From: Oscillospiraceae bacterium
GTDB lineage: Bacteria; Bacillota; Clostridia; Oscillospirales; CAG-272
DNA length: 61,851 nt
Assembly (NCBI GenBank): GCA_015064005.1
Contig: SVTA01000001.1
Location: 1 to 61,851, forward strand
Direction: 5' to 3'
The translations under genes and the position numbers were made by a program. Positions 1 to 61,851 of this stretch are shown here, piece after piece (position 1 is the stretch's first letter; each line of letters starts with the position of its first letter). The notes below the pieces were generated by a model that was given only the letters and a program-made list of their open reading frames with translations, had not been told where the DNA came from and ran no database searches.

Positions 1-1
1 C

Positions 2-310
2 GTGCTTGACAAGCTGGGTGGCGTGGCGCTGATCACCGCCGACCACGGCAACGCCGACGAAATGTACGAGATCGACAAGAAAACGAAGGCCCCCAAAGCC
101 GACAAGAACGGCAACTTCAAGTCCAAGACCTCCCATACCCTCAACCCCGTCCCCTGCATCATTTACGACAACACCGCAGCAAAGGATGCCTACACCGTAA
201 AGGCTGACGAGGGTCAGTTTGGTCTGTCCAACGTGGCCGCCACCATGGTGAACCTGCTGGGCTATGAGGCACCCGCTATGTGGGACGCCTCCATCATTGA
301 GATCAAATAA
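2..310 (+). CDS. gpmI: 2,3-bisphosphoglycerate-independent phosphoglycerate mutase, C-terminal fragment (5' end outside window)
   Basis: The frame is open to the window edge. ITADHGNADEM...HTLNPVPCI...NVAATMVNLLG matches the conserved iPGM C-terminus. Confidence 0.85.
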   Translation: MLDKLGGVALITADHGNADEMYEIDKKTKAPKADKNGNFKSKTSHTLNPVPCIIYDNTAAKDAYTVKADEGQFGLSNVAATMVNLLGYEAPAMWDASIIEIK

Positions 311-358
311 AGCAAAATCAATAACGGCACTGCCGAAATGAGAAAGGATAAACCGATT

Positions 359-595
359 ATGAAGGGTATTCAAATCATCGGCGGTGCCGCTTTTGTTGAA
401 TGCGACGGCGTAACCGTCAGAATATTGAACGGCAAATGCGAGATATCGCCCATTCTGCTCCCTTCCTTGGAATGGGATCTGCGCACAGAGCCGCCTCACA
501 CGTGGGATTACCTGTGTGAAAGCGACATCCGCGCGATGGGCGACGCCGTTTATACTCAAATTCTCAACATCACGGAAAAGGTGAAAAAAATATGA
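359..595 (+). CDS. hypothetical small protein
   Basis: ATG 359 follows AAAGGA; an alternative ATG lies at 338. The stop overlaps the next gene's start (ATGA at 592-595). No family recognised. Confidence 0.45.
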   Translation: MKGIQIIGGAAFVECDGVTVRILNGKCEISPILLPSLEWDLRTEPPHTWDYLCESDIRAMGDAVYTQILNITEKVKKI

Positions 596-1656
596 TCGGT
601 TCCATCGTTCTGTTCCTTTTGGGCATCGGCTGCTTTGCCATCAGCGCCTATGTCAAGCCCCTTCTGTCCTTTGAGGGGAACACGGCAGATTACGTTCTGC
701 TGTGGGCTCCCATTGCGGTGGGCGTGATTCTGCTGCTGATCGGCATTGGCCGTCTGGAGGCCGAATACGGCTTCTTGAGCGCATTGTTTGACAAACGCGA
801 CACAAAGCAGGCAGGTGCGCAGAAGAAACCGCAAAAAAAGCCCAATGAAAAAAAGAAATACACCAAAAATCCCGCCTGGACCTTCAAGGCCAGCGGCGCC
901 TCCGACACCGTCGGCACCATGGCGCTCGTATTTGTGGGGGCCACCGTTGTCATCGCCATTGCCTGCTACGTCATGTTTATGCTAACAGCCATCGGGAAAT
1001 TCCACGGCCCCCTGCATTGGATTCCCATTGCCGCGGCAGCACTGTTTTACCTCGTTATATTCGCCATTTTCTATTCGCTCAATGAGGATAACCGCGTTTT
1101 CAAGCACGTGTATCCTCATGGAAAAACCCGAGAAGAGGTGCGCGTTGCGCTGGCAAAGGTGCTGAGGGAAACGGGCTACGCCTACTACCATCTGAAGGTC
1201 GTGCGCTGGAGTGCGCTGTGCTTCATTTTGCAGGCAGGTATCGCTGCTCTCATTACCCCCTCCGGCTTGAATTTCCTGGCAGCAACGCCCATGATCCTGA
1301 TCATATCGCTGATCCATCACAGGCCCGAAAGCGCCGGAGATATCACCAGCAGCTTCATTGCCAAAAGAATGGGGGATGACTGGAGCCAGCACCTGTGCAA
1401 AAAATGCGGTGCGATCCTTGGCAAATACCACGTCCCGGATTCCACCGCAGAAACCGGGAAATCGCAATCCATCGGCTCCGAAGCCTATCGCGTCACCGAC
1501 GAATATACCGACGGCTACAATACGCTGCGGGTGCATCGAACCGAGAAGGAATACTACGTAAAAACCAATACCAGCTACCACTCGACCTATTCCTGCCCTC
1601 GCTGCAAGAATCGCTGGTCCGAGGATAAATCCTATTCCGAAAAGAAATATCTGTAA
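592..1656 (+). CDS. multi-pass membrane protein with a lysine-rich loop and a C-terminal CxxC...CxxC zinc-ribbon-like tail
   Basis: An AAAGGTGA RBS precedes ATG 592. There are several hydrophobic helices, a KKPQKKPNEKKKYTK loop, and CKKCG...CPRCKNRW at the C-terminus. Confidence 0.65.
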   Translation: MIGSIVLFLLGIGCFAISAYVKPLLSFEGNTADYVLLWAPIAVGVILLLIGIGRLEAEYGFLSALFDKRDTKQAGAQKKPQKKPNEKKKYTKNPAWTFKASGASDTVGTMALVFVGATVVIAIACYVMFMLTAIGKFHGPLHWIPIAAAALFYLVIFAIFYSLNEDNRVFKHVYPHGKTREEVRVALAKVLRETGYAYYHLKVVRWSALCFILQAGIAALITPSGLNFLAATPMILIISLIHHRPESAGDITSSFIAKRMGDDWSQHLCKKCGAILGKYHVPDSTAETGKSQSIGSEAYRVTDEYTDGYNTLRVHRTEKEYYVKTNTSYHSTYSCPRCKNRWSEDKSYSEKKYL

Positions 1657-1662
1657 ACATAT

Positions 1663-1701
1663 AAAAAGAGAACGGGACAGAATCGTCCCGTTCTCTTTTT
1701 T
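1663..1701. terminator. bidirectional rho-independent terminator between convergent genes
   Basis: AAAAAGAGAACGGGAC-agaa-GTCCCGTTCTCTTTTTT: a perfect stem flanked by A-run and T-run. Confidence 0.85.
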
Positions 1702-1721
1702 GATCACGTTGCCCCCGGCCG

Positions 1722-2003
1722 TCATCCGTTGGACAAATACCGCCGGATCTCGGCAAGACGCTTTTCGATATCGGCAAGCTCGGCCAACAGTGCCCTTCGA
1801 TCCGGCAAATTGCTGTCACTGACGCCCAGAAGATAATCACAGCTGACGCCGAAAAAGCGAGCAAGACGTACCACGGTTTCGCTATCCGGGTTGGTTTTGC
1901 CGGTTTCATAATTGGAAAGCGAGCGCTGGTCGATGCCCACCCTTTCCGCCACGTCTATCTGACGCAGATCTCTATCCTCACGCAAATCCTTGATTCTGTT
2001 CAT
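1722..2003 (-). CDS. XRE-family helix-turn-helix transcriptional regulator
   Basis: IKDLREDRDLRQIDVAERVGIDQRSLSNYETGKTNP is a classic HTH_3 pattern; 93 aa. Confidence 0.85.
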   Translation of the reverse strand: MNRIKDLREDRDLRQIDVAERVGIDQRSLSNYETGKTNPDSETVVRLARFFGVSCDYLLGVSDSNLPDRRALLAELADIEKRLAEIRRYLSNG

Positions 2004-2056
2004 AGAAAAAACAATCCTTTTTTCTTATATCATACTATATTTTTTCTTCAATCCAC

Positions 2057-2085
2057 TTGACACACCAACAATTTGGTGGTATAAT
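2057..2085 (+). promoter_or_regulatory. sigma-A type promoter for the bPH_2 gene
   Basis: TTGACA (2057-2062), 17-nt spacer, TATAAT (2080-2085), with a TG extension. Confidence 0.6.
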
Positions 2086-2109
2086 GCTTATTGTACCAAT
2101 ATATTGGTA
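2063..2109. promoter_or_regulatory. two ACCAA-N4-TTGGT palindromes (putative XRE operators)
   Basis: CACCAAcaatTTGGTG (2063-2078) lies inside the promoter spacer. TACCAATATATTGGTA (2094-2109), a perfect 16-bp palindrome, lies just downstream of the -10. Confidence 0.55.
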
Positions 2110-2138
2110 TAATAATTGTTTGTGAGGAGTTCTTTTCT

Positions 2139-2546
2139 ATGAATCCAAATTACGTTGCCCGCAGAAGCGTTTGGGCGTGCATCGGCTTTTGGCGCATTCT
2201 GGCGTGCATCCTTGTGATCCCGTTGGTTGTGCTGATCGTCCGCATCATTGCCACCAAAAAGTTTGCCATTGAGTTTTACGACGATAAGATCATCGTGCGC
2301 GAGGGCTGGCTGAACACCAGAACCAAGCAAATGGTCTTTATGGGCGTGACCTCCGTTTCGGTCAATCAATCCCTGTGGGGCAAGCTGTTCAACTACGGCG
2401 ACGTGATGATCGATTGCGTTGGCAAATGGGATGTCAGGCTCACCACCTACATCAAAAATCCCAAGGGGCTGGAGAGCTATCTCCAGCAGCGCATCGTACC
2501 CGTGAGCCCGCAGGCGCAGATGGCATCCCGATTCGTGGAAATGTAA
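2139..2546 (+). CDS. membrane protein with bacterial PH (bPH_2 / YdbT-like) domain
   Basis: A GAGGAG RBS precedes ATG 2139. Two N-terminal TM helices are followed by FAIEFYDDKIIVREGWLNTRTKQMVF...VSVNQSLWGKLFNYGDV, typical of bPH_2. Confidence 0.7.
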   Translation: MNPNYVARRSVWACIGFWRILACILVIPLVVLIVRIIATKKFAIEFYDDKIIVREGWLNTRTKQMVFMGVTSVSVNQSLWGKLFNYGDVMIDCVGKWDVRLTTYIKNPKGLESYLQQRIVPVSPQAQMASRFVEM

Positions 2547-2724
2547 AGCAGGGCGTTGAAATTGAAGCTTATGAGGGGGGGAGGCCTTTGTAAAAGGCCT
2601 CCCCCCCCTCTCGCCCAAAAATCTTAAAAAAGAGTGCGTATTCATTGTGAATAGCCGCCTGTGTTCCCGTCTCCCCCTTTTGAAAGGTTTTGGGAGTAGA
2701 GGACGTGAATTTCTTTGCCCGTAA

Positions 2725-2778
2725 AGAGAAGAAGGAGCCCTCTTTTGCAAAAGGGGGCTCCTTCTTCTCTTGTTTTTC
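2725..2778. terminator. hairpin terminator between the bPH_2 gene and the convergent ABC operon
   Basis: AGAGAAGAAGGAGCCC-tcttttgcaaaag-GGGCTCCTTCTTCTCT followed by TGTTTTT. Confidence 0.6.
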
Positions 2779-2789
2779 TCCTCAACCGA

Positions 2790-3692
2790 TCATTTCTGAG
2801 CGCGCTTGGCGCCGCGCACATTGAGAAGCACGTAAAGAGCGATCAGCAGCAGCGTTGCGCCGATCAATACCGCGTACTTTACACCGGTGGGAACAGCCGC
2901 ATCAAAGAAATAAATATTGCAATCCACCGCATCCCGGATCACATCCACCACGGGGGCGGGAATGCCCTCCTCCGAGAGCGCCTCAAACACGCCGCGCATG
3001 GCGTGAGCACGGAGCAGCGAGGTGCCGTAGGTGCCGGGCAGCAACGCAATGGCGTTCTGCAGCCACGGGGAAAACTGAGAAATGGGCATATACGCGCCGC
3101 TGATGAAGCCATAACCGGAGCTGACGATGGTACCCACCGCCGAGATCTGACCCTGCGAATGAAGAAAGTAATTGATCACGGAGGAAAGCGCGGTGCCGAA
3201 GGTGAGCAGCAGCAACACGTCAAGGCACAGAAGCAGCACGTCCACAACGGACAGATACCAGCCCACCACCGCCATATATACCAGACAAATGGCAGCCGCC
3301 GCAAAGCTGACGATGGCAGTTACGAGCAGCGTGGAGAAATAATAGCCGAAGGCCAGATACCGCGCCCGCACCGGGGAAACGGCAAAATCCGCAATGGTGC
3401 CGTTTGCTTTGTCCTGCACCATCAGCATATTGGAGCAAAAGGCCACCGTCACCGTGGAAACGGCCAGAATGGAGGAAATGAGCTGGGCGCCCACGTAGCC
3501 GTTCACCAGTTTTTCGGGTACGGCCACTCCCTCGGCAAAGGAGGAGAGGAACGCATCCCGATAGACGTTGCCGAGAAAGGTCACGTACAGCACAAGCAAT
3601 ATAGCCGGGGTGATCAGCGAAACGAAAAACAGTCCCTTATCCTTGAAAAACAGCTTGGTATTGCGCACGATCAGCGCTTTCAATTCCTTCAT
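2790..3692 (-). CDS. ABC-2 type transporter permease
   Basis: 300 aa with six predicted TM segments. ATGA overlap with the upstream ATPase gene. Confidence 0.85.
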   Translation of the reverse strand: MKELKALIVRNTKLFFKDKGLFFVSLITPAILLVLYVTFLGNVYRDAFLSSFAEGVAVPEKLVNGYVGAQLISSILAVSTVTVAFCSNMLMVQDKANGTIADFAVSPVRARYLAFGYYFSTLLVTAIVSFAAAAICLVYMAVVGWYLSVVDVLLLCLDVLLLLTFGTALSSVINYFLHSQGQISAVGTIVSSGYGFISGAYMPISQFSPWLQNAIALLPGTYGTSLLRAHAMRGVFEALSEEGIPAPVVDVIRDAVDCNIYFFDAAVPTGVKYAVLIGATLLLIALYVLLNVRGAKRAQK

Positions 3693-4600
3693 ACGGTATC
3701 ACCTCCCAGCTTTTTGCCGGTCACGGCCAAAAAGACGTCGTCCATTTTACCCTTTGTTACCTCAAAATCCACAAACAGTGCGGGGTGAGCGTTCATCAGC
3801 TCCCGTACCCCGGCAGTGCTCTTCACCGACACGCGGAAGGCGCCGGGCAGTGCCACGTAAGGCAGCCCCAGCGCTGCCACTGCCGCCTCCTCCACGCCGT
3901 AGAGTGTGAGATGATCTCCGGCGTAGGCATTTTTGAGCGCAAGCGGCGTACCCTCTGCCGCAATACGGCCGCCATCCAGAATCACTACGTAATCGGCATC
4001 CGCTGCCTCCTCCATATAGTGGGTGGTCAGCAGAACCGTCATACCGCGATTTTGGCGCTCCTCCTCCACCACCCGAAAGAGCAAGCGGCGGGTTTGCGGA
4101 TCCAGCCCTGTGGTGGGCTCGTCCAGAATGAGAATGCGGGGTTGGTGCAGCAGAGCGCGGGCGATATCGATGCGGCGCCGCTGACCGCCGGAAAGCTTGC
4201 CTACCGGACGCTTCAGCAGATCAGCAAAATCCAACCGTGCGGCAAGCTCTGCCAGCCGCTGTTCAAATTCCGCACCGAAAATGCCGTAAAGCGCCGCTCG
4301 GCTGCAGAGATTCTCTCGCACCGAAAGGCTCTTGTCCAGCACTGAGCTCTGAAAGACCACGCCGAGATGGCGCTTGATGCCCTCCATTTCCGTCTCCACG
4401 TTTTTCCCGTCCACAAAAACCTCGCCCGCGTCCTTCCGAAGGCGCCCGGAAAGGATGTGAATGGTGGTGGATTTTCCGGCGCCGTTGACGCCGAGAAAAG
4501 CGAACAGCTGCCCCTCGCCTACCGAAAAGGTAAGGTCACAGACCGCCTTTACGCTGCCGTAGCTTTTATGAAGCCCACGGATCTCAATGCTGTTTTTCAT
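3689..4600 (-). CDS. ABC transporter ATP-binding protein
   Basis: Start reassigned to ATG 4600 (RBS GGAGAAAGGAG). Walker A GVNGAGKST, signature LSGGQRRR, Walker B ILILDEPT. Confidence 0.9.
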   Translation of the reverse strand: MKNSIEIRGLHKSYGSVKAVCDLTFSVGEGQLFAFLGVNGAGKSTTIHILSGRLRKDAGEVFVDGKNVETEMEGIKRHLGVVFQSSVLDKSLSVRENLCSRAALYGIFGAEFEQRLAELAARLDFADLLKRPVGKLSGGQRRRIDIARALLHQPRILILDEPTTGLDPQTRRLLFRVVEEERQNRGMTVLLTTHYMEEAADADYVVILDGGRIAAEGTPLALKNAYAGDHLTLYGVEEAAVAALGLPYVALPGAFRVSVKSTAGVRELMNAHPALFVDFEVTKGKMDDVFLAVTGKKLGGDTV

Positions 4601-5171
4601 CGCTTGCTCCTTTCTCCTGATAACGTGCCCGCAGGCCAAAATAAACGTCGCTGAGGTGGGCGCTGATCGCCTCCTCGTCATACGCAAGGAAGCCGCCGGC
4701 CACCGAGGCGGCCACACCGTGCACCCACATCCACATCGCGAAATGGAAACGCTCCGCCGCCTCGCGCGTGAGCCCTGCCGCCTGCATCAGCGCGCTAAGC
4801 ACACCGTCGTCAGCGGAAGGAAAGCCGCTCCGCTGCTCCGATGCCGTACGGTTGCGCATAAAAAGCCATTGAAAGAGCCGCGGCTCTCGCACGGCAAAGG
4901 CGATATAGAGCATGCCGCTGGCCTTGTAGGCCGGATATTTGCCCTCGGCCATGGCGCGCTCCAGTTCCTGATAATAAAATTGGTAGCCTTGGTGCAGCAC
5001 CGCCTCCCGCAGCGCCTCCATGGAGGTATAGTGGCAAAAGATGGGCTGAGTGGAGCACTCAAGCCTCGCGGCAAGGGCGCGGGCATTCAGTGCCCCCTCT
5101 CCCTCTTCCCGAACCAGCGCAAGGGCTGCGGCGAGGATATCCTCTTTCGTAATTTTCACTTTGGGTGGCAT
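4584..5171 (-). CDS. TetR/AcrR family transcriptional regulator
   Basis: ATG 5171 follows GGAGG. N-terminal TKEDILAAALALVREEGEGALNARALAARLECSTQPIF is a TetR HTH. It is the first gene of the TetR-ATPase-permease operon. Confidence 0.85.
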   Translation of the reverse strand: MPPKVKITKEDILAAALALVREEGEGALNARALAARLECSTQPIFCHYTSMEALREAVLHQGYQFYYQELERAMAEGKYPAYKASGMLYIAFAVREPRLFQWLFMRNRTASEQRSGFPSADDGVLSALMQAAGLTREAAERFHFAMWMWVHGVAASVAGGFLAYDEEAISAHLSDVYFGLRARYQEKGASDEKQH

Positions 5172-5211
5172 TGCGACCTCCAAAAATAACGTTTGTTCTA
5201 TAACGGTTGTT

Positions 5212-5240
5212 ATTTTATCACATCACCGCAGATTTGTCAA
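5212..5240 (-). promoter_or_regulatory. promoter of the TetR-ABC operon, with direct-repeat operator candidate downstream
   Basis: On the minus strand: TTGACA-N17-TAAAAT. The transcribed leader contains ATAACAACCGTTAT / AACAAACGTTAT repeats (5180-5211). Confidence 0.5.
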
Positions 5241-5357
5241 GTAGCTTTCATAAAATATATTATTCCAAATTTCACTTATGAATTTTCCAATTTTTAAATT
5301 TGATTTTTCTACAACAAGCAACCAAAATCGGGGGTTTTTTCTAACTTTCTCCAAAAA

Positions 5358-5394
5358 GCAAAAGAGCCCCCCCTTTCACAGAGGGGCTCTTTTA
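5358..5394 (-). terminator. thrS terminator
   Basis: On the minus strand: AAAGAGCCCCTC-tgtgaaa-GGGGGGGCTCTTT followed by TGCTTTTT. Confidence 0.75.
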
Positions 5395-5402
5395 TGGGAA
5401 TG

Positions 5403-7337
5403 TTATCTTCTCTTTTCCTTGATCTCGTCCAGAATCATCGCGGCAAAGGCGTCTACGGCCATCACGCCCTGATCGCCCTCGCGGCGGGAGCGCACGGCAA
5501 CGGTCTTGTCGTTCATCTCGTTCTCACCGATGACCAACATATAGGGTAGCTTCTCCAGCTGGGCGTTACGGATCTTTTTGCCGATGGTTTCGTTGCGATC
5601 ATCCACCTCAACGCGCACGCCCTTTTGCATCAGCGCCTTTTTGACCTCATAGGCGTAGTCGATATGCTCGTCGCCGATGGGCAGGATGCGCACCTGCTCC
5701 GGTGCCATCCACGTAGGCAGCGCACCGGCAAAGCGCTCGATCAGGTAGGCCAGCGTGCGCTCGTAGCAGCCAAGGCTGGTACGGTGAATGATGTAGGGAC
5801 GCTTCATCTGTCCGTCGCTGTCCACGTACTCCATGCCAAACTTCTCCGCCAACAGCATATCGATCTGAATGGTAACGATGGTATCCTCCTTGCCGAACAC
5901 GTTCTTGTACTGAATGTCCAGCTTCGGGCCGTAGAAGGCAGCCTCGTCGATGCCGACGGTGTACTCCACGCCCAGATGGTCAAGGATGTTACCCATCACG
6001 CGCTGGGCCTCCTCCCACTGCTCGGGCGTGCCCTCATACTTGATACCGGCGCGGGCGGGATCCCACTGGGAGAAGCGGAAGGTGCAGTTCTCCAGCATAC
6101 CGACGGTATCCAGACAATACTTGGCCAGCTCCAGGCAGCCGCGGAACTCCTCCTCCAGCTGCTCGGGACGCAGCACCAGGTGACCCTCGGAAATGGTGAA
6201 CTGACGCACGCGGATGAGACCGTGCATCTCGCCGGATTCCTCGTTGCGGAAGAGCGTGGAGGTTTCGCCGAGGCGCATGGGCAGCTCACGGTAGGAGCGC
6301 TTCTTGTTGAGGAATACCTGATACTGGAAGGGGCAGGTCATGGGGCGCAGGGCAAAGCATTCCTTGGTATAGTCATCGGGATCGCCCAGAACGAACATAC
6401 CGTCCAGATAATGATCCCAGTGGCCGGAGATTTTGTAAAGCTCACGCTTGGCCATCAGAGGGGTCTTGGTCAGAAGGTATCCACGCTTCTGCTCCTCATC
6501 CTCGATCCAACGCTGCAGCGTCTGGATCACGCGCGCGCCCTTGGGCAGCAGGATGGGCAGGCCCTGACCGATCTCCTCCACAGTGGTGAAATATTCCAGC
6601 TCGCGGCCGATCTTGTTATGATCGCGTCTTCTTGCCTCCTCCAGCGCCTCCAGATGTGCCTTCAGCTCATCCTTGGAGGGGAACGCCACGCCGTATACAC
6701 GCTGCAGCATCTTGTTATTCTGGTCGCCCTTCCAGTAAGCGCCGGTGCACTGCGTCAGCTTGAAGGCCTTGATCGCGCCGGTGGAGAAGAGGTGCGGGCC
6801 GGCACAGAGGTCGGTGAACTCACCCTGCTTGTAGAAGCTGATGACGGCATCCTCAGGCAGCTCGTTGATCAGCTGCACCTTGTAGGGCTCGCCCTTCTCC
6901 TCCATCAGCGCCACGGCCTCGGCGCGAGGCAGCACAAAGCGCTCGATGAGGTGATTTTCCTTGACGATCTTCTTCATCTCGCTCTCAATGGCGGCAAGCT
7001 CGGCGGCACCAAAGGGAGTGTCGCTATCAAAATCGTAGTAAAAGCCGCTTTCAATGGCAGGGCCAATGGTCAGCTTGGTGGCGGGGTACAGACGCTTCAC
7101 CGCCTGCGCGAGGACGTGGGCGGCGGTGTGATTGAACACGTGGCGGCCGGCAGCGTCCGCAAAGGTAAGGAGCTTAACGTCGGCATCCTCGGTCAGCTGA
7201 TGGGTCATAGCCACGGTGGTGCCACCGATCTCCGCCGCGATATGGGCGCGGGTCACCAGCTCAGCGGCCTTGGCCGCGTCGAACACGGAAAGCGGAGCCT
7301 CCAGCTCCACAGTCTTTTCACCAAAATTGATCTTCAT
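5403..7337 (-). CDS. thrS: threonine--tRNA ligase
   Basis: Start reassigned to ATG 7337 (RBS GGAGGA). Full-length class II ThrS with TGS/editing/catalytic/anticodon-domain organisation; the N-terminus MKINFGEKTVELEAP is typical. Confidence 0.95.
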   Translation of the reverse strand: MKINFGEKTVELEAPLSVFDAAKAAELVTRAHIAAEIGGTTVAMTHQLTEDADVKLLTFADAAGRHVFNHTAAHVLAQAVKRLYPATKLTIGPAIESGFYYDFDSDTPFGAAELAAIESEMKKIVKENHLIERFVLPRAEAVALMEEKGEPYKVQLINELPEDAVISFYKQGEFTDLCAGPHLFSTGAIKAFKLTQCTGAYWKGDQNNKMLQRVYGVAFPSKDELKAHLEALEEARRRDHNKIGRELEYFTTVEEIGQGLPILLPKGARVIQTLQRWIEDEEQKRGYLLTKTPLMAKRELYKISGHWDHYLDGMFVLGDPDDYTKECFALRPMTCPFQYQVFLNKKRSYRELPMRLGETSTLFRNEESGEMHGLIRVRQFTISEGHLVLRPEQLEEEFRGCLELAKYCLDTVGMLENCTFRFSQWDPARAGIKYEGTPEQWEEAQRVMGNILDHLGVEYTVGIDEAAFYGPKLDIQYKNVFGKEDTIVTIQIDMLLAEKFGMEYVDSDGQMKRPYIIHRTSLGCYERTLAYLIERFAGALPTWMAPEQVRILPIGDEHIDYAYEVKKALMQKGVRVEVDDRNETIGKKIRNAQLEKLPYMLVIGENEMNDKTVAVRSRREGDQGVMAVDAFAAMILDEIKEKRR

Positions 7338-7344
7338 ATTTCTA

Positions 7345-7570
7345 TCCTCCAAAATGGTTTGATTTTTATATAAAAGCACCCCGCGCGGCCGCAAAAGGGC
7401 CGCACGGGGTGCAGCAGTGCTGCACGGTTCCACCCGCGCTTTTCACTTTTTTACATTTATATATACAGGGCAGTTGGGCGGTACCGTCGCCGGCGCCGTG
7501 AAGGATCTTTCAGCCGGGGATCCTCTCTCTTTGCACGTCGGTAGGGCGGGGCGTGTTCCAACCACAGGGC
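7345..7570 (-). promoter_or_regulatory. T-box riboswitch leader (threonine) upstream of thrS
   Basis: The minus strand carries an AGAGAGAGG stem-I element and the T-box sequence GCGGGTGGAACCGTG. A GCACCCCGTGCGGCC...GGCCGCGCGGGGTGC terminator followed by TTTTATAT overlaps the T-box. An ACC triplet sits in the candidate specifier region. Confidence 0.8.
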
Positions 7571-7572
7571 CA

Positions 7573-8001
7573 TCAGGCCTTTTTCTTGCGGTTATACTCG
7601 CTTGTAGGATTGATAAAATTGCGCCAATCGAGATCGCCGCGCTCAAGGGCGGTGATCAGTACCTCGGCTGTTGCGATATTGGTAGCAACAGGAATATTGG
7701 CGCGGTCACAAGCCAGCAGCAGCTCGGCGCACACGCCCTCGTAGCCGGAGGTATCGCGCGTGTCGCGGAAGTAAAGCAATACGTCGATCTCGTTATAAGC
7801 GACGCGGGTCGCGATCTGTTCCTCGCCCCCCTGCTCTCCGGTCAGCAGCCGCTCGATCTTAAGACCGGTAGCGTCCGAAATATACTTGGCAGTGATGCTG
7901 GTAGCACAGAGGCTGTGCTTGCTGAGAATACCGCAGTAAGCGATACAAAACTGCGCCATCAATTCCTTTTTCATATCAGACGCGATGATAGCAATTTCCA
8001 A
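7573..8001 (-). CDS. mgsA: methylglyoxal synthase
   Basis: The N-terminal EIAIIASDMKKELM and ...YFRD...CDRANIPVATNIATAE... match MgsA. A TTG start at 8001 follows GGAAGGTG; in-frame upstream ATGs at 8049 and 8067 cannot be excluded. Confidence 0.8.
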   Translation of the reverse strand: MEIAIIASDMKKELMAQFCIAYCGILSKHSLCATSITAKYISDATGLKIERLLTGEQGGEEQIATRVAYNEIDVLLYFRDTRDTSGYEGVCAELLLACDRANIPVATNIATAEVLITALERGDLDWRNFINPTSEYNRKKKA

Positions 8002-8085
8002 TTTTCCAAGCACCTTCCTTTCGATTCTCTTTAAACAGTCTATTGTCATGTGCCAAGTAGGCAACATACTGCTTCTCTATCGTAT

Positions 8086-8115
8086 AGTATACCACAAAAC
8101 CTATGGAAATGTCAA
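8086..8115 (-). promoter_or_regulatory. mgsA promoter
   Basis: On the minus strand: TTGACA-N18-TATACT, with a TG extension. Confidence 0.5.
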
Positions 8116-8155
8116 TAGCAATTCAAAAAAATGTGTATTTTTTGTAGCTTTTGAC

Positions 8156-8186
8156 AAAAAGAGACCGCCACAAGGGCGGTCTCTTT
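8156..8186 (-). terminator. terminator of the cmk-plsC-ispH/S1 operon
   Basis: On the minus strand: AAAGAGACCGCC-cttgt-GGCGGTCTCTTTTTG. Confidence 0.8.
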
Positions 8187-8197
8187 ACAATTTGGCA

Positions 8198-10234
8198 TTA
8201 TTCCTCGACGGGAGCTTCCTCAACGGCCTCCTCGGGCATTGCAGCCTCAGCGGCAGCAACCTCCTCAAGCAGGGCGCGGATGGAAAGGCTGACCTTCTGC
8301 TTCTCGTTGTCGATCTCGATGATCTTGGCGTCAACAGACTGGCCAATCTCCAGCACGTCGGCAGGCTTGCCGATGCGAGTCATAGCGATCTGGGAGATGT
8401 GAATGAGGCCGTCCACGCCGTCGATGATCTCGGCAAATGCACCGAAGGGCATCATGCTGACGATCTTAACGGGAACCACGTCACCCACCTGGCACTTGCC
8501 GGTGAAGATCACCCAAGGATTGGTCTCCTCGGTCTTGTAGCCGAGAGAAATGCGCTTCTTCTCTGCGTCAAAGGACTTGACGTAGACAGTGATGGTCTCG
8601 CCAACGGAAACCACCTCAGCGGGAGACTTGATGTGCTTCCAGGAAAGCTCGGTGGTGTGAACCATACCGTCCACGCCGCCCAGATCCACGAATGCACCGT
8701 AGCTGGTCATGCTCTTCACAACACCGGTGTAAACCTTGCCCTCCTCGATGGAAGCCCAGAAGGCCTCCTCAGCAGCACGGCGCTCCTCACGAAGCACGGC
8801 ACGGATGGAGCCGATCGCCTTGTGGCCGGGCTCCTTGATCTCGATCACCTTAAACTTCACGGTGGTGCCCTTCAGGGGAGTGAGGTCGCCATCCTTCGGC
8901 ACGCCGGACTGGGATGCAGGAATGAACACGCGGTTGCCGTAAACGAATACGATCACGCCGCCCTTTACCACGTCGGCAACGGGAGCCTCAAGGATCTCGT
9001 TTGCCTCCTTGGCAGCAACAACCTTTTCCCAGTTCTTGCTGGAGTCCACGCGGCGCTTATCCAGCTCCGCCATACCCTCCACGTCACTGACGCGGATCAC
9101 CTTGGCCTCAACGGTATCACCAACGTGATACTGCTCGGTCAGCTTTACAGAAGGATCGTCAGATACGCGCTCGGCCTTGATGTAGCCGGTTACGCCAGTA
9201 CCGAGGTCAAGCTGCAGCTCAGTATCGGACACGTGGGTCACAGTACCGGTAACGATTTCTCCTGTATTTAAAGTCTTGATGGTAGAGCCATCAAGCAATT
9301 CTGCAAAGTTTTCCATTTCGCTCATTGTTTTATGTACCTCCTCAATGATTTCCGAGGGGGTCGATGCCCCCGCGGCGATACCCACTTTGCGATGGGTCAA
9401 TGAAAACGTTCTGAGATCGGGCAGATCAGTGGTGTCGGTGATGCGGAGTGTATCGGGGCAATGTGCGCGGCAGATCTCGAAAAGCTTTGTGGTATTGGAG
9501 CTTTCCAGCCCGCCGATCACGATCATCCCGTCACACTCAAGGGCCAGCGACGCCGCCTCTGTCTGACGCAGATCCGTAACATTACATATTGTATCAAAAA
9601 TTAACGCGTTTGTACAGACCTTTTGCAAAATTTTTTGAGATTTTTTCCATTCCGTTAATTTTTGCGTGGTTTGTGCCACCATTACGGGCACTTTTGACGA
9701 AAATTTGGCCGCAAGTCCCCCCGTAAGTGCCGCCTCAAAGGCCTCCGCATCGGGAAAAGCATATTTTTCTCCGGAAAAGCAGCTCATAAAACCGGCTACC
9801 TCCGGGTGGCTCTCGTTGCCGATGGCAATAAAAATATGAGCGTCAGCATCCCGCTCGCTCACCTCACGGGCAATGCGGTGGATGCGGGTGACGAAGGGAC
9901 AGGTGCAATCCTCATAGTGAAAATCGGGATATGCCGTGGCCAACTGCTGCAGCAGCTCCTCCACCGCAAGCGGAATACCGTGAGCGCGAATGAACACGGT
10001 AACGGGGCTTGCCGCCGAGGCCTCAGCGGCAAGCGTGGGCAGCGCCTCCTCCGGCACGCAGGTCACGCCCTGCTCCTCCAGCATCCGATTGTATTGCTCG
10101 TTATGGATGAGGTGCCCAAGGGTGTAAATGTGTTCACCCGGACGCCGATCGCGGATGCGGGCAGCGAGCCGATCGGTGGCGGCACGAACACCGGGGCAAA
10201 AGCCGGCGTTTTCAGCAATGACGATCTCGCTCAT
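8198..10234 (-). CDS. ispH: bifunctional 4-hydroxy-3-methylbut-2-enyl diphosphate reductase / ribosomal protein S1 fusion
   Basis: The N-terminal ~280 aa are IspH/LytB (AGFCPGV, conserved Cys residues). The C-terminal ~390 aa are four S1 OB repeats. This fusion is common in Clostridia. Confidence 0.9.
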   Translation of the reverse strand: MSEIVIAENAGFCPGVRAATDRLAARIRDRRPGEHIYTLGHLIHNEQYNRMLEEQGVTCVPEEALPTLAAEASAASPVTVFIRAHGIPLAVEELLQQLATAYPDFHYEDCTCPFVTRIHRIAREVSERDADAHIFIAIGNESHPEVAGFMSCFSGEKYAFPDAEAFEAALTGGLAAKFSSKVPVMVAQTTQKLTEWKKSQKILQKVCTNALIFDTICNVTDLRQTEAASLALECDGMIVIGGLESSNTTKLFEICRAHCPDTLRITDTTDLPDLRTFSLTHRKVGIAAGASTPSEIIEEVHKTMSEMENFAELLDGSTIKTLNTGEIVTGTVTHVSDTELQLDLGTGVTGYIKAERVSDDPSVKLTEQYHVGDTVEAKVIRVSDVEGMAELDKRRVDSSKNWEKVVAAKEANEILEAPVADVVKGGVIVFVYGNRVFIPASQSGVPKDGDLTPLKGTTVKFKVIEIKEPGHKAIGSIRAVLREERRAAEEAFWASIEEGKVYTGVVKSMTSYGAFVDLGGVDGMVHTTELSWKHIKSPAEVVSVGETITVYVKSFDAEKKRISLGYKTEETNPWVIFTGKCQVGDVVPVKIVSMMPFGAFAEIIDGVDGLIHISQIAMTRIGKPADVLEIGQSVDAKIIEIDNEKQKVSLSIRALLEEVAAAEAAMPEEAVEEAPVEE

Positions 10235-10851
10235 TTCGCATCCTCGCCAAGGCGACAGATTTCCTCGTAAATTTCAGCGGCGATGCGGGCGTATTCGCCG
10301 GGGCGCTCGCTGTCATAGCCAAACCGTTCAAAAGGAATCGGCTCCCCGATTACCACGGTAACGGGGCGGAAAAAGCGCCAACGGTAGTTCTTCATTTTGA
10401 TATGCACCGGCAGAATGGTAGCGCCCGCGTGGGCGGCTACCATAGCGGCACCGTACTTCACCTTACAGTCGCGGGGATCACGATCGGGACAGCGGGTGCC
10501 CTGAGGAAACATGCCCACGCTATAGCCATCCTCCAGCAGCTTGATGGTTCTCTTTACCGCGCCCACGTCGCTTTTGCCGCGGGAAACGGGGTACGCGCCA
10601 AGCCAACGCACCAGCCGACCGATGAAAAACACGCGGAAAAGCTCTGCCTTGGCCATAAAATGAGGCTGCTGACGGCGAGTGGCGGCGCAGATGAACACGG
10701 CGTCCAGCACCGTCTGGTGATTGGCGCAAACGAGATAAGGGCCATCCTTCCGCTTCGGCTCGTTTTTGGCACCGCGCACACGGATAAGAAACAGCAAACG
10801 CACCGGCCAGACGAACAAAAAGTGCAAAACGGTATAGAAAACACTCTTCAT
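10231..10851 (-). CDS. plsC: 1-acyl-sn-glycerol-3-phosphate acyltransferase
   Basis: NHQTVLD (HX4D) and FPQGTR motifs. ATGA overlaps on both sides. Confidence 0.85.
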   Translation of the reverse strand: MKSVFYTVLHFLFVWPVRLLFLIRVRGAKNEPKRKDGPYLVCANHQTVLDAVFICAATRRQQPHFMAKAELFRVFFIGRLVRWLGAYPVSRGKSDVGAVKRTIKLLEDGYSVGMFPQGTRCPDRDPRDCKVKYGAAMVAAHAGATILPVHIKMKNYRWRFFRPVTVVIGEPIPFERFGYDSERPGEYARIAAEIYEEICRLGEDAK

Positions 10852-11525
10852 TGGCCACTCTCCTCCTGCTTTTTCCGCAGCAGGGCAATGATGGCCTCGG
10901 CGCTTTCCTCCACGGTCATATCCGAATTATCCAGCAGCGTGGCATCGGGAGCCGCCACGGCAGGTGCCACGGTACGGTTACGGTCGTTGTCGTCACGCTC
11001 GATCATTTCCCGCAGCACGTCCTCATAGCGGGCAGGCATGCCCTTCGCCTCCAATTCCTTGGTACGGCGCAGGGCTCTCGCCTCGTTGGAGGCGAACAGG
11101 AACACCTTCACGTCGGCGTGGGGTAAAATCACCGTGCCGATATCGCGGCCGTCCATGATAACGCTGTTCTTTTTGGCAATGTCCCGCTGGGTATCCAGCA
11201 AAAAGGCGCGCACCTCCGGCACGGCGGAAACCGCGGAGGCGTACATGGAGATCTCCGGCTCCCGGATGCGGTCACCAAGATCCTCACCGTTCAAATACAC
11301 GTGCTGCGCGCCGTTTTCAAAGCGCACCTCAATGGAAATATGCGGAAGGCAAGAGATGATACCCTCAACGTCGGTGCGGGCAATGCCCTTGCCTCTCACA
11401 AAATAGCCAATGGTACGATACAGCGCGCCCGTATCCACATAAACGATGCCGAGGCGTGCCGCGATCAGCTTGGCAACGCTGCTTTTTCCCGCCCCGCTGG
11501 GGCCGTCAATGGCGATCTGAAACAT
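10848..11525 (-). CDS. cmk: cytidylate kinase
   Basis: IAIDGPSGAGKSS P-loop and overall Cmk pattern. ATG 11525 is preferred over TTG 11528. Confidence 0.9.
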   Translation of the reverse strand: MFQIAIDGPSGAGKSSVAKLIAARLGIVYVDTGALYRTIGYFVRGKGIARTDVEGIISCLPHISIEVRFENGAQHVYLNGEDLGDRIREPEISMYASAVSAVPEVRAFLLDTQRDIAKKNSVIMDGRDIGTVILPHADVKVFLFASNEARALRRTKELEAKGMPARYEDVLREMIERDDNDRNRTVAPAVAAPDATLLDNSDMTVEESAEAIIALLRKKQEESGQ

Positions 11526-11550
11526 CAAAATTCTCCTTTCGGTAGCTGGC

Positions 11551-12849
11551 TTAAGTTTTCAGCTTCGCCAAGGCGTGCTGAATGATGAAATTGCCGTAGC
11601 ATTCCGTAGCCCACTGCAGGCTCTCGGCAGAATGCTCCTCGTACCAGCGCAGCGGATTATGCTCCGCCACCAGCGTGGGAATGCCGAAGGTGTTCCAGCA
11701 GTAGCCTTGCAAAAATCCGTTGCTCTTATGGTACTTGCCGGGAATCAGACTGAGGTCGGGCTCACCCGTCTCCCTGCCCAGGTCCAGAAGACGCTGATGA
11801 ATGTGATTGGCCACCTTGCGGCAAACCGCGGAATTGGCCGCCTGCATGCTGAATTGATAATACAGCGGCGCGGAGGTCTTGTGGCAGCCGTGGAAATCGA
11901 TCACGGCGGCAACCTCATGCTGATGCTGACCCAATAGCTGCAGCACGTTGACCGTTTCCGCCTGGGTCTGCTCGCCGAAATCGCGGTTGAGATCCACGCC
12001 CGCGCTGTTACGCCGCTCGTGACCGGTGGCGGCCGCGTACACGTTGACAACGGGAATGACGATCAGCCGCACCTTGGTGCGGAGATAGTGCAGTCCGGGG
12101 TGTGTACCGTCCTCCTCGACCAATAGCTGCAGGAAGCGGGTGAGCCCAAAGTAGCCGTCGATCTCGGGGCCGTGCAGGCAGGCAGTGATGAACAGCGTCT
12201 GCTCAAAGCCCTCGGGAGCGAAGGTGTATTGCCACATATCATAGGTGCCCGTCTGGTCCTTGCCGATCCGACTGCGGGTAATATAGGTGGGATATTTTTG
12301 ACGAAGCGGCTCGTAAAGATGCGCGTAAAGCTCATCCGCCGACCATTGCCAATCACCAAAGCTGCCCGCGCCGCCGCGCAGGTGCCCTGCAGGCGCAGGG
12401 GTCAGCCAGCAATCATCGGTATCCTCGCCAATATAGACGGGGTTTTCGCCGATAAAGAACGGCTTTTCCTCACCGGTGTAGATCACAAGATACTGATCCT
12501 TCTTGGTGGGCGCGCAGAGGAAATCCACGTTCCCCTCCCCAGGCTCACCGCCAAAATATGGCAGATGATGGTTACGCACCGCTTCTCCGTATTCGCCATT
12601 TTCAAGCGTGCGAGGATCAAAATTGCACAAGGCAACGCGCAGCGCAGCGGGCTTTGCGTCAAATCGAACGACGTAAAGACTGCGGCAACCGCGAAGCGGC
12701 AAAACAAAGCTGCCGTACGCACGCTCCGCACCCCCGTTTTTCACCAGCACGTCGTCTTCTGCGCCGCTCACGGGACAAATGCCCTTCACAAAAAACGCCT
12801 GATCGGATATATCGCGTTCCAGAAACAAATGATCGTTGTTGTGCAACAT
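11551..12849 (-). CDS. M14-family zinc carboxypeptidase-like protein with an unknown ~190-aa N-terminal domain
   Basis: ATG 12849 follows GGGAGG. HGPE (HxxE), NRDF and DFHG motifs are in the order expected for M14 peptidases. Confidence 0.7.
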   Translation of the reverse strand: MLHNNDHLFLERDISDQAFFVKGICPVSGAEDDVLVKNGGAERAYGSFVLPLRGCRSLYVVRFDAKPAALRVALCNFDPRTLENGEYGEAVRNHHLPYFGGEPGEGNVDFLCAPTKKDQYLVIYTGEEKPFFIGENPVYIGEDTDDCWLTPAPAGHLRGGAGSFGDWQWSADELYAHLYEPLRQKYPTYITRSRIGKDQTGTYDMWQYTFAPEGFEQTLFITACLHGPEIDGYFGLTRFLQLLVEEDGTHPGLHYLRTKVRLIVIPVVNVYAAATGHERRNSAGVDLNRDFGEQTQAETVNVLQLLGQHQHEVAAVIDFHGCHKTSAPLYYQFSMQAANSAVCRKVANHIHQRLLDLGRETGEPDLSLIPGKYHKSNGFLQGYCWNTFGIPTLVAEHNPLRWYEEHSAESLQWATECYGNFIIQHALAKLKT

Positions 12850-12870
12850 GTTGCCTCCCTGCAATTTTTA

Positions 12871-14127
12871 TTATTCAACGCCCATGGCTGCGCTTTCTCC
12901 GGCCAATACCGCCGTAGAGAAGGCGATCTGCAGGTTGAAGCCGCCGGTGTAAGCATCCAGATCCAGTACCTCACCGGCAAAATACAGACCGTGAACCTTT
13001 TTGGAGGCCATGGTGCGCGGAGAGACCTCCTTCAGCGCCACGCCGCCCTTGGTGATGATGGCCTCCTCAATGGGACGGAAGCCCTTGATCCTGATGGGCA
13101 GCGCCTTCAGCAGCTGCAGCAGGCGGTGACGCTCCTCCTTGGTGACGGCGTTCACCTTTTTGCGGCCATCAATGCCGGATAGCCGCACCAGCGGCTCGAT
13201 CAGCTTTTGCGGCAGCAGGTCAGAAAGCGCGTTTTGAAAATCCTTGTTCTTGTATTTTTCAAAATCGGAAAGCAGCCGCGCATCCAGCGTTTTTTCGTCC
13301 AGCGCGGGCTTTAAATCTATTAAAATCTCGTACCGTTCCGGGGTCAAATCCACAAGATGGGCAGAAGCGGACAGCACCAGCGGACCTGTCAGACCAAAAT
13401 GAGTAAAGAGCATTTCGCCCTGCTCCTCAAACACGGTCTTGCCTCTTTGGAGATCTCGCGCCGAAAGCTTTACGTTTCGCAGCGACAATCCCTGTACCGA
13501 GGCCGAGAAGCTTCCCGCCTCTACCAAAGGTACAAGGGAGGGGGTAGGCGGAACCACCGTATGCCCCACCGCCTCGGCAAAGGCGTAGCCGTCGCCGGTG
13601 GAACCGGTGAGGGGATAGGATTTTCCACCGGTTGCCACGATAACGGTATGGAAAAACGCCTCTTTTCCATGGCAGACGACGCCCCGAACGACGCCCTCCT
13701 CAAGAAGCAGGCGCTCTACTCTGCCGGTGACGGTCGTCACACCAAGGCGACGGCATTCCCGCACCAGCGCATCCACCACGTCGGTGGCCTTGTCGGACAC
13801 CGGGAACACCCGATTGCCCCGCTCCACCTTCAGCGGCACGCCCAGCTCCTCGAAAAACGCCTCGGCATCCGCGGAGGAAAAGCGATCCCACGCGGAAAAA
13901 AGGAAGCGGGCGTTGGCGGGGATATTGGCGAAAAACTCATCCCGTGTGCAATGGTTGGTAACGTTGCAGCGCCCCTTTCCGGTGATGCGGAGCTTTCTGC
14001 CGCAACGCTCGTTGCGTTCAAAAATGGTAACGGCGGCGCCCATCCTTGCCGCGTGGATCGCGGCAACCAGCCCTGCCGCACCGCCGCCGATGACGGCAAC
14101 GGTGGTTGTCATATGTTCGTTCATCAT
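12871..14127 (-). CDS. NAD(P)/FAD-dependent oxidoreductase (HI0933/BaiN-like flavoprotein)
   Basis: VAVIGGGAAGL dinucleotide fold, C-terminal GLYFAGEVLDLDAYTGGFNLQIAFST signature. Confidence 0.85.
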   Translation of the reverse strand: MMNEHMTTTVAVIGGGAAGLVAAIHAARMGAAVTIFERNERCGRKLRITGKGRCNVTNHCTRDEFFANIPANARFLFSAWDRFSSADAEAFFEELGVPLKVERGNRVFPVSDKATDVVDALVRECRRLGVTTVTGRVERLLLEEGVVRGVVCHGKEAFFHTVIVATGGKSYPLTGSTGDGYAFAEAVGHTVVPPTPSLVPLVEAGSFSASVQGLSLRNVKLSARDLQRGKTVFEEQGEMLFTHFGLTGPLVLSASAHLVDLTPERYEILIDLKPALDEKTLDARLLSDFEKYKNKDFQNALSDLLPQKLIEPLVRLSGIDGRKKVNAVTKEERHRLLQLLKALPIRIKGFRPIEEAIITKGGVALKEVSPRTMASKKVHGLYFAGEVLDLDAYTGGFNLQIAFSTAVLAGESAAMGVE

Positions 14128-14984
14128 CCGTTTTTATCGTATACGTCATATTCGTCCCAAATGCTTTCCAGCCGCCGCAGGCGCTCTGCCACCTCGCTGT
14201 GCCGACGCATGGAAACGGCGGCCACCATGGCGTTGATGATGCTGAGCGGTGCCACCAGCGAGTCCACAAAGGAGGCCATATCGCTGCGGGCAGTGAGCAG
14301 CTGATCGCTGAAGGGGGCAAGCGGCGAAGCGGCGCTGTCGGAGATCGACACCACTCCCGCTCCCGCCCGATGGGCAAACTCTACAGCGCGCACGGTGCGC
14401 TTGCTGTAACGGGGAAAGCTGATAGCGATCAGCACGTCCTCGGGTCCGACGTTGAGGATCTGCTCAAAGATCTCGGTGCCGGAGGTGCCCTCCACCGCCC
14501 GCACGTTATCAAAGATCATGCGCAGGTTGAAGGTGAGGAAGTCCGCCAGCGCCGCCGAGGAGCGGATGCCGAGGATGTAAATGTTTTTGGCGGAAACGAT
14601 GCGCTCCACCGCATCATAAAAGGCGGGACGATCAATGCCGTCCAGGGTCTGGCGGATCTTGTCCGCGTCGCCCAGCAGCACCTTGTCAAGGATGTTGTCC
14701 TTATCAAGCAGGCTGTCAGCGACCTCCACACGCTGGGCGGCGGTCAGCTGAGTTCTGGCCATCTCCTGCAGGGCGCGCTGCATCTCAGGATAGCCGCTGA
14801 AGCCCAGCTCGTCCGCAAAGCGAACCACCGTGGACTCCGAAACCTTTACCACGGCGCCCAGCTTTGCCGCGGTCATATAGGCAGCGCGATCGTAATGATC
14901 CACGATATATTGCGCGATGAGGCGCTGGCCCTTGGAAAACTCCGGCATGCGCGTCATCATCGTTTGTAATAGATTCTGTTTCAT
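14124..14984 (-). CDS. MurR/RpiR family transcriptional regulator (HTH + SIS domain)
   Basis: ATG 14984. An N-terminal HTH_6-like segment (SKGQRLIAQYIVDHY...) is followed by a SIS domain. Confidence 0.85.
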   Translation of the reverse strand: MKQNLLQTMMTRMPEFSKGQRLIAQYIVDHYDRAAYMTAAKLGAVVKVSESTVVRFADELGFSGYPEMQRALQEMARTQLTAAQRVEVADSLLDKDNILDKVLLGDADKIRQTLDGIDRPAFYDAVERIVSAKNIYILGIRSSAALADFLTFNLRMIFDNVRAVEGTSGTEIFEQILNVGPEDVLIAISFPRYSKRTVRAVEFAHRAGAGVVSISDSAASPLAPFSDQLLTARSDMASFVDSLVAPLSIINAMVAAVSMRRHSEVAERLRRLESIWDEYDVYDKNG

Positions 14985-15098
14985 GTTTCTACACTCCACG
15001 CAAAAAATGGGGTTTCTAAATGTTTATTATACATCTAATTTATATAATTGTCAAGGGCTTCTCGGCATGCCGTTTTTGATATTTTTTGCCGTCGAGGG

Positions 15099-15127
15099 TT
15101 GCATTTTGTTGCGTTTTCGGGTATAAT
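15099..15127 (+). promoter_or_regulatory. promoter of the 15157 acyltransferase gene
   Basis: TTGCAT-N17-TATAAT. Confidence 0.5.
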
Positions 15128-15156
15128 GTCAAAGTAAACTCTACAAGGAGCGTTCT

Positions 15157-16449
15157 ATGGAAGTCAATTACAAGAATAAAAAAAGCTATCGCACGGCCAA
15201 ATATCCGCTGCGGCAGCCGTGGTACCTCACGTGGCTGATCTGGATCCTATCAAGGATCATGCTGACAGGCAAGCAAAAAAAGATCGAAAAGATCGGCATG
15301 GAGGGTCTGAAGCCCCCATACCTCCTTTTCAGCAATCACATGTCCTTCATTGATTTTGAGCTGGTAGCGCTGGCCACTCACCCGCACAAGGTCAACAACG
15401 TGGTGAATATTGACGGCTACTATCGCCGTCCGTGGCTGCTGACATGGATCGGCGCCATCTGCACCCGTAAATTCACCACCGATATGCACCTGGTGAAGTC
15501 CATCAAGCGGGTCATTGAGCGGGGCGACATCCTTTGCATGTACCCGGAGGCACGCTACTCTCCCTGCGGCACCACCTCCTTTATGCCTGAAACGCTGGGC
15601 ATGCTGGTGCGTCGCTGCGGGGTGCCGGTGGTGATCGCCGTGCATCACGGTAATTACCTCCACGCCCCCTTCTGGTGCTTCCGCAAAAAGCGCCGCGTAC
15701 CGCTCCACACCACCTTTACCAAGATCCTCACTGCAGAGGAGGCAAGCACCCTTCCTGTAGAGGAGATCAACCGCCGTATCCGCGAGGCGATGCAGTACGA
15801 CGAGTACCGCTATCAGCGAGAAACCGACATCCGCATCACCGAGCCGTTCCGTGCCGAGGGACTACACAAGATCCTATATCAATGCCCTGCCTGCGGCACC
15901 GAGCATCAAATGGCCTCAGAGGGCACGGCGCTCTTCTGCACCGCCTGCGGCAAGCGCTGGATCCTCGGGGAGGACGGTGTGCTTTCCGCCACCGAGGGCG
16001 TGACCGAATTTCCCCACGTACCGGATTGGTTTGAGTGGGAGCGGGGGCAGGTACGTGCCCAGATCGAGAACGGAACATACGCGTTTTCCGACACCGTTGA
16101 CGTACATTCTCTGCCAAGATGCTGGAAATTTGAAGCGCTCGGCACCGCCACACTCACTCACGATGCCCAAAACGGCTTCGTGCTGGAGGGGCACTATCGC
16201 GGCAAGGATTACCGCATCCAGCGCCTGCCCCTGGAAACCAACAGCCTCCACGTGGAATATGATTTTCCCCACGTGAAGCCTTTTGACTGCCTGGATCTCT
16301 CTACGCCAAACGATTCCTTCTATTGCTTCCCCACAAAGCAAAATGTGGTCACAAAGCTCTCCCTTGCCACAGAGGAGATTTACAAAATACACGAGGAAAA
16401 GCGCCTGGCCGCACGCGCCGCGCGAAGCGCCGCCAAAGACGCCGTATAA
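15157..16449 (+). CDS. lysophospholipid acyltransferase-family protein with internal CxxC...CxxC zinc ribbon
   Basis: AAGGAG RBS. SNHMSFIDFE (HX4D), YPEARYS, and CPACGTEH...CTACGKRW. Confidence 0.75.
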   Translation: MEVNYKNKKSYRTAKYPLRQPWYLTWLIWILSRIMLTGKQKKIEKIGMEGLKPPYLLFSNHMSFIDFELVALATHPHKVNNVVNIDGYYRRPWLLTWIGAICTRKFTTDMHLVKSIKRVIERGDILCMYPEARYSPCGTTSFMPETLGMLVRRCGVPVVIAVHHGNYLHAPFWCFRKKRRVPLHTTFTKILTAEEASTLPVEEINRRIREAMQYDEYRYQRETDIRITEPFRAEGLHKILYQCPACGTEHQMASEGTALFCTACGKRWILGEDGVLSATEGVTEFPHVPDWFEWERGQVRAQIENGTYAFSDTVDVHSLPRCWKFEALGTATLTHDAQNGFVLEGHYRGKDYRIQRLPLETNSLHVEYDFPHVKPFDCLDLSTPNDSFYCFPTKQNVVTKLSLATEEIYKIHEEKRLAARAARSAAKDAV

Positions 16450-16512
16450 AAAAGCCGCCCTACGCGGTGCTTGCGGTAGAGCAGTATGAAATTGAAAATA
16501 CCTACCGACAGG

Positions 16513-16551
16513 AAAAGGACGAGAAATTGCTGAAATTTCTCGTCCTTTTTT
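16513..16551 (+). terminator. rho-independent terminator
   Basis: AAAAGGACGAGAAATT-gctg-AAATTTCTCGTCCTTTTTT. Confidence 0.85.
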
Positions 16552-16597
16552 CTTGACAAGCACTGCTTCTGTGTCCACAGAAGCTATTTCGATTTTG

Positions 16598-16807
16598 TCG
16601 ATATGCCGTCGCTTTGCTCGGCTCGATATATTTGCCTTGCAGCAAATTCGATATGTTTTCGCTATGCTCAAACTCGATATGATATAAATCCGCGCTCACG
16701 CAGTGAGCATATCGAGTGCGACAGCACATATCAAACGCGTTAGCGTATATCGAAAATCCGCATTAGCGGATTTATATCGATGCGTACCTGCTCTATGGCA
16801 GGTACGC
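16598..16807. repeat. array of eight TCGATAT/ATATCGA heptamers (4 forward, 4 reverse) separating short unrelated hairpins
   Basis: Forward copies start at 16598, 16623, 16648 and 16674. Reverse copies start at 16709, 16728 (ATATCAA variant), 16747 and 16774. Each intervening segment is self-complementary, for example GCTCAC-gca-GTGAGC, AAATCCGC-atta-GCGGATTT and GCGTACCTGC-tctatg-GCAGGTACGC. Confidence 0.7.
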
Positions 16808-16879
16808 TACGGGGCGGCTTTTTTATACTTTTTGAAAATCATTTTTTCTAAAAATCAATACAGTTTGCGGCCTAAATGC

Positions 16880-17827
16880 TCAAAATCCACATTCCTGCTG
16901 AAAATCCGTCAAAGCCTGCACATACCCTTCGGGATCAGTGGGATAGGCGAGGCCGTGACCGGCGCCGCGGATGGGCACCAGCTTCTTCTGGGAACGGCAG
17001 GCCTCAAAAACACGAACACTCATCTCGTAGGGAACGAAGGCATCGACGTCGCCGTGAATCAGAATGAGAGGAATGTCGGTTTTCCGCACCGCCTCCAGCG
17101 GAGAGGTCTCCTCCAGATCAAAGCGGCCGAAAAGACGGGCTGCCAAACGTACGAAGGGATAGAACACTTCCGCGGGCAGGTGCATATCCCGCATTACCTT
17201 GCAGATGATCTCCCGGGGGGAGGAATAGCCGCAATCGGCCAGCACGCAGACCACATTGGGTGGCAGCGGCTCGCTCATGGCCATCATCACCGTGGCGGCG
17301 CCCATGGAAACACCGGTGAGGATCAGCTTGACCTCCGGCCCGAAGCGCTGCAGAGCATATTGCACCCACGCAAGGCAATCGCGGCGCTCTCGAATACCGA
17401 AGGTGGTCACGTGGCCATCGCTGCGGCCACCGGCGCGGTGGTCGATGAGAATGGCGCTCCGCCCCAGTGAAAAGCACCGGGCCACGCCGCCGCTGAGATC
17501 TCGCTCCGCATTGCCGCGATAGCCGTGAAACAGCAGCTCTACCGGGGCACCGGGGGCGTATTCGTAGTAGCGACCGCGCAGCGTGAGCCCGTCAAAGGAG
17601 GTGATCTCCACATCCTCTCTCGGCATTTCGCGAATCATTTTCGTCCAGGCAACGATTCCCTCCCGGTAGGGCTCGTAGATCTCCCCATCGGGAATCTCGT
17701 AGGCATCGGGATCTTCAGGGTCGCGACCGGGCACGTAAAACACCTTAAAAAAGCAATACACCGTGATGCCAAGCGGCACAAGCAGCAGCACCAGCGCCAC
17801 GGAAAGCCAAAGCCAGAAATACATCAT
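16880..17827 (-). CDS. alpha/beta hydrolase with N-terminal membrane anchor
   Basis: GVSMGA nucleophile elbow, downstream D and H residues, N-terminal TM helix. Confidence 0.85.
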   Translation of the reverse strand: MMYFWLWLSVALVLLLVPLGITVYCFFKVFYVPGRDPEDPDAYEIPDGEIYEPYREGIVAWTKMIREMPREDVEITSFDGLTLRGRYYEYAPGAPVELLFHGYRGNAERDLSGGVARCFSLGRSAILIDHRAGGRSDGHVTTFGIRERRDCLAWVQYALQRFGPEVKLILTGVSMGAATVMMAMSEPLPPNVVCVLADCGYSSPREIICKVMRDMHLPAEVFYPFVRLAARLFGRFDLEETSPLEAVRKTDIPLILIHGDVDAFVPYEMSVRVFEACRSQKKLVPIRGAGHGLAYPTDPEGYVQALTDFQQECGF

Positions 17828-18237
17828 TCCTCCATCAGCTTCTTCAGGAATGCGTTTTCATCACGGGAGATGGTCTCGTCGCAGGCCGCCACGCAGGCGA
17901 TCAGCATGATCAGCGGCGCGCGCTGCTCGATGGGCAGATAATCCACCAGATGATTGACGAACTCCGCCGCCTCTTTACTGTAGCCCGCCACGATGCTCTT
18001 CACCGATTGCATAGGAATATCCAGCAGCTCGCTGACAAAGCACTTTTCCAGGTCAGTCAGATCGCCGTCTGCCCCCAGGGCGGCGGATAAAACGTAATAA
18101 TATACCTTTGCATGCTCGTTGGGATACAGACGACGGATCTCGGGCATCGTCATCCGCAGTGCCTCCTTCGCCATTTCAAGAAGCGTCTCGTAATCCTCGT
18201 TCACCAATTGTTGCATCGTTTCTTCCCAGCTTGCCAT
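17824..18237 (-). CDS. hypothetical protein, possibly TerB-like
   Basis: ATG 18237 follows GGAAGGAGG. ATGA coupling to the hydrolase gene. The helical DGDLTDLEK / ACDETISRDENAFLKKL pattern is reminiscent of TerB; this is weak evidence. Confidence 0.55.
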   Translation of the reverse strand: MASWEETMQQLVNEDYETLLEMAKEALRMTMPEIRRLYPNEHAKVYYYVLSAALGADGDLTDLEKCFVSELLDIPMQSVKSIVAGYSKEAAEFVNHLVDYLPIEQRAPLIMLIACVAACDETISRDENAFLKKLMEE

Positions 18238-18420
18238 AAAAAGCCTCCTTCCGTCGCGCCGCCCGCACCGGGGCACTTGTAATTGCGTTATATTTTAGCA
18301 CAGCCCTGCCGCCTTGTCAACGGTTTTTGGGACTCGCGGCAAAAAAATTCGTTTTTTTATCAGGCAAAATGCCAATTCCGGCCATGAAAGGTACAAAATC
18401 GTGTTTTTTTTAAAAACCGC

Positions 18421-18449
18421 TTGACATTTTGAAGGGGAGGCTCTAAAAT
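18421..18449 (+). promoter_or_regulatory. promoter of the creatininase-paralog operon
   Basis: TTGACA-N17-TAAAAT, 45 nt upstream of ATG 18494 (RBS AAGGAGG). Confidence 0.6.
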
Positions 18450-18493
18450 GGGGATGACTACGCGCGTGTGCACTTTATCTTAAGGAGGATTTT

Positions 18494-19369
18494 ATGGAAA
18501 CACGATGGCTCTATCACACAAGTGAGACTTTTCCCACGTTAGTGGAGGAATCCAAGGGTGTTTGCGTCATACCCATGGGATGCGTGGAAAAGCACGGCCT
18601 GCACCTGCCGCTGGGTACCGATTGCTTTGAGGCGACCGAAACCACTTACCTCGCTTCGCAGATCGAAACGGCTTGCGTTTTTCCCGACTTTATCTTCGGT
18701 GACGTGCCCGAGGCCTATCCCTCCATGCCCGCCGGCACCATTACCCTGCCCGTGGATACCGAAATGCTTCTGCTGGAGCAGCTCTGCGAGCAGATCTCCC
18801 GTAACGGTATGAAAAAGATCCTCGTCGTGAACGGTCACGGCGGCAACAACAAGTGGCTTTCCACCTTCCTCAGAAAGATGTATAACAAAAAGCACGACTT
18901 CGTCTGCGCCGTTTATAACTGCAGCTCCTCCAAATCGGTCAACCGCGTGGCAGAGTACTTGCTCGAAAACGGCACGGGCTCCGTGCCGGAGCTGACGCCC
19001 GAGGACGAAAAGGTGGTGCTGGACTTTCACGCCGCCGGCAAGCTGACCGGCCACGCCTGCATGGGCGAGACCGCCTGTGTGATGGGCTGCCATCCCGAAA
19101 CGGTACATCTTGAGCGCCTGGGCATCGAAAGCGGCCTGCCCACCCACGTGGCGGATTATCTGAAGGAAGCGGGCATTGAGATCAAGGATCACGGCTGGGG
19201 GCTCAATTTCCCCAACGCCTTCACCGGTCACGATCCCGTGGGCTGCAACGAGCGCATCGGCAAGGCCGCCCTTCGCATGCAAGCGGAAAAGCTTGCCCAC
19301 GCGTTCAAGGTCTTCAAGGAGGACGAAAACGTCCTTAAATGGCACCAAGAAATGCAAAAAGGTTGGTAA
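18494..19369 (+). CDS. creatininase-family amidohydrolase, paralog 1
   Basis: EKHGLHLPLGTD, NGHGGN and GHACMGET motifs form the metal/catalytic signature of the creatininase/MftE/ArfB fold; 291 aa. Confidence 0.85.
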   Translation: METRWLYHTSETFPTLVEESKGVCVIPMGCVEKHGLHLPLGTDCFEATETTYLASQIETACVFPDFIFGDVPEAYPSMPAGTITLPVDTEMLLLEQLCEQISRNGMKKILVVNGHGGNNKWLSTFLRKMYNKKHDFVCAVYNCSSSKSVNRVAEYLLENGTGSVPELTPEDEKVVLDFHAAGKLTGHACMGETACVMGCHPETVHLERLGIESGLPTHVADYLKEAGIEIKDHGWGLNFPNAFTGHDPVGCNERIGKAALRMQAEKLAHAFKVFKEDENVLKWHQEMQKGW

Positions 19370-19490
19370 CGGTATGGAAACAAGATGGCTGTATCACACA
19401 AGTGAGACCTTTCCCAAATTGGTAGAAGAAGCAAAGGGCGTGTGCGTCATCCCCATGGGTTGCTCTGAAAAGCACGGCCTGCACCTCCCC
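19304..19490 (+). repeat. junction repeat copy 1 (3' end of paralog 1 + TAACGGT + 5' end of paralog 2)
   Basis: TTCAAGGTCTTCAAGGAGGACGAAAACGTCCT.AAATGGCA.CAAGAAATGCA.AA.GG.TGGTAACGGTATGGAAACAAGATGGCT... recurs at about 90% identity at all three junctions. Confidence 0.8.
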
Positions 19491-20264
19491 CTCGGTACCG
19501 ACTGCTTTGAGGCGGAGGGCACGGTTCTGGAGGCTGCAAAGCTGGAAACGGTGTGCATTTTCCCCACCTTTGTCTTTGGCGATTATCCCATCGCCTCCCC
19601 CATCAAGCCGGAGGGCTCGGTGCCGCCCGGCACCATCACCCTGCCCGTAGAAACCGAAATGCTCCTCCTCGAGCAGCTCTGCGAGCAGATCTCCCGCAAC
19701 GGTATGAAAAAAATACTCATTGCCAACGCCCACGGCGGCAACAGCCCGTGGCTTTCCACCTTCCTGCGGAAGATGTACAACAAAAAGCACGACTTCGTCT
19801 GCGCGGTGTACGGCTGTCGCTCCAGTCAATCCACCAAGCGGCTGTGTGAGCATCTGCAGGAGCACGGGCGCGGCTCGGTTCCCTATCTCACCACCGCCGA
19901 CGAGGACTATCTGCTGGAGTTCCACGCCACCCCAAAGGTGACCGGCCACGCCTGCATCGGCGAGAGTGCCGTGACCATGGGCGTCTATCCCGAAACGGTG
20001 CACCTTGACCGTCTCGGCATCGAAAGCGGTCTGCCCACCCACGTGGCGGATTACCTGAAGGACGCGGGCATCCAGATCGCCGACTACGGCTGGACCCAGC
20101 AATACCCCAACAACTACAGCGGTCACGATCCCCTGGGGCTGACCGAAACCATCGGAAAAGCCGCGCTCTGGATCCAGGCGCGCTATATGGCACAGGCCTT
20201 CAAGGTCTTCAAGGAGGACGAAAACGTCCTCAAATGGCATCAAGAAATGCAAAAAGGCTGGTAA
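19374..20264 (+). CDS. creatininase-family amidohydrolase, paralog 2
   Basis: ATG 19374 lies 4 nt after the paralog 1 stop. SEKHGLHLPLGTD, NAHGGN, GHACIGES. Confidence 0.85.
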   Translation: METRWLYHTSETFPKLVEEAKGVCVIPMGCSEKHGLHLPLGTDCFEAEGTVLEAAKLETVCIFPTFVFGDYPIASPIKPEGSVPPGTITLPVETEMLLLEQLCEQISRNGMKKILIANAHGGNSPWLSTFLRKMYNKKHDFVCAVYGCRSSQSTKRLCEHLQEHGRGSVPYLTTADEDYLLEFHATPKVTGHACIGESAVTMGVYPETVHLDRLGIESGLPTHVADYLKDAGIQIADYGWTQQYPNNYSGHDPLGLTETIGKAALWIQARYMAQAFKVFKEDENVLKWHQEMQKGW

Positions 20265-20385
20265 CGGTATGGAAACAAGATGGCTTTATCATACAAGCGA
20301 GACCTTCCCCACGCTGGTGGAGGAATCGAAGGGCGTTTGCGTCATCCCCATGGGATGCGTGGAAAAGCACGGTCTGCATCTGCCC
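20199..20385 (+). repeat. junction repeat copy 2
   Basis: Same ~187-bp block spanning the paralog 2/3 junction. Confidence 0.8.
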
Positions 20386-21141
20386 CTGGGGCAGGATATC
20401 ATCCAGGCCACTCACATCACATATATGGCATCACAGCTGGAAACGGTATGCGTTTTCCCGGATTTCACCTTCGGTGATTACTGCAACGCCGCCCCCGGTC
20501 AGCCCGCAGGCACCATCACTCTGCCTGTGGAGACCGAAATGCTGCTCCTCGAGCAGCTCTGCGAGCAGATCTCTCGCAACGGTATGAAAAAGATCCTCAT
20601 TCTCAACGCCCACGGCGGCAACAAGACCTGGCTTTCCACCTTCCTGCGGAAGATGTATAACACGAAGCACGATTTCGTGATGGGCGTCATTTTCGTAGAT
20701 CTGCCCGCGCCCCACGGTATGGCGGAAACGTTGCTCCAAAAGGGCAGCGGCGCGATCCCCGAGCTGACCGTCGAGGATGAGGCCATTCTCCTCCGTCATC
20801 ACGAGGAAAATATGAAGCTGGGTCACGCCTGCTTTGGCGAGACCGCCTTTATGATGGGCATTGCCCCCCAGGCCGTGCATCTTGACCGTCTCGGCATCGA
20901 GAGCGGGCTTTCTACACACAAAGCCGACTACTTGAAGAAGGCCGGCTTGGAGATCATGGCGGGCGGCTGGGATATCAACTACCCCAACAACTACGACGGC
21001 GACGACCCCGTGGATTGCAACGAGCGCATTGGCAAGGCCGCGCTTCGAATCGAGGCCGAGCGCGTCGCCCACGCCTTCAAGGTTTTCAAGGAGGATGAAA
21101 ACGTCCTCAAATGGCATCAAGAAATGCAGAAAGGGTGGTAA
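20269..21141 (+). CDS. creatininase-family amidohydrolase, paralog 3
   Basis: 4-nt gap from paralog 2. EKHGLHLPLGQD, NAHGGN, GHACFGET. Confidence 0.85.
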   Translation: METRWLYHTSETFPTLVEESKGVCVIPMGCVEKHGLHLPLGQDIIQATHITYMASQLETVCVFPDFTFGDYCNAAPGQPAGTITLPVETEMLLLEQLCEQISRNGMKKILILNAHGGNKTWLSTFLRKMYNTKHDFVMGVIFVDLPAPHGMAETLLQKGSGAIPELTVEDEAILLRHHEENMKLGHACFGETAFMMGIAPQAVHLDRLGIESGLSTHKADYLKKAGLEIMAGGWDINYPNNYDGDDPVDCNERIGKAALRIEAERVAHAFKVFKEDENVLKWHQEMQKGW

Positions 21142-21262
21142 CGGTATGGAAACAAGATGGCTTTATCATACAAGCGAGACCTTTCCCTCCCTTGTAGAAG
21201 AAGCGAAGGGCGTGTGCGTCATCCCCATGGGATGCGTGGAAAAGCATGGTCTGCATCTGCCT
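21076..21262 (+). repeat. junction repeat copy 3
   Basis: Same ~187-bp block spanning the paralog 3/4 junction. The 3' half recurs again at 21955-22021. Confidence 0.8.
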
Positions 21263-22021
21263 CTTGGCGCCGATATCATGGAGGCAAGCGCCATCGTCTA
21301 TGAGGCCTCCAAATTAGAGACGGCTTGCGTTTTTCCCGATTTCACCTTTGGTGATTACTGCAACGCCGCCCCCGGTCAGCCCGCAGGCACCATCACGCTG
21401 CCCTTAGAAACCGAAACACTGCTACTTGAGCAGCTTTGCGAGCAGATCTCTCGCAACGGCTGCAAAAAAATTCTGATTTGCAACGCTCACGGTGGCAATA
21501 AAGTCTGGCTCTCTACATTTCTCCGCAAGCTTGCCAACAAGAAGCGGGATTTCGTCTGCGCCGTCTGCACGCTCCCCTTCAGCTCCACTCACAAGATTTT
21601 GGCGGAGCAGCTACTGGAAAAGGGAAGTGGCGCGGTTCCCGAATTATCCGCAGAGGATGAAGCTTATCTGTTGGATTTTTACAATCAGGGCAAAACAGCG
21701 GGACATGCCTGCATCAGCGAAACCGCCCTTATCATGGCCATTGCCCCCGAAGCCGTTCATCTTGATCGACTCGGCATCGAGAGCGGACTTTCCGCTCACA
21801 AGACCGATTATCTGAATGATGTCGGCATCCAAATTGTCAACGGTGGCTGGGACATCAATTATCCCAACAGCTACGAGGGGCACGATCCCGTGGATTGCAA
21901 CGAGCGCATCGGCCGCGCAGCGCTTCGTGTGGCGGCGGAAAAGCTGGCAAGAGCGATCAAAGTCTATAAGGAGGACGAAAACGTCCTCAAATGGCATCAA
22001 GAAATGCAGAAGGGGTGGTAA
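21146..22021 (+). CDS. creatininase-family amidohydrolase, paralog 4
   Basis: ATG 21146 lies 4 nt after the paralog 3 stop. EKHGLHLPLGAD, NAHGGN, GHACISET. Confidence 0.85.
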   Translation: METRWLYHTSETFPSLVEEAKGVCVIPMGCVEKHGLHLPLGADIMEASAIVYEASKLETACVFPDFTFGDYCNAAPGQPAGTITLPLETETLLLEQLCEQISRNGCKKILICNAHGGNKVWLSTFLRKLANKKRDFVCAVCTLPFSSTHKILAEQLLEKGSGAVPELSAEDEAYLLDFYNQGKTAGHACISETALIMAIAPEAVHLDRLGIESGLSAHKTDYLNDVGIQIVNGGWDINYPNSYEGHDPVDCNERIGRAALRVAAEKLARAIKVYKEDENVLKWHQEMQKGW

Positions 22022-22022
22022 C

Positions 22023-23231
22023 ATGTATAAAACGCTTGACGCGCTGATGCAGGCGGCAGGCTGCACCGTCTATCCCGCCCGTTGGAACGAGATTTTCGAC
22101 ACCGTTATGGGGGATTTTGACAAAAACGGCTGTTTTTTGACCGATCCTGCCTATTACGATGAGATCCACGAGAAATACGGTGTCTTGAACAAGCACCTTG
22201 ACCTTTATAAGGAGGCGGCCGCGGCCGTCGGCAAACGAGAGCCGCTTGCCCGCCTGCTGGCACTGCTGGCGGCAACCATTCGGGATCGCCAGCACGTAAA
22301 GGCGGATCTGAAGGAATTTAAGGCACCAAAATCCCCGGAGGGTACCCATGATCTCGCCATTGATATGCTGACGGCACTGCCCCTGTTTGCGGCACTGCCC
22401 TACACGGCCAAAAAGATCGCCCCCCGCAATCTGCCGAAATACATTTCCGATTATATCCTTCAAAACCCGGAAAAGTGCGTGGATTACCATAAAAATCGCT
22501 ACGGCGTACCGGGCTGCAATTTGATCGGCTGGTATCAGTTGGCTATTGAGGGCGAGCTCTTTCGCGTGGGGCGGCTGGAAATTCAGATCTGTGCTCAATT
22601 TAAGGGGGGAACGGTATTTGAAAACGCCAAAGGCGAGCGCGTCACGCTTTGCCACGGCAGGCTCCTTCATCGGGAGGGTTTTCCCCTTGGTTCCTACGGC
22701 TATGAGGACGAGGAGGGCGCTTTTGAGGCCAGCATCACCGAGACCGACGAGGCCTTTGTCGGTTATCCCTACAAGGCAGACGGATACATTGAAACGCATA
22801 CCGTTTGCCTACTAAAATCCGAATGGCGCCCCATTCTCACCGACGGCGACCCTGTGGTTTCCCTGCACATTCCCGCCGGCGGCGGCCTCACCCCCGAGAT
22901 CGTGGACGAGACCCTGGCCGAGGCCAAAAAGGTGCTTGTCACCTATTACCCCGATTTCGAGTACAAGGCCTTCGTGTGCAGTAGCTGGATGATGGATCCG
23001 CAGCTGGTGGAGCTGCTCGGGCCCGATGCCAACATCTCCAAGTTCTGCAGCCGCTTCACCCCCATGGCGCAGAAGAGCGTCGGCAACGGTGTGATGAACT
23101 TCATCTTCTTTGATCCCGACCGAAGAATCCCCCTCTCCGACCTGCCCGAGGACACCCGCTTCCAGCGCGCGCTGAAACAGCATTATCTGAACGGTAAGGT
23201 CATCTATGAAATGTTCGGTTATTTCATTTAA
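22023..23231 (+). CDS. GNAT-like acyltransferase domain protein (uncharacterised two-domain family)
   Basis: ATG 22023 lies 1 nt after the paralog 4 stop; 402 aa. The C-terminal ...PAGGGLTPE...CSSWMMDPQL...GNGVMNFIFF resembles 'acyltransferase domain-containing' proteins of Clostridia. This is from memory and needs an HMM check. Confidence 0.6.
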   Translation: MYKTLDALMQAAGCTVYPARWNEIFDTVMGDFDKNGCFLTDPAYYDEIHEKYGVLNKHLDLYKEAAAAVGKREPLARLLALLAATIRDRQHVKADLKEFKAPKSPEGTHDLAIDMLTALPLFAALPYTAKKIAPRNLPKYISDYILQNPEKCVDYHKNRYGVPGCNLIGWYQLAIEGELFRVGRLEIQICAQFKGGTVFENAKGERVTLCHGRLLHREGFPLGSYGYEDEEGAFEASITETDEAFVGYPYKADGYIETHTVCLLKSEWRPILTDGDPVVSLHIPAGGGLTPEIVDETLAEAKKVLVTYYPDFEYKAFVCSSWMMDPQLVELLGPDANISKFCSRFTPMAQKSVGNGVMNFIFFDPDRRIPLSDLPEDTRFQRALKQHYLNGKVIYEMFGYFI

Positions 23232-23250
23232 TTGAAACTCACCAATTCAT

Positions 23251-23277
23251 GCCCGCGCGTCCCGAGGACGCGCGGGC
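23251..23277 (+). terminator. terminator-like GC hairpin ending the creatininase operon
   Basis: GCCCGCGCGTCC-cgag-GACGCGCGGGC; the T tract is poor. Confidence 0.5.
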
Positions 23278-23342
23278 TCCCTTAACCTTTCGGTATTTCA
23301 ATTCCACATTCAGAAATTTACAGAAATATTCTCGCCTTTATC

Positions 23343-23371
23343 TTGACAAAAAAGGAAAAATCTGTTATACT
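23343..23371 (+). promoter_or_regulatory. promoter of the ABC exporter pair
   Basis: TTGACA-N17-TATACT. Confidence 0.6.
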
Positions 23372-23490
23372 TTGCGATGTAAGCAATGCCAGCCTGCCTG
23401 CTTTTGGGGCAAGATGGCTTATTTCTTGCCCTTCGAGTTAGCACTCGCTAACCCAAAGGGAGATACTAACCAAAAAAGGAGTGACCGCGA

Positions 23491-25245
23491 ATGATCGACA
23501 AGAATCTGCTCCGACTACTGGGTAAAAACAAAAAGTATATCTTTTACACCGTGGCTTTGATGGTGCTGGGGCTCTTTGCCAATCTCACCATCACCGCATC
23601 GCTCTGCTACGCCATTCATCTGGCGCTGCATTACGCAGAGCAAGGCGGCGGCCCCGTGATATTCCTTCCCCCTGCCATCGGCGCTGCCGCCGGCATCCTG
23701 CTGCGCTATATCTCGACCCGTTTGGTAGGTAATTTGCGCGATCTCCTCGGTCGCCGTGCCAAAAAGGATCTGCGCCAGCAGGTTTACGACAAGATCGTGC
23801 GCCTTGGCGTGCGCTCCACCGACGGCATGAGCATGGCCGGTCTCACGCAGGTATCCATGGAGGGCGTGGAGCAGCTGGATCTCTACTATTCCTCCTACAT
23901 CCCCCAGTTCTTTTACGCGATGCTTGCTCCCTTTATTCTGTTCGGCATCACCGTGGGCATCGACTGGCGCGTGGCCGTGGTGCTGCTCTGCTGCGTGCCG
24001 CTGATCCCCGCCTCTATCATTGCGGTTTCCAAATATGCCAAGCGCATTTTTGCGAAATACTGGGGCAAGTACACCTCTATGGGTGACAGCTTCCTTGATA
24101 GCGTACAGGGTCTTAAGGAATTGAAGATCTTTGAGGCCGACGAGGCGCAGCACGGCAAAATGAACGAATCTGCCGAGAATTTCCGCAAGATCACCATGAA
24201 GGTGCTGGTAATGCAGCTGGCAAGCACCACCATCATGGATCTGGTGGCCTACGGCGGCGCCGGCGCGGGCATCGCCTTTGCGGTAATGGGCGTGGCTGAC
24301 GGTCGCCTTTCCCCTGTATCTGCCTTGTTCCTCATTCTGGTCGCAGTGGATTTCTTCCTGCCCTTGCGCGCCTTCGGCTCTGCCTTCCACGTAGCCATGA
24401 ACGGCGCCAGCGCCGGCAAAAAAATCCTTTCCCTTCTCTCCCAGCCCGATCCCGAATGGGGCACTGAGACGGTGGAGGATACAGAGCTGGCGCTCACCGA
24501 CGTCTGTTTCTCTTATGACGGGCGCCGTCAAGTGCTGAAAAACGTTTCGATGACGCTGCCCCGGCGGGGCATGACCGCCATTGTGGGCGAGTCGGGCTGC
24601 GGCAAATCCACCGTGGTCAATATGCTCTTTGGCGCCTTCCGCCAGCAGAGCGGCAGCGTGACCGTGGGCGGCAAGCCCCTCTCCTCCCTCTCGCGAGAGG
24701 CCTACTACGACAAGCTGGCCGTGGTCAGCTATAACACCTACGTATTCAACGCCACCGTGCGGGAAAATTTCCTGCTCGCTGCCGGCACCGTCAGCGACGA
24801 GCAGATCTACGACGCACTGGAGCAGGTGAATCTCGCCGAGTTCATCCGCAGCAGCGGCGGTCTTGACAAGGTGATCACCGAGGATGCCGCCAATATCTCC
24901 GGCGGTCAGAAGCAGCGTTTGGCGCTGGCCGTGGCGCTGGTTTCCGATAAAGCGATCTACGTCTTTGACGAGGCCACCAGTAACATTGATATCGAGAGCG
25001 AGGCCATTATCATGCGCAACGTCAAGGCGCTTTCCGAGAAAAAGGCGGTCATCGTCATTTCTCACCGTCTGGCCAACGTCACCCCCGCAGACCTCATTTA
25101 TTATATGGAGGCAGGTGAGGTGAAGGAGACCGGCACCCACGCCGCGCTGATGGCGGCAGACGGCGGTTACGCCGCACTTTACACCGCGCAAAAGGCACTG
25201 GAGGAGGGCTATCGCTCCGCCGGCACCGTGGAGGTGAACGTATGA
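23491..25245 (+). CDS. ABC exporter fused permease/ATPase, CydD-like half-transporter
   Basis: Six TM segments plus an NBD. GESGCGKST, ISGGQKQRLALAVAL, VFDEATS. Confidence 0.9.
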   Translation: MIDKNLLRLLGKNKKYIFYTVALMVLGLFANLTITASLCYAIHLALHYAEQGGGPVIFLPPAIGAAAGILLRYISTRLVGNLRDLLGRRAKKDLRQQVYDKIVRLGVRSTDGMSMAGLTQVSMEGVEQLDLYYSSYIPQFFYAMLAPFILFGITVGIDWRVAVVLLCCVPLIPASIIAVSKYAKRIFAKYWGKYTSMGDSFLDSVQGLKELKIFEADEAQHGKMNESAENFRKITMKVLVMQLASTTIMDLVAYGGAGAGIAFAVMGVADGRLSPVSALFLILVAVDFFLPLRAFGSAFHVAMNGASAGKKILSLLSQPDPEWGTETVEDTELALTDVCFSYDGRRQVLKNVSMTLPRRGMTAIVGESGCGKSTVVNMLFGAFRQQSGSVTVGGKPLSSLSREAYYDKLAVVSYNTYVFNATVRENFLLAAGTVSDEQIYDALEQVNLAEFIRSSGGLDKVITEDAANISGGQKQRLALAVALVSDKAIYVFDEATSNIDIESEAIIMRNVKALSEKKAVIVISHRLANVTPADLIYYMEAGEVKETGTHAALMAADGGYAALYTAQKALEEGYRSAGTVEVNV

Positions 25246-26930
25246 GTAATCAGAAGAAGCAACTGCGCCGCAGCGGCGCAAAGATCATGGCAAGCCTGGT
25301 GCTGCTGCTGGGCAGCCTTGCCTATATTATGCTGCTGGCCGTGCTGAACGGCTCGCTCGGCTTCCTTTCCGCCATGGGCGTCACGCTCTTTGGCGCCATC
25401 GGCATTGCCAAGGCGCTGGGAGAGAGCATTTCCCTTTCCTACGGCGTCATCATCGCGCTGGCTGTTGGCTGCGGCGTGCTGCGCGGCGTGCTGCGGTATT
25501 TTGAACAGTACAGCAACCACTATATCGCCTTCCGCCTGCTGGCGGTGCTGCGCGACAAGATCTTCGGTGCCCTGCGGCGCCTGTGCCCCGCTAAGCTGGA
25601 AAGCAAGCAAAAGGGCAGCATCATCGCCATGATCACCTCCGATATTGAGACACTGGAGGTCTTTTACGCCCACACCCTCTCCCCCATCTGCATTGCGGTG
25701 GTGGTCTCCCTTGCCGTATTTCTCTTTGTGTGGCTCTTTTCCTCCATCTATCTCGCGCTGGTGGCGCTATGCGGCTACGTGACCGTAGGCGTGCTGGTGC
25801 CCCTCATTTCCTCCCGTCGCCTGAAGGCCTCCGGCGTGCGATACCGCGCCGAGTTCGCTGCCTTCAACGCCTATTTCCTTGACAGCATCAAGGGCATCAA
25901 GGACATTGTGCTTAACAATGCGGGTGAGGCGCGCAAGGAGGAGGTCAACCGCCGCTCTGACGTGCTGCTGATGGAAACCAAAAAGATGAAAAACGACACC
26001 ACCGCGGCAGCAGCCGCCACCGAGCTTGCTGTTTCGCTCTTTATCCTCACCACCCTTGCAGTAGGCGTGCTGCTGATGGCAACGGGGCAGCTCTCCGCTG
26101 GCCGTATGGTGGTGGGTGTGGTAGCCGTGTTCGGCTCCTTTGCTCCCGTCATTGCCATTTCCGCTCTGCCCGGCAATCTGACCCAGACCTTCGCCTCCGG
26201 CGACCGTGTGCTGGATCTGCTGGCAGAAAAGCCCGCCGTTACCCCCGTTGAAAGCGGCGCGGATTTTGATTACGAGCATCTTGACGTAGAGGGCCTCTCT
26301 TTCTCCTACGATGGCGTCACCCCCGTGCTTGAAGACGTTGCCATGCACGCCAAGGCCGGCGAGATCGTGGGTATCGTGGGCGAATCAGGCTGCGGCAAAT
26401 CCACCTTTCTCAAGCTCCTGCTCCGCTTCTGGCAAAAGCAGGAGGGCAGCATTGCCTACAACGGCATCGACGTGGATGCCATTGACGGCGACAGCCTGCT
26501 GCGAAACGTGACCATGGTCAGCCAAGTCACCTACCTCTTTGACGAAACCATTGAGGACAATCTCCGCATCGCCAAGCCTGATGCCACCCGCGAGGAGATC
26601 GAGGCCGCCTGCCGGATGGCCTCGGTGCACGACTTCATCCTCACCCTGCCCGACGGATATGAGACCCGCGTGGGCGCCCTTGGCGACAACCTCTCCGCCG
26701 GAGAGAAGCAGCGCATTGGCCTCGCCCGCGCCTTCCTCAAGGGCAGTCCCCTCATTTTACTCGACGAGCCCACCAGCAACGTGGATAGCATCAACGAGGG
26801 CATCATTCTGCAGGCGCTGCAGGCACAAAAGCAAAAAAAGAGCATCATTCTGGTCTCCCATCGGGAATCTACCATGGCCATTGCCGACCGCATCTACCGC
26901 GTGGAGGCGGGCCGGATGAAGGCACTTTGA
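25242..26930 (+). CDS. ABC exporter fused permease/ATPase, CydC-like half-transporter
   Basis: ATGA overlap with the previous gene. GESGCGKSTF, LSAGEKQRIGLARAF, LLDEPTS. Confidence 0.9.
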   Translation: MSNQKKQLRRSGAKIMASLVLLLGSLAYIMLLAVLNGSLGFLSAMGVTLFGAIGIAKALGESISLSYGVIIALAVGCGVLRGVLRYFEQYSNHYIAFRLLAVLRDKIFGALRRLCPAKLESKQKGSIIAMITSDIETLEVFYAHTLSPICIAVVVSLAVFLFVWLFSSIYLALVALCGYVTVGVLVPLISSRRLKASGVRYRAEFAAFNAYFLDSIKGIKDIVLNNAGEARKEEVNRRSDVLLMETKKMKNDTTAAAAATELAVSLFILTTLAVGVLLMATGQLSAGRMVVGVVAVFGSFAPVIAISALPGNLTQTFASGDRVLDLLAEKPAVTPVESGADFDYEHLDVEGLSFSYDGVTPVLEDVAMHAKAGEIVGIVGESGCGKSTFLKLLLRFWQKQEGSIAYNGIDVDAIDGDSLLRNVTMVSQVTYLFDETIEDNLRIAKPDATREEIEAACRMASVHDFILTLPDGYETRVGALGDNLSAGEKQRIGLARAFLKGSPLILLDEPTSNVDSINEGIILQALQAQKQKKSIILVSHRESTMAIADRIYRVEAGRMKAL

Positions 26931-26940
26931 TTTCAAGCGG

Positions 26941-26969
26941 AAAAGCACCCGCCGCGGCGGGTGCTTTTC
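26941..26969 (+). terminator. rho-independent terminator
   Basis: AAAAGCACCCGCC-gc-GGCGGGTGCTTTTCGGTTTTTT. Confidence 0.85.
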
Positions 26970-27052
26970 GGTTTTTTGCGGTATTTTCCGAAAAAAAACT
27001 CTTTTTTTGCGAAAATTAGTGAGAATCACCGTAAAATCGCCATCGTATCCTC

Positions 27053-27081
27053 TTGACTCTGTCGCTTTAATGTGATACAAT
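27053..27081 (+). promoter_or_regulatory. promoter of the lipoprotein/Opp-like operon
   Basis: TTGACT-N17-TACAAT, with a TG extension. Confidence 0.55.
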
Positions 27082-27140
27082 GTTGGATAGGTATCGTTTA
27101 TACCTAATATTTTATTATTATATTTATTTGGAGGTACATT

Positions 27141-28052
27141 ATGAAAAGATTGATGGCGCTGCTTCTGGCGGTGTTGATGATAACCGGATGCCTGTTTGCC
27201 GTGGCCTGCAAGACTCCCGATGACGGCGGAAAGCCCGATCCCCAGCCCCCTGCCGGTGACAGCGGAAACGAGGGCGACGGCGGAAGTGAAGGCGACGGTG
27301 GCAACGAGGGTGCCGGCGGCAGCGAGGACGATGACGATAACGCTGCTCCCGCCTACGAGCCCCGCATGTTCCTTGCCGGCTACGAGCGCTTGGTCGCCAC
27401 GGAAAGCGGCGAGCCTGCCACTCTTTACAATCGCGTGGTGCTGAATCTGAACGCTGACGGCACGCTGGACGCATTTGTCTGCTTTCTTGGCGGTACCGAG
27501 CATAAGACTGCGCACTACACCGGCACCTATAGCTTCGGCGTGAACGACGAGAACGATGAAACCATCACCTTTACCTACGTTCACGGTGACACAACCGAAA
27601 AGCACTCCGACGTGGCCATCATTGATGGCATGTTCGGTGCTCCCTTCTATCTAATCGATATGATGACCGCCAACGACGTCAAGTTCTTCGAGTCCGATCC
27701 CATTGCGCTGGAGGGCGAGATCTTCGCGGGCCATCGCGCAAAGGACAGCGCCATGGGCAACATGGTCTACGCCTACGTGGCCGTGCTGAAGGCCGACGGC
27801 ACCTTTACCGTCAGCATCATGCAGATGGCCGGTGCTACGATGCACATTGTGGGCAAGAGCGAGGGCACCTATGTCATCAATGGTGAGAGCATCACCTTTA
27901 CCTACGACGTTTCCGACGGTGAGGGCGGCATTGCCAAGGAGGATCACGTATCCGAGGGCACCGCATACAACGGCACCAGCTTCTCCGTGGGCTTCAACAT
28001 TGCCCAAGCAACCGTTGCTGCCTCCCCCTCTGTTTTCATCAAGCTGAAGTAA
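27141..28052 (+). CDS. lipoprotein with acidic G/E/D-rich linker and two lipocalin-like modules
   Basis: GGAGG RBS. Signal peptide with lipobox (LMITGC). GDSGNEGDGGSEGDGGNEGAGGSEDDDD low-complexity linker. Two ADGT...GTY...ITFTY modules. Confidence 0.8.
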   Translation: MKRLMALLLAVLMITGCLFAVACKTPDDGGKPDPQPPAGDSGNEGDGGSEGDGGNEGAGGSEDDDDNAAPAYEPRMFLAGYERLVATESGEPATLYNRVVLNLNADGTLDAFVCFLGGTEHKTAHYTGTYSFGVNDENDETITFTYVHGDTTEKHSDVAIIDGMFGAPFYLIDMMTANDVKFFESDPIALEGEIFAGHRAKDSAMGNMVYAYVAVLKADGTFTVSIMQMAGATMHIVGKSEGTYVINGESITFTYDVSDGEGGIAKEDHVSEGTAYNGTSFSVGFNIAQATVAASPSVFIKLK

Positions 28053-28085
28053 TCAAAATACATTAACATAAAAGGAGTTTTTATC

Positions 28086-28772
28086 ATGGAAAGAGCAAGA
28101 CTTGAAACCGGCGAACTGAACAGATTTTTCAACTGGGCTTACCGCACCCGCGGCAACACTGTAAAGTCCATGCTGGAGGGCAAGATGATGTCCCCCGAAA
28201 AGATCTTCCTGTCCTTCACCTCTCACGACCCCGTATTCATCAGCAACGGCCCTGCCGGCCTCAACGGCTCCGTTAAGGGCATCGGCTTCATTCCCCGTGA
28301 GGAGTACCTGGAGGAGGCTCTGGCCGCTTACGTCGAGCACATCAAGACCTACGACCCCGAGGACAAGACCTACAGCAACCGCGGCCTTGAGCTGCTGATG
28401 AAGTGGCTCTACTCCGAGGAGGCCGAGAAGACCGTGGACTTCAGCCACATCTACAGCGTGGAGATGGCCTTCAAGCACAGCTGGGCCAACTACCAGGTCA
28501 ACCCCGAGGCTACCTTGATGTTCTATCAGCCCCCCATCCTCTCCTACGAGGTGCGCGGCAAGATGGAGATCGTTGGCGAGCACAATGAGATGGGCTCCTG
28601 CTCTCCCTTTGAGCTGCCCCTCATCCAGCAATTCATCAACGCCCAGCACGACGTATACCACGCCCCCAACATCGAGCGCTGGGTGACCCGTCCCGCTTAC
28701 AAGTTCACCATTGAAGAGATCTTCGACAACTCTGCCAACAAGCAGGGCTTCGGCACCCAGATCCCCTACTGA
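28086..28772 (+). CDS. hypothetical cytoplasmic protein (possibly a split-barrel flavin-binding fold in the C-terminal half)
   Basis: AAAGGAG RBS; no signal peptide. NPEATLMFYQPPILSYEVRGKMEIVGE is weakly PNPOx-like. The stop overlaps the SBP start (TGATG). Confidence 0.6.
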   Translation: MERARLETGELNRFFNWAYRTRGNTVKSMLEGKMMSPEKIFLSFTSHDPVFISNGPAGLNGSVKGIGFIPREEYLEEALAAYVEHIKTYDPEDKTYSNRGLELLMKWLYSEEAEKTVDFSHIYSVEMAFKHSWANYQVNPEATLMFYQPPILSYEVRGKMEIVGEHNEMGSCSPFELPLIQQFINAQHDVYHAPNIERWVTRPAYKFTIEEIFDNSANKQGFGTQIPY

Positions 28773-30679
28773 TGCCGCATATGAAAAGACTGATCGCTTT
28801 GACCCTGGCGCTGCTGATGGTGCTTCCCGTATTCGCCTTCAGCGGCTGCCGCAGGGAGAAATACACCGATTCTCTGCGCATCGGCACCACTGCCCTGCCC
28901 AAGAATCTCAACCCCTATTCCTCTACCGCATCCTCCTCCACCTTCTTCGTAGGTATGTTCTACGATACGCTGCTGGGTAGCGATGCCAAGCCCGCCGATT
29001 ACAAGGAGGGCGAGACCTATACCTTCCCCGACGGCTCTGTCTACACCCCTGTGGATACCACAAAAAACCCCCTCGCCTTCACGGATGGCCTGCTCAGCCA
29101 CGTAGGCGCGCTCCCCCGCGAGGAGGGCAGCGTTTACGGCTACGAGTATTTCGATCCCACCGAGGAGGAATGGAAGGAGCAGTGCAAGCGCGAGTCCATC
29201 ATTGAGGGCTTTGACGAAAGCGGCATGCCCATTCTGGAAACGCACGAGCAGTTCCTTGCCCGCGCGGAGCTGACCGTGCCCAAGACCAACTGGATGCGCT
29301 TCCGCTTCCCCGTGGTGGCCGGCCACTCCTGGAACGACGGCACTCCCTTCACCGCCGAGGATATCAAATTCACCTTTGATTACATCATCAAGCACGCCGG
29401 CGCGCTCGGTAGCCAGGCCTACTTCCTCACCGATTACTATAAGAGCGAGGTAGTGGACGGCGACTTCGTGTTCGTGCTGGCCAGCAACAACTACACCTCC
29501 ATGAAATCCGTGTGCAACTCCATCGTTGTGCTGCCCAAGCACATCTGGAGCACCGTGCGCAACCCCGCCAAGGAGAAGAACCTCTCTCCCGTGGGCACCG
29601 GCCCCTACTACATTGCCGCCGGGGATTACATCGAGGACAGCACCATCACCGTTTCCCTGCGTCAGGATTACGATCCCGCCCTCAAGGCCAAAATGTTTGC
29701 CGGTGATCCCATCGAAAAAATCTCCGTCATTCTGATGAGCAACGAGGACGTGCTGATCAACGCCATGCGCGAGGGCAGCATTGATCTGATGATGGATAAC
29801 GTCACCTCTGCCAAGGCCTTTGCCGTTTCGGGCAACAGCGCCTACAAGGATATCAGGATCTCCTCCGTCAACAACGCCTTTGTCACCACCCTGCTCTTCA
29901 ATGTGGGCCCCTACGGTCAGTTCAAGGAGGGCGGCTTTAACGGCTACACCAAGGAGATCCGCGAGGCCATTTCCCTGTGCATCAATCAGCAGACCCTCAT
30001 TGACGACGTGCTGCACGGCATGGGCGTGCCGGTGGGTGACTGCCTGGTGCAGGATTACTACGACAACGCCTACCTTGACGAAAACGGCAATTACGTGTAT
30101 CACAAGACCGACGTGGACGCCGCCAACGCACTGCTGGACACCACCTCCTACAAGAAGGGGGCTGACGGCAAGCGCGGCATTACCCTGACGGTATTTGCCA
30201 CCCCCGGCAATGAGATCACGGTGAAGGCCCTCGCCTCTCAGCTTGCCAAGATCGGCATTACGCTGGAGTACGATCAGGCCACCTCTACCTACGCCGAGGA
30301 GATCAAGCAGAGCAACCATCCTACCTTTGATATGATCATCAACAGCGTGTCCTTTACCCCCGACAAGCTTTTGATGTACAGCGCCCGTTACAGCGTTTAC
30401 CCCGGTAGCGACAGCGTGCGGCTCTTCAACTACTCCGGCATTATTGATCCCGTTCTGATCGATATGATCACCAAGATGGAGCTGGCTGCCGACACCGAGG
30501 AGCAGTATCGGCTCTGCCGCGAGGTACAGGCCTACGTTGCCGACCTCTGCATCGAAATTCCCCTTTACGCCGAAAACACCATCACCCTTTACACCGCGCA
30601 GAAATGGACGGGCTGGGTGGAGGTGGAGGGCTCTTCCATCTGGAACAGCTATTCCATTCGGTATCTCAAGCGAGTATAA
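28772..30679 (+). CDS. ABC transporter substrate-binding lipoprotein, family 5 (peptide/nickel type)
   Basis: Lipobox VFAFSGC; 635 aa with family-5 SBP organisation. The start is either 28772 or 28781. Confidence 0.85.
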   Translation: MPHMKRLIALTLALLMVLPVFAFSGCRREKYTDSLRIGTTALPKNLNPYSSTASSSTFFVGMFYDTLLGSDAKPADYKEGETYTFPDGSVYTPVDTTKNPLAFTDGLLSHVGALPREEGSVYGYEYFDPTEEEWKEQCKRESIIEGFDESGMPILETHEQFLARAELTVPKTNWMRFRFPVVAGHSWNDGTPFTAEDIKFTFDYIIKHAGALGSQAYFLTDYYKSEVVDGDFVFVLASNNYTSMKSVCNSIVVLPKHIWSTVRNPAKEKNLSPVGTGPYYIAAGDYIEDSTITVSLRQDYDPALKAKMFAGDPIEKISVILMSNEDVLINAMREGSIDLMMDNVTSAKAFAVSGNSAYKDIRISSVNNAFVTTLLFNVGPYGQFKEGGFNGYTKEIREAISLCINQQTLIDDVLHGMGVPVGDCLVQDYYDNAYLDENGNYVYHKTDVDAANALLDTTSYKKGADGKRGITLTVFATPGNEITVKALASQLAKIGITLEYDQATSTYAEEIKQSNHPTFDMIINSVSFTPDKLLMYSARYSVYPGSDSVRLFNYSGIIDPVLIDMITKMELAADTEEQYRLCREVQAYVADLCIEIPLYAENTITLYTAQKWTGWVEVEGSSIWNSYSIRYLKRV

Positions 30680-30711
30680 TTAATTGAAATAATCTTCGGA
30701 GGACTGCGTCT

Positions 30712-31818
30712 ATGAAGGGCTACTACCTGAAAAAGGTGTTGAGCTCACTCTTCGTGCTTTTCATCATCATAACGCTGAATTTTTTCCTGCCGAGAATGAT
30801 CTTTAGCGACCCCGCACAGCCCTATTTTGCCGGTGTGCCCGAGGACCAAACGGCTCTGCGCGAGCAGATCCGTGAGGAATACGGCTTCAACGATCCCCTG
30901 ATCGTGCAGTATTTCGACTACCTTGGCCGCGTGTTCACCCTGGATCTGGGCACCTCACATATTTACAAGGATTCCGTATGGAAGGTAATGTTCAGCCGCA
31001 TCCCCTGGTCAATGGTGCTGACCGTTTCCTCCATGCTGTTCTCCATCACGCTGGGCATCATTTTGGGTGCCATTGCGGGTAAAAAGCGCGATCATGCGGC
31101 AGACAAGGCTCTGCTCGGCCTCTCCGGTGTCACCACCGCCATTCCTTCCTTCTGGCTGGCGCTGGTTTCACTGATGCTGCTTGCCTTTACGTTCCCTATT
31201 TTCCCCTATCGCGGTGCCATGACGGCAGGCTATACCCTCTCCTTCAACGGTCCCGTGTTCCTCATCGTGCTGCTGGCGGGCATCGCCCTTACCGTGGCAC
31301 TGAAGCTGATTACCCGAAGGATCATCTGCATCTTTATCGGATCTCCCCTTGCCGTGCTGGCGGCACTCCTTGCCGCCGTCCCCGTGGGTGATATCGTGGA
31401 CGTGGCCTATCACGCCGCGCTGCCCGTGATGATCTCGGTCTTCTCCGGCGTCATCTCCTACGGCCTTCTGGTGCGAAACAGTATGATCGCCGTCACCAAC
31501 GAGGATTACATCCTCACCGCGCGTGCCAAGGGTCTGCCGCCCGGTGTGGTGCTTTACAAGCACACCTTCCGCAACGCGCTTCTCCCCCTCATCACCAACG
31601 TGGGTATGTCTATGGCGGGTCTGCTTGGCGGCAGCGTGCTGATGGAAAAGATCTTCTCCTGGCCCGGTATGGGACAGCTTTTGCTTGACGCCTGCAATAA
31701 CGGCGACTACCAGCTTTCTCAGGCCATTCTCCTGCTCTTTGCCACCATCACCGTGGTTTGTAACTTCATTACCGACCTTGTGTATCACAAGTTCGATCCT
31801 CGCGTGAAGGAGGTATGA
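30712..31818 (+). CDS. ABC transporter permease (OppB/DppB-like)
   Basis: ARAKGLPPGVVLYKHTFRNALLPLIT EAA-type loop; six TM segments. Confidence 0.9.
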   Translation: MKGYYLKKVLSSLFVLFIIITLNFFLPRMIFSDPAQPYFAGVPEDQTALREQIREEYGFNDPLIVQYFDYLGRVFTLDLGTSHIYKDSVWKVMFSRIPWSMVLTVSSMLFSITLGIILGAIAGKKRDHAADKALLGLSGVTTAIPSFWLALVSLMLLAFTFPIFPYRGAMTAGYTLSFNGPVFLIVLLAGIALTVALKLITRRIICIFIGSPLAVLAALLAAVPVGDIVDVAYHAALPVMISVFSGVISYGLLVRNSMIAVTNEDYILTARAKGLPPGVVLYKHTFRNALLPLITNVGMSMAGLLGGSVLMEKIFSWPGMGQLLLDACNNGDYQLSQAILLLFATITVVCNFITDLVYHKFDPRVKEV

Positions 31819-31820
31819 GC

Positions 31821-32834
31821 ATGAAGAAATTCGGTACACATCTGCTTGCCACGCTCCGTGGCATCGGCAATTTTCTCTTGAAAATTGTAAAGAATCCCAA
31901 AGGCAGGGTTGGTGTCATTTTGGTAGGCATCGTCGTACTGGCGGCGATCCTCGCCCCGGTGCTGACGCCCTACGAGCTGGATGCCTACGACATCGCCAAC
32001 GGCCTTGCCAAGCCCTCTCTGGAGCATCCCCTTGGCACAGATAAAAACGGCATTGACATTCTCACACAAATCCTTTACGGTGCCCGCATCTCGCTGATCA
32101 TCGGTATTGTCACCGGCCTTTGCGTCACGCTTTTGGGGGCCACCCTCGGCGTGGTTTCCGCCTATTTCGGCAAGGTGCCCGCCACCGTCATTCTCAACCT
32201 CATCAACGTACTGCTGGTGATCCCCACCACGCCCCTGATGATGATCATGAGCAATCTTTCCTCCAGTTATCTGATGATGATCGCCATTTTCACCCTGATC
32301 GGCTGGTGCGGTACCGCCCGCGTGGTGCGCGCCCAGGTGCTTTCCGTCATGAATATGAACTATATTCGCGCGGCAGAGCTCTCCGGCGGCTCCAAAACCT
32401 ACATCATGTACCGTCACATTCTCCCCGCCGTTTCCCACCTCTTGATCATGAACTGCGCGCTTTCCTGCGCCGGCTTCATGATCGCGGAGGCAGGCCTCAG
32501 CTTTATCGGCCTTGGCGACCCCTCCGTCATCAGCTGGGGTAAGATCCTTGTGGCGGCACAGGAAAGCGCCTTCACCTCCGGCCTGTGGGCTTGGGTGTTG
32601 GCTCCCGGCGTTGCCATTTTCATTACCGTTTACGGCTTTATGCAGATCGGCTATGCGTTGGAGGAGATCCTCAACCCCAAAATGAAGCGCAAGAAGGACA
32701 AGCGCGCCAAGGGCCTGCCTCCCGAGGAGGCGGCTGCCGCCGTATTCGCGACCATGACGGAGCAAAGCGAGGAGGATGCGCTGCACCTCAAGGAGCAATT
32801 TGCAAAGGAGGTGGCTGTCAATGAACGTGCTTGA
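31821..32834 (+). CDS. ABC transporter permease (OppC/DppC-like)
   Basis: ATG 31821 lies 7 nt after AAGGAGG; an alternative ATG lies at 31815. AAELSGGSKTYIMYRHILPAV loop. Confidence 0.9.
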   Translation: MKKFGTHLLATLRGIGNFLLKIVKNPKGRVGVILVGIVVLAAILAPVLTPYELDAYDIANGLAKPSLEHPLGTDKNGIDILTQILYGARISLIIGIVTGLCVTLLGATLGVVSAYFGKVPATVILNLINVLLVIPTTPLMMIMSNLSSSYLMMIAIFTLIGWCGTARVVRAQVLSVMNMNYIRAAELSGGSKTYIMYRHILPAVSHLLIMNCALSCAGFMIAEAGLSFIGLGDPSVISWGKILVAAQESAFTSGLWAWVLAPGVAIFITVYGFMQIGYALEEILNPKMKRKKDKRAKGLPPEEAAAAVFATMTEQSEEDALHLKEQFAKEVAVNERA

Positions 32835-33822
32835 CATTAAAAATTTAAAGGTAGTTTTCCGCACGGAGGAGGGCTTCGTCCGCGCCGTTGAGGGCGTGGA
32901 TATCCACGTGGGTGAGGGCGAGCGCGTTGCCATTGTGGGCGAGTCCGGCTGCGGCAAGAGCGTGACCAGCCTTGCCTGCATGAATCTGCTCACCACCCCG
33001 CCCGCTTACGTCACGGCGGATCGCTTTGTGTTCACTGATCGCTCCGGCCATCGGCACAACATTCTGGAAAAAACCGAAAACGAGATGCTGGCGCTGCGCG
33101 CCGAGGAGATGGCCATGATCTTTCAGGATCCCTCCACCTTCCTCAATCCCGTTATGACCATTGGCGAGCAGCTGGACGAGGTATTCATCTATCATATGAA
33201 TATGAAGCCCAAGGCCGCCCGCGCCTGCTCCCTTACCATGATGAAAAAGGTCGGCATCCCCGACCCCGAAATGCGCGCCTCCCAGTACCCCCACGAGCTT
33301 TCCGGCGGTCTGAAGCAGCGCATTCTCATTGCCATGGCCACATCCCTGTCGCCCCGTCTGCTGATCGCCGACGAGCCCACCACAGCCTTGGACGTGACGA
33401 TTCAGGCGCAGATCCTGCAACTGATCTCTGATCGGTGCGAGAAGGAAAAGATGTCCCTGCTGATGATCACCCACGACCTGGGCGTCGTCCGCGAGATGGC
33501 AGACCGCGTGTACGTCATGTATTGCGGCAAGATCGTGGAGGAGGGCACCATCGATGAGATCATGCAAAATCCGCAGCATCCCTACACCAAGGCGCTGATC
33601 GACACGGTGCCGGGTATGGATGAGCAGGTGGAGCGCTTTGTGCAGATCCCGCACAATGTCCCCCACCCCATGCACAAGCCCGAGGGCTGCTACTTCTCCA
33701 ATCGCTGCGCCTATTGCACCGCCCTCTGCCGGCAAAAGCAGCCCCCGCTCTTTGATCGGGGCGACGGCAGAAAAATTCGTTGTTACTACACACCGGAGGA
33801 ACTATGGCTGAAATCTTACTAA
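32821..33822 (+). CDS. oligopeptide/dipeptide ABC transporter ATP-binding protein (OppD-like)
   Basis: ATG 32821 follows AAAGGAGG. GESGCGKS, LSGGLKQR, LIADEPTT, and a C-terminal Cys-rich oligo_HPY extension. Confidence 0.9.
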   Translation: MNVLDIKNLKVVFRTEEGFVRAVEGVDIHVGEGERVAIVGESGCGKSVTSLACMNLLTTPPAYVTADRFVFTDRSGHRHNILEKTENEMLALRAEEMAMIFQDPSTFLNPVMTIGEQLDEVFIYHMNMKPKAARACSLTMMKKVGIPDPEMRASQYPHELSGGLKQRILIAMATSLSPRLLIADEPTTALDVTIQAQILQLISDRCEKEKMSLLMITHDLGVVREMADRVYVMYCGKIVEEGTIDEIMQNPQHPYTKALIDTVPGMDEQVERFVQIPHNVPHPMHKPEGCYFSNRCAYCTALCRQKQPPLFDRGDGRKIRCYYTPEELWLKSY

Positions 33823-34781
33823 AAACAAATGATCTCACGGTGGATTTCAAGATCAAAAAAAGCTTGTTCGGCAAGCCCGGCCGTCTTTCCGCCGTGAAAA
33901 ACATCAATTTGGAGATCAAACGGGGTGAGATCTACGGTCTTGTGGGTGAATCCGGCTGTGGCAAAACCACGCTGGCCAACGCCATTCTCGGCTTTGTGCC
34001 CATCACCTCCGGCTCCTTTGAGTGCTTTGGAAAAACCATTGACGCCAAATCCTCCGCTGCCGATTGGCGGGAGGTACGGCGCCACATGCAGACCGTTTTT
34101 CAGGATCCCTACTCCTCGCTGAACTCCCGTTTTACCGTATGGCAGATCATCTCAGAGCCTCTGTATATTGCAGGCGAGCGTGACACCCGTGTACTGCGGG
34201 AGCGGGCGGCAGGCCTCATTGAAAAGGTTGGCCTTTCCCTGCAAGATCTTGACCGCTATGTGTTTGAGTTCTCCGGCGGTCAGCGACAGCGTATTGCCAT
34301 CGCAAGAGCCCTGATCGCTGACGCGGAGCTGATCATCTGCGACGAGCCTACCTCGGCGCTGGACGTTTCCGTGCATTCTCAGATCTGCAATCTGCTGCTT
34401 GACCTGCGGGAGGAGTTTGAGCTGACATATCTCTTCATCTCCCATAATCTGTCTCTCATCAAGCACATTACCGATCACATGTCGGTGATGTATCTCGGCG
34501 AGGTGATGGAAAGTGGCTCGACGGAGGAGATTTTCCGTGACCCCCGCACCCCCTATACCGAGGCCTTGATGTCCGCCATTCTGGAGGTCAACCCATCCAC
34601 CAAGCGTGAGCGCATCATCCTCTCCGGCGAGGCGCGCAGCCCCATCGATCCCCCCAACCTCTGCCGCTTTGCCAACCGCTGCCCCAAGGCAACCGACCGT
34701 TGCCGCATCGCTCCCCTGCCCGCCCCCGTAGAGATCGCGCCGGAGCATTTCGCCCGCTGTCATTTGTGCGGCGAAAAATGA
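33804..34781 (+). CDS. oligopeptide/dipeptide ABC transporter ATP-binding protein (OppF-like)
   Basis: ATG 33804 follows GGAGGA. GESGCGKTT, FSGGQRQR, IICDEPTS. Confidence 0.9.
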   Translation: MAEILLKTNDLTVDFKIKKSLFGKPGRLSAVKNINLEIKRGEIYGLVGESGCGKTTLANAILGFVPITSGSFECFGKTIDAKSSAADWREVRRHMQTVFQDPYSSLNSRFTVWQIISEPLYIAGERDTRVLRERAAGLIEKVGLSLQDLDRYVFEFSGGQRQRIAIARALIADAELIICDEPTSALDVSVHSQICNLLLDLREEFELTYLFISHNLSLIKHITDHMSVMYLGEVMESGSTEEIFRDPRTPYTEALMSAILEVNPSTKRERIILSGEARSPIDPPNLCRFANRCPKATDRCRIAPLPAPVEIAPEHFARCHLCGEK

Positions 34782-34894
34782 GGAGCGCCCAAGGGAAGCA
34801 CGGGAATCCGGCGACCTTGACCTTTGATTTGTCGCTAAAAGCCAAATTTTCAAAAAAATAACCGAGATAATTGAGAAATCTCCCAATTTTTCTC

Positions 34895-34923
34895 TTGACT
34901 CTGCCATAATAGTGTGCTATAAT
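34895..34923 (+). promoter_or_regulatory. promoter upstream of the Cys-repeat lipoprotein gene
   Basis: TTGACT-N17-TATAAT, with a TG extension. It leaves a ~170-nt leader. Confidence 0.55.
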
Positions 34924-35093
34924 AGTAGTCAAGTATTGGTGCATGCTTGTATTTTGCGTAAAACGCAACGGAAAAGCATCGCCAAAGCCCCATTTATCCA
35001 TTACCGCCAGATCGATGTCGGCAGCGTGCCGCCATTGCATCTGCGGTGGGAAAATAAAATGTGTCCAAAATAATATTTTTAGGAGGAAACACA

Positions 35094-36092
35094 ATGAAAC
35101 GCATTCTTACCCTTGTGCTGGTTCTGATGCTGGTGATGCTGGCTGTTGTAGCCTGCACGAAGCCCGAAGAGCCCCACACCCACAGCGCTACCAAGACCGA
35201 GCAGGTAAATGCAACCTGCACCGCCGCAGGCGTGAAGGCATATTGGTACTGCTCTGGCTGCACAACCTACTTCGCTGACGAGGCCTGCACCAGCAAGATC
35301 GATAGCATCGACGCTTGGAAGGCTGCCGATGGCAAGATCGCTGCACTCGGCCACACCACTCTGGTTGAGAAGTCCGCTGCTGTTGCTGCGACCTGTACCA
35401 CTGCCGGCAAGACCGCTGTGATGGGCTGCGAGAGATGCGACTACACCGAGGGCGGCACCGAGATCGCTGCTAAGGGCCATTCCGCAACCAAGACCAACCA
35501 GGTTGATCCTACCGCTACCACTGATGGCGTAAAGGCTTACTGGTACTGCTCCGCTTGCGAGTGCTACTTCTCTGACGAGGCTTGCACCGCTAAGATCGAG
35601 AACCTCGACGCTTGGAAGACCGGCGACGGCAAGATTCCCGCTACCGGCGCTCCTGAGCTTCCTCCTGTAAATGAGGGTACCCTGAAGGCCGGCGTGTATA
35701 AGGGAACCGCAGCCGTTACCGGCGCGCCCATGTCCTTCAACATGACCCTTACCCTGAAGGCTGACAACACCTTCACACTGACCGATGCTGCAGGCGCTGA
35801 CAAGGGATCCGGTACTTGGGCTCTGACCGGTGACTGCTACACCCTGACCTTCGGTGCCGAGAAGACCACCACCTTCGTGGTAAAGGCTGACGGCTCTCTG
35901 CAGATCACCTCTCGCCTGTACTACGGTGCTATGAGCATTGATATCACTATGGTTGATGGCGGCACGATCGTCTTCTCCTTCGACAGCGATATTCCCACCG
36001 ATCCCGAGCAGCCCGGCGGCGGCGACGATCCCGAGCAGCCCACCGACAAGGACGACATCGTAGAAGACGATTTCGTAGCTCCCATCGTGTGA
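35094..36092 (+). CDS. lipoprotein with three Cys-rich ATCTxxG...CxxC modules and a C-terminal lipocalin-like module
   Basis: AGGAGG RBS; lipobox AVVAC. The repeated module is H-S-A-T-K-T-x-Q-V-x(3)-[CA]-T-x(2)-G-V-K-A-Y-W-Y-C-S-x-C-x(2)-Y-F-[AS]-D-E-A-C-T (nt 35181-35648). The C-terminal part contains LKADNTFT...GTWAL...YTLTF. Confidence 0.8.
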   Translation: MKRILTLVLVLMLVMLAVVACTKPEEPHTHSATKTEQVNATCTAAGVKAYWYCSGCTTYFADEACTSKIDSIDAWKAADGKIAALGHTTLVEKSAAVAATCTTAGKTAVMGCERCDYTEGGTEIAAKGHSATKTNQVDPTATTDGVKAYWYCSACECYFSDEACTAKIENLDAWKTGDGKIPATGAPELPPVNEGTLKAGVYKGTAAVTGAPMSFNMTLTLKADNTFTLTDAAGADKGSGTWALTGDCYTLTFGAEKTTTFVVKADGSLQITSRLYYGAMSIDITMVDGGTIVFSFDSDIPTDPEQPGGGDDPEQPTDKDDIVEDDFVAPIV

Positions 36093-36122
36093 TTCCTATC
36101 TATTACATAGATCACCAAACAT

Positions 36123-36160
36123 AAAAATACCCACGGCGCTATGCGCCGTGGGTATTTTTT
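36123..36160. terminator. bidirectional terminator
   Basis: AAAAATACCCACGGCGC-tat-GCGCCGTGGGTATTTTTT. Confidence 0.85.
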
Positions 36161-36181
36161 ATGCATATTTGTCACTTAGCA

Positions 36182-36877
36182 TCAGCCCTCGCGGGGTTCG
36201 CCACCCCGGAGCAGCTGATACCGACCGCTGCGAAGCGTCGAGAGCAGCTCCCCATCAGTAGTGATGGGCGTATCCGTCAGAATACCGCCGCCGATGATCT
36301 GCCAATCGCAGTGCAAATCAGACCCGGAGGTTTTGATCAGCGAGAAGCGATTTGCCCAAAATTCCGCCACATCGTTGCGACTGGCGTGTCCTACGCTGCA
36401 ATTCCAAACCTCCACGCCATCAATAAAGGTGGGATCGGAAATCACCACGTTATTGCGGAAGGGGTGCGCTTGAATCAGCAGACCGCCCGCCTCGCGCACA
36501 CGCACGGAGAAATCCTTGAATTTCAGCTGCAAAATATCGGGGTTGGACAGCAGAAATTCCTCGCCGAGACCGTACACCAAGAAATCGGTCTCCTCTTGGT
36601 AATCAAGACGGAATTCCATACCCATCAAAATATGCAGGCGGTCACCCGCCGCCGCCTTCATTTTTTCAAAATCACTGAGGAAGAAGGAAACCTTCTCCTC
36701 CCACGTGGCATCCGCGGCCATGACGGCGGTGCGAAAAGTGTGGCGACTGAAATGATTGGTCAGCACCACCGTGGTAAAGCCCGCAGTCAAATACGTTTCC
36801 ACCAATTGCTCAGCGGCAATGCGTCCGCAGGAACTGACGGGCATACTGTGGCAATGCAGTTCTGTTTTAAAGCTCAT
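36182..36877 (-). CDS. PHP-domain metal-dependent phosphoesterase
   Basis: The N-terminal ELHCHS...TNHF and downstream H/D residues are typical of PHP. The start lies 1 nt after the tyrS stop. Confidence 0.75.
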   Translation of the reverse strand: MSFKTELHCHSMPVSSCGRIAAEQLVETYLTAGFTTVVLTNHFSRHTFRTAVMAADATWEEKVSFFLSDFEKMKAAAGDRLHILMGMEFRLDYQEETDFLVYGLGEEFLLSNPDILQLKFKDFSVRVREAGGLLIQAHPFRNNVVISDPTFIDGVEVWNCSVGHASRNDVAEFWANRFSLIKTSGSDLHCDWQIIGGGILTDTPITTDGELLSTLRSGRYQLLRGGEPREG

Positions 36878-36878
36878 T

Positions 36879-38099
36879 TTACTTCAGGATCACGCGGCGA
36901 TAGTTCTTCTTGCCGCGCTTCAGCAGCACGCCTGCCTCCAGCTGGGCGGCGGTGAAGGTATGACGGATATCGGTGATCTTTTCCCCGTCAGCAGAGGCAC
37001 CGCCCTGCTCTACGGTGCGGCGCGCCTCGGACTTGGAGGCTACAAGGCCGGACTTGGCCAGCAGCGTGAGAATATCCATAGCGCCGTCCACAAGGTCAGC
37101 GGCGGAAAGCTCAGTGGTGGGGGCATCCTCACCGGCGCCGGCACCAAACAGTGCCTTGGCGGCGGCCTCGGCCTTCTTTGCTTCCTCCTCGCCGTGTACC
37201 AGCGCGGTCAGCTCAAAGGCAAGGATCTCCTTGGCGCGGTTGAGCTGCTCGCCCTCCCACGTATCCATCTTGTCAATTTCCTCTACGGGCAGGAAGGTCA
37301 GCATACGGATGCACTTCAGCACGTCGGCATCGCCCACGTTGCGCCAGTACTGGTAGAAATCAAAGGGAGAGGTCTTGTTGGGGTCGAGCCACACGGCACC
37401 CGACTGCGTCTTGCCCATCTTTTTGCCCTCGGAATTGAGCAGCAGCGTGATGGTCATGGCGTAGGCGTCCTTCTGCAGCTTCTTGCGGATCAGCTCGGTG
37501 CCGCCCAGCATATTGGACCACTGGTCGTCGCCGCCAAACTGCATATTGCAGCCGTAGTTCTTGTAGAGGTGGTAGAAATCGTAGGACTGCATGATCATAT
37601 AGTTGAACTCAAGGAAGGAAAGACCCTTCTCCATGCGCTGCTTGTAGCACTCAGCCGCCAGCATCTTGTTGACGGAGAAGCACGCGCCCACGTCGCGAAG
37701 CACGTCCACGTAGTTGAGGTCAAGGAGCCAGTCGGCGTTGTTGACCAGGATCGCCTTGCCCTCGCCAAAGTCGATGAAGCGCTCCATCTGCTTCTTGAAG
37801 CAATCCACGTTGTGCTGGATGGTTTCGGTGGTCATCATCTGACGCATATCGGTACGGCCGGAAGGGTCGCCGATCATGGCTGTGCCACCGCCGATCAGTA
37901 CCACGGGACGGTTGCCTGCCATCTGCAGGCGACGCATCAGGCACAGCGCCATAAAGTGACCCACGTGGAGAGAATCCGCGGTAGGATCAAAGCCGATATA
38001 GAAGGTGGCCTTGCCCTCGTTGATCAGCTGGCGGATCTCCGCCTCGTCAGTTACCTGAGCAATCAGGCCTCTTTTTACCAATTCTTCGTAAATTTGCAT
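36879..38099 (-). CDS. tyrS: tyrosine--tRNA ligase
   Basis: HVGH (HIGH) and KMGKT (KMSKS) motifs, C-terminal S4-like domain. Confidence 0.95.
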   Translation of the reverse strand: MQIYEELVKRGLIAQVTDEAEIRQLINEGKATFYIGFDPTADSLHVGHFMALCLMRRLQMAGNRPVVLIGGGTAMIGDPSGRTDMRQMMTTETIQHNVDCFKKQMERFIDFGEGKAILVNNADWLLDLNYVDVLRDVGACFSVNKMLAAECYKQRMEKGLSFLEFNYMIMQSYDFYHLYKNYGCNMQFGGDDQWSNMLGGTELIRKKLQKDAYAMTITLLLNSEGKKMGKTQSGAVWLDPNKTSPFDFYQYWRNVGDADVLKCIRMLTFLPVEEIDKMDTWEGEQLNRAKEILAFELTALVHGEEEAKKAEAAAKALFGAGAGEDAPTTELSAADLVDGAMDILTLLAKSGLVASKSEARRTVEQGGASADGEKITDIRHTFTAAQLEAGVLLKRGKKNYRRVILK

Positions 38100-38104
38100 T
38101 GTTT

Positions 38105-38392
38105 TATCTCCTTTTCATTTGAAACAAAATAAAAAATCCCCTTGCCAAAGCAAGAGGACGCGCCAGGGGCACGCGGTACCACCTCTGTTTACCCGCCCCT
38201 CGCGGAGTGGGCCTCATGCAGCTTTTGCAAGCCGCGCTCGCGTAACGGGCGACACCGGCGTAGCCTACAGGGCGAAAACGCCGTTCGGTACGCGACTCGC
38301 GAAGGTATTCGGCAGGGGCACCCTCCGTCTTGCACCATCCGACGGCTCTCTGTGCGGCACCTTACTGCTTACTCTTTTCGGTCACAGTCTTT
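38105..38392 (-). promoter_or_regulatory. T-box riboswitch leader (tyrosine) upstream of tyrS
   Basis: The minus strand carries an AGAGAG stem-I element, GAATAC with the TAC Tyr specifier, the T-box AGAGGTGGTACCGCGTG, and the terminator CCTCTTGC-tttg-GCAAGGGG followed by ATTTTTTATTTT. Confidence 0.85.
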
Positions 38393-38398
38393 CTTCAT

Positions 38399-38427
38399 AT
38401 CATATCATAAAGCGCCGTGTTTGTCAA
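38399..38427 (-). promoter_or_regulatory. tyrS promoter
   Basis: On the minus strand: TTGACA-N17-TATGAT. Confidence 0.55.
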
Positions 38428-38538
38428 GGGGGGCTTCTTATTTTTTGCCGACTTTTTGCGCCATTTCCCGCTTGCGATCAACAGCACGGTATGATTTTGA
38501 TATTTTTGAACATATTTCTTTACATTTGTAAATGAATA

Positions 38539-38567
38539 TTGACAAAAGCGAAAATCTATGCTATCAT
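38539..38567 (+). promoter_or_regulatory. promoter of the 38594 HTH gene
   Basis: TTGACA-N17-TATCAT. Confidence 0.55.
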
Positions 38568-38593
38568 AAAGAAAAATCCGCAGGAGGCACGCG

Positions 38594-39205
38594 ATGTATT
38601 TTGACTACCACCGGCTCTGGCAGCTTTTAGCCGCCAAGGGACTCCACAAAACCGATCTGATCAATCTCACGGGGCTCAGCTCTCGAACCGTGGCCAAGCT
38701 CTCGAAAAATGAATCGGTCACCACCGATACCCTTTGTGCTATTTGCGCCGCCCTCTCCTGCGACCTTACCGATATCGTGGAGCTACGTGAAGAAAAGGTG
38801 GCTACCTCGATTTACGAGGCGTATCTGCGCCAACCCAAGGGGGAGGAAGAGCACCCTCATTTGCAAACCGTACGGTTTTCACACGGTGGGCAGGATTTTA
38901 CCGTTCATACCCTCAAAAAGCGAGCCGGGCGCCACACCTTCATCCGCTGCCATCCCAGCGGCTCGGTGGTGGCGGAGCAGCTTTATCCCTTAGGAATCTC
39001 TCCCGCCAGCGAAGTGACCGGCATTTTTCAGCCCTATCAGATCGAGCCCGGGCGGATCAATATTCTGGTGATCCCCGGCAGCCCCGGTATGATCTCGGGG
39101 CTCGATGAGGGCGCGGTTCATTCCGCCCGACAGGGTCTTGCGAGCCACGGCCTCTACGTGATGACCGCAAGCGCGTTCAAGCTGCTGACCGTGGCAGCGG
39201 AATAA
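38594..39205 (+). CDS. HTH (XRE/Cro-like) protein with unknown ~130-aa C-terminal domain
   Basis: The N-terminal LWQLLAAKGLHKTDLINLTGLSSRTVAKLSKNESVTTDTLCAICAAL is an HTH. The C-terminal domain is unrecognised. Confidence 0.7.
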   Translation: MYFDYHRLWQLLAAKGLHKTDLINLTGLSSRTVAKLSKNESVTTDTLCAICAALSCDLTDIVELREEKVATSIYEAYLRQPKGEEEHPHLQTVRFSHGGQDFTVHTLKKRAGRHTFIRCHPSGSVVAEQLYPLGISPASEVTGIFQPYQIEPGRINILVIPGSPGMISGLDEGAVHSARQGLASHGLYVMTASAFKLLTVAAE

Positions 39206-39210
39206 AAAAG

Positions 39211-39255
39211 GCCACGCGTTGCCCGATCTCCCATGGGGATCGAGCCACGCGTGGC
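39211..39255. terminator. compound hairpin between convergent genes
   Basis: GCCACGCG...CGCGTGGC outer stem with an inner CGATC-tcccatgggg-GATCG stem. Confidence 0.55.
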
Positions 39256-39263
39256 TTAACTGT

Positions 39264-40370
39264 TTAGTTCGCGTTCATTTTCAGATAGGCGTTGATGAAG
39301 CCGTCAATATCGCCATCCATCACGGCACCGATATTGCCGTTTTCAAAGCCGGTACGGGTATCCTTGGCAAGGGTGTAGGGCATGAATACGTAGGAACGGA
39401 TCTGACTGCCCCACTCGATGTTGACCTTATTGCCCTGAATCTCCTCGATGGTATCCAGACGCTCGCGGAGCTTGATCTCCATCAGCTTAGCCTTCAGCAT
39501 TTTCATGGCCGTTTCCTTGTTCTGAAGCTGGCTACGCTCGGTCTGACAACCCACCACAATGCCCGTGGGCTTATGCAAAATACGGATAGCGGAGTCGGTC
39601 TTGTTGATGTGCTGACCGCCGGCGCCGCTACTGCGGTGAGCGGTGACCTCAATATCCTCGTCCCGGATCACCACGTTATCCACGTCGGCAAACTCCGGCA
39701 TCACCTCAATGGAGGCAAAGGAGGTCTGACGGCGACCTGCGGCATCAAAGGGGGATACGCGCACCAAGCGGTGCACGCCGTTCTCGCTCTTCAGGTAGCC
39801 GTAGGCATTGGTGCCCTCCACCATAATGGTGGCGCTCTTGATGCCGGCCATATCGCCGTCCAGCCAATCCACCAGCTTGTATTTGAAATTGTGACGCTCT
39901 GCCCAGCGGGTGATCATACGGTACAGCATCTGCGCCCAGTCCTGTGCCTCGGTGCCGCCGGCGCCGGGGTGGAAGGAAACGATGGCGTTGCTCTTATCGT
40001 ACTCACCGCACAGCAGCACGGCCATGCGCTGCGCATCCTCGGTGGCACGGATGGCCTCCAGCTCGGATTCCACCTCCTCCACGCAGGATTCGTCCTCGGC
40101 CTCAATGGCGATCTCGGCAAGGGCAATGGCGTCCTCCAAACGGGCGCAAAGCGCCTCATAATCTGCGATGGTATCCTTGCTTTGCTTCAGCTCCTGAAGC
40201 ACCTTGGAGGAATTTTCCTGATCTCCCCAAAAGGCAGGGTCGGCAGTCTTCTGCTCCAGCTCTGCCACGCGGCCGCCGAGATCCTCAATGCGTAGGGCGC
40301 TACCGAGATCCTCCAGCTTTTCTCTCATATCCAGCAACTCACGTCTGGCATTTTCCAGTGCAATAATCAA
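39264..40370 (-). CDS. prfB: peptide chain release factor 2 (single uninterrupted frame)
   Basis: SPF tripeptide (VSPFDAAGRRQTSFA) and GGQ (GAGGQHINKTDSA). TTG start at 40370, 7 nt after GGAGGG. There is no in-frame UGA at the usual frameshift site. Confidence 0.9.
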   Translation of the reverse strand: MIIALENARRELLDMREKLEDLGSALRIEDLGGRVAELEQKTADPAFWGDQENSSKVLQELKQSKDTIADYEALCARLEDAIALAEIAIEAEDESCVEEVESELEAIRATEDAQRMAVLLCGEYDKSNAIVSFHPGAGGTEAQDWAQMLYRMITRWAERHNFKYKLVDWLDGDMAGIKSATIMVEGTNAYGYLKSENGVHRLVRVSPFDAAGRRQTSFASIEVMPEFADVDNVVIRDEDIEVTAHRSSGAGGQHINKTDSAIRILHKPTGIVVGCQTERSQLQNKETAMKMLKAKLMEIKLRERLDTIEEIQGNKVNIEWGSQIRSYVFMPYTLAKDTRTGFENGNIGAVMDGDIDGFINAYLKMNAN

Positions 40371-40495
40371 AAACGTACCCTCCTGCCGCCCGTGGCGGCT
40401 TTCTTGCGGATTTGAAACAATATTTCACTATATTATACCATAAAATCCTCTGGTTGACAAGGGGGAACGGGAAAAAATTTCACCGCGCTCAAAAA

Positions 40496-40534
40496 GCGGG
40501 CGGCACTGACGAGAAGCTCGTCAATGCCGCCCGC
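40496..40534 (-). terminator. serA terminator
   Basis: On the minus strand: GCGGGCGGCATTGACGAG-cttc-TCGTCAGTGCCGCCCGC followed by TTTTTG. Confidence 0.8.
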
Positions 40535-40539
40535 ACGCT

Positions 40540-41712
40540 TTACTGCAGCAGCGTCAGCACGCGCACGCGGCGCACACCGTCAATGGCCTTGATGGCCTCA
40601 ACGGTGTCCTTGCCGGGTAGGCTGTTCACATCCAGGATGGTGTAGGCGTTCTCGCCTCTCGATTTGTTCAGCATGTTCTCAATGTTGATATGCTGCTTCG
40701 AAATGGCGGTGGAGATATTGGCAAGCACGGCGGGTACGTTGGCGTGCAGCACACACACGCGGGCGGTGCCGGTGGGCGCCATGGAAGCAGCAGGATAGTT
40801 GACGCTATTGCGGATATTGCCAAAGCGCAGATACTCGTCCAGCTCATCGGCAGCCATCACGGCGCAGTTGTCCTCGGCCTCCTCAGTAGAGCCGCCAAGG
40901 TGCGGAATGGTAATGGCACCGGGGATCGCCACGGTCTCCTCCGTGGGGAAATCGGTGACGTAAGCAGCCACCTTACCGGAGGCCATGGCAGCAGCAAGGG
41001 CGGGAGCATTGACCAGCTCAGCTCTTGCCAGGTTCAGAATGCGCACGCCGTCCTTCATCAGAGCGATGCTCTCGGCGTTGATCATGCCCTTGGTGGTATC
41101 GGTGGCGGGCACGTGCAGGGTGAGGTAATCTGCCTTGGCGTAGACCTCCTCATAGGTCGATGCCTTCTCTACGTGATGATTGAGGTTCCACGCGCCCGCT
41201 ACCGAAAGGTAGGGGTCACAGCCCACCACGCGCATACCCAGGTGAATGGCCACATTGGCCACCAGCCCGCCGATGGCACCAAGGCCAATGACACCCAGCG
41301 TCTTGCCATGCAGCTCGCAGCCTGCAAACTGCGATTTTCCGGCCTCCACCTGCTTTGCCACATCCTCGGTTCCGGCAAGGGAGCGCGCCCAATCGATGCC
41401 GTCTACGATCTTGCGGGAGGCAAGCAGCAAGGCACAAACTGCCAGCTCCTTGACACCGTTGGCGTTGGCACCGGGGGTATTAAACACCACAATGCCCTCT
41501 TCGGAGCAGCGCTCCACGGGAATGTTATTGACACCGGCCCCTGCGCGAGCGATGGCCAGAAGCTCGGGGTTGAACTGCATATCGTGAAGCTTTGCGGAAC
41601 GCACCATCATACCCACAGGGTTCTCCACGCCGCTGCCACAGCGGTAAACAGCAGCATCCAGCCGATTCGTGCCCACCTTGGCGATCTTATTCATCAACAA
41701 AATATTTTTCAT
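40540..41712 (-). CDS. serA: D-3-phosphoglycerate dehydrogenase with C-terminal ACT domain
   Basis: GVIGLGAIGGLVA NAD fold, 2-hydroxyacid dehydrogenase catalytic residues, ACT-like tail. Confidence 0.9.
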   Translation of the reverse strand: MKNILLMNKIAKVGTNRLDAAVYRCGSGVENPVGMMVRSAKLHDMQFNPELLAIARAGAGVNNIPVERCSEEGIVVFNTPGANANGVKELAVCALLLASRKIVDGIDWARSLAGTEDVAKQVEAGKSQFAGCELHGKTLGVIGLGAIGGLVANVAIHLGMRVVGCDPYLSVAGAWNLNHHVEKASTYEEVYAKADYLTLHVPATDTTKGMINAESIALMKDGVRILNLARAELVNAPALAAAMASGKVAAYVTDFPTEETVAIPGAITIPHLGGSTEEAEDNCAVMAADELDEYLRFGNIRNSVNYPAASMAPTGTARVCVLHANVPAVLANISTAISKQHINIENMLNKSRGENAYTILDVNSLPGKDTVEAIKAIDGVRRVRVLTLLQ

Positions 41713-41724
41713 GTTTCTATCCTC

Positions 41725-42816
41725 TCAGTTCTTGGGATTTGCGGCGGCGAAGGTCTTCATAAAGGCCACCAGCGCCTCTACGCCCTCCAGGGGCATTGCG
41801 TTGTAGATCGAGGCACGCATACCGCCAACGGAGCGATGTCCCTTCAGGTTCTGCAGGCCTGCAGCAGCGGCCTCCTTGGCAAACTTTTTGTCAAGCTCTC
41901 CGTCTCCGGTCACAAAGGTCACGTTCATCAGCGACCGGTTTTCCTTCCAGACGGGGGCCTGGTAGTAGCTTTGGCTATCGAGATAATCGTACAGCACCGC
42001 AGCCTTTTTCACGTTCATTTTTTGCATAGCCTCAAGGCCTCCGATGGACAGCAGCCACTCGTATACAAGACCCGCCACGTAGATAGGATAGCAGGGCGGC
42101 GTGTTGTACATAGAGCCGTTCTCGGCCATGGTCTTCCACTCCAGCATGGTGGGCATCTTAGGATCGGCAAATTCCAAAAGATCCTCGCGTACGATCACCA
42201 CCGTCACGCCCGCGGGCGCCATGTTCTTCTGAGCGCCAGCGTAGATCACGCCGAAGCGGCTGACATCCACCGGCTCGGAAAGAATGCAGGAGGACATATC
42301 CGCCACCAGCGGAATATCACCGGTGTCGGGGATTTCCGCATACTTGGTACCGTAGATGGTGTTGTTGTAGCAGATGTGTACGTAGGCAGCATCGGGACGG
42401 AACATCTCGCGGCTGAGTGCGGGCACGTGGGTGAAATTATCGCCCTTGGTGGTGGCTACGCATTTCACGTCATAGCCCATCTTCTCCGCTTCCTTGAAGG
42501 CCTTGCCGGAGAATTGGCCGGAAACCACGTAATCCGCCTTGCCGGTGCGACCGATGAGATTGAGGGGCACGGCGGCAAACTGGGTGGAGGCGCCGCCCTG
42601 CAGGAACAGCACCTTGTAATTTTCGGGGATCTGCATCAGCTGACGGAGCGCAGCCTCCGCCTCGGTGATAATGGCCTCGTAAACGGGAGATCGGTGAGAC
42701 ATTTCCATCACGGACATGCCGGAATCCTTATAGCAAAGCATCTCGGCCGCGGCTTTTTCAAGCACAGGCAGGGGCAGCATAGAGGGGCCCGCGGAAAAAT
42801 TATACACTCTGTTCAT
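41725..42816 (-). CDS. serC: phosphoserine aminotransferase
   Basis: NFSAGPSMLP N-terminus and class-V aminotransferase pattern. Confidence 0.9.
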   Translation of the reverse strand: MNRVYNFSAGPSMLPLPVLEKAAAEMLCYKDSGMSVMEMSHRSPVYEAIITEAEAALRQLMQIPENYKVLFLQGGASTQFAAVPLNLIGRTGKADYVVSGQFSGKAFKEAEKMGYDVKCVATTKGDNFTHVPALSREMFRPDAAYVHICYNNTIYGTKYAEIPDTGDIPLVADMSSCILSEPVDVSRFGVIYAGAQKNMAPAGVTVVIVREDLLEFADPKMPTMLEWKTMAENGSMYNTPPCYPIYVAGLVYEWLLSIGGLEAMQKMNVKKAAVLYDYLDSQSYYQAPVWKENRSLMNVTFVTGDGELDKKFAKEAAAAGLQNLKGHRSVGGMRASIYNAMPLEGVEALVAFMKTFAAANPKN

Positions 42817-42871
42817 AGAAGCCTCCTGTTCCGAATGAGATCGGATGAAAATTCATAAAATATTGTACATT

Positions 42872-42900
42872 ATTATACAATCTCGCACGCCGATTGTCAA
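42872..42900 (-). promoter_or_regulatory. serC-serA promoter
   Basis: On the minus strand: TTGACA-N17-TATAAT. Confidence 0.6.
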
Positions 42901-42993
42901 GCGCTACGCTGCATTTTTGTCGTTTTGTTTTCGATTTATCTGCTTTGGCGCCCAATTCTGTCAAAAACAACGGATGAAAGCCCCTCCTGCAGC

Positions 42994-43025
42994 AAAAATC
43001 CCCCGCCGACCAAGGGTCGGCGGGG
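42994..43025 (-). terminator. terminator closing the phage-like head operon
   Basis: On the minus strand: CCCCGCCGACC-cttg-GGTCGGCGGGG followed by GATTTTT. Confidence 0.8.
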
Positions 43026-43052
43026 AGCCCCATCGGGAGTCTGCTTAACACG

Positions 43053-43445
43053 TTAACCGTCAGCGCGCTCGGGCTTCGGTTCACCCTTTCCGGCGGCATC
43101 CGCGATGATCTTGGCATTCACCACCTTGGAAAAGGCGATGTCCTTTTCCACAGCCGCCATCAAAGCCTCCTCCTCAAAGGGCACATCCAGCGTAGCACTG
43201 AGAGTACGCAAACGGGAAAGCACGTAATTCAACTTTTCCGCGGCGGAGTAATGAGAAAATCCTTCCGCCTCCGTCTCAAACTCTCTGGCCGCCTCCAGCA
43301 GCTGCAGCCATTTTTGCAAGGACGCGGCCCGATCTCCGCGCCACGCACGCACCGCGGAAGCGCAAAGCAGTACCAGATTCAAAAGTACGGTCAGCACCAG
43401 CACGGCAAGATCAAAATGCTCCATGACGAAATCGAACACAGTCAT
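43053..43445 (-). CDS. phage membrane protein, possibly LL-H-type holin-like
   Basis: An N-terminal TM helix (LAVLVLTVLLNLVLLCA) is followed by a helical soluble tail. The holin call rests on weak recollection of the Holin_LLH architecture. Confidence 0.4.
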   Translation of the reverse strand: MTVFDFVMEHFDLAVLVLTVLLNLVLLCASAVRAWRGDRAASLQKWLQLLEAAREFETEAEGFSHYSAAEKLNYVLSRLRTLSATLDVPFEEEALMAAVEKDIAFSKVVNAKIIADAAGKGEPKPERADG

Positions 43446-43457
43446 ACCACACCTCCG

Positions 43458-43868
43458 TTACATACTGCGCCGACGGCTTTCGTCCGCAAAACGCCCGGCC
43501 TCTCTGTCCATCAGCTCCGCCGTGCGCAGATCCTGGATCTCGGACTGATCCAGCAGCAGCGCAAACTTACGGCGGATCCGTGTCCACACGCCACGTCGGA
43601 TGACGCAGTTCTTGCCGTTAATGGCCACATACACGTCGTCCTTGTATTTTTCGTTGTCTCGAAAAAGCTTGACCTCCACGTATTCGTTGAGATACGCCTC
43701 CTCTGCCTGCAAAAAGCGCTGCAGGCGCTCGGCGTTGCCGTTTTTTCGCTCCTTCTCGTCTTGGGCAGCTCGCAGGGCCGCCAGCTGCTCCTCATAGGAG
43801 GCGCGCAGCGCCTCCATCTCCTTTTTCAGCGCAGCAACGCTACCGCTGTCCTTATGCTCGTTTCCCAT
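43458..43868 (-). CDS. phage hypothetical protein (coiled-coil N-terminus)
   Basis: 136 aa, co-directional, immediately downstream of the capsid gene. No family recognised. Confidence 0.6.
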   Translation of the reverse strand: MGNEHKDSGSVAALKKEMEALRASYEEQLAALRAAQDEKERKNGNAERLQRFLQAEEAYLNEYVEVKLFRDNEKYKDDVYVAINGKNCVIRRGVWTRIRRKFALLLDQSEIQDLRTAELMDREAGRFADESRRRSM

Positions 43869-43940
43869 ATCGATACTATCCTTTCCGTCTGCAATACAGA
43901 CCGTTTTCTCTCCCCTTCAGGGTACTTCATTGAATTTCCC

Positions 43941-43968
43941 GCGAAAGAGGAGCAAGCTCCTCTTTCGC
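43941..43968. other. hairpin immediately downstream of the capsid gene
   Basis: GCGAAAGAGGAGC-aa-GCTCCTCTTTCGC. On the coding (minus) strand it lacks a U tract, so it may be an attenuator or an RNA-stability element. Confidence 0.45.
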
Positions 43969-43987
43969 TTTTTCAGCAAATGATCTC

Positions 43988-45379
43988 TCAGTTGGCGCCG
44001 CCCTCAAAGGTAGAGGCGGTCTCAATACGAACCATGAATGCCTCTACCAAACGAGCTGCGGTCTTGGTGGCCTTCCAGCCCACGGTAGCGCGCTGGTTGA
44101 GGGGGTCAGCCGTGCCGGCAGAGCCCAGCTGCTTCACGATGTGCTGCAGGCCGCCGCCCACCAGCTCGGTGGTGCCATAGGCGTTGTCACCAAAGACCAG
44201 CGTGGCGTACACGTCGCGGCCGTGCATACCTGCCTCACCGGGATAGAGCAGATCCTCCTCCGCAATGTGCGCATACTCCTTGTAGTTGGAAGCGGCGTCC
44301 ATCAGCGGGCGATCCAGATAGAGATGATGCTCCTCCTCCTCTCCGCCGATGGTCACGCCCACCACCTTGGCGTACTGATAGCTGCCGTTAGAGGCATCGT
44401 AGTACACGATGGAGCGGCCTACCATATCCTTCTCCACCACGTGACCGAAAAGGCCGTTGTGCAACATCAGGCGGTAGCAGGAGCCGATACCACAACCCTC
44501 GCTCACCTGGCCGGGTGTGTTCAGAATGGTCATGCTCTCCTCAAGGCAATGCAGAACACGGGCGTCGGAGGCAAGATCGGGGGCGTGGAACACCTTGGCC
44601 TCGGTGGACTCCACAAAGCGAACCCCCTCCAGCATACCGATCTCACCTTCGTAAAGGTCACGGGGATCGGCGTACTGATGAGGATACTTCCAGTTGGGGT
44701 CGTTGGTCAGGTCGTAGGCACAGTCGGGGTGAATGATGCAGGCGTAGGCGCCGTTGATCTTTTCCGCGTTCTGATTCTTGAGGAAGCGCACGGCGCGCTT
44801 GATGCAGTCCACGGTCATGTAATGGTTGCCGGTAGCCTCGCCACCTACCAGCAGATGGCGAGCGGAAACCGCATTTTCGCCATACTGTACATTGGTACCG
44901 CCGCACAGCACCTCACGGGTGATGGTATCCAGCGTTCTGCCGGCCTGGGAGCCGAGGAGCTTTGTGGCCATCACCAGATTGTTGTCAATGGCCGTAAGCA
45001 GCAGCAGATCAGAAAACTCCACGTAGCCGCCGTACTGACGGACGGTGGCCTCCACCACACCCATATTGAGGGACTGGCCGGTGGGGGTCACGCCCTCGGA
45101 AAGCGCTGCGGTCAGCTTGGGCAGCGGATCGTACTTGCGGAACTGAATGGTCTTGCCCCCGTTTTTAGGGATAGAAACCTTCTGGGCGAACTGATCGTGA
45201 ATGAGGTTGGGCTCGGCGTTGTCGATGAGATAGTCCGCGTAGTAGGTACGCATCTCGGCCGAAAGGCCGCCGTCCTCATAAGGGGTAACCGTGCCGGTGG
45301 TGGCGTCGGTGTAGCCCTCAGTGGTGTTGACGTTTTCACTGACGCCAAACAGCGTCAGATCAAGGGTGAAATTCTTCAT
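43988..45379 (-). CDS. major capsid protein, N4-gp56-like family
   Basis: ATG 45379 follows AAGGAAG. YADYLIDNAEPNLIHDQFAQKVSIPKNGGKTIQFRKYDPLPK matches the N-terminal signature I associate with N4-gp56-family capsids. Confidence 0.8.
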   Translation of the reverse strand: MKNFTLDLTLFGVSENVNTTEGYTDATTGTVTPYEDGGLSAEMRTYYADYLIDNAEPNLIHDQFAQKVSIPKNGGKTIQFRKYDPLPKLTAALSEGVTPTGQSLNMGVVEATVRQYGGYVEFSDLLLLTAIDNNLVMATKLLGSQAGRTLDTITREVLCGGTNVQYGENAVSARHLLVGGEATGNHYMTVDCIKRAVRFLKNQNAEKINGAYACIIHPDCAYDLTNDPNWKYPHQYADPRDLYEGEIGMLEGVRFVESTEAKVFHAPDLASDARVLHCLEESMTILNTPGQVSEGCGIGSCYRLMLHNGLFGHVVEKDMVGRSIVYYDASNGSYQYAKVVGVTIGGEEEEHHLYLDRPLMDAASNYKEYAHIAEEDLLYPGEAGMHGRDVYATLVFGDNAYGTTELVGGGLQHIVKQLGSAGTADPLNQRATVGWKATKTAARLVEAFMVRIETASTFEGGAN

Positions 45380-45428
45380 GCTTTCTTCTTCCTTTCTTAA
45401 TTTTGGTGCAAAAAGGCCGAAAACGGTG

Positions 45429-46040
45429 TCAGATCCTGATTTTTTCTCCCTTGGAGGCGCGGCGCGCCATTTCGGCGCGTTCCGCCCGGGAAAGCGCTTT
45501 TGCCGCATTGTCAAAGCGGATGGAAACGCCGGGCACAGTACCGTTCTCCGCAGGGCGCAGGCCCTTGGCGCGGATGCTGGAAAGAACGGCAAGCTCCGTC
45601 TCCCTTTTGGCATTCTCCACCGCCGTGCGAAGCTGATCCTCCGCCTCGGCTGTCGCCTTTTTTCGCACCGTTTCGGGGTTATTTTCCCCTATAGCCGCAA
45701 TCAGCGCCGCAGTATCCGCGGTGCCGTACGCGCTGGCCGCAGCCTCAACCACGGCACGGTAGCGTTCAAGCTCCTCCATTTTCCCCTTCTGCTCCTTGAA
45801 GCGCCGGTTAAAGGTTTCCTGAAAATACGCTGTGAAGAGATCCTTATATTCTCCCTCCATCAGCGCACGGAATTGCTCCCTCCGGCCTTCCTTGTGGCTC
45901 GACTCCCCGGCGGCAGGAGTCTTATCTTCCGTCGCGCCCGTATCTATTGTCTCCGGGGTGGTGAGAGACGCTGCATTGGATTCACCCGCAAGCTCCGTGC
46001 CAAATTGGCACAGAAAGCTCCATTGACTCTTATGATTCAT
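45429..46040 (-). CDS. phage scaffolding protein
   Basis: GAGGAG RBS. A helical, charged 203-aa protein between the protease-like and capsid genes. Confidence 0.7.
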   Translation of the reverse strand: MNHKSQWSFLCQFGTELAGESNAASLTTPETIDTGATEDKTPAAGESSHKEGRREQFRALMEGEYKDLFTAYFQETFNRRFKEQKGKMEELERYRAVVEAAASAYGTADTAALIAAIGENNPETVRKKATAEAEDQLRTAVENAKRETELAVLSSIRAKGLRPAENGTVPGVSIRFDNAAKALSRAERAEMARRASKGEKIRI

Positions 46041-46146
46041 AGCTCCTCTTTCTTCTCAGTCAGGGCAAGGAGCCGCAGTCTCTTTCTCTGTTGCCGGCTC
46101 GCGCCCCTGCCCCTTTCAAATTGGTTGACGTCGCCGTGCGCTCTGT

Positions 46147-46455
46147 TCAGACGCACACGGCCGTATAAAGCTGCACGTTGTGGGGATAGCTGCGGGCGAT
46201 GGCCGAAAGACCCCGCACCGTCAGATCAAATGCAGCGCCAAGCCCTCCGCGGCAGGAAAGGAAAAATCTTCCCGGCGCTGAGTCGGTACGCAGGTGGCGA
46301 CAGTTACCGCACTCTCTTGCATAAAGCAGCAAAGAGCCCACCAGCGCAGATACACCGGCGCAGACGATATCAGCCCCATCCGGGCCATATCCGGCGTGAC
46401 CCTCCACGTAAAGGCGGCAGCGGGTGCCCCGTTTTTCTACATAGACCGCGATCAT
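46147..46455 (-). CDS. Prp-like cysteine protease (ribosomal-processing protease family, phage-encoded)
   Basis: ATG 46455 overlaps the portal stop (ATGA). GHAGYGPDGADIVCAGVSAL is the Prp/DUF464 His-Cys signature. Confidence 0.75.
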   Translation of the reverse strand: MIAVYVEKRGTRCRLYVEGHAGYGPDGADIVCAGVSALVGSLLLYARECGNCRHLRTDSAPGRFFLSCRGGLGAAFDLTVRGLSAIARSYPHNVQLYTAVCV

Positions 46456-48167
46456 ACGGCACTCCTGCTCTCCGCTGCTTCGCGCATGCGCCAAGCGCCC
46501 TTCATAGCGGCAGCCACACCGACAGCAGGTGCACCCTCCGTCTCCGGCGCTGCGGTGGCGGTGTGGGTACCGTCCCCCTCTCTCAAATAGCGCTCGATCC
46601 GCTGACGAATGCGATCCACACCCGGAAAATCCATACCGTCCAGCAGGATTTTCGCCGCGGCGGCATTTTCAGGATCAAAAACGCCCATCTTGTAAAGCTC
46701 CTTCAGCGTTTCGTTATAAGAGTAGCGGGTGTAGGGATCCTGGCGCTCCGAGCGCACGTCGATATCAAAAATCGGACGTCTGGAAAGCGGTGTGCCATCG
46801 GGCAAGCTGCCCGTGATCTGTTCCTTGATCCGCTCGTTGCTCCACTCCAGATATCTGCTGCCATCCTCTCCGAGGATGCGAAAGCACCGATTTTCGTCGT
46901 AAAACTGACGCACACACTCCACGATCAAACGCACCACCCGCACAAAGGCGCGGTGGGATGCAGCGACGATGTCGCGCATACTCTTATTGCCCGCCTCCTG
47001 CAGCGCGGCAATGGCCGCCGCCGCGCGCACACCGGAGTCGGCGGAGCCTTGCAGCACGTCACGGTTGGCGGTGGTTTCCTTCAGCTCGCGCACCTTGGCA
47101 TTTTTCAGCTCCAGCCAGATGGGATCCAGCTTTTCCACGGTGATCTGCCGCAGCCGCTCCTCTCCGAGATCACCCTCCACCTCTACAATGCGCCGACCGA
47201 GGTCCACAAACTGCGCCTCGTCCACGCCGGTATTGGTCTTGCAGAAATATCGCACACGGGTGGCCCAATCCATATATTCCATCAGATTGCGATCCATGCG
47301 GTCAATGTATCCCTGCGAATCCCGCCCCACGGCGATGACGCCGAAGCCAAGGCAGGTGTGCGCCAGCGGATACAACACATCCAGCACGAAGGGATACTGC
47401 CCGTGCTCGTAAAAGCCGGCAGCATAGGCAGGATCGTTTTCCGAAGAAAACAATACCGTTTCCCCGGTAAATTTGCAATAATGCAGAATCGTACGCCCGC
47501 CGGGCACCTGCTTTTTGTAGTACCAGTCCACCACCAGCACGTCATCCGAGCCAAGCCCGCCGTATGCGAAGAGGGACAGATCCGTGCCCTCTCCGGTGCG
47601 TTTGAATTGGGGATATTCCCGGGCCAGCTCTGCCGCATCGCGGCGCTCCACCACGTATACCGAGGAGGAATGCTGAATATCCGACACCCCCGGCTGCCAA
47701 TAGAGCTTCATCAGATCTACGGGCCGCACATCAATGTCACCAAGGCCATTCTCCAGGGCGGTGTTGAAAAATACGCCCCATCCGCAAACGCCGTGCTTCA
47801 GCTTGTACCACATGTTTTCGGAGTAAGCATCCGAAAAATCTCCACGCTCCAGAATAACGGGCAGAATGGCAGAAAGCGCTGCCGCATCCTCCTCATCTCC
47901 GGGCTCTCGCGGTAAACAAACCGCTGAGGGGATATTTTCCATCAGATCGGCGTGCTTCTGCATCAGCGCATTGAACAACCACGCCGAGGTGGGAGCAATG
48001 TCCTCTCCCTCACTGTTGCGGTGATTCTTGGGTGCTACCCGCATCCGATACCAGTTTTCCTCATCCCGCGTACGGGCGTTGAAGCCTTCCCGTTCCCGAC
48101 GCCATGCGGTCAGCTCCTCCATGGCGGCTCGCACAGCCGCCTTGTCGATCACATTCACTTCTTCCAT
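46452..48167 (-). CDS. phage portal protein
   Basis: A 571-aa protein directly after TerL and before protease/scaffold/capsid. The call rests on size and position only. Confidence 0.75.
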   Translation of the reverse strand: MEEVNVIDKAAVRAAMEELTAWRREREGFNARTRDEENWYRMRVAPKNHRNSEGEDIAPTSAWLFNALMQKHADLMENIPSAVCLPREPGDEEDAAALSAILPVILERGDFSDAYSENMWYKLKHGVCGWGVFFNTALENGLGDIDVRPVDLMKLYWQPGVSDIQHSSSVYVVERRDAAELAREYPQFKRTGEGTDLSLFAYGGLGSDDVLVVDWYYKKQVPGGRTILHYCKFTGETVLFSSENDPAYAAGFYEHGQYPFVLDVLYPLAHTCLGFGVIAVGRDSQGYIDRMDRNLMEYMDWATRVRYFCKTNTGVDEAQFVDLGRRIVEVEGDLGEERLRQITVEKLDPIWLELKNAKVRELKETTANRDVLQGSADSGVRAAAAIAALQEAGNKSMRDIVAASHRAFVRVVRLIVECVRQFYDENRCFRILGEDGSRYLEWSNERIKEQITGSLPDGTPLSRRPIFDIDVRSERQDPYTRYSYNETLKELYKMGVFDPENAAAAKILLDGMDFPGVDRIRQRIERYLREGDGTHTATAAPETEGAPAVGVAAAMKGAWRMREAAESRSAV

Positions 48168-48189
48168 GATTCTCCTTTCAGGGTCTTCC

Positions 48190-49605
48190 CTATTTGTAAT
48201 TTCTTTCCTGCCTCCTTGTCACGTAGGTGACAGGCTTTTCGGAAAGAGGGTCAAAAACCCGCACCGTTTGGGGGGATTTTTCTCTTTCAGGCAGCATTGG
48301 CACCAGCATGCAAAGATAACGGGTCTCATCCGCAATGTGGTCCTCCAGCTCGGAATCCACATCCTCCGGTTGGGTGCGGCTGTACTGCAGCGTGGGCAAC
48401 GTGCGCAAAAATTCTCTGCAGGTGCGGAACACGTAGAGCATCGGCACGCCGTTTCGGTCAAAGGCCAAGCGGTTGTGCAGCTGCATCCAGCCCGCGATCC
48501 GTCGGTTATCCCCCCGCTCAAAATACACACCGCAGCGCTCTGCCGTTTCGGCGATCGCCTCGCCGCGAGAGGCATCCCAAATGGCGGGATCCGCCACGCC
48601 GGTGATCCGCCTGCCCCGCAGGTAAGGGTGCTCGCGCTCCAGCCGCGCGATCTCCCGAAAGATCTCCTCCGGCGTCCAGCGCACGCCTACGTTGGCACAG
48701 TTCTGCGCACAGCCGTACAGCTCCAGCACGCGGTACAGCCGTCCATCACCGTCCTTGGCCCACCATCCCACGGAAAAGGGCTTTGCATAGCCAAAATCGA
48801 AGGAACGGTACATCCGCCAATGCTCCGGCGGCTGAAAGGGAGCGATCACGTGGGTAAAGTGCCGATCCTCATAATGCGCAGGGTCATTGCGCAGCTCCTC
48901 AAAGACCTGCCCTTCATACACATTCCAATCGCCGTAGAGATGCGCCCGACGCTTGTGCTCCGGCAATGCCTCCAGGCGGTGCACGTAATCGGGATCCGCC
49001 TCCATCAGCACGCGGTTGTCATATACCAGCGCCGGTATAAAGGCATAATCCTCCTCGCGCTCCCCCTCCCGATAGCACCGATCCACGAACAGCCGCTTGA
49101 TATAGGCGTGCCCGACACCGCCGGGGTTGCAGGTGAAATAAATGCGAGGGCGAAAATCCTGCTTTGTGGTGCGCAGCGAGGTGCTGATGAAGGTGATCCA
49201 CTCCTCCTTGAAGTGCGTGGCCTCCTCAAAGCCGATCACGTCGTATTCCGCGCCCTGATACTGCAGAAGGTCACTATCCGCGTCGCAATAGCCCAGCGTC
49301 AGGCGGGAGCCATTGGGAAAAAGAAAGCTGCGCTCCTCTTTTTTATAAACGGCGTATCCGAACAGCTCGCTTTGCAGCGGCAACAGATGATTTTCCCGCA
49401 GCTCCTGCAGCGTGCGGCGTAACAGCAGCAGTCGCAGACAGGGGGTGCGCATGGCCAGCAGCACCATTTTACGGCGCATAGCCCAGGATTTTCCGCCGCC
49501 TCTGGCGCCGCCGTAGGCTACGTATCGCGCCTTTGAAAGGAAAAATTCCTGCTGGCGGGGACTGGGAGCCTCCGTACGCAACCGTTGTATGATCAGCGGC
49601 TCCAT
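48190..49605 (-). CDS. phage terminase large subunit
   Basis: Walker A YGGARGGGKSW, Walker B-like VIGFEEATHF, C-terminal nuclease-like DHIADETRY. Confidence 0.9.
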   Translation of the reverse strand: MEPLIIQRLRTEAPSPRQQEFFLSKARYVAYGGARGGGKSWAMRRKMVLLAMRTPCLRLLLLRRTLQELRENHLLPLQSELFGYAVYKKEERSFLFPNGSRLTLGYCDADSDLLQYQGAEYDVIGFEEATHFKEEWITFISTSLRTTKQDFRPRIYFTCNPGGVGHAYIKRLFVDRCYREGEREEDYAFIPALVYDNRVLMEADPDYVHRLEALPEHKRRAHLYGDWNVYEGQVFEELRNDPAHYEDRHFTHVIAPFQPPEHWRMYRSFDFGYAKPFSVGWWAKDGDGRLYRVLELYGCAQNCANVGVRWTPEEIFREIARLEREHPYLRGRRITGVADPAIWDASRGEAIAETAERCGVYFERGDNRRIAGWMQLHNRLAFDRNGVPMLYVFRTCREFLRTLPTLQYSRTQPEDVDSELEDHIADETRYLCMLVPMLPEREKSPQTVRVFDPLSEKPVTYVTRRQERNYK

Positions 49606-49838
49606 TCCTCCAACACCCCCTCAAAGCGTAATGTAATCGGCGCATCCTGCTTCGCCTCTCCCGCTGCCCCCTTGCCGAGAACGCGATCCAGCACACTTTC
49701 TGCCGCCTTCATCCGCAGCTCCGGCTTTTGCGTTTCATCCTGCATCAGGGAAAGCAACACCTCCATGGCATCCTCGGCGCGAGAGGAAAGCTGCTCCCGC
49801 AGCTTTTCCTGCGCCGGCTTTTTACGTCTGGTCGCCAT
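49593..49838 (-). CDS. putative terminase small subunit
   Basis: ATG 49838 follows GGAGGAGGG; 81 aa. RMKAAESVLDRVLGKG resembles the AAxxLLDRGxGKP motif of small terminases. The gene overlaps the TerL start. Confidence 0.5.
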   Translation of the reverse strand: MATRRKKPAQEKLREQLSSRAEDAMEVLLSLMQDETQKPELRMKAAESVLDRVLGKGAAGEAKQDAPITLRFEGVLEEWSR

Positions 49839-50184
49839 TGCCCTCCTCCGCGGAGTCGGCGGCCGGCACCAGCAGCAGCTCAAACGCTTCCTCGCTCTCC
49901 GTGCAGCGTGCCCGCCATCTGCCAAGCGCCTCCCGCACGGCCTGCTTGCCGATTCGAACCTCCACCTCCGCTTTCCTTTTTTCTACCGACACGCCCTCGC
50001 CGCATCCGGCAAGAACGTCCAGCATCACCGAAAGCAAACTCAGCATCAGCTCCCGCTCCTCCTCGCGCCCCTCCAGCAGCTCACGCTGCTTTTCGATGTA
50101 GCGCTCCCGCCACGCGATCATATACTCGAAGCGACGGCGCTCTTCCTCCCGCAGACCTGCCGCGACCTTCTTTTCTCTTTTCAT
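49822..50184 (-). CDS. phage hypothetical protein (highly charged E/R-rich)
   Basis: 120 aa, co-directional, overlaps both neighbours. Confidence 0.55.
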   Translation of the reverse strand: MKREKKVAAGLREEERRRFEYMIAWRERYIEKQRELLEGREEERELMLSLLSVMLDVLAGCGEGVSVEKRKAEVEVRIGKQAVREALGRWRARCTESEEAFELLLVPAADSAEEGNGDQT

Positions 50185-50378
50185 TTCAGACTCCTTTCAT
50201 AGTAACCGTCCAGCGCGCACTTCAAGGGGCAGCGCCGATAGGCATCCGGATGGGCGCAGTAGCCATACACCACATCGCGACGTGCTTTTTTATCGGGGAA
50301 CCGCAATTCCCCGCATTCGCAATGAGTCACGCCCTCCTTTTCATACAGATAGTAGGGACACATACCTTCCATGGGCAT
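50181..50378 (-). CDS. phage small Cys-rich protein
   Basis: ATG 50378 follows GAGGAGG; 65 aa with 7 Cys (CPYY...HCECG...C...CPLKC). It is the first gene of the leftward operon. Confidence 0.55.
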   Translation of the reverse strand: MPMEGMCPYYLYEKEGVTHCECGELRFPDKKARRDVVYGYCAHPDAYRRCPLKCALDGYYERSLK

Positions 50379-50424
50379 ATCACATCCTCCTCGTCTTATT
50401 TTTAGGACGACGATTCTCCGAAGC

Positions 50425-50598
50425 ATTCGTCCCCTTACTGGAACGGATTTGGGAAGCAAAGCAATTTTGCCCCGATAACGCATACTTTTTTAAACCATTC
50501 GTCCCGTTTTTGGAACGACTATAGCATACACCATCCTGCTGCATTTGTCAAGGACTAAAATATGAACAAATTGTAAATTCGTCACATTTTTGGAACGA
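50425..50598. promoter_or_regulatory. three direct copies of a 22-bp operator-like motif ATTCGTC-N8-TGGAACG(A/G)
   Basis: O1 at 50425-50446: ATTCGTCCCCTTACTGGAACGG. O2 at 50497-50518: ATTCGTCCCGTTTTTGGAACGA. O3 at 50577-50598: ATTCGTCACATTTTTGGAACGA. Confidence 0.65.
50523..50551 (-). promoter_or_regulatory. leftward promoter driving the packaging/head operon
   Basis: On the minus strand: TTGACA-N17-TATGCT. The predicted transcription start falls inside operator copy O2. Confidence 0.5.
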
Positions 50599-50602
50599 AC
50601 GC

Positions 50603-50631
50603 TTGACACCAGATCCCATTTTTGATACAAT
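50603..50631 (+). promoter_or_regulatory. rightward promoter driving XRE/ImmA-like/glpK
   Basis: TTGACA-N17-TACAAT, with a TG extension. Operator copy O3 abuts the -35. Confidence 0.55.
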
Positions 50632-50776
50632 AGAATTGAAGAAAATCCGCCAAAAAGCCGATAAATCGACTGCGCCTCACCGAAGGGGGCGCCTGCGGCG
50701 GTAACCCTCCCGCCCGTTTTCGGCGGGAAGAAAAGGAAGCGTCGCCCTCTCACGGCGCAGAAAGGCAGTATCCACT

Positions 50777-51085
50777 ATGACCGTTTCGGATCGCATCCGC
50801 GCACAAATGACCCTACTGGGGCTCTCCTACGGAGAGCTTGCCGCTGCCACCGGCCTTGCCAAATCCGCCATCCATCGCTACGCCACCGGGCAAACCGACA
50901 AGGTGCCTACCGAGGCGCTGGAAAAGCTGGCGCACGCCCTTGGCGTGACTCCCGCTTATCTCACCGGATGGGAAGAACAGCCACACACGCTGGCCGCCCA
51001 CTTTGAGGGCGAGGAATTCTCTGAGGAGGAGCTGCGGGAAATCGAAGATTTCGTGCGCTTTGTCAAATCCAAACGCCGTCCTTGA
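50777..51085 (+). CDS. XRE-family HTH regulator (phage repressor-like)
   Basis: IRAQMTLLGLSYGELAAATGLAKSAIHRYATGQTDKVP is an HTH_3 pattern. Confidence 0.85.
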   Translation: MTVSDRIRAQMTLLGLSYGELAAATGLAKSAIHRYATGQTDKVPTEALEKLAHALGVTPAYLTGWEEQPHTLAAHFEGEEFSEEELREIEDFVRFVKSKRRP

Positions 51086-51106
51086 CCTTGAAGCAAAGGA
51101 GGCCTT

Positions 51107-51622
51107 ATGTACGAAAAATTATTGGATGAAGCCCTTGAAAACGGCATCACCGTCATCGAAAAATACCCCTTTCACTCCCCCCGCATCCGCGGGCTATGCT
51201 GCGATGATACCATCGCCCTCAGCGAACAGATCGACACCACCGCCGAGCGCACCGTCATCCTCTGCGAGGAGCTCTGTCACGCCACCGACTCCTTTGGCAA
51301 TATCCTGCACGATTCCCGAGCAGAGCACCGTACCAGACAGCGGATCTTTGACCGCCTCATCAGCCCGGAGCGCCTTGCCAAGGCCGCGCTGGCCGGCTGT
51401 CGTGAGGCGTGGGAGTTTGCCGATTGGTTGGGCGTGCCCCCAGCCTTCTTCAACGAGGCCATGGAGCACTACAAGGCCCGCTTTGGCGTGATGACCAAGC
51501 TCCGCCTGCCGGAGGGACTGTTCCTGCTGCAATTTGAGCCCACGCTACGGCTGCGCCGTGCCGTGCGCGCCACCGACAAAAAGCGGCTTTCCGACCGCAC
51601 TCAAAAGGAGATGTGCCCATGA
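51107..51622 (+). CDS. ImmA/IrrE-like (DUF955-type) protein with non-canonical EELCH motif
   Basis: [59 protein letters not shown] follows the ImmA layout, but HExxH is replaced by EELCH. Confidence 0.6.
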
Positions 51623-53112
51623 AGCAATTTCTGTTAGCCTTAGATCAAGGCACCACCAGCTCCCGCGCCATCATCTTTGACCGCGCAGGCAACACCGTGG
51701 CCAAGGCAGCCCGAGAATTCACTCAATATTTCCCCCACGAGGGCTGGGTGGAGCACGACGCCACCGAAATTTTTGCAAGTCAGCTGGCCACAGCCAAGGA
51801 AGCCCTGAGCAAAGCCGGCCTGTCTGCCGCCGACATTGCCGCCATTGGCATCACCAATCAGCGGGAAACCACTATCGTTTGGGAGAAGAACACCGGCAAG
51901 CCCATCTGCCCCGCCATCGTGTGGCAATGCCGCCGTACGGAGGAGCTTTGCGCCGAGCTGCGGCGCAACGGCATGGCCGATCTGATCCGGGAGAAAACCG
52001 GACTTGCCATCGATCCTTATTTTTCTGCCACCAAGCTCCGCTGGATCCTGCAACATACCCCCGGCGCCCGGGAGCGGGCAGAGCGCGGGGAGCTCCTGTT
52101 CGGCACAGTGGATTGCTGGCTGATCTACAATCTCACCGAGGGGCGTGTGCATGCCACCGATCCTTCTAACGCCGCCCGCACCATGCTTTTCAACATTCAC
52201 ACCCTCGCATGGGACGAGGAGCTGCTGCGCCTCTTTGATATTCCGGCTGCCATGCTGCCGGAGGTGCGCCCCTCTGCCGGCAGCTTTGGTGAAACCACGT
52301 TGCTCGGCCACGCCATTCCCATTTCCGGCGTAGCAGGCGATCAACAGGCAGCGCTCTTCGGCCAATGCTGCTTTGAGCCGGGCAGCGTTAAAAATACATA
52401 CGGCACCGGCGGCTTTCTGTTGATGAACACCGGCACGCATCCCGTTGCCTCCAAGGGCGGACTGCTCACCACCGTGGGTTGGCAGATCGGCAATGAGGTC
52501 AACTACGTGCTGGAGGGGTCAGTATTCATCTGCGGCGCTGCCATCCAATGGCTGCGCGACGGTCTTGGCATTCTGCCCACCGCAGCGGAAAGCGAGGCAC
52601 TGGCCGCATCGGTGCCCGATACCGGCGGCGTATACTTTGTACCTGCTTTTGTGGGTCTTGGTACGCCTTACTGGGATCCTCGTGCCCGCGGCACCATCGT
52701 GGGGCTTTCCCGCGGCACCACCAGAGCGCATTTGGTGCGAGCTACACTGGAGGCAATGGCCTATCAGACCGTGGACGTGGTGGATGCCATGCGGCAGGAT
52801 GCCGGCCTTGACGTGCCGCTGCTGCGGGTGGACGGTGGCGCCACCGCCAACAACCTGCTTCTTACCCTGCAGAGCGATTTGCTGGGTCTGCCCATTCTGC
52901 GCCCCGCCACAGTGGAAACCACCGCGCTCGGCGCCGCTTATCTTGCAGGTCTTGCCGCTGGCGTTTTCGAGAGCAAGGCTGAAATCGCCGCTCTTGCCCG
53001 TGCCGACCGCATGTTTGAGCCCACACTTCCCGCCGCCGACCGCGCTGCCCGTCTTGCTCAATGGCGCAGGGCTGTAAAAGCTGCCATCTACTTCGGCAGC
53101 GCCGAAATATAA
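51619..53112 (+). CDS. glpK: glycerol kinase
   Basis: ATG 51619 lies 8 nt after AAGGAG and overlaps the ImmA-like stop (ATGA). [16 protein letters not shown] and the FGGY kinase pattern extend throughout. Confidence 0.95.
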
Positions 53113-53147
53113 AAAAGGAAGCATCGAATTTCGATGCTTCCTTTTTT
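53111..53147. terminator. bidirectional terminator
   Basis: AAAAAAGGAAGCATCGAA-tt-TCGATGCTTCCTTTTTT. Confidence 0.85.
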
Positions 53148-53157
53148 GATTTGAACG

Positions 53158-54255
53158 TTAGCCAACCAGACCCGAACGCTCGATACCCTCAACCAGATAT
53201 CTCTGGCAGAAGAGGTACAGCAGGATCAGAGGCGTGCAGCACATCAGGCCGCATCCATACTGGATCGCCTGCTTGTACTTCGGGCTGGAGCCCGTCACCT
53301 TGGCGTATTGGTTGGAAACCGTCTGAGGAATCTGGGTCAGCGACGGCAGATAGGTCATAAAGGGAGGTCTGTCGCCGGTGAAGAACAGAGGAATGTAGAA
53401 GTCATCGGTCCACTGCCAGCAGAACGCAAACAGGAACACGGTGATCATCATGGGGATGGATAGAGGAAGAATCACCTGCACGAAGGTGCGGAAGGTGGTT
53501 GCACCGTCCAGATAAGCGGACTCCTCCAGCTCATCAGGCACACCGCGGAAGAACTGGCGCAGCATGAAGATGAACAGGCCGTTCTTGAACGCAAGACCCG
53601 TAGCGGACATCAGCAGCAGCGGAATAACCGTTCTGATGGTGCTGATACCCTGGGGGAAGGGCAGGATCTTGATGTGGCTGAGGATGTTATCCAGCCATCC
53701 GATGCCGGTATGCGTACCGCCGGACAGGAAGGTAAGAATACCCAGAATGTCCATGTGCTGGAAGCGGTAGTAGATAGCGGACTGCATGGTACCGTGAGGG
53801 ATAGCCAGCGTCAGCACCACCATGAAGAATACCAGCTTGGCACCGCGGAACTTGAACTTTGCGATACCGTAACCGATCAGGCTACAGGAGAAGGTCTGCA
53901 GCAGAGCGCAAGCAAGAGAGAATGCCAGCGTGGAGAAGAACACCTTGAAATACTGCAGGTCCACGATGATGGCCTTATAAATGATGGCGGAGAAATGTCT
54001 CGGAACGTTCACAACGGTGGAGTCCGTAAAGTCTCTCGCATCCATAAAGGAACGGATGATCATCGTGTAGAAGGGCTTCAGTACCACGAATGCTACGCCG
54101 ATCAGCAGCAGCAGACGGAAAATGTACCATACCGCGTTGGTAAGGAAGTAGGTATTCAGATACTTGGCCTTCAGACGCTCCTTCAAGGAGGTGCGCTCAA
54201 AGTCTACGCGAATCTTGTTTTTGGTTTCACGCTTGATTTGGGGTTTGTTATCCAT
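53158..54255 (-). CDS. carbohydrate ABC transporter permease (MalG/LplC-like) with long N-terminal extension
   Basis: ESAYLDGATTFRTFVQVILPLSIP EAA loop; 365 aa. Confidence 0.85.
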   Translation of the reverse strand: MDNKPQIKRETKNKIRVDFERTSLKERLKAKYLNTYFLTNAVWYIFRLLLLIGVAFVVLKPFYTMIIRSFMDARDFTDSTVVNVPRHFSAIIYKAIIVDLQYFKVFFSTLAFSLACALLQTFSCSLIGYGIAKFKFRGAKLVFFMVVLTLAIPHGTMQSAIYYRFQHMDILGILTFLSGGTHTGIGWLDNILSHIKILPFPQGISTIRTVIPLLLMSATGLAFKNGLFIFMLRQFFRGVPDELEESAYLDGATTFRTFVQVILPLSIPMMITVFLFAFCWQWTDDFYIPLFFTGDRPPFMTYLPSLTQIPQTVSNQYAKVTGSSPKYKQAIQYGCGLMCCTPLILLYLFCQRYLVEGIERSGLVG

Positions 54256-54273
54256 AATATCTTACCTCCTTTC

Positions 54274-55233
54274 TTAATCTCTTCTCTGGTAGAACACGTA
54301 CGCGGAGAACATCGCTGCTACCAGACCAACAACCAGCAATACAACCATAAAGTACATCCAACCCATTGCGGCACTGATGTGCTTTGCGCCATCCACCGCG
54401 TCGGTGTACATCTTGGTGATAACGCCCATAACCGTATTGGAATCCGTTGTGAAGGAGTCAATGATGGTATAAACGGCGTTTACCAGGATCATCGGGCTTA
54501 CCATGGGGAAGGTGATCTTCCAGAAGGTCTCCCAAGAGGTTGCACCGTCGATCTGGCAGGACTCGTAAATCGCGGGAGATACGGACTGCAGACCGGCAAG
54601 GAAGATCAGGATCTGTACGCCGGAACGGTTGATGATGCTGGAAATGCTGGCAACGGCGCCTGCGATGTATTCTACAAGGCCCACACCGAAGCCGAGGTTG
54701 GAGAAGATGTTTGCCAGCAGCTGCTCCAAAGCCATGGTAGACTCCAGCTTTTCTGTGGCGTTTTCCTCCATACCCAAGTCCACGCTGCCGCTGGAGTTAT
54801 TGAAGGAAGTGGTCATGATGGACTCCATCATACCGGTGGAAATCACTACAGGCAGGAAGAAGATGGCACGGAACGCGGCGCGTCCCACCATTTTCTGATT
54901 CAGAATCACAGCGATAAACAGGGAGAAGAGCAGGATCGCGGGAATGTCAAATACCATCTCCTGCAGACCGGTGATCAGCGTCTGGGTAAAGTCCGCCGAG
55001 CCAAAGAGCGCCTCGGAGTAGTTGTGCCATCCCACGAACTCCTTGAGAACTACACCATCTTGGATGGTGTAGTTACAGAAGCTGTAGAGAATGGATTCGT
55101 AAATGATCGGAATGTAGATCAAAACGAGACCTACAATAAAGGGCATAACGAACAGCCAGCCGGCACGCGCCTTGGCGCGGTCAAGAGAGGCTATCTTTTT
55201 CTTTTTTACAGGTGCTTTTACTTCGTTTGTCAT
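54274..55233 (-). CDS. carbohydrate ABC transporter permease (MalF/LplB-like)
   Basis: ESCQIDGATSWETFWKITFPMVSP EAA loop. Confidence 0.85.
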   Translation of the reverse strand: MTNEVKAPVKKKKIASLDRAKARAGWLFVMPFIVGLVLIYIPIIYESILYSFCNYTIQDGVVLKEFVGWHNYSEALFGSADFTQTLITGLQEMVFDIPAILLFSLFIAVILNQKMVGRAAFRAIFFLPVVISTGMMESIMTTSFNNSSGSVDLGMEENATEKLESTMALEQLLANIFSNLGFGVGLVEYIAGAVASISSIINRSGVQILIFLAGLQSVSPAIYESCQIDGATSWETFWKITFPMVSPMILVNAVYTIIDSFTTDSNTVMGVITKMYTDAVDGAKHISAAMGWMYFMVVLLVVGLVAAMFSAYVFYQRRD

Positions 55234-55254
55234 AGCAAGTTAACCTCTCCTTTC

Positions 55255-58200
55255 TTAGTTATGCATCAGAATGATGTACTCGTAGCCGCCGACGGTGTAG
55301 GTCACACCGTTCACGGTCACCTGAACAGCGTAATCGTTGAAGTTGAGGATCAAAGACTTGTAGGGAGTGTTCATATCCTCGCCGTAGGTTACCAGAACCA
55401 CACTGCTATCAATGGTATACTTGGAGCCACTGGTAGAAGCATTACCGATAATCACGCCGTTGTTGGGCTTCACGGCAGTATCGATCTTGTTGCTGGTGCT
55501 ATCCTTCAGCGCCTTAGCCAGTGCCTTCAGATCAATGTTCTTCACACTCTTCTTCAGGAGCGCGGTGTACGCGTCAAAGATAGCGTTTACAGAACCGTTT
55601 TCGAAAGCAAAGTCACCGAAGAGGAATGCATCCAGATCAGCCTCGCTTACGGTAACGAGAGTTTCCTCGTACACAGTAAGGGCACGCAGGTCGGCGGCGG
55701 TGATCAGAGTGCTGTCGTCAATGAACTGTGCCTTGGCGGCATCCAGGTTCTGATAGGTTCTGTTCACACCGTGGTAAGCCTGCAGAATGCTGAAATAGTT
55801 ATCGATCAGGGTGCTCAGCTGGTCGCGTGCGGTAGCCAGAACGTCCTCATCCGTATCGGCACCCAAAAGATTGTTGTAGTTACCCTTCGCAACACTGATC
55901 AGCTTCTCTGCATCACTGAAGAGGTTTTCCAGCTTGGCATAGGGCTCTGCAACGCATGCAGACAGCAGCTTGGTAAAGGATACAACGGTAGCAGCAGAGA
56001 GCTTGCCATCGTTGGCTGCGGCCTCAGCTACGGCTGCCTTCCAAGCAGTGATCAGCTCGGTGTCAGCGCCTGCAATAGCAAAGCGCTGTGCATTGAGTGC
56101 CGCATACATCTGCGTGAAGCTGGTGGCAAAGGTGCTCATCTTCAGGGAAGCCTGAGCGATGGCAGCGGTTGCGTTCTTTTCACGCTGGATCTTGTTCTCA
56201 ATGGCAGCCTGCTGCTTGTTGGCCTCATCAATGATGTCCTGCAGCAGCTCATCCTGGTCGGGAACACGGGTTGCATCAAGGAACTCGTGGTCGATGATCA
56301 GCTTGGTCTGTACGTCGTACAGCACAGCGTTCAGCTCCTGGTAGATCTCAACCAGACGCTTCTGCCAGATGTCGTAGCGCACGGAGTAGTTCTGAGAAAG
56401 GAGCACGTCCTCCTTCAGAAGCTCAGTGTTGGCGTAGGAAAGAATGAAGTAGATGCCTGCACCATTCTCCATCGCCTTCAGCATAGCGTACTTCAGGTTA
56501 CCCTCCATGTTGAGAGGAGAACCGGCAAACTGTACGTAGCCGTGGAGCACCACGCCCATAAAGGGAACGGAGTAAAGCTCGTTGGTGTAACGGCTGGAAT
56601 CCAGCGGCACGCGCAGGATGTGGTCTACGTAAGCCCAGGTGAAGGCGTTACCGCCGTCAACCATCACGTCGTAGTTCTTATCCTGGAAATACTGCAGAGC
56701 CTCAATGGTGTAGGTCTTGGCCTCCTCACGGAGCGTGGTCTTATCCTCGTCAAAGTCAGAGTTCAGCGCGCTACCAAAGGTAGAAAGAGAGATGCCGGTT
56801 GCACCGTACTTGCTGTATCTGGACTCCAGCTTCTCGTAGAAGTGGCTGAACATAGCGGGAGACATAACCATCTGGAAATAGCTTACCAGCGACTGCTGAG
56901 TAGCGGAGTAAACACGCTTGGAGGTGTAGCGGTTATCAATGGTACGGGCAGCATGCTTCTTCATGCTGACCTTACTACCGGCATCAGAGCTCTTGGTGTA
57001 CACGAAATCGAAATCGGGGTACACGCCAAAGCCAAGCTCGTCGGCCTGCTTCAGCAGCTCCTTGAATCCGCCCTTACCGCCTACGGACTTCTCCCACTTC
57101 AGCTTATAAGGCACGTCGGAGTAAAGACCGCCGTTGGCGTAGCCGGAAAGCTTAAAGTTCACGTTCTTTACGCCCTCACCGGCCAGGTAATCATACATGG
57201 TCTTGAGATCCTCAAAGGAGGTCAATGCCACGGAAACCGTAACGGGAATGGACATCACCTTCTCGATGGTATCCACACAGCCGAAGGTCTCGATGTAAAG
57301 CGGGATGGAATCCTCCACATTCGCATCCGTCAAGCGGTTGAAGCCCTCGTTAGCGGCATCCAGATAGTCACGGTAGGCACAAGCCATACCCATCCAGGAG
57401 CACTCGTAGTAGCTCGGCAGATTGGCCGCCTCAGCCTTGGCATCATCGGTCAGAATGATGTACCGCAGACGGTAGTCCTCGGTAAAGCGACGGGCAGCAT
57501 AGACCTGCCAGCCGGACTTGGAGGTATCGAACTGACGGGTGGAGAAGGAGGGGATGATGGTGGAGTACTGCATCGTGCCGTGAGAGGGCGCGATGGAGGC
57601 AATGCTTTCACCTTCCTCGATGATGGCGAGATAGCCACTGGAAACGGTTTTGCCGCTCTGCGTTACGCTGCTGACCTGGCCGTAAACGGGCATACGCATC
57701 GTCTCGTTGTGCAGGCCGGAAACCTTGCTGAGAAGCGCATAGTCCTCGCCGTATACGCGGCTGCTCAGGCTGACATTGGTGTTCAGCGCATAAAGCGTAC
57801 CGGATCCGTCGGGAATAAAGGAATAACCGGAATAGGAGACGTTGGCATCATCTACCTTGGGGTTACCCTTGTAGCTCGCACCCATAAAGGGCAGGATGGA
57901 GATCTCGGTTACACGGTAGGTGGTCTCGTCGTAGCGCAGGCCGTTTGCGGGCAGGCTCACGGAAAGACCGTTGGCGTCAATGGTGTACTCCAGAGCAAGA
58001 CGGAATACGGGAGGAGATACTGCCTCTTCCTCAAATTCCACCAGCTCATAGTCGTTATCCATTTCCTCGAAGGTGTAATCAGGGCAATAAGCCAGAATGT
58101 AGGACTCCAGCTGGCGAAGCTGCTTGGTGGAGATGTTGGTCTCGTTCATAACGTAGATGTTGATGTCCTTCTTCTCACACACAGGATAAGCCAGCGCAAT

Positions 58201-58917
58201 GGCCTCCTTCTTCGCCTCGTTGGTCTCGTCTACGTATCTCTTGAGGGAGTAGTAGGCGTTGAACACCAGGTAGTCACGGTTGCCGGCGCCACCGGGCATA
58301 TTCTCTCTCATGGGCGCCAGGATCTTCTCCTCAAAGGCGCTCTGCTCAATACGCATGGGAACCAGCGTACGGGCGGAGGGATTACCCATGGCATACTCGA
58401 CGCGCACACCGTTCTTGATGGCACGTACGGACATCTGACCCTTCAGAACAGCGTCCGCATAGCTGGTCAGCGTTTTGGAAACGTTCTGGCTATCAATGTA
58501 GGTCAGATTAACCTGGGACATGAAATTGTTCAGAACGGTTTCAACGTTACTGATCTCCTTGCGCAGGTCCCAGGGATTGGTGAAGAGAGTCTCGCCGGTG
58601 GCGAGCTTTCTGTAGGCAACGACGCCCAGATCCACGTCACAGTACAGAGCGTACTGGCCGTCGTTGTAAAACTCGGTCATATACTTGAGACGGTTCTCAA
58701 CAGAGCCGTAGTCCAGCTTTGCATAGTTGAAATCCTTATCGGTGGTCTCCAGCACGCCGGAGCCGCCAAAGCTCTCCTCAACGTTTTCGTTGCCGGAGCC
58801 ATCTCCATTGGAGTTGTCCTCGGCAGCGCCAACGGTCAGAGCAGGAACCAAACACAGCAGCATCAGCACAGACAGGAACCCGCAGAGCAACCGCGTCAGC
58901 AGTTTATTATTTCTCAT
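55255..58917 (-). CDS. 1220-aa secreted protein, DUF5696-like (possible glycoside-hydrolase-type barrel plus long helical C-terminal region)
   Basis: Signal peptide. The central IPLYIETFGC...NVNFKLSGYANGG...YPDFDF segment looks TIM-barrel-like. The family name is from memory and needs an HMM check. Confidence 0.6.
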   Translation of the reverse strand: MRNNKLLTRLLCGFLSVLMLLCLVPALTVGAAEDNSNGDGSGNENVEESFGGSGVLETTDKDFNYAKLDYGSVENRLKYMTEFYNDGQYALYCDVDLGVVAYRKLATGETLFTNPWDLRKEISNVETVLNNFMSQVNLTYIDSQNVSKTLTSYADAVLKGQMSVRAIKNGVRVEYAMGNPSARTLVPMRIEQSAFEEKILAPMRENMPGGAGNRDYLVFNAYYSLKRYVDETNEAKKEAIALAYPVCEKKDINIYVMNETNISTKQLRQLESYILAYCPDYTFEEMDNDYELVEFEEEAVSPPVFRLALEYTIDANGLSVSLPANGLRYDETTYRVTEISILPFMGASYKGNPKVDDANVSYSGYSFIPDGSGTLYALNTNVSLSSRVYGEDYALLSKVSGLHNETMRMPVYGQVSSVTQSGKTVSSGYLAIIEEGESIASIAPSHGTMQYSTIIPSFSTRQFDTSKSGWQVYAARRFTEDYRLRYIILTDDAKAEAANLPSYYECSWMGMACAYRDYLDAANEGFNRLTDANVEDSIPLYIETFGCVDTIEKVMSIPVTVSVALTSFEDLKTMYDYLAGEGVKNVNFKLSGYANGGLYSDVPYKLKWEKSVGGKGGFKELLKQADELGFGVYPDFDFVYTKSSDAGSKVSMKKHAARTIDNRYTSKRVYSATQQSLVSYFQMVMSPAMFSHFYEKLESRYSKYGATGISLSTFGSALNSDFDEDKTTLREEAKTYTIEALQYFQDKNYDVMVDGGNAFTWAYVDHILRVPLDSSRYTNELYSVPFMGVVLHGYVQFAGSPLNMEGNLKYAMLKAMENGAGIYFILSYANTELLKEDVLLSQNYSVRYDIWQKRLVEIYQELNAVLYDVQTKLIIDHEFLDATRVPDQDELLQDIIDEANKQQAAIENKIQREKNATAAIAQASLKMSTFATSFTQMYAALNAQRFAIAGADTELITAWKAAVAEAAANDGKLSAATVVSFTKLLSACVAEPYAKLENLFSDAEKLISVAKGNYNNLLGADTDEDVLATARDQLSTLIDNYFSILQAYHGVNRTYQNLDAAKAQFIDDSTLITAADLRALTVYEETLVTVSEADLDAFLFGDFAFENGSVNAIFDAYTALLKKSVKNIDLKALAKALKDSTSNKIDTAVKPNNGVIIGNASTSGSKYTIDSSVVLVTYGEDMNTPYKSLILNFNDYAVQVTVNGVTYTVGGYEYIILMHN

Positions 58918-58937
58918 TATTTAACTCCTTTCCGTGC

Positions 58938-61130
58938 TTACAATCGATAGTTGATCTCAGAAATGATGCTGGTCGCGAAGCTGACCATATCCATTACAAG
59001 CGAAGTGAAGAGAATTGCAAGGAACATGATGAACGCCATACCAAGAATGGTACCAATGGTGGTCAGGATGTTCTTACCCATAGAGTAGTCGTGGGTAACC
59101 ATCGTGCCGAAGAAGATCAGGAATCCGGCCCAAATAAAGCCAAGCACGATGATCAGATTCAGAATGTCGGTTTCCTCAGATACCACAAAGTTGGAGAACA
59201 GCGTTACGGGAACGGTGGTCAGCACGATGGGCAGGAGAGAGTAACCAAGGCATACGAACACGTCGCGGAACTTGCCCTCACCCTCAAACAGGGTGGTCAG
59301 ACACCAGTTGGCGATCGCAAAGAGGAGCACGGGAACTGCCACGACCAGCACCTGCATAAAGATGGTGGAGTAGCCGCCCTGAGGATTCATCACGTAGCCG
59401 ATACCGATGCTGCGGTAGAAGAGTGCTACCACGGTCAGCACCATGAATACCAGCGCCGCCTTGACGGAGCCTCGTTTTTCGTGCTTCAGATCCCAGAAGC
59501 CGTCAATGGGATGGAACATGACGTGGAAGACGAAGTACAGCTCATCCTTGAAGGAGCCGCGCTTGCCGGAAACGGCCACGGCCTTGTTGATCTTGCCGGC
59601 ATGCTGCATAAACTTCACAACAGCAAAGCACACCGCAAAGATCGCCAAAGGAATCAACAGGAAGAACCTGGACATCCACTCTTTACGCATCTCCTTGTAG
59701 GCGACGGAGTAGTTGACAGTATCGTAAGCGGCACGGTAGTAATCCAGCGCCTCCTCGTACTTGCCGCTGCGGAACAGCGCCTGGCCGATACCAACGTATG
59801 CGGCGTCGTAGTTGGAGTTACGCATCAGGATCTCTTTCCAGTCGTCGATGGCCTTGTCGTACTCACGCACGTTCTGATGATGCAGTGCCAGTGCCAGTGC
59901 GTCACCGTACTCGGTGCGCTTGAATACGGTCACACGCTGATTCGTGGAGCCGTCCAGCACCAGGAGATTGTCTCCCTGATAGCAGATAGCGCGGATCACA
60001 GACATGTTACCCAGCTGAGAACCGGCGTCACCGAACACGAAGAGCAGGTTACCATCGTAGTCGTAGGTGTAGATCTTGTTACGGTTGTAGTCCACGATAG
60101 ACCAAGTGTTTTCGGGACCGCAGGCTACGTCAACCACACGGGAAACACCGGTACGGGTGGGATCGTACATATTGGCAAAGTCGATCTCGCCCGCGGGAGG
60201 CCAGAAGCCGTTACGGCGCATGATCTCGTGGCCGGCGGGGTTTAGGAGCTTACAGGGCGCGTACACACCGGAGGTAGATTTGCCGGTAATGGCAGCCTGC
60301 ATGCTGTCCTTCAGATCCTCGGCATAGATGGTCGCGTAAATGAAGCCGTCTGCCGTAATGTCAATATTGTTGTAAGGGTAGGAAATGACATCGCTGGACT
60401 GTCTGCGCTGCTCCGCGGTCTGGAAACGCTTCCAGATCTGATCCCAAACGGAGGTAACGGACTGCTGCGCACCGATAAAGCTGGTAAACTCGCCCTGGTC
60501 GGTCATAACAATGATACCCTCACTGGTCTCGGAGGAGACCACGTAAAGTCTGTCGTAGGAGTCAACGGCTATGGCCACGGGCCAGTACACCGCATTCTCG
60601 GAGAACAGATCGGACTCCGGCGCCTCGATGATGGAATCGAAGGAGCCGTCCAGATTGAAGGTAACGATACGGGAGGCCTCGGTATCGCACACGAAGATAC
60701 GACCCTTGTAGCGCAGCTCGTTGCCCTCGTAACGGTTCTCGGTAACGAACACGCCCTGAGGCTTGGAGAAGAAATCCGCGATCTTCTGATCGTTGAGGAA
60801 GTCCTTGATGATGAAGCGAATGCGGTAGTAGCGGTCAAGGCATACGATGCGGTTGTTTTCGGTATCCGCGATGTATACGTTGCCGGCCTTGTCCACCACC
60901 ATATCGCTGGCGCCGTTGAGAGCGATGTTCTCTGCGGCGTTGGTGCTGTCCATCAGACCCATGTTAGTGGAGGTGATAGCCTTCTCTGCCGTATAAGCGT
61001 CAGGCGAGTAAAGAGGCGCACCGCTGATGGAGTAGGTGTAGGTCTGATAAGCGCTTGCGGCTCCAACCGGAAGGGAGACTACCGTCAGGAGGGCAAACAG
61101 AATACAGAAAACAGATATAAACTTTTTCAT
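58938..61130 (-). CDS. secreted NHL-repeat beta-propeller / TPR / C-terminal Yip1-type multi-pass membrane domain fusion
   Basis: ATG 61130 follows AAAGGAGG; signal peptide. NHL-like blades (GNVYIADTENNRIVCLD, RIFVCDTEASRIVTFN, RLYVVSSE..., NKIYTYDYDGNLLFVFG). TPR (YDAAYVGIGQALFRSGKYEEALDYYRAAY). Five or more C-terminal TM helices with FHPIDGFWDLK as in Yip1/DUF1282. Confidence 0.7.
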   Translation of the reverse strand: MKKFISVFCILFALLTVVSLPVGAASAYQTYTYSISGAPLYSPDAYTAEKAITSTNMGLMDSTNAAENIALNGASDMVVDKAGNVYIADTENNRIVCLDRYYRIRFIIKDFLNDQKIADFFSKPQGVFVTENRYEGNELRYKGRIFVCDTEASRIVTFNLDGSFDSIIEAPESDLFSENAVYWPVAIAVDSYDRLYVVSSETSEGIIVMTDQGEFTSFIGAQQSVTSVWDQIWKRFQTAEQRRQSSDVISYPYNNIDITADGFIYATIYAEDLKDSMQAAITGKSTSGVYAPCKLLNPAGHEIMRRNGFWPPAGEIDFANMYDPTRTGVSRVVDVACGPENTWSIVDYNRNKIYTYDYDGNLLFVFGDAGSQLGNMSVIRAICYQGDNLLVLDGSTNQRVTVFKRTEYGDALALALHHQNVREYDKAIDDWKEILMRNSNYDAAYVGIGQALFRSGKYEEALDYYRAAYDTVNYSVAYKEMRKEWMSRFFLLIPLAIFAVCFAVVKFMQHAGKINKAVAVSGKRGSFKDELYFVFHVMFHPIDGFWDLKHEKRGSVKAALVFMVLTVVALFYRSIGIGYVMNPQGGYSTIFMQVLVVAVPVLLFAIANWCLTTLFEGEGKFRDVFVCLGYSLLPIVLTTVPVTLFSNFVVSEETDILNLIIVLGFIWAGFLIFFGTMVTHDYSMGKNILTTIGTILGMAFIMFLAILFTSLVMDMVSFATSIISEINYRL

Positions 61131-61147
61131 TGCTTTTCCTCCTTTGA

Positions 61148-61851
61148 TTAGTCTTTCATACCGGAAGAGCCCATGGTCTCGATGATGTTGGACTGGGAGA
61201 TCACGAATACGATGATCGGCACAGCCATCATAATTACCATGGATGCGGCGTGAGCGCCGGCACGCTTGATACCACCTGCCATGATCTGACCGATGGCGTA
61301 GTTGAAGGATTTGAGCTGCTCGGAGTGAATGTAGATGGAAGAGCCGCGGTTCCACAGATCCTGGAAGGAGTAGATGATCAGCGTCAGCCATGCAGGCTTA
61401 ACCATGGGCATTGCGATCACCCAGAAGGTACGAAGCTCACTGGCACCGTCAAGACGGGCGGACTCCAGAACGGCGTCAGACACGTTGGTCTCCATGAACT
61501 GCTTCATCAGGTACAGACCAAGGGAGGTTGCCCAGGCGGGTACGATGATGGCGAAGTACGTATCGATCAGACCGAAGGTACTCATCAGCAGGAAGGAGGT
61601 AACGGCGGTAACCGTGGAGTGGAACATCAGAGAGGTACGAACCGTCTTGAACATCGTTTTACCGCCGGGGAACTTGATCTTTGCCATTGCGTAAGCCGCA
61701 AGAGAGGAGAAGAACAGGTTACCAACGGTACCAACGATGGAGGTAAATACCGTGTTAAAGATGTAACGGGAGAAGGGCACCCACGAGGTGGTCATCAGCA
61801 TGAACAGATCGCGGTAGTTTTTTAATGTAGGGTTCCGCACGAAGAAGCGGG
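61148..61851 (-). CDS. carbohydrate ABC transporter permease (MalG-like), 5' end probably outside window
   Basis: ESARLDGASELRTFWVIAMPMVKP EAA loop. The frame stays open to the window edge upstream of the GTG at 61840. Confidence 0.8.
   Translation of the reverse strand, partial: RFFVRNPTLKNYRDLFMLMTTSWVPFSRYIFNTVFTSIVGTVGNLFFSSLAAYAMAKIKFPGGKTMFKTVRTSLMFHSTVTAVTSFLLMSTFGLIDTYFAIIVPAWATSLGLYLMKQFMETNVSDAVLESARLDGASELRTFWVIAMPMVKPAWLTLIIYSFQDLWNRGSSIYIHSEQLKSFNYAIGQIMAGGIKRAGAHAASMVIMMAVPIIVFVISQSNIIETMGSSGMKD

Follow-up and report, generated by a model that had tools for sequence, protein, structure and literature searches.

A five-gene operon behind one promoter

The window, by which we mean the whole 61,851-nucleotide stretch of Oscillospiraceae DNA that was analysed, holds five coupled genes downstream of one promoter: the creatininase-fold paralogs A to D (18494-22021, plus strand) and a fifth gene, E (22023-23231, plus strand). 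The promoter is of the sigma-70 type (TTGACA-17-TAAAAT, 18421-18449, plus strand), agrees with the consensus at 11 of 12 positions and is the sole strong plus-strand site upstream of gene A, whose Shine-Dalgarno sequence AAGGAGG can be read directly at 18482-18488. Paralogs A (18494-19369, 291 aa), B (19374-20264, 296 aa, with a 5-residue insertion after residue 76), C (20269-21141, 290 aa) and D (21146-22021, 291 aa) are separated by gaps of 4 nt each, and a single nucleotide separates D from gene E, which encodes 402 aa.

The three junctions that follow A, B and C are near-identical (19322-19415, ~20217-20310 and ~21094-21187). Each is composed of the conserved C-terminal coding end, TAA, CGGT and ATG, and the ribosome-binding site of the next gene, AAAGGnTGG, sits within the QKGW codons. 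The junction TAACGGTATGGAAAC is also present in three related loci (L004, L007 and L013). A 12-bp G+C hairpin lies 3' of gene E (23251-23277, plus strand; -29.5 kcal/mol, z = -5.5); no T-run follows it in the sequence read. The hairpin is the probable operon end, and a separate promoter-like site (23343-23371) precedes the genes downstream. Genes A to E form a cytoplasmic, translationally coupled operon. Consistent with the initial annotation, this is a single unit that ends in a GNAT-like N-acyltransferase gene and has no transporter or regulator among its five genes.

A candidate regulator of the array is an RpiR/MurR-family gene on the minus strand (14124-14999) with Pfam HTH_6 and SIS domains and MurR/RpiR and HexR-like NCBIfam matches. 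This gene is conserved upstream of the array and syntenic with it in relatives, and is directly divergent from it in L004, L007 and L014; three other genes intervene in the window. The operon is further flanked by genes for a PlsC-like acyltransferase (15157-16449), an alpha/beta hydrolase, a TerB-like protein and a CydDC-like exporter, and these immediate neighbours in the window gave no pathway clue.

Active sites, divergence and shared termini of the paralogs

All four paralogs matched the Pfam Creatininase family PF02633 (cutoff 31.3 bits) with E values between 1e-33 and 1e-38 (A, 1.4e-35; B, 2.5e-33; C, 1.6e-35; D, 2e-38). The AlphaFold model of paralog A (pLDDT 92.7) matched only creatininase-family structures when compared with the PDB by Foldseek (3lub, 3no4 and 1j2t, TM 0.64-0.78). 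Residues E32, H34, D43, N113, H115, G116, G117, N118, G186, H187, A188 and E192 are the same in every copy, and six of these invariant residues align with creatininase E34, H36, D45, H120, H178 and E183, i.e., the metal ligands and the catalytic histidine. Both the fold and the retention of catalytic motifs in every copy had been proposed in the initial annotation and are borne out. The paralogs represent isoenzymes within a narrow subfamily (~290 aa) of creatininase-fold amidohydrolases with a binuclear metal centre. Every one has a complete active site, and judging from their sequences all four are probably still active. Because the family also extends to the peptidase MftE and to IolN, which hydrolyses a C-C bond, A to D need not cleave amides on a sugar. 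Our literature search found no experimental study of any member.

The copies share 68-75% pairwise identity, which is lowest at alignment columns 141-160 (0.37), in line with the central divergence remarked on earlier, followed by columns 41-60 and 181-200 (0.52 each). Orthogroups of the paralogs span genomes, and residues that are fixed within but differ between them cluster at positions 145-150, 190, 242-243, 251-252 and 261-263. We infer that the differences concentrate between the H115 and H187 ligands and beside the GHAC.GE motif, a segment that corresponds to the substrate pocket of true creatininase. The duplications, whose dating had been suggested, proved to be old, with dS between paralogs of 0.8-1.5. 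Compared with the orthologs in the sister species L013, the nearest relative, dN/dS was 0.03-0.07 for A, B and C: A is 98% identical to its ortholog (dN/dS 0.047), B is 99% identical to L013_2 (0.026) and C is 94% identical to L013_3 (0.072). In L002, the ortholog of B is 93% identical (L002_1) and that of C 85% (L002_2). Neither of the closest relatives, L013 and L001, has paralog D, and blastn showed that L013 passes from C directly to the acyltransferase; in a tree of the core alone, D grouped with L004_2 (93% bootstrap support). The four copies are long-diverged and each is under strong purifying selection.

The four paralogs do not differ at residues 1-14 (METRWLYHTSETFP) and 275-291 (KEDENVLKWHQEMQKGW). 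The identity noted earlier therefore stands, but it is no peculiarity of this locus: METRWLY.TSE.FP and KEDENLL.WH...QKGW occur as motifs throughout the ~290-aa subfamily, and the single-copy loci L020 and L034 carry the same tail motif. Overlaid on these motifs are tail variants common to all paralogs of one genome, namely ANFQKGW in L004, EFQKGM in L007 and QEMQKGW here. Termini from one genome group together, and this grouping is lost in the core-only tree; the ends therefore evolve in concert, as the genome-specific variants likewise indicate. Synonymous-codon identity at the ends was only mildly raised, and recent gene conversion alone thus does not explain the tail variants shared at the protein level. 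The conserved termini and junctions would serve translational coupling, and may also supply homology for unequal recombination that alters copy number.

These data also bear on whether the array is simply a redundant tandem duplication that raises the dosage of one enzyme, with gene conversion keeping the copies alike. The tandem genes with their conserved junctions, the genome-wise clustering of termini and two short conversion-like tracts (C-D, aa 69-89, p < 0.0005; B-C, aa 126-135, p = 0.0005) would fit such an origin. However, the high dS and low amino-acid identity, the conservation of distinct orthogroups across species under purifying selection and the group-specific fixed residues beside the active-site motif make it very improbable.

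Gene E and its linkage to the array

Gene E matched GNAT_C (PF18164) at 4.8e-33 and NAT_N (PF18082) weakly, at 23.9 bits and below the 27.8-bit cutoff; its architecture is a helical NAT_N domain joined to a GNAT_C domain. The sole significant PDB sequence matches were Dbv8 (1.2e-20) and Tcp24, and at E <= 0.001 its AlphaFold model (pLDDT 94.9) matched no PDB fold other than that of Orf11*/Dbv8 (TMt 0.69-0.75). The H282-I-P motif is invariant across 28 homologs and aligns with the HIP of Dbv8. Sequence and model comparisons identify gene E as homologous to Dbv8 and Orf11*, the glucosamine N-acyltransferases of A40926 and teicoplanin, which N-acylate the amine of glucosamine from acyl-CoA (PMC8987122).

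Relatives of the locus come from Clostridia/Oscillospiraceae metagenome-assembled genomes, which agrees with the taxon assumed in the initial annotation. The proposed survey of their arrays showed that the layout of array plus acyltransferase recurs in many independent metagenomic contigs, and it is therefore not due to chance. Between 0 and 4 paralog copies precede the single acyltransferase. Paralogs and acyltransferase are adjacent, on the same strand and near-abutting in the window, in L001, L002, L004, L007, L011/L012 and L013, and likewise in L014/L015, L016, L020, L021, L022, L029 and L099; in L024 and L034, a GDSL gene sits between them. Ten loci have the acyltransferase without an adjacent paralog (L003, L006, L009, L017, L019, L027, L030, L032, L098 and L100) and two have paralogs without the acyltransferase (L096 and L097), which shows that the two activities are not obligatorily coupled.

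The initial annotation had offered either a hetero-oligomer or a battery of specificities. Were A to D one obligate mixed hexamer, comparable to the creatininase homohexamer, with the termini as a common interface and a single substrate, tight translational coupling would favour equimolar synthesis, and the termini identical within the genome, with tail variants that recent gene conversion alone fails to explain, could reflect co-evolving contacts. The variation in copy number, down to three without D in the sister species, argues against a fixed assembly of this kind, as do the tail motif in single-copy loci, the full catalytic set in every copy and the different orthogroup subsets kept by different genomes. 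We therefore consider an obligate hetero-oligomer unlikely and favour the battery.

Proposed function and comparison with known systems

Our tentative reading, possible but held with less than even confidence, is that the array forms a variable complement of N-deacylases and supplies an N-acyltransferase that works on amino sugars, so that N-acyl groups are removed and replaced. Each amidohydrolase would hydrolyse an amide, whether N-acyl, N-formyl or lactam, in its own member of a group of related amino-sugar-type compounds and expose a free amine, which the shared acyltransferase would re-acylate from acyl-CoA, the order of the two reactions being assumed. The operon would thereby exchange or normalise the N-acyl groups of varied imported or recycled amino sugars for standard GlcNAc-type metabolism, with a substrate range set by which paralogs, 0 to 4, a genome keeps.

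The amino-sugar link is suggested, by analogy, by neighbours at other, more distant loci and by homology to enzymes that act on a large glycopeptide. Neighbours include a PIG-L (BshB1-like) deacetylase, a NagB-like gene, GH20, GH38 and GH95 in L011 and L099, NagA-like and NagC-like genes in L100, and a GH27 that adjoins two paralogs in L096; GDSL esterases and a ceramidase-like gene occur in L021, L024 and L034, and a SASA esterase in L007. This catabolic setting also speaks against a biosynthetic operon whose product would be a lipidated (N-acylated) amino sugar, for instance a glycolipid or small secondary metabolite, made in the manner of Tei2/Tei11 in teicoplanin maturation. The closest characterised relatives of gene E do attach C8-C10-type acyl chains in antibiotic biosynthesis (PMC8987122), and the PlsC-like acyltransferase lies nearby. 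However, the operon and its immediate surroundings contain no gene for a glycosyltransferase, NRPS, PKS or acyl activation. The operon also has no dedicated exporter: the downstream CydDC-like pair is preceded by a separate promoter-like site, and its arrangement differs in L013. We regard a biosynthetic role as quite unlikely.

Creatininase (creatinine amidohydrolase, EC 3.5.2.10; PDB 1J2T/1Q3K), 3LUB and 3NO4 have the fold of A to D, and creatininase shares their Pfam family and six metal/catalytic residues; 3LUB and 3NO4 are structural-genomics homologs. However, identity to the array proteins, which are ~30 residues longer, is only 16-24%, and A to D score 56-65 bits on the NCBIfam creatininase equivalog against a cutoff of 235. 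After the His ligand they have H-G-G-N where Pseudomonas putida creatininase has H-Y-E-N, and hence lack equivalents of Tyr121 and Glu122, which we take to be its creatinine-contacting residues. The genes here, unlike creatininase, are arranged as a four-gene array.

Dbv8/Orf11* (Tei11, Tcp24), from A40926 and teicoplanin biosynthesis, share with gene E the helical N-domain, the GNAT-like C-domain, the HIP motif and, in the reading proposed here, action after a deacylase encoded in the operon or cluster (PMC8987122). Identity over the fold alignment is 18-20%, and gene E is ~60-80 residues longer and comes from anaerobic gut Clostridia rather than actinomycete antibiotic clusters, whose glycopeptide genes are absent here. 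The earlier remark that such enzymes belong to no known pathway has to be qualified: teicoplanin maturation follows the same logic of a deacylase and then a Dbv8/Orf11*-type acyltransferase (PMC8987122), but the partner deacylase has a PIG-L/LmbE fold there (Tei2/Dbv21) and a creatininase fold here.

The Pfam family of A to D also contains MftE (mycofactocin peptidase), ArfB (archaeal riboflavin formamide hydrolase) and IolN (3-dehydro-scyllo-inosose hydrolase), which show that the fold suits peptide, formamide and ring-opening chemistry. A to D score far below the respective NCBIfam equivalog cutoffs (MftE, 52-72 vs 172; IolN, 29-38 vs 245; ArfB, 20-28 vs 180), and the pathway partner genes of these enzymes are absent here. 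Finally, GlmA of a Clostridium N-acetylates the free amines of amino sugars in the cytoplasm and is reportedly located in a recycling operon linked to MurR/RpiR. This enzyme is a conventional small GNAT rather than a NAT_N/GNAT_C protein, and we know of no creatininase-fold partner described for it. GlmA nevertheless provides a functional precedent for the need for an N-acyltransferase in a catabolic or recycling locus.

Four creatininase-fold hydrolases and an N-acyltransferase in one operon

The operon comprises four creatininase-fold paralogs, A (18494-19369, 291 aa), B (19374-20264, 296 aa), C (20269-21141, 290 aa) and D (21146-22021, 291 aa), and the acyltransferase gene E (22023-23231, 402 aa), all on the forward strand and separated by gaps of 4, 4, 4 and 1 nt. 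A promoter-like site on the same strand (TTGACA-17-TAAAAT, 18421-18449) matches 11 of 12 consensus positions, and AAGGAGG lies 5 nt upstream of the ATG of A. These coordinates agree with the initial annotation, which had described a single promoter followed by four closely spaced genes of ~291 aa. A 12-bp G+C hairpin (-29.5 kcal/mol, z = -5.5) is found 3' of E at 23251-23277, and a second promoter-like site (23343-23371) stands ahead of the downstream genes. Rfam gave no leader RNA or riboswitch near the operon, where the leader is only ~40 nt long. The sole Rfam match in the whole window is a T-box leader (RF00230) at 38151-38394 on the reverse strand, which scored 94.3 bits, just over the gathering score. 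No obvious signal peptide was seen when the sequences of A-E were read directly. A plasmid or mobile origin was rejected, as tblastn against plasmids returned only matches below 30% identity.

The predicted creatininase fold of A-D was borne out by profile searches and, for A, by a structure search, in which no other fold was matched. All four proteins matched the Pfam Creatininase family (PF02633) with 116-133 bits (cutoff 31.3; E 1e-33 to 1e-38). The AlphaFold model of A (pLDDT 92.7) yielded 26 Foldseek matches at E <= 0.001, all 26 of them creatininase-family structures, with matches such as 3lub, 3no4, 1q3k and 1j2t/3a6x at TM 0.64-0.78 and 16-24% identity. E32, H34, D43, H115, H187 and E192 do not vary among A-D and 37 homologs, confirming that every copy keeps its catalytic motifs. 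They align, in this order, with E34, H36, D45, H120, H178 and E183 of Pseudomonas creatininase, the ligands of its binuclear metal centre and its catalytic His. Three cysteines that form no part of the classical creatininase motifs (C24, C30 and C98) are invariant throughout the ~290-aa subfamily, and a fourth of this kind, C189 within the GHAC motif, is invariant in A-D.

A strict identity as creatininase, MftE, ArfB or IolN was rejected for A-D, since their scores against the NCBIfam equivalogs fall far under the cutoffs: 56-65 bits for true creatininase (EC 3.5.2.10, TIGR04448; cutoff 235), 52-72 bits for the mycofactocin peptidase MftE (TIGR03964; cutoff 172), 29-38 for IolN (cutoff 245) and 20-28 for ArfB (cutoff 180). 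In addition, A-D carry H-G-G-N after the His ligand, whereas creatininase has H-Y-E-N, and no MftE-type neighbours (mftABC; radical-SAM, precursor peptide) adjoin the array in the window. Among 1.84 billion representatives, a profile search retrieved 5,846 family members, of which only ~25-30 clusters were of the full-length ~290-aa kind; A-D therefore belong to a narrow subfamily. To our knowledge, few reactions have been assigned to the creatininase fold, and none to this subfamily.

The assignment of the last gene as a GNAT-like acyltransferase could be both upheld and narrowed. E matched GNAT_C (PF18164) with 114.5 bits (cutoff 22.8; E 5e-33), and its match to NAT_N (PF18082) was weak, with 23.9 bits under a cutoff of 27.8. 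The AlphaFold model of E is helical across residues 1-175 and aligns over its full length with Orf11* (TMt 0.69-0.75). By sequence (E 1e-20 to 5e-16) and by fold, the only significant PDB relatives of E are Dbv8 and Orf11*/Tcp24, the acyl-CoA:glucosaminyl N-acyltransferases of A40926 and teicoplanin. H282-I283-P284 of E, present without exception in 28 homologs, aligns with the HIP motif of Dbv8, whose His we take to correspond to His196 of Orf11*, the proposed general base. A metagenome scan for E homologs was run with a 12-sequence acyltransferase alignment. We know of Dbv8/Orf11*-type acyltransferases, annotated in genomes as DUF5596, only from lipoglycopeptide antibiotic pathways, and the array would be the first non-antibiotic setting for this family.

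Age of the copies and conservation of their termini

The four copies are old and each is individually maintained. A-D share 68-75% pairwise amino-acid identity, with dS of 0.77-1.52 and dN/dS of 0.16-0.26. In the nearest relative found, the sister-species contig L013, whose flanks are ~85-88% identical to the window at the nucleotide level, the orthologs of A, B and C show 98%, 99% and 94% amino-acid identity and dN/dS of 0.047, 0.026 and 0.072, respectively, values no higher than those for the flanking genes (0.05-0.11). L013 has no D, and C directly abuts the acyltransferase there. In other contigs, the orthogroups of A, B and C (paralog lineages common to several genomes) reach proteins of 80-93% identity. 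Neutral redundancy, by which the extra copies would merely duplicate one another, is contradicted by the paralog dS, the dN/dS and the conserved orthogroups, and we regard it as very improbable. Together, these data show that four creatininase-fold hydrolases with complete catalytic residues and a Dbv8/Orf11*-type N-acyltransferase form a conserved, selected operon.

The divergence between paralogs is concentrated centrally, as had been noted for residues ~130-175: conservation is lowest at alignment columns 41-60 and 141-200. The second stretch is located between ligands H115 and H187, presumably the region of substrate-contacting loops in creatininase structures, and we infer that it maps onto these loops. 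Fixed sites that distinguish the orthogroups cluster at 145-150, 190 (within GHAC-x-GE), 242-243, 251-252 and 261-263.

The identical N- and C-termini reported in the initial annotation hold for A-D; however, they are not specific to the array. The motifs METRWLY.TSE.FP and KEDENLL.WH...QKGW are kept over ~120 homologs on many contigs, single-copy loci included, and the terminal identity therefore reflects mostly purifying selection on subfamily motifs. At the C-terminus, the constraint is likely due in part to dual coding, as the QKGW codons (AAAGGnTGG) also serve the following gene as its ribosome-binding site, and different genera conserve the nucleotide sequence of the junction TAA-CGGT-ATGGAAAC.

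Beside this subfamily-wide conservation, a concerted component remains. The tails are genome-specific, with WHANFQKGW in all four copies of contig L004, EFQKGM in both copies of L007 and QEMQKGW in A-D. In a full-length NJ tree, A, B and C form a group with 100% bootstrap, whereas a core-only tree (aa 41-262) loses this group and pairs D with the second paralog of L004 (93%). This conflict indicates concerted evolution of the termini inside each genome and an old origin of the core lineages. At the ends, synonymous-codon identity (0.62-0.73) hardly exceeds that of the remaining gene (0.41-0.74), which means that homogenisation of the ends is either not recent or a matter of co-evolution. Given these synonymous values and the subfamily-wide motifs, recent duplication or pure gene conversion was rejected as the chief source of the terminal identity. 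The array is an instance of mosaic paralog evolution that combines old cores with concerted termini and a variable copy number.

Within the cores, C and D agree at 22 polymorphic sites in a row over ~62 nt (20473-20535 and 21350-21412; aa 69-89). In a run-length permutation test, this tract was far longer than expected (p < 0.0005) and is likely a gene conversion; a shorter conversion-like tract between B and C (aa 126-135) gave p = 0.0005.

Copy number and gene neighbourhood in relatives

Homologs are abundant in metagenome-assembled genomes of Clostridia/Oscillospiraceae from gut, rumen and cecum samples, and the ~290-aa subfamily is plentiful in gut and rumen Clostridia. At metagenomic loci with a full-length E homolog, we counted the adjacent paralogs. 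Four are present in the window and L004, three in L013 and L014/L015 (at least three in L001), two in L002 and L007 (at least two in L016), and one in L011/L012, L020, L021, L029 and L099. L024 and L034 have one paralog with a GDSL gene in between, and no adjacent paralog occurs in L003, L006, L009/L010, L017, L019, L027, L030, L032, L098 and L100. L002 and L003 represent one shared locus with two versus zero paralogs. Paralogs without the acyltransferase were found in L096 (two copies, then a GH27 gene) and L097 (one copy). In L022 (525-3292), a creatininase-fold gene cut by the contig end is followed by two tandem acyltransferase paralogs, and the neighbouring locus tags E7590_10180 and E7590_10190 of a Ruminococcaceae MAG likewise point to tandem acyltransferases.

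These counts bear on the initial suggestion that the paralogs form either a hetero-oligomer or a battery of specificities. Among the relatives, no fixed set of subunit genes is conserved, as copy number ranges from 0 to 4 and the orthogroup subsets differ. This weakens the reading of A-D as an obligate hetero-oligomer, which we consider rather unlikely, while the distinct orthogroups, each with its own fixed sites, accord with the battery.

In L004, L007 and L014, a gene for an RpiR/MurR-type regulator lies directly beside the array and points away from it. In the window and L013, three genes separate the regulator (14124-14999) from the array: a PlsC-like acyltransferase (15157-16449) and, on the reverse strand, an alpha/beta hydrolase (16880-17827) and a TerB-like gene (17824-18276). 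This trio (15157-18276) is absent from that place in L004, L007 and L014, the last of which has a Beta_elim_lyase gene there instead, and is an insertion or lineage-specific addition.

Downstream of the operon, the window carries a CydD-like and CydC-like ABC exporter pair (23491-26930, +). In L013, a single 549-aa gene (14131-15780) replaces the pair and aligns with the 5' portion of the first gene and with the 3' portion of the second; it looks like a deletion fusion. The pair was judged unlikely to belong to the operon on three grounds: the intervening hairpin and separate promoter-like site, the fusion or deletion of the pair in L013, and the presence of other genes behind the acyltransferase in L004 and L007. 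The stretch directly after the acyltransferase in L013 (12424-13324) and L001 (3738-4638) can be aligned to window positions 34994-35647 in several registers that overlap (74-83% identity), which suggests a gene or element with internal repeats that is placed differently in relatives.

The window itself gives few clues to a pathway; at more distant loci, the neighbouring genes are informative. L011 and L099 combine a PIG-L (BshB1-like) deacetylase, a NagB-like gene, the paralog, the acyltransferase, AraC, GFO_IDH_MocA, AP_endonuc_2, GH38 and GH95, with GH20 following AP_endonuc_2 in L011 but not in L099. L100 has NagA-like and NagC-like ROK genes, L007 a SASA esterase, and GDSL esterases lie near the homologs in L021, L024 and L034, the last also with a ceramidase-like gene. 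In L027 (3745-10907) and L032, a distant homolog of the acyltransferase (36% identical) is flanked on one side by an MFS transporter gene and on the other by an Orn/Lys/Arg decarboxylase gene (arginine decarboxylase) and agmatinase-family genes. This hints that some members of the acyltransferase family act on polyamine-type amines rather than sugars. We did not adopt a polyamine link, because the identity of this homolog is low and no paralog accompanies it.

Possible function and relation to known deacylase-acyltransferase systems

We found no description in the searchable literature of a creatininase-fold array paired with a Dbv8-like acyltransferase in commensal Clostridia, and a literature search for PF02633 returned only a mycofactocin paper. 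What is undescribed is the recurrent, variable pairing; taken singly, the genes are new members of known families. The repetition of the pairing in commensal anaerobes points to an undescribed primary-metabolic step that deacylates and reacylates amino sugars.

Tentatively, the hydrolases may be N-deacylases or ring-openers of differing specificity. Each of A-D would open or remove an amide on amino-sugar-type compounds, and E would re-acylate the amine thus freed. Alternatively, the operon could make an N-acylated product, but neither a glycosyltransferase nor an NRPS, a PKS or an exporter is linked to it, which leaves a biosynthetic role improbable.

A more specific form of the deacylation and re-acylation proposal, which we offer as doubtful, is an undescribed pathway of gut Clostridia for N-acyl editing of amino sugars or muropeptides, with a substrate range tuned by paralog gain and loss. 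Each paralog would act on a different amide, candidates being N-acyl groups other than acetyl on glycans of host or dietary origin, muramic acid of peptidoglycan and spore cortex in its N-deacetylated or lactam forms, and amide bonds of muropeptides. Re-acetylation of the amine by the Dbv8-like enzyme would then let the sugar enter the MurNAc/GlcNAc pathway under control of the RpiR/MurR-type regulator. The homogenised termini might mediate the gain and loss of paralogs and so adjust the substrate range between species. If confirmed, the deacylation and re-acylation step would provide new enzymes for N-acyl remodelling of sugars and may help explain how gut Clostridia use modified host, dietary or cell-wall glycans.

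GlmA, reportedly an N-acetyltransferase in clostridial cell-wall recycling (as cited in PMC4974736), would offer a functional precedent for such a role of E. A parallel order of deacylase and acyltransferase is found in lipid A synthesis, where LpxC acts before LpxD. The closest counterpart of E itself is in teicoplanin maturation, where the Tei2/Dbv21 deacetylase step likewise precedes the Tei11/Dbv8 acyltransferase step (PMC8987122). However, Tei2/Dbv21 is of the PIG-L type, whereas the partner of E has a creatininase fold, and the setting proposed for the array is catabolic or recycling. A glycopeptide tailoring pair was accordingly rejected for the window: no glycopeptide-cluster genes (NRPS, P450, glycosyltransferase) were seen among the genes scanned at ~12.9-30.7 kb, and PIG-L occurs only in the distant L011 and L099. 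The pairing is best seen as a variant of the known deacylase-then-acyltransferase logic.

Follow-up and report, generated by a model that had tools for sequence, protein, structure and literature searches.

The closest described system to the locus that we analyze here is FpGTA of Faecalibacterium prausnitzii (Borodovich et al., Nat Commun 2026, PMC12946183). FpGTA I forms capsids of ~40 nm, with no visible tails, that contain ~8.4-9 kb of random host DNA (PMC12946183). Transfer was not shown, and the authors leave open whether the particles deliver DNA (PMC12946183). FpGTA I is near-ubiquitous in its host clade, and operon II, which encodes fibres, an RBP, a holin, and an endolysin, is 125 kb away and was not detected in 7 of 12 Faecalibacterium strains (PMC12946183). 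The accessions for FpGTA I are RCH50852 to RCH50848, where RCH50849 is the major capsid protein (MCP) and RCH50851 is the portal.

Similar genes are found in podophages. In the Pagevirus podophage Page (from Bacillus) and in uncultured gut podophages of ~39-42 kb (from IMG/VR), the late genes run in the order TerS, TerL, portal, scaffold, and MCP, followed by small proteins and then by a large protein of the tail or nozzle. These phages also keep tails, tailspikes, and genes for lysis and replication.

We analyzed a stretch of 61,851 nucleotides (the window) from a gut bacterium, for which NCBI gives the name Ruminococcaceae/Oscillospiraceae. Between serC and glpK, it has a counterpart of this late module, but only of the head and packaging part.

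An intact head-and-packaging operon

As read from the window, the structural genes form a minus-strand operon of 7.3 kb (43053-50378) with ten intact and tightly packed genes. With the divergent genes for XRE and an ImmA-like protein, the whole element is 8.57 kb (43053-51622). The order in the operon is a Cys-rich protein (g1), g2, a TerS-like protein, TerL, portal, Prp, scaffold, a capsid protein of the N4-gp56 family, g9, and a protein with a transmembrane (TM) helix (g10). An independent gene call for the source contig gave the same ten genes, with the product lengths shown in Table 1. All ten have an ATG start and a Shine-Dalgarno site. Several neighbors are translationally coupled: g1/g2 and portal/Prp overlap at ATGA, g2/TerS overlap by 17 nt, and TerS/TerL overlap by 13 nt.

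The original prediction for this locus, which was made from the sequence, described ten uninterrupted minus-strand ORFs, start/stop coupling at TerS/TerL and at portal/Prp, a strong terminator that closes the operon upstream of the serC promoter, a divergent XRE/ImmA-like switch, and core metabolism (serC and glpK) on both flanks. The coordinates of the ORFs agree with ours, and the other features are present as described. In particular, we located the terminator's stem and a sigma-70 promoter upstream of serC (42900-42872) that matches the consensus at 12/12 positions, and relatives of the element also adjoin glpK, with serC on the other side in about half of them.

Table 1. Features of the element, by position in the window
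Feature	Position	Strand	Evidence or description
Intrinsic terminator, operon end	42990..43026	-	12-bp stem, 10 GC pairs, 3-nt loop, ATTTTTG tail
g10 (130 aa)	43053..43445	-	N-terminal TM helix; AF2 and BFVD fold matches
g9 (136 aa)	43458..43868	-	Conserved, always 3' of the capsid gene; phrog_15239 4e-21
Stem-loop directly 3' of the capsid gene	43941..43968		12-bp stem
Major capsid protein, N4-gp56 family (463 aa)	43988..45379	-	TIGR04387, phrog_1357 3e-85, PF13252
Scaffold-like protein (203 aa)	45429..46040	-	phrog_13908 1e-21; between protease and capsid genes
Prp-type cysteine protease (102 aa)	46147..46455	-	PF04327 5e-13, phrog_4478 2e-15
Portal, P22/podovirus type (571 aa)	46452..48167	-	PF16510 P22_portal 5e-26, phrog_156 3e-58
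Large terminase, TerL (471 aa)	48190..49605	-	PF03237, PF04466, phrog_979 7e-49
Short TerS-like protein (81 aa)	49593..49838	-	Weak TerS profile matches, mid-profile
g2 (120 aa)	49822..50184	-	Charged, fastest-evolving (dN/dS 0.33)
g1 (65 aa)	50181..50378	-	First gene of the operon, six Cys; kept by nearly all related elements
Three operator-like repeats, TTCGTCNC-N6-GGAACG	50426-50445, 50498-50517, 50578-50597		Predicted
Promoter-like site, structural operon	50523..50551	-	TTGACA-17-TATGCT, 10/12
Promoter-like site, XRE/ImmA	50603..50631	+	TTGACA-17-TACAAT with TG, 11/12
XRE-family repressor (102 aa)	50777..51085	+	PF01381, PF13560, PF13443
ImmA/IrrE-like protein (171 aa)	51107..51622	+	phrog_87 metallo-protease 2.5e-16

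The capsid protein scored 287 bits against NCBIfam's model for N4-gp56 (TIGR04387), for which the cutoff is 60 bits. It has an insertion domain of ~135 aa and an N-terminal motif that resembles a propeptide. This leader is of the Prp type and is conserved, as ..DLxLFG on the capsid protein and LxLFG on the scaffold. Prp has a GHAG...VCAGVS stretch, which we read as the putative catalytic His and Cys positions. The assignment of the TerS-like protein is weak, with matches (about 1e-4 to 2e-7) to positions 75-130 of 162 in phrog_641 and 195-244 of 443 in phrog_10899. Profile searches found no HTH family or other recognizable DNA-binding domain in this protein, and found no match to head-tail connector or adaptor families in any protein of the island.

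The original prediction pointed to profile and structure-based annotation as a check on the ten proteins. In profile searches, neither g1 nor g2 matched any family. g1 also has counterparts among related phage contigs (L151, L114, L117, and L165), and tblastn recognized g2 in just 11 of the compared loci that are linked to glpK. g9 occurs in every related element and matches 56 ORFs in viral loci from IMG/VR (L103-L161); its AF2 model (pLDDT 61) gave no informative fold match.

Among the relatives, g10 is confined to the glpK-linked group. Its AF2 model (pLDDT 79) has a TM helix followed by a helical domain. The best match in BFVD is an unnamed protein (E = 8.7e-4), and matches named "Holin" or "Holin_LLH" have E = 0.08-0.3 and probabilities of 0.8-0.99. 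Judging from the predicted fold, and given weak E-values, g10 is probably a holin of the LL-H type, and the element may thus have one function related to lysis. The claim that the module lacks tail, lysin, integrase, and replication genes otherwise extends to all of the sequence at hand: across the 62-kb window, we found no genes for integrase, excisionase, recombinase, replication, tail, or endolysin, and no tRNA genes.

Regulatory DNA

The operator-like repeat has three matches in the 61.8-kb window, those in Table 1, and none besides; both its sequence and its position are kept in relatives. The promoter of the structural operon is conserved in L001, L002, L012, and L019, with an operator directly downstream in each. 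XRE is 80-95% identical among the glpK-linked loci. The stop codon of the ImmA-like gene overlaps the start of glpK (ATGA), and the protein has a non-canonical EExxH motif instead of HExxH. The stem-loop after the capsid gene is possibly an attenuator or an mRNA stabilizer, a function that we infer; in phage Page, a terminator is annotated at the corresponding place, downstream of the capsid gene.

Conservation, selection, and inheritance

The module adjoins glpK in ~30 species-level genomes of Oscillospiraceae or other Clostridia, and all of the ORFs are intact. In 20 genomes, we saw glpK next to the regulators, and in 16, we saw serC at the opposite end. Depending on the gene, ORF length is conserved across 12-28 loci (including the window), from about 25 species. 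When we looked up clusters of related MCPs, the names were solely those of uncultured Clostridia and Oscillospiraceae. Compared with the relatives, host proteins are 68-98% identical and the module's proteins are 30-95% identical.

To quantify selection, we compared the window with L001, which has the same reduced layout (see below), using the NG86 method; dS is near saturation for some genes. Overall, dN/dS for the module was 0.05-0.33, which is comparable to the flanking host genes (0.061 for glpK and 0.041 for serC), and the ranges of dS were similar. Among the head and packaging genes, dN/dS was 0.058 for TerL, 0.061 for portal, 0.045 for Prp, and 0.136 for MCP. The small proteins had values of 0.16 (g1), 0.33 (g2), 0.11 (g9), and 0.21 (g10), and the regulators had 0.051 (XRE) and 0.099 (ImmA). 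Distances between modules were correlated with distances between glpK genes (Pearson 0.69, Mantel p = 0.0005), and from the window to loci other than L001, the distances were similar for the module and for glpK (~0.27-0.34). Given the intact ORFs, the low dN/dS, and the co-divergence with host genes, the element is vertically inherited and selectively maintained. This agrees with the original prediction that it is not a decaying remnant. Comparing the serC-glpK interval across relatives, we found a conserved module whose presence is not patchy among close relatives, and we did not find the full prophage and relaxed selection that would have pointed to a recent deletion.

Most relatives have additional genes: an adaptor-like gene (gX), a gene for a protein of 148 aa (gY), and sometimes a nozzle-like gene (gZ). 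Searching with tblastn, we found no copies of gX (phrog_12105), gY, or gZ (phrog_511) in the window. Because most relatives carry these 2-3 more genes, the window's copy is a reduced derivative, which is old and selectively maintained. As judged from these sequence comparisons, the window's lineage lost gX, gY, and gZ, and the remaining genes are still under purifying selection. Several diverged lineages show this reduced layout too.

Comparison to known elements

We think that the element is probably a chromosomally fixed and vertically inherited head-and-packaging operon of podovirus origin, that is, a GTA-like viriform of the FpGTA operon I type, in reduced form. This kind of element is already known, if very recently described (FpGTA), and the window has a reduced variant of it. 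The comparisons above show which genes it contains, and that it is intact, fixed in position, under purifying selection, and diverging along with its host, with its regulatory layout conserved. In terms of the criteria for GTAs and viriforms of Kogay et al. 2022, the element is endogenized and vertically transmitted (it stays near glpK; Mantel p = 0.0005), it is maintained by selection rather than decaying (intact ORFs and dN/dS), and it has no means for autonomous replication, excision, or self-transmission (no integrase, replication genes, or att repeats).

Both FpGTA I and the window's operon have ~10 genes, which include, in this order, TerS, TerL, portal, a protein annotated as Prp, an N4-gp56 capsid protein, and a small protein. 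In FpGTA I, the TerS has no DNA-binding domain; its putative counterpart in the window, the weakly assigned TerS-like protein of 81 aa, matched only the middle of TerS profiles. Both have hosts from the Oscillospiraceae/Ruminococcaceae, a podovirus ancestry, and no genes for replication or integration. The likeness is thus at the level of protein families, of gene order, and of the host family. In length, FpGTA I is 9.6-10.5 kb, with an adaptor, a nozzle, and an abundant "TolA-like" protein, and operon I ends with the adaptor and the nozzle, while the window's 7.3-kb operon lacks both (gX and gZ) and ends with g9 and the holin-like gene. Also, the window has an XRE/ImmA switch, which is not described for FpGTA. 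Genes for fibres, RBP, or endolysin, as in FpGTA's operon II, are absent from the available 62 kb.

RcGTA and other alphaproteobacterial GTAs (Rhodogtaviriformidae) share a fixed structural cluster, vertical inheritance, co-divergence with the host, a TerS that is not sequence-specific, auxiliary genes located elsewhere, and a lack of self-replication. However, they originated independently, with a full siphovirus-like tail in the main cluster and an HK97-type protease instead of Prp, and they are controlled by the host regulators CtrA and GafA rather than by an adjacent XRE/ImmA pair. PBSX of Bacillus subtilis, another fixed and defective phage-like element of a Firmicute, has an adjacent Xre repressor and packages random host DNA (~13 kb), but it is a myovirus-like tailocin of ~28 kb with a full contractile tail and a lysis cassette, while the window has no tail genes.

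Like the window, cf-PICIs such as EcCIEDL933 bring their own genes for a small capsid, a portal, a protease, and a terminase but none for a tail; they release tail-less capsids that are filled with DNA. But cf-PICIs are mobile, with an integrase, an AlpA-type regulator, a primase-replicase, HNH, and head-tail adaptor or connector genes, none of which are in the window, and they use a specific TerS to pack their own genome, while the window's locus is immobile and its TerS-like protein has no recognizable DNA-binding domain. SatelliteFinder forbids a holin in cf-PICIs, and g10 resembles LL-H holins by a weak match of predicted folds. Of the two resemblances that the original prediction drew, we favor the one to GTAs, and the one to cf-PICIs fails on their defining features (integrase, primase-replicase, HNH, head-tail connectors, and mobility). 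As for the ancestry, Page's late module is colinear with the window's operon, and the window's MCP is 38% identical to Page's and ~53% identical to those of the gut podophages, which also have homologs of g1, g9, gX, and the nozzle-like gene.

Alternative explanations

The operon might make tail-less heads that are completed in trans by the tails of co-resident or environmental podophages, as for a satellite. Indeed, genes for an adaptor, a nozzle, or a tail are lacking in cis, cf-PICI capsids are reported to dock onto phage tails, and the gut-virome phages of ~39-42 kb, with their homologs of g9, gX, and the nozzle, could donate compatible parts. We still consider this unlikely: we found none of the hallmarks of satellites (integrase, excision, replication, and, as far as the weak TerS assignment shows, a pac-specific TerS), and cf-PICIs are defined by head-tail adaptor and connector genes, precisely what this element lacks. 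Furthermore, the element keeps a fixed position and diverges together with its host, and hence is not itself spreading.

Another possibility, which we think is slightly less likely still, is that the capsid machinery was exapted for something other than transfer, such as interfering with the assembly or packaging of related podophages that infect the cell, or the programmed release of DNA with lysis. Strong purifying selection after the loss of the parts for closing the head and for delivery would fit with this, as would the FpGTA authors' reserve on whether their particles deliver DNA (PMC12946183). But no PADLOC defense model matched, and the simplest reason for keeping terminase, portal, protease, scaffold, and capsid genes as a full set is that DNA-filled capsids are made.

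It is very improbable that we are looking at a cryptic prophage on its way to decay, whose genes are intact by chance or because it was acquired recently. The losses of gX, gY, and the nozzle, and of everything in the ancestral phage for tail, lysis, and replication, would fit with decay, but the ORFs are intact with conserved lengths in ~25 species, dN/dS (0.05-0.33) is comparable to that of the host even for a pair with the reduced layout, this layout recurs in diverged lineages, and the regulatory DNA is conserved. The data also contradict a mobile satellite (a cf-PICI or another class) with an integrase beyond the interval, which we find hardly credible even though the head-and-packaging set superficially resembles a cf-PICI hijacking module: the original prediction allowed for an integrase or att sites just outside, but over ~43 kb upstream and ~10 kb downstream we found neither an integrase or recombinase nor AlpA, a primase, or HNH, there are no att-like flanking direct repeats (of at least 10 nt) and no tRNA, the ImmA-like gene overlaps glpK translationally, and the module stays at the same place next to glpK in ~30 species.

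How the element might work

If the element is a GTA-like viriform, then XRE would bind the three operators, which span both divergent promoters, and keep the operon silent. A signal via the ImmA-like partner would relieve repression in a few cells; this induction step is uncertain because the partner lacks the canonical HExxH. Portal, scaffold, and capsid protein would form small procapsids, and Prp would trim the ..LFG N-terminal leaders off the scaffold and the capsid protein. TerL and the TerS-like protein, which would be a truncated TerS without a DNA-recognition domain, would pack non-specific headfuls of the chromosome, and the holin-like g10 would aid release. Because adaptor and nozzle-like genes are absent, either head closure and delivery need genes from elsewhere (compare FpGTA's operon II) or the particles are tail-less. 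At 8.57 kb, the element is near the headful size of FpGTA and, by size alone, could encapsidate itself.

An intact operon among host genes

All ten of the uninterrupted minus-strand ORFs in the original prediction were found. Each has an ATG start codon that is preceded by a GGAGG-type ribosome-binding site, and the stored gene calls for the source contig, which is 70.6 kb long and comes from JGI metagenome 3300031555, have the same ten products. Profile searches assigned five of them to families: the large terminase (TerL), the portal, the Prp cysteine protease, the scaffold-like protein, and the major capsid protein (MCP; see the second table). The TerS-like protein (81 amino acids, encoded upstream of TerL) had a weak match, to the central part of small-terminase profiles only. 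No annotated family was found in the profile searches for g1 (65 amino acids, Cys-rich), g2 (120 amino acids), or g9 (136 amino acids, encoded after the capsid gene); g9 is a member of phrog_15239. Neither the MCP nor the portal, nor the nozzle-like protein encoded in relatives, had a match in sequence searches of the PDB. The genes are tightly coupled, as expected, with ATGA overlaps at g1/g2 and portal/Prp, 13 nt at TerS/TerL, and 17 nt at g2/TerS. The predicted terminator at the end of the operon is indeed strong, and just downstream of it is a serC promoter that matches the consensus perfectly.

Positions of features in the window and in related loci (L-numbers)
Feature	Sequence	Position	Strand
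Island (operon plus XRE and ImmA-like genes)	window	43053-51622	operon minus
Operon-closing terminator	window	43026-42990	
Stem-loop, 12 bp	window	43941-43968	
MCP N-terminal motif	window	45340-45379	
Scaffold N-terminal motif	window	46000-46040	
ImmA-like gene with EExxH	window	51107-51622	
ImmA-like/glpK overlap	window	51590-51625	
Four creatininase paralogs	window	18494-23231	
T-box leader	window	38151-38394	minus
XhlA/'hemolysin' protein	L035	13292-13633	
Locus of the distant sub-group	L067	11864-19960	
Locus of the distant sub-group	L038	12703-15571	
Locus of the distant sub-group	L076	11978-13171	

Profile matches of the operon's proteins, and dN/dS (Nei-Gojobori) for the window vs. its closest relative, L001
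Gene	Profile match	dN/dS
g1		0.155
g2		0.33
TerS-like		0.19
TerL	PF03237/PF04466; phrog_979 at 7e-49	0.058
Portal, P22-type	PF16510 at 5e-26; phrog_156 at 3e-58	0.061
Prp cysteine protease	PF04327 at 5e-13	0.045
Scaffold-like protein	phrog_13908 at 1e-21	0.19
MCP, N4-gp56	TIGR04387 (NCBIfam equivalog), 287 bits (cut-off 60); phrog_1357 at 3e-85	0.136
g9		0.11
g10		0.205
XRE		0.051
ImmA		0.099
glpK (host)		0.061
serC (host)		0.041
ABC permease (host)		0.085

Pfam annotation of about 2.9-61.8 kb of the window, along with individually scanned ORFs at its ends, showed only host genes around the island. On the serC side are ABC transporters, four creatininase paralogs, thrS, ispH-rpsA, cmk, tyrS, prfB, serA, and serC; on the other side are glpK and sugar-transporter genes. 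As predicted, the annotated window has no integrase, recombinase, replication, tail, or endolysin genes. There are no tRNA genes in the window and no direct repeats of at least 10 nt flanking the island. Hypothetical proteins elsewhere in the window did not match PHROG, and when we compared the ORFs of 129 related element or phage loci to the window outside the island, we found generic transporter-type matches only. The ImmA-like gene runs into glpK, with its stop overlapping the glpK start (ATGA), and the Shine-Dalgarno sequence of glpK lies inside the ImmA-like ORF, so there is no room for an attachment site on the glpK side.

We noticed two other features of the surrounding DNA. The creatininase paralogs (PF02633) are in tandem and are followed by a GNAT-type gene, with an adjoining ABC exporter pair, and tyrS has a T-box leader upstream (Rfam RF00230, 94 bits).

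Inheritance with the chromosome

We compared the capsid protein to one genome per species (GTDB representatives) and found 116 species-level matches; a protein search found thousands of homologs from metagenomes. Among the best 80 of the 116 relatives, 30 have a homolog of g10 (the 130-amino-acid transmembrane protein at the end of the operon) downstream of the capsid gene, and we used this to define a group. All 30 loci are from metagenome-assembled genomes (MAGs) of uncultured Clostridia, Eubacteriales, or Oscillospiraceae, from the guts of ruminants, horses, chickens, or humans. To compare the serC-glpK interval across relatives had been proposed as a check, and in loci that are long enough, the order is glpK, ImmA, XRE, g1 to g10, 0-2.5 kb of variable sequence, serC, serA, and prfB. 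We saw glpK in 20 of the 30 loci and serC in 16; in the others, the contig ends on that side or there are different downstream host genes, such as SpoVAD. Identity to the window's proteins is 68-98% for host proteins and 30-95% for island proteins.

The ORFs are also intact in the relatives, with near-constant length wherever we extracted them (12-28 loci for each gene, with the window included). Between the window and L001, island genes have dS of 0.5-1.6, which is similar to the 0.4-1.0 of host genes. Across the loci, amino-acid distances for TerL, the portal, and the MCP track those for glpK (Pearson correlation 0.69, Mantel p = 0.0005), and distances from the window to loci other than L001 are about 0.27-0.34, similar for the module and for glpK. 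Because of the intact ORFs, the dN/dS values, and the co-divergence with glpK, we conclude that the module is inherited vertically, with the chromosome, and is maintained by purifying selection across a genus-to-family-level radiation. Intact ORFs and purifying selection also make a decaying remnant of a prophage very unlikely. Overall, the main inference of the original prediction, that this is an intact, domesticated, GTA-like module for heads only, holds for gene content, intactness, selection, and vertical inheritance.

Some MAGs have two different members of the element family, on separate contigs (L068 and L074 in JBGVRH01; L026 and L027 in JAZOCO01). These pairs could be real duplications, or strains could be mixed in the bins.

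Genes lost downstream of the capsid gene

In most loci of the group, the capsid gene is followed by g9, gX (an adaptor-like protein of about 115 amino acids, phrog_12105), g10, and gY (about 148 amino acids). Four loci have an additional protein of about 550 amino acids before serC, which is nozzle-like and weakly matches phrog_511 ('internal virion protein'). Where enough sequence is available, gX is present in 23 of 25 loci, gY in 20, and the large gene in 4. True phage contigs also contain g9 and gX, and there gX is directly upstream of the large gene.

All of gX, gY, and the large gene are missing from the window and from L001; a tblastn search of the whole window with gX, gY, and nozzle-like genes found no trace of them. 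Four short metagenome contigs (L168-L171), which are diverged members of the same sub-clade, also have the layout g9-g10-serC, and one contig (L167) has the intermediate layout g9-gX-g10-serC. In other words, we see three stages: g9-gX-g10-gY-nozzle-serC, g9-gX-g10-serC, and g9-g10-serC. Since the reduced and intermediate layouts are found in diverged members of the sub-clade, gX, gY, and the nozzle gene were lost stepwise and long ago. The low dN/dS was measured between two genomes with the reduced layout, so selection has continued to act on the remaining genes after the loss.

In more distant relatives (MCP about 60% identical, in other chromosomal contexts), 24 of 35 loci have a phrog_511-like gene and 8 have a different gene of about 580 amino acids. 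The operon of these relatives often ends with an XhlA/'hemolysin' protein of about 110 amino acids (phrog_937; for example in L035, with homologs in 22 loci), a small lysis-associated protein that is distinct from g10, which is holin-like and belongs to the glpK-linked group. In one sub-group, the capsid gene and g9 are followed by a conserved protein of about 580 amino acids and by a Mbeg1-like protein with a lipase fold (PF11187), and L067 adds a BspA-type leucine-rich-repeat protein of 1700 amino acids. Such proteins might be alternative parts for the distal end or for receptor binding.

The small proteins

The original prediction recognized no adaptor or tail function among the small proteins, and neither profile nor structure searches assigned any of them as an adaptor or a tail protein. 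HMMs built from g1, g2, g3 (the TerS-like protein), g9, gX, gY, and g10 did not match the small proteins of Bacillus phage Page. In g10, a transmembrane helix at the N-terminus precedes a conserved helical domain. The AlphaFold model of g10 (pLDDT 79) matches viral proteins named 'Holin' or 'Holin_LLH'; the best match is to an unnamed protein (E = 8.7e-4), and the named holins have E = 0.08-0.3 with probabilities of 0.8-0.99. So, with moderate confidence, g10 is probably a holin of the LL-H type. The predicted structure of g9 is poor (pLDDT 61), and a Foldseek search with it against PDB and BFVD found nothing below E = 0.2. Because g9 is always just after the capsid gene, in phages and elements alike, its position suggests a head-associated role. 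Almost all relatives keep g1 at the start of the operon, as do some phage contigs.

Head maturation and expression

Conserved motifs lie at the N-termini of the capsid protein ((F/L)DLxLFG, then a small residue) and of the scaffold (LxLFG). We take these LFG leaders to resemble the one that Prp removes from ribosomal protein L27. The scaffold and capsid proteins of Staphylococcus phage 80alpha also lose such a leader. The element's Prp has a GHAG...VCAGVS stretch, which presumably contains the catalytic His and Cys. Given these leaders and presumed catalytic residues, head maturation is likely to depend on Prp.

A stem-loop lies directly 3' of the capsid gene's stop codon, and in Page, a terminator is annotated at the corresponding place. 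This suggests a conserved way to boost expression of the capsid protein over the downstream genes.

Between g1 and XRE is a gap of 398 bp with two divergent promoter-like sites, TTGACA-17-TACAAT facing XRE and TTGACA-17-TATGCT facing the operon. The gap contains three copies of an imperfect palindrome, TTCGTCNC-N6-GGAACG: between the promoters, just downstream of the operon's -10 element, and about 50 nt upstream of g1's start codon. This pattern matches nowhere else in the whole window, and the arrangement of palindromes and promoters is common to L001, L002, L012, L019, L022, and other loci. XRE is the island's most conserved protein (80-95% identity), and its partner belongs to the PHROG for ImmA/IrrE metalloproteases. 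The natural reading is a switch with a repressor and an anti-repressor, as in ICEBs1 and in many prophages of Firmicutes. The protease step is uncertain: the ImmA-like protein has EExxH (LCEELCHA, residues ~53-59) instead of the canonical HExxH. All 21 ImmA-like orthologs, including the window's, have EEL[TA]H, so this is a trait of the family and not a local mutation. The adjacency of ImmA and glpK is kept in 20 glpK-linked loci, and glpK may be co-transcribed with the element's regulators or read through from them.

Relationship to FpGTA and to phages

The gut microbiome's first reported GTA-like element is FpGTA, from Faecalibacterium prausnitzii (Borodovich et al., Nat Commun 2026, PMC12946183; preprint 2024). 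Its operon I has ten ORFs in 9.6-10.5 kb, which encode a TerS without a DNA-binding domain, TerL, a portal, a Prp-annotated protein, a capsid protein of the N4-gp56 family, a small unknown protein, an adaptor and a tail nozzle (both assigned by structure), and an abundant TolA-like protein (PMC12946183). Operon II, which is unlinked and 5.5 kb long, was detected in only 5 of 12 strains; its products are fibres, a receptor-binding protein, a holin, and an endolysin (PMC12946183). The particles are about 40 nm, have no visible tail, and contain about 8.4-8.9 kb of random chromosomal DNA (PMC12946183).

The window's operon has the same order and families as operon I as far as the small protein that follows the capsid gene, and gX and the large gene of the relatives correspond, by position, to the adaptor and the tail nozzle. 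We infer homology to FpGTA from architecture, family membership, and host family (NCBI labels the window's organism as Ruminococcaceae/Oscillospiraceae), comparing to FpGTA's description and not by alignment. Exact-sequence cluster look-ups with eight related proteins led only to entries labelled 'Clostridia/Oscillospiraceae bacterium'. The element is best filed as a reduced form of the FpGTA type and is not categorically new. With it, the type reaches into a large uncultured clade and gains evidence of vertical inheritance and of purifying selection.

The closest cultured phages are the Bacillus podophages of the genus Pagevirus, whose MCP is 38% identical to the island's. They have the same late-gene order, and then tail, tailspike, and other genes that are absent from the island. 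There are also uncultured gut phages of 39-42 kb, whose MCP is about 53% identical. The island's MCP, encoded at 43988-45379, has an insertion of about 135 amino acids at residues ~278-415 relative to Page and to two phage contigs from IMG/VR, L120 and L151. In phage contig L104 and in more distant elements, the insertion at this site is shorter (about 100 amino acids).

The original prediction also noted a resemblance to capsid-forming PICIs, which does not hold up: the island lacks integrase, primase-replicase, HNH, adaptor, and connector genes, and it is not mobile. More broadly, a satellite is rejected because no integrase, primase, HNH, or tRNA gene was found in the window and no repeat was found to flank the island. 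A defence system is rejected as well, as there were no matches to PADLOC models.

Delivery of DNA and implications

If the element is a reduced GTA of the FpGTA type, how are its heads closed and its DNA delivered with no adaptor or nozzle gene in cis? The genes might be at another locus. (A metagenome scan with the gX alignment found six loci, none of them from the window's source sample, and is uninformative about relocation.) Or tails might be borrowed from phages, or the heads might have no delivery device at all. The adaptor-like gene, gY, and the nozzle have been lost stepwise from this lineage, yet strong purifying selection still acts on the terminase, portal, protease, scaffold, and capsid genes. 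The most far-reaching reading of this is a truly tail-less minimal GTA, which we consider unlikely. If no tail is encoded in trans, the product would be DNA-filled heads without an injection device, and the cargo might reach recipients via natural competence or the particles might serve another role. Including its regulators, the element measures 8.57 kb, or about one FpGTA-sized headful, so that, unlike a classical GTA, it could in principle be packaged whole into one particle.

FpGTA's genes were detected only in Faecalibacterium by its authors, who also saw GTA-like packaging in other Oscillospiraceae, in Ruminococcaceae, and in Christensenellaceae and did not find the loci responsible (PMC12946183). 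Operons like FpGTA I are widespread in uncultured Oscillospiraceae and other Clostridia of the gut and rumen, and they are candidate loci for those signals. One clade keeps the operon fixed at a single place in the chromosome, where it has diverged together with its hosts under purifying selection. The interest lies in the family's breadth, in the conserved XRE/ImmA-operator switch, which offers a handle for manipulation, and in the natural series of deletions, which asks which parts such a particle needs.

The capsid module is also on many short 'viral' contigs, including L082-L102 from IMG/VR and, from GenBank, MT836150 and MT835662 ('Bacteriophage sp.', human faeces, Mexico). Host genes (glpK, serC) also occur on at least two of these, L082 and L084, so some of the short IMG/VR and virome contigs that carry the capsid gene are probably host chromosomal loci of the element family and not phages.
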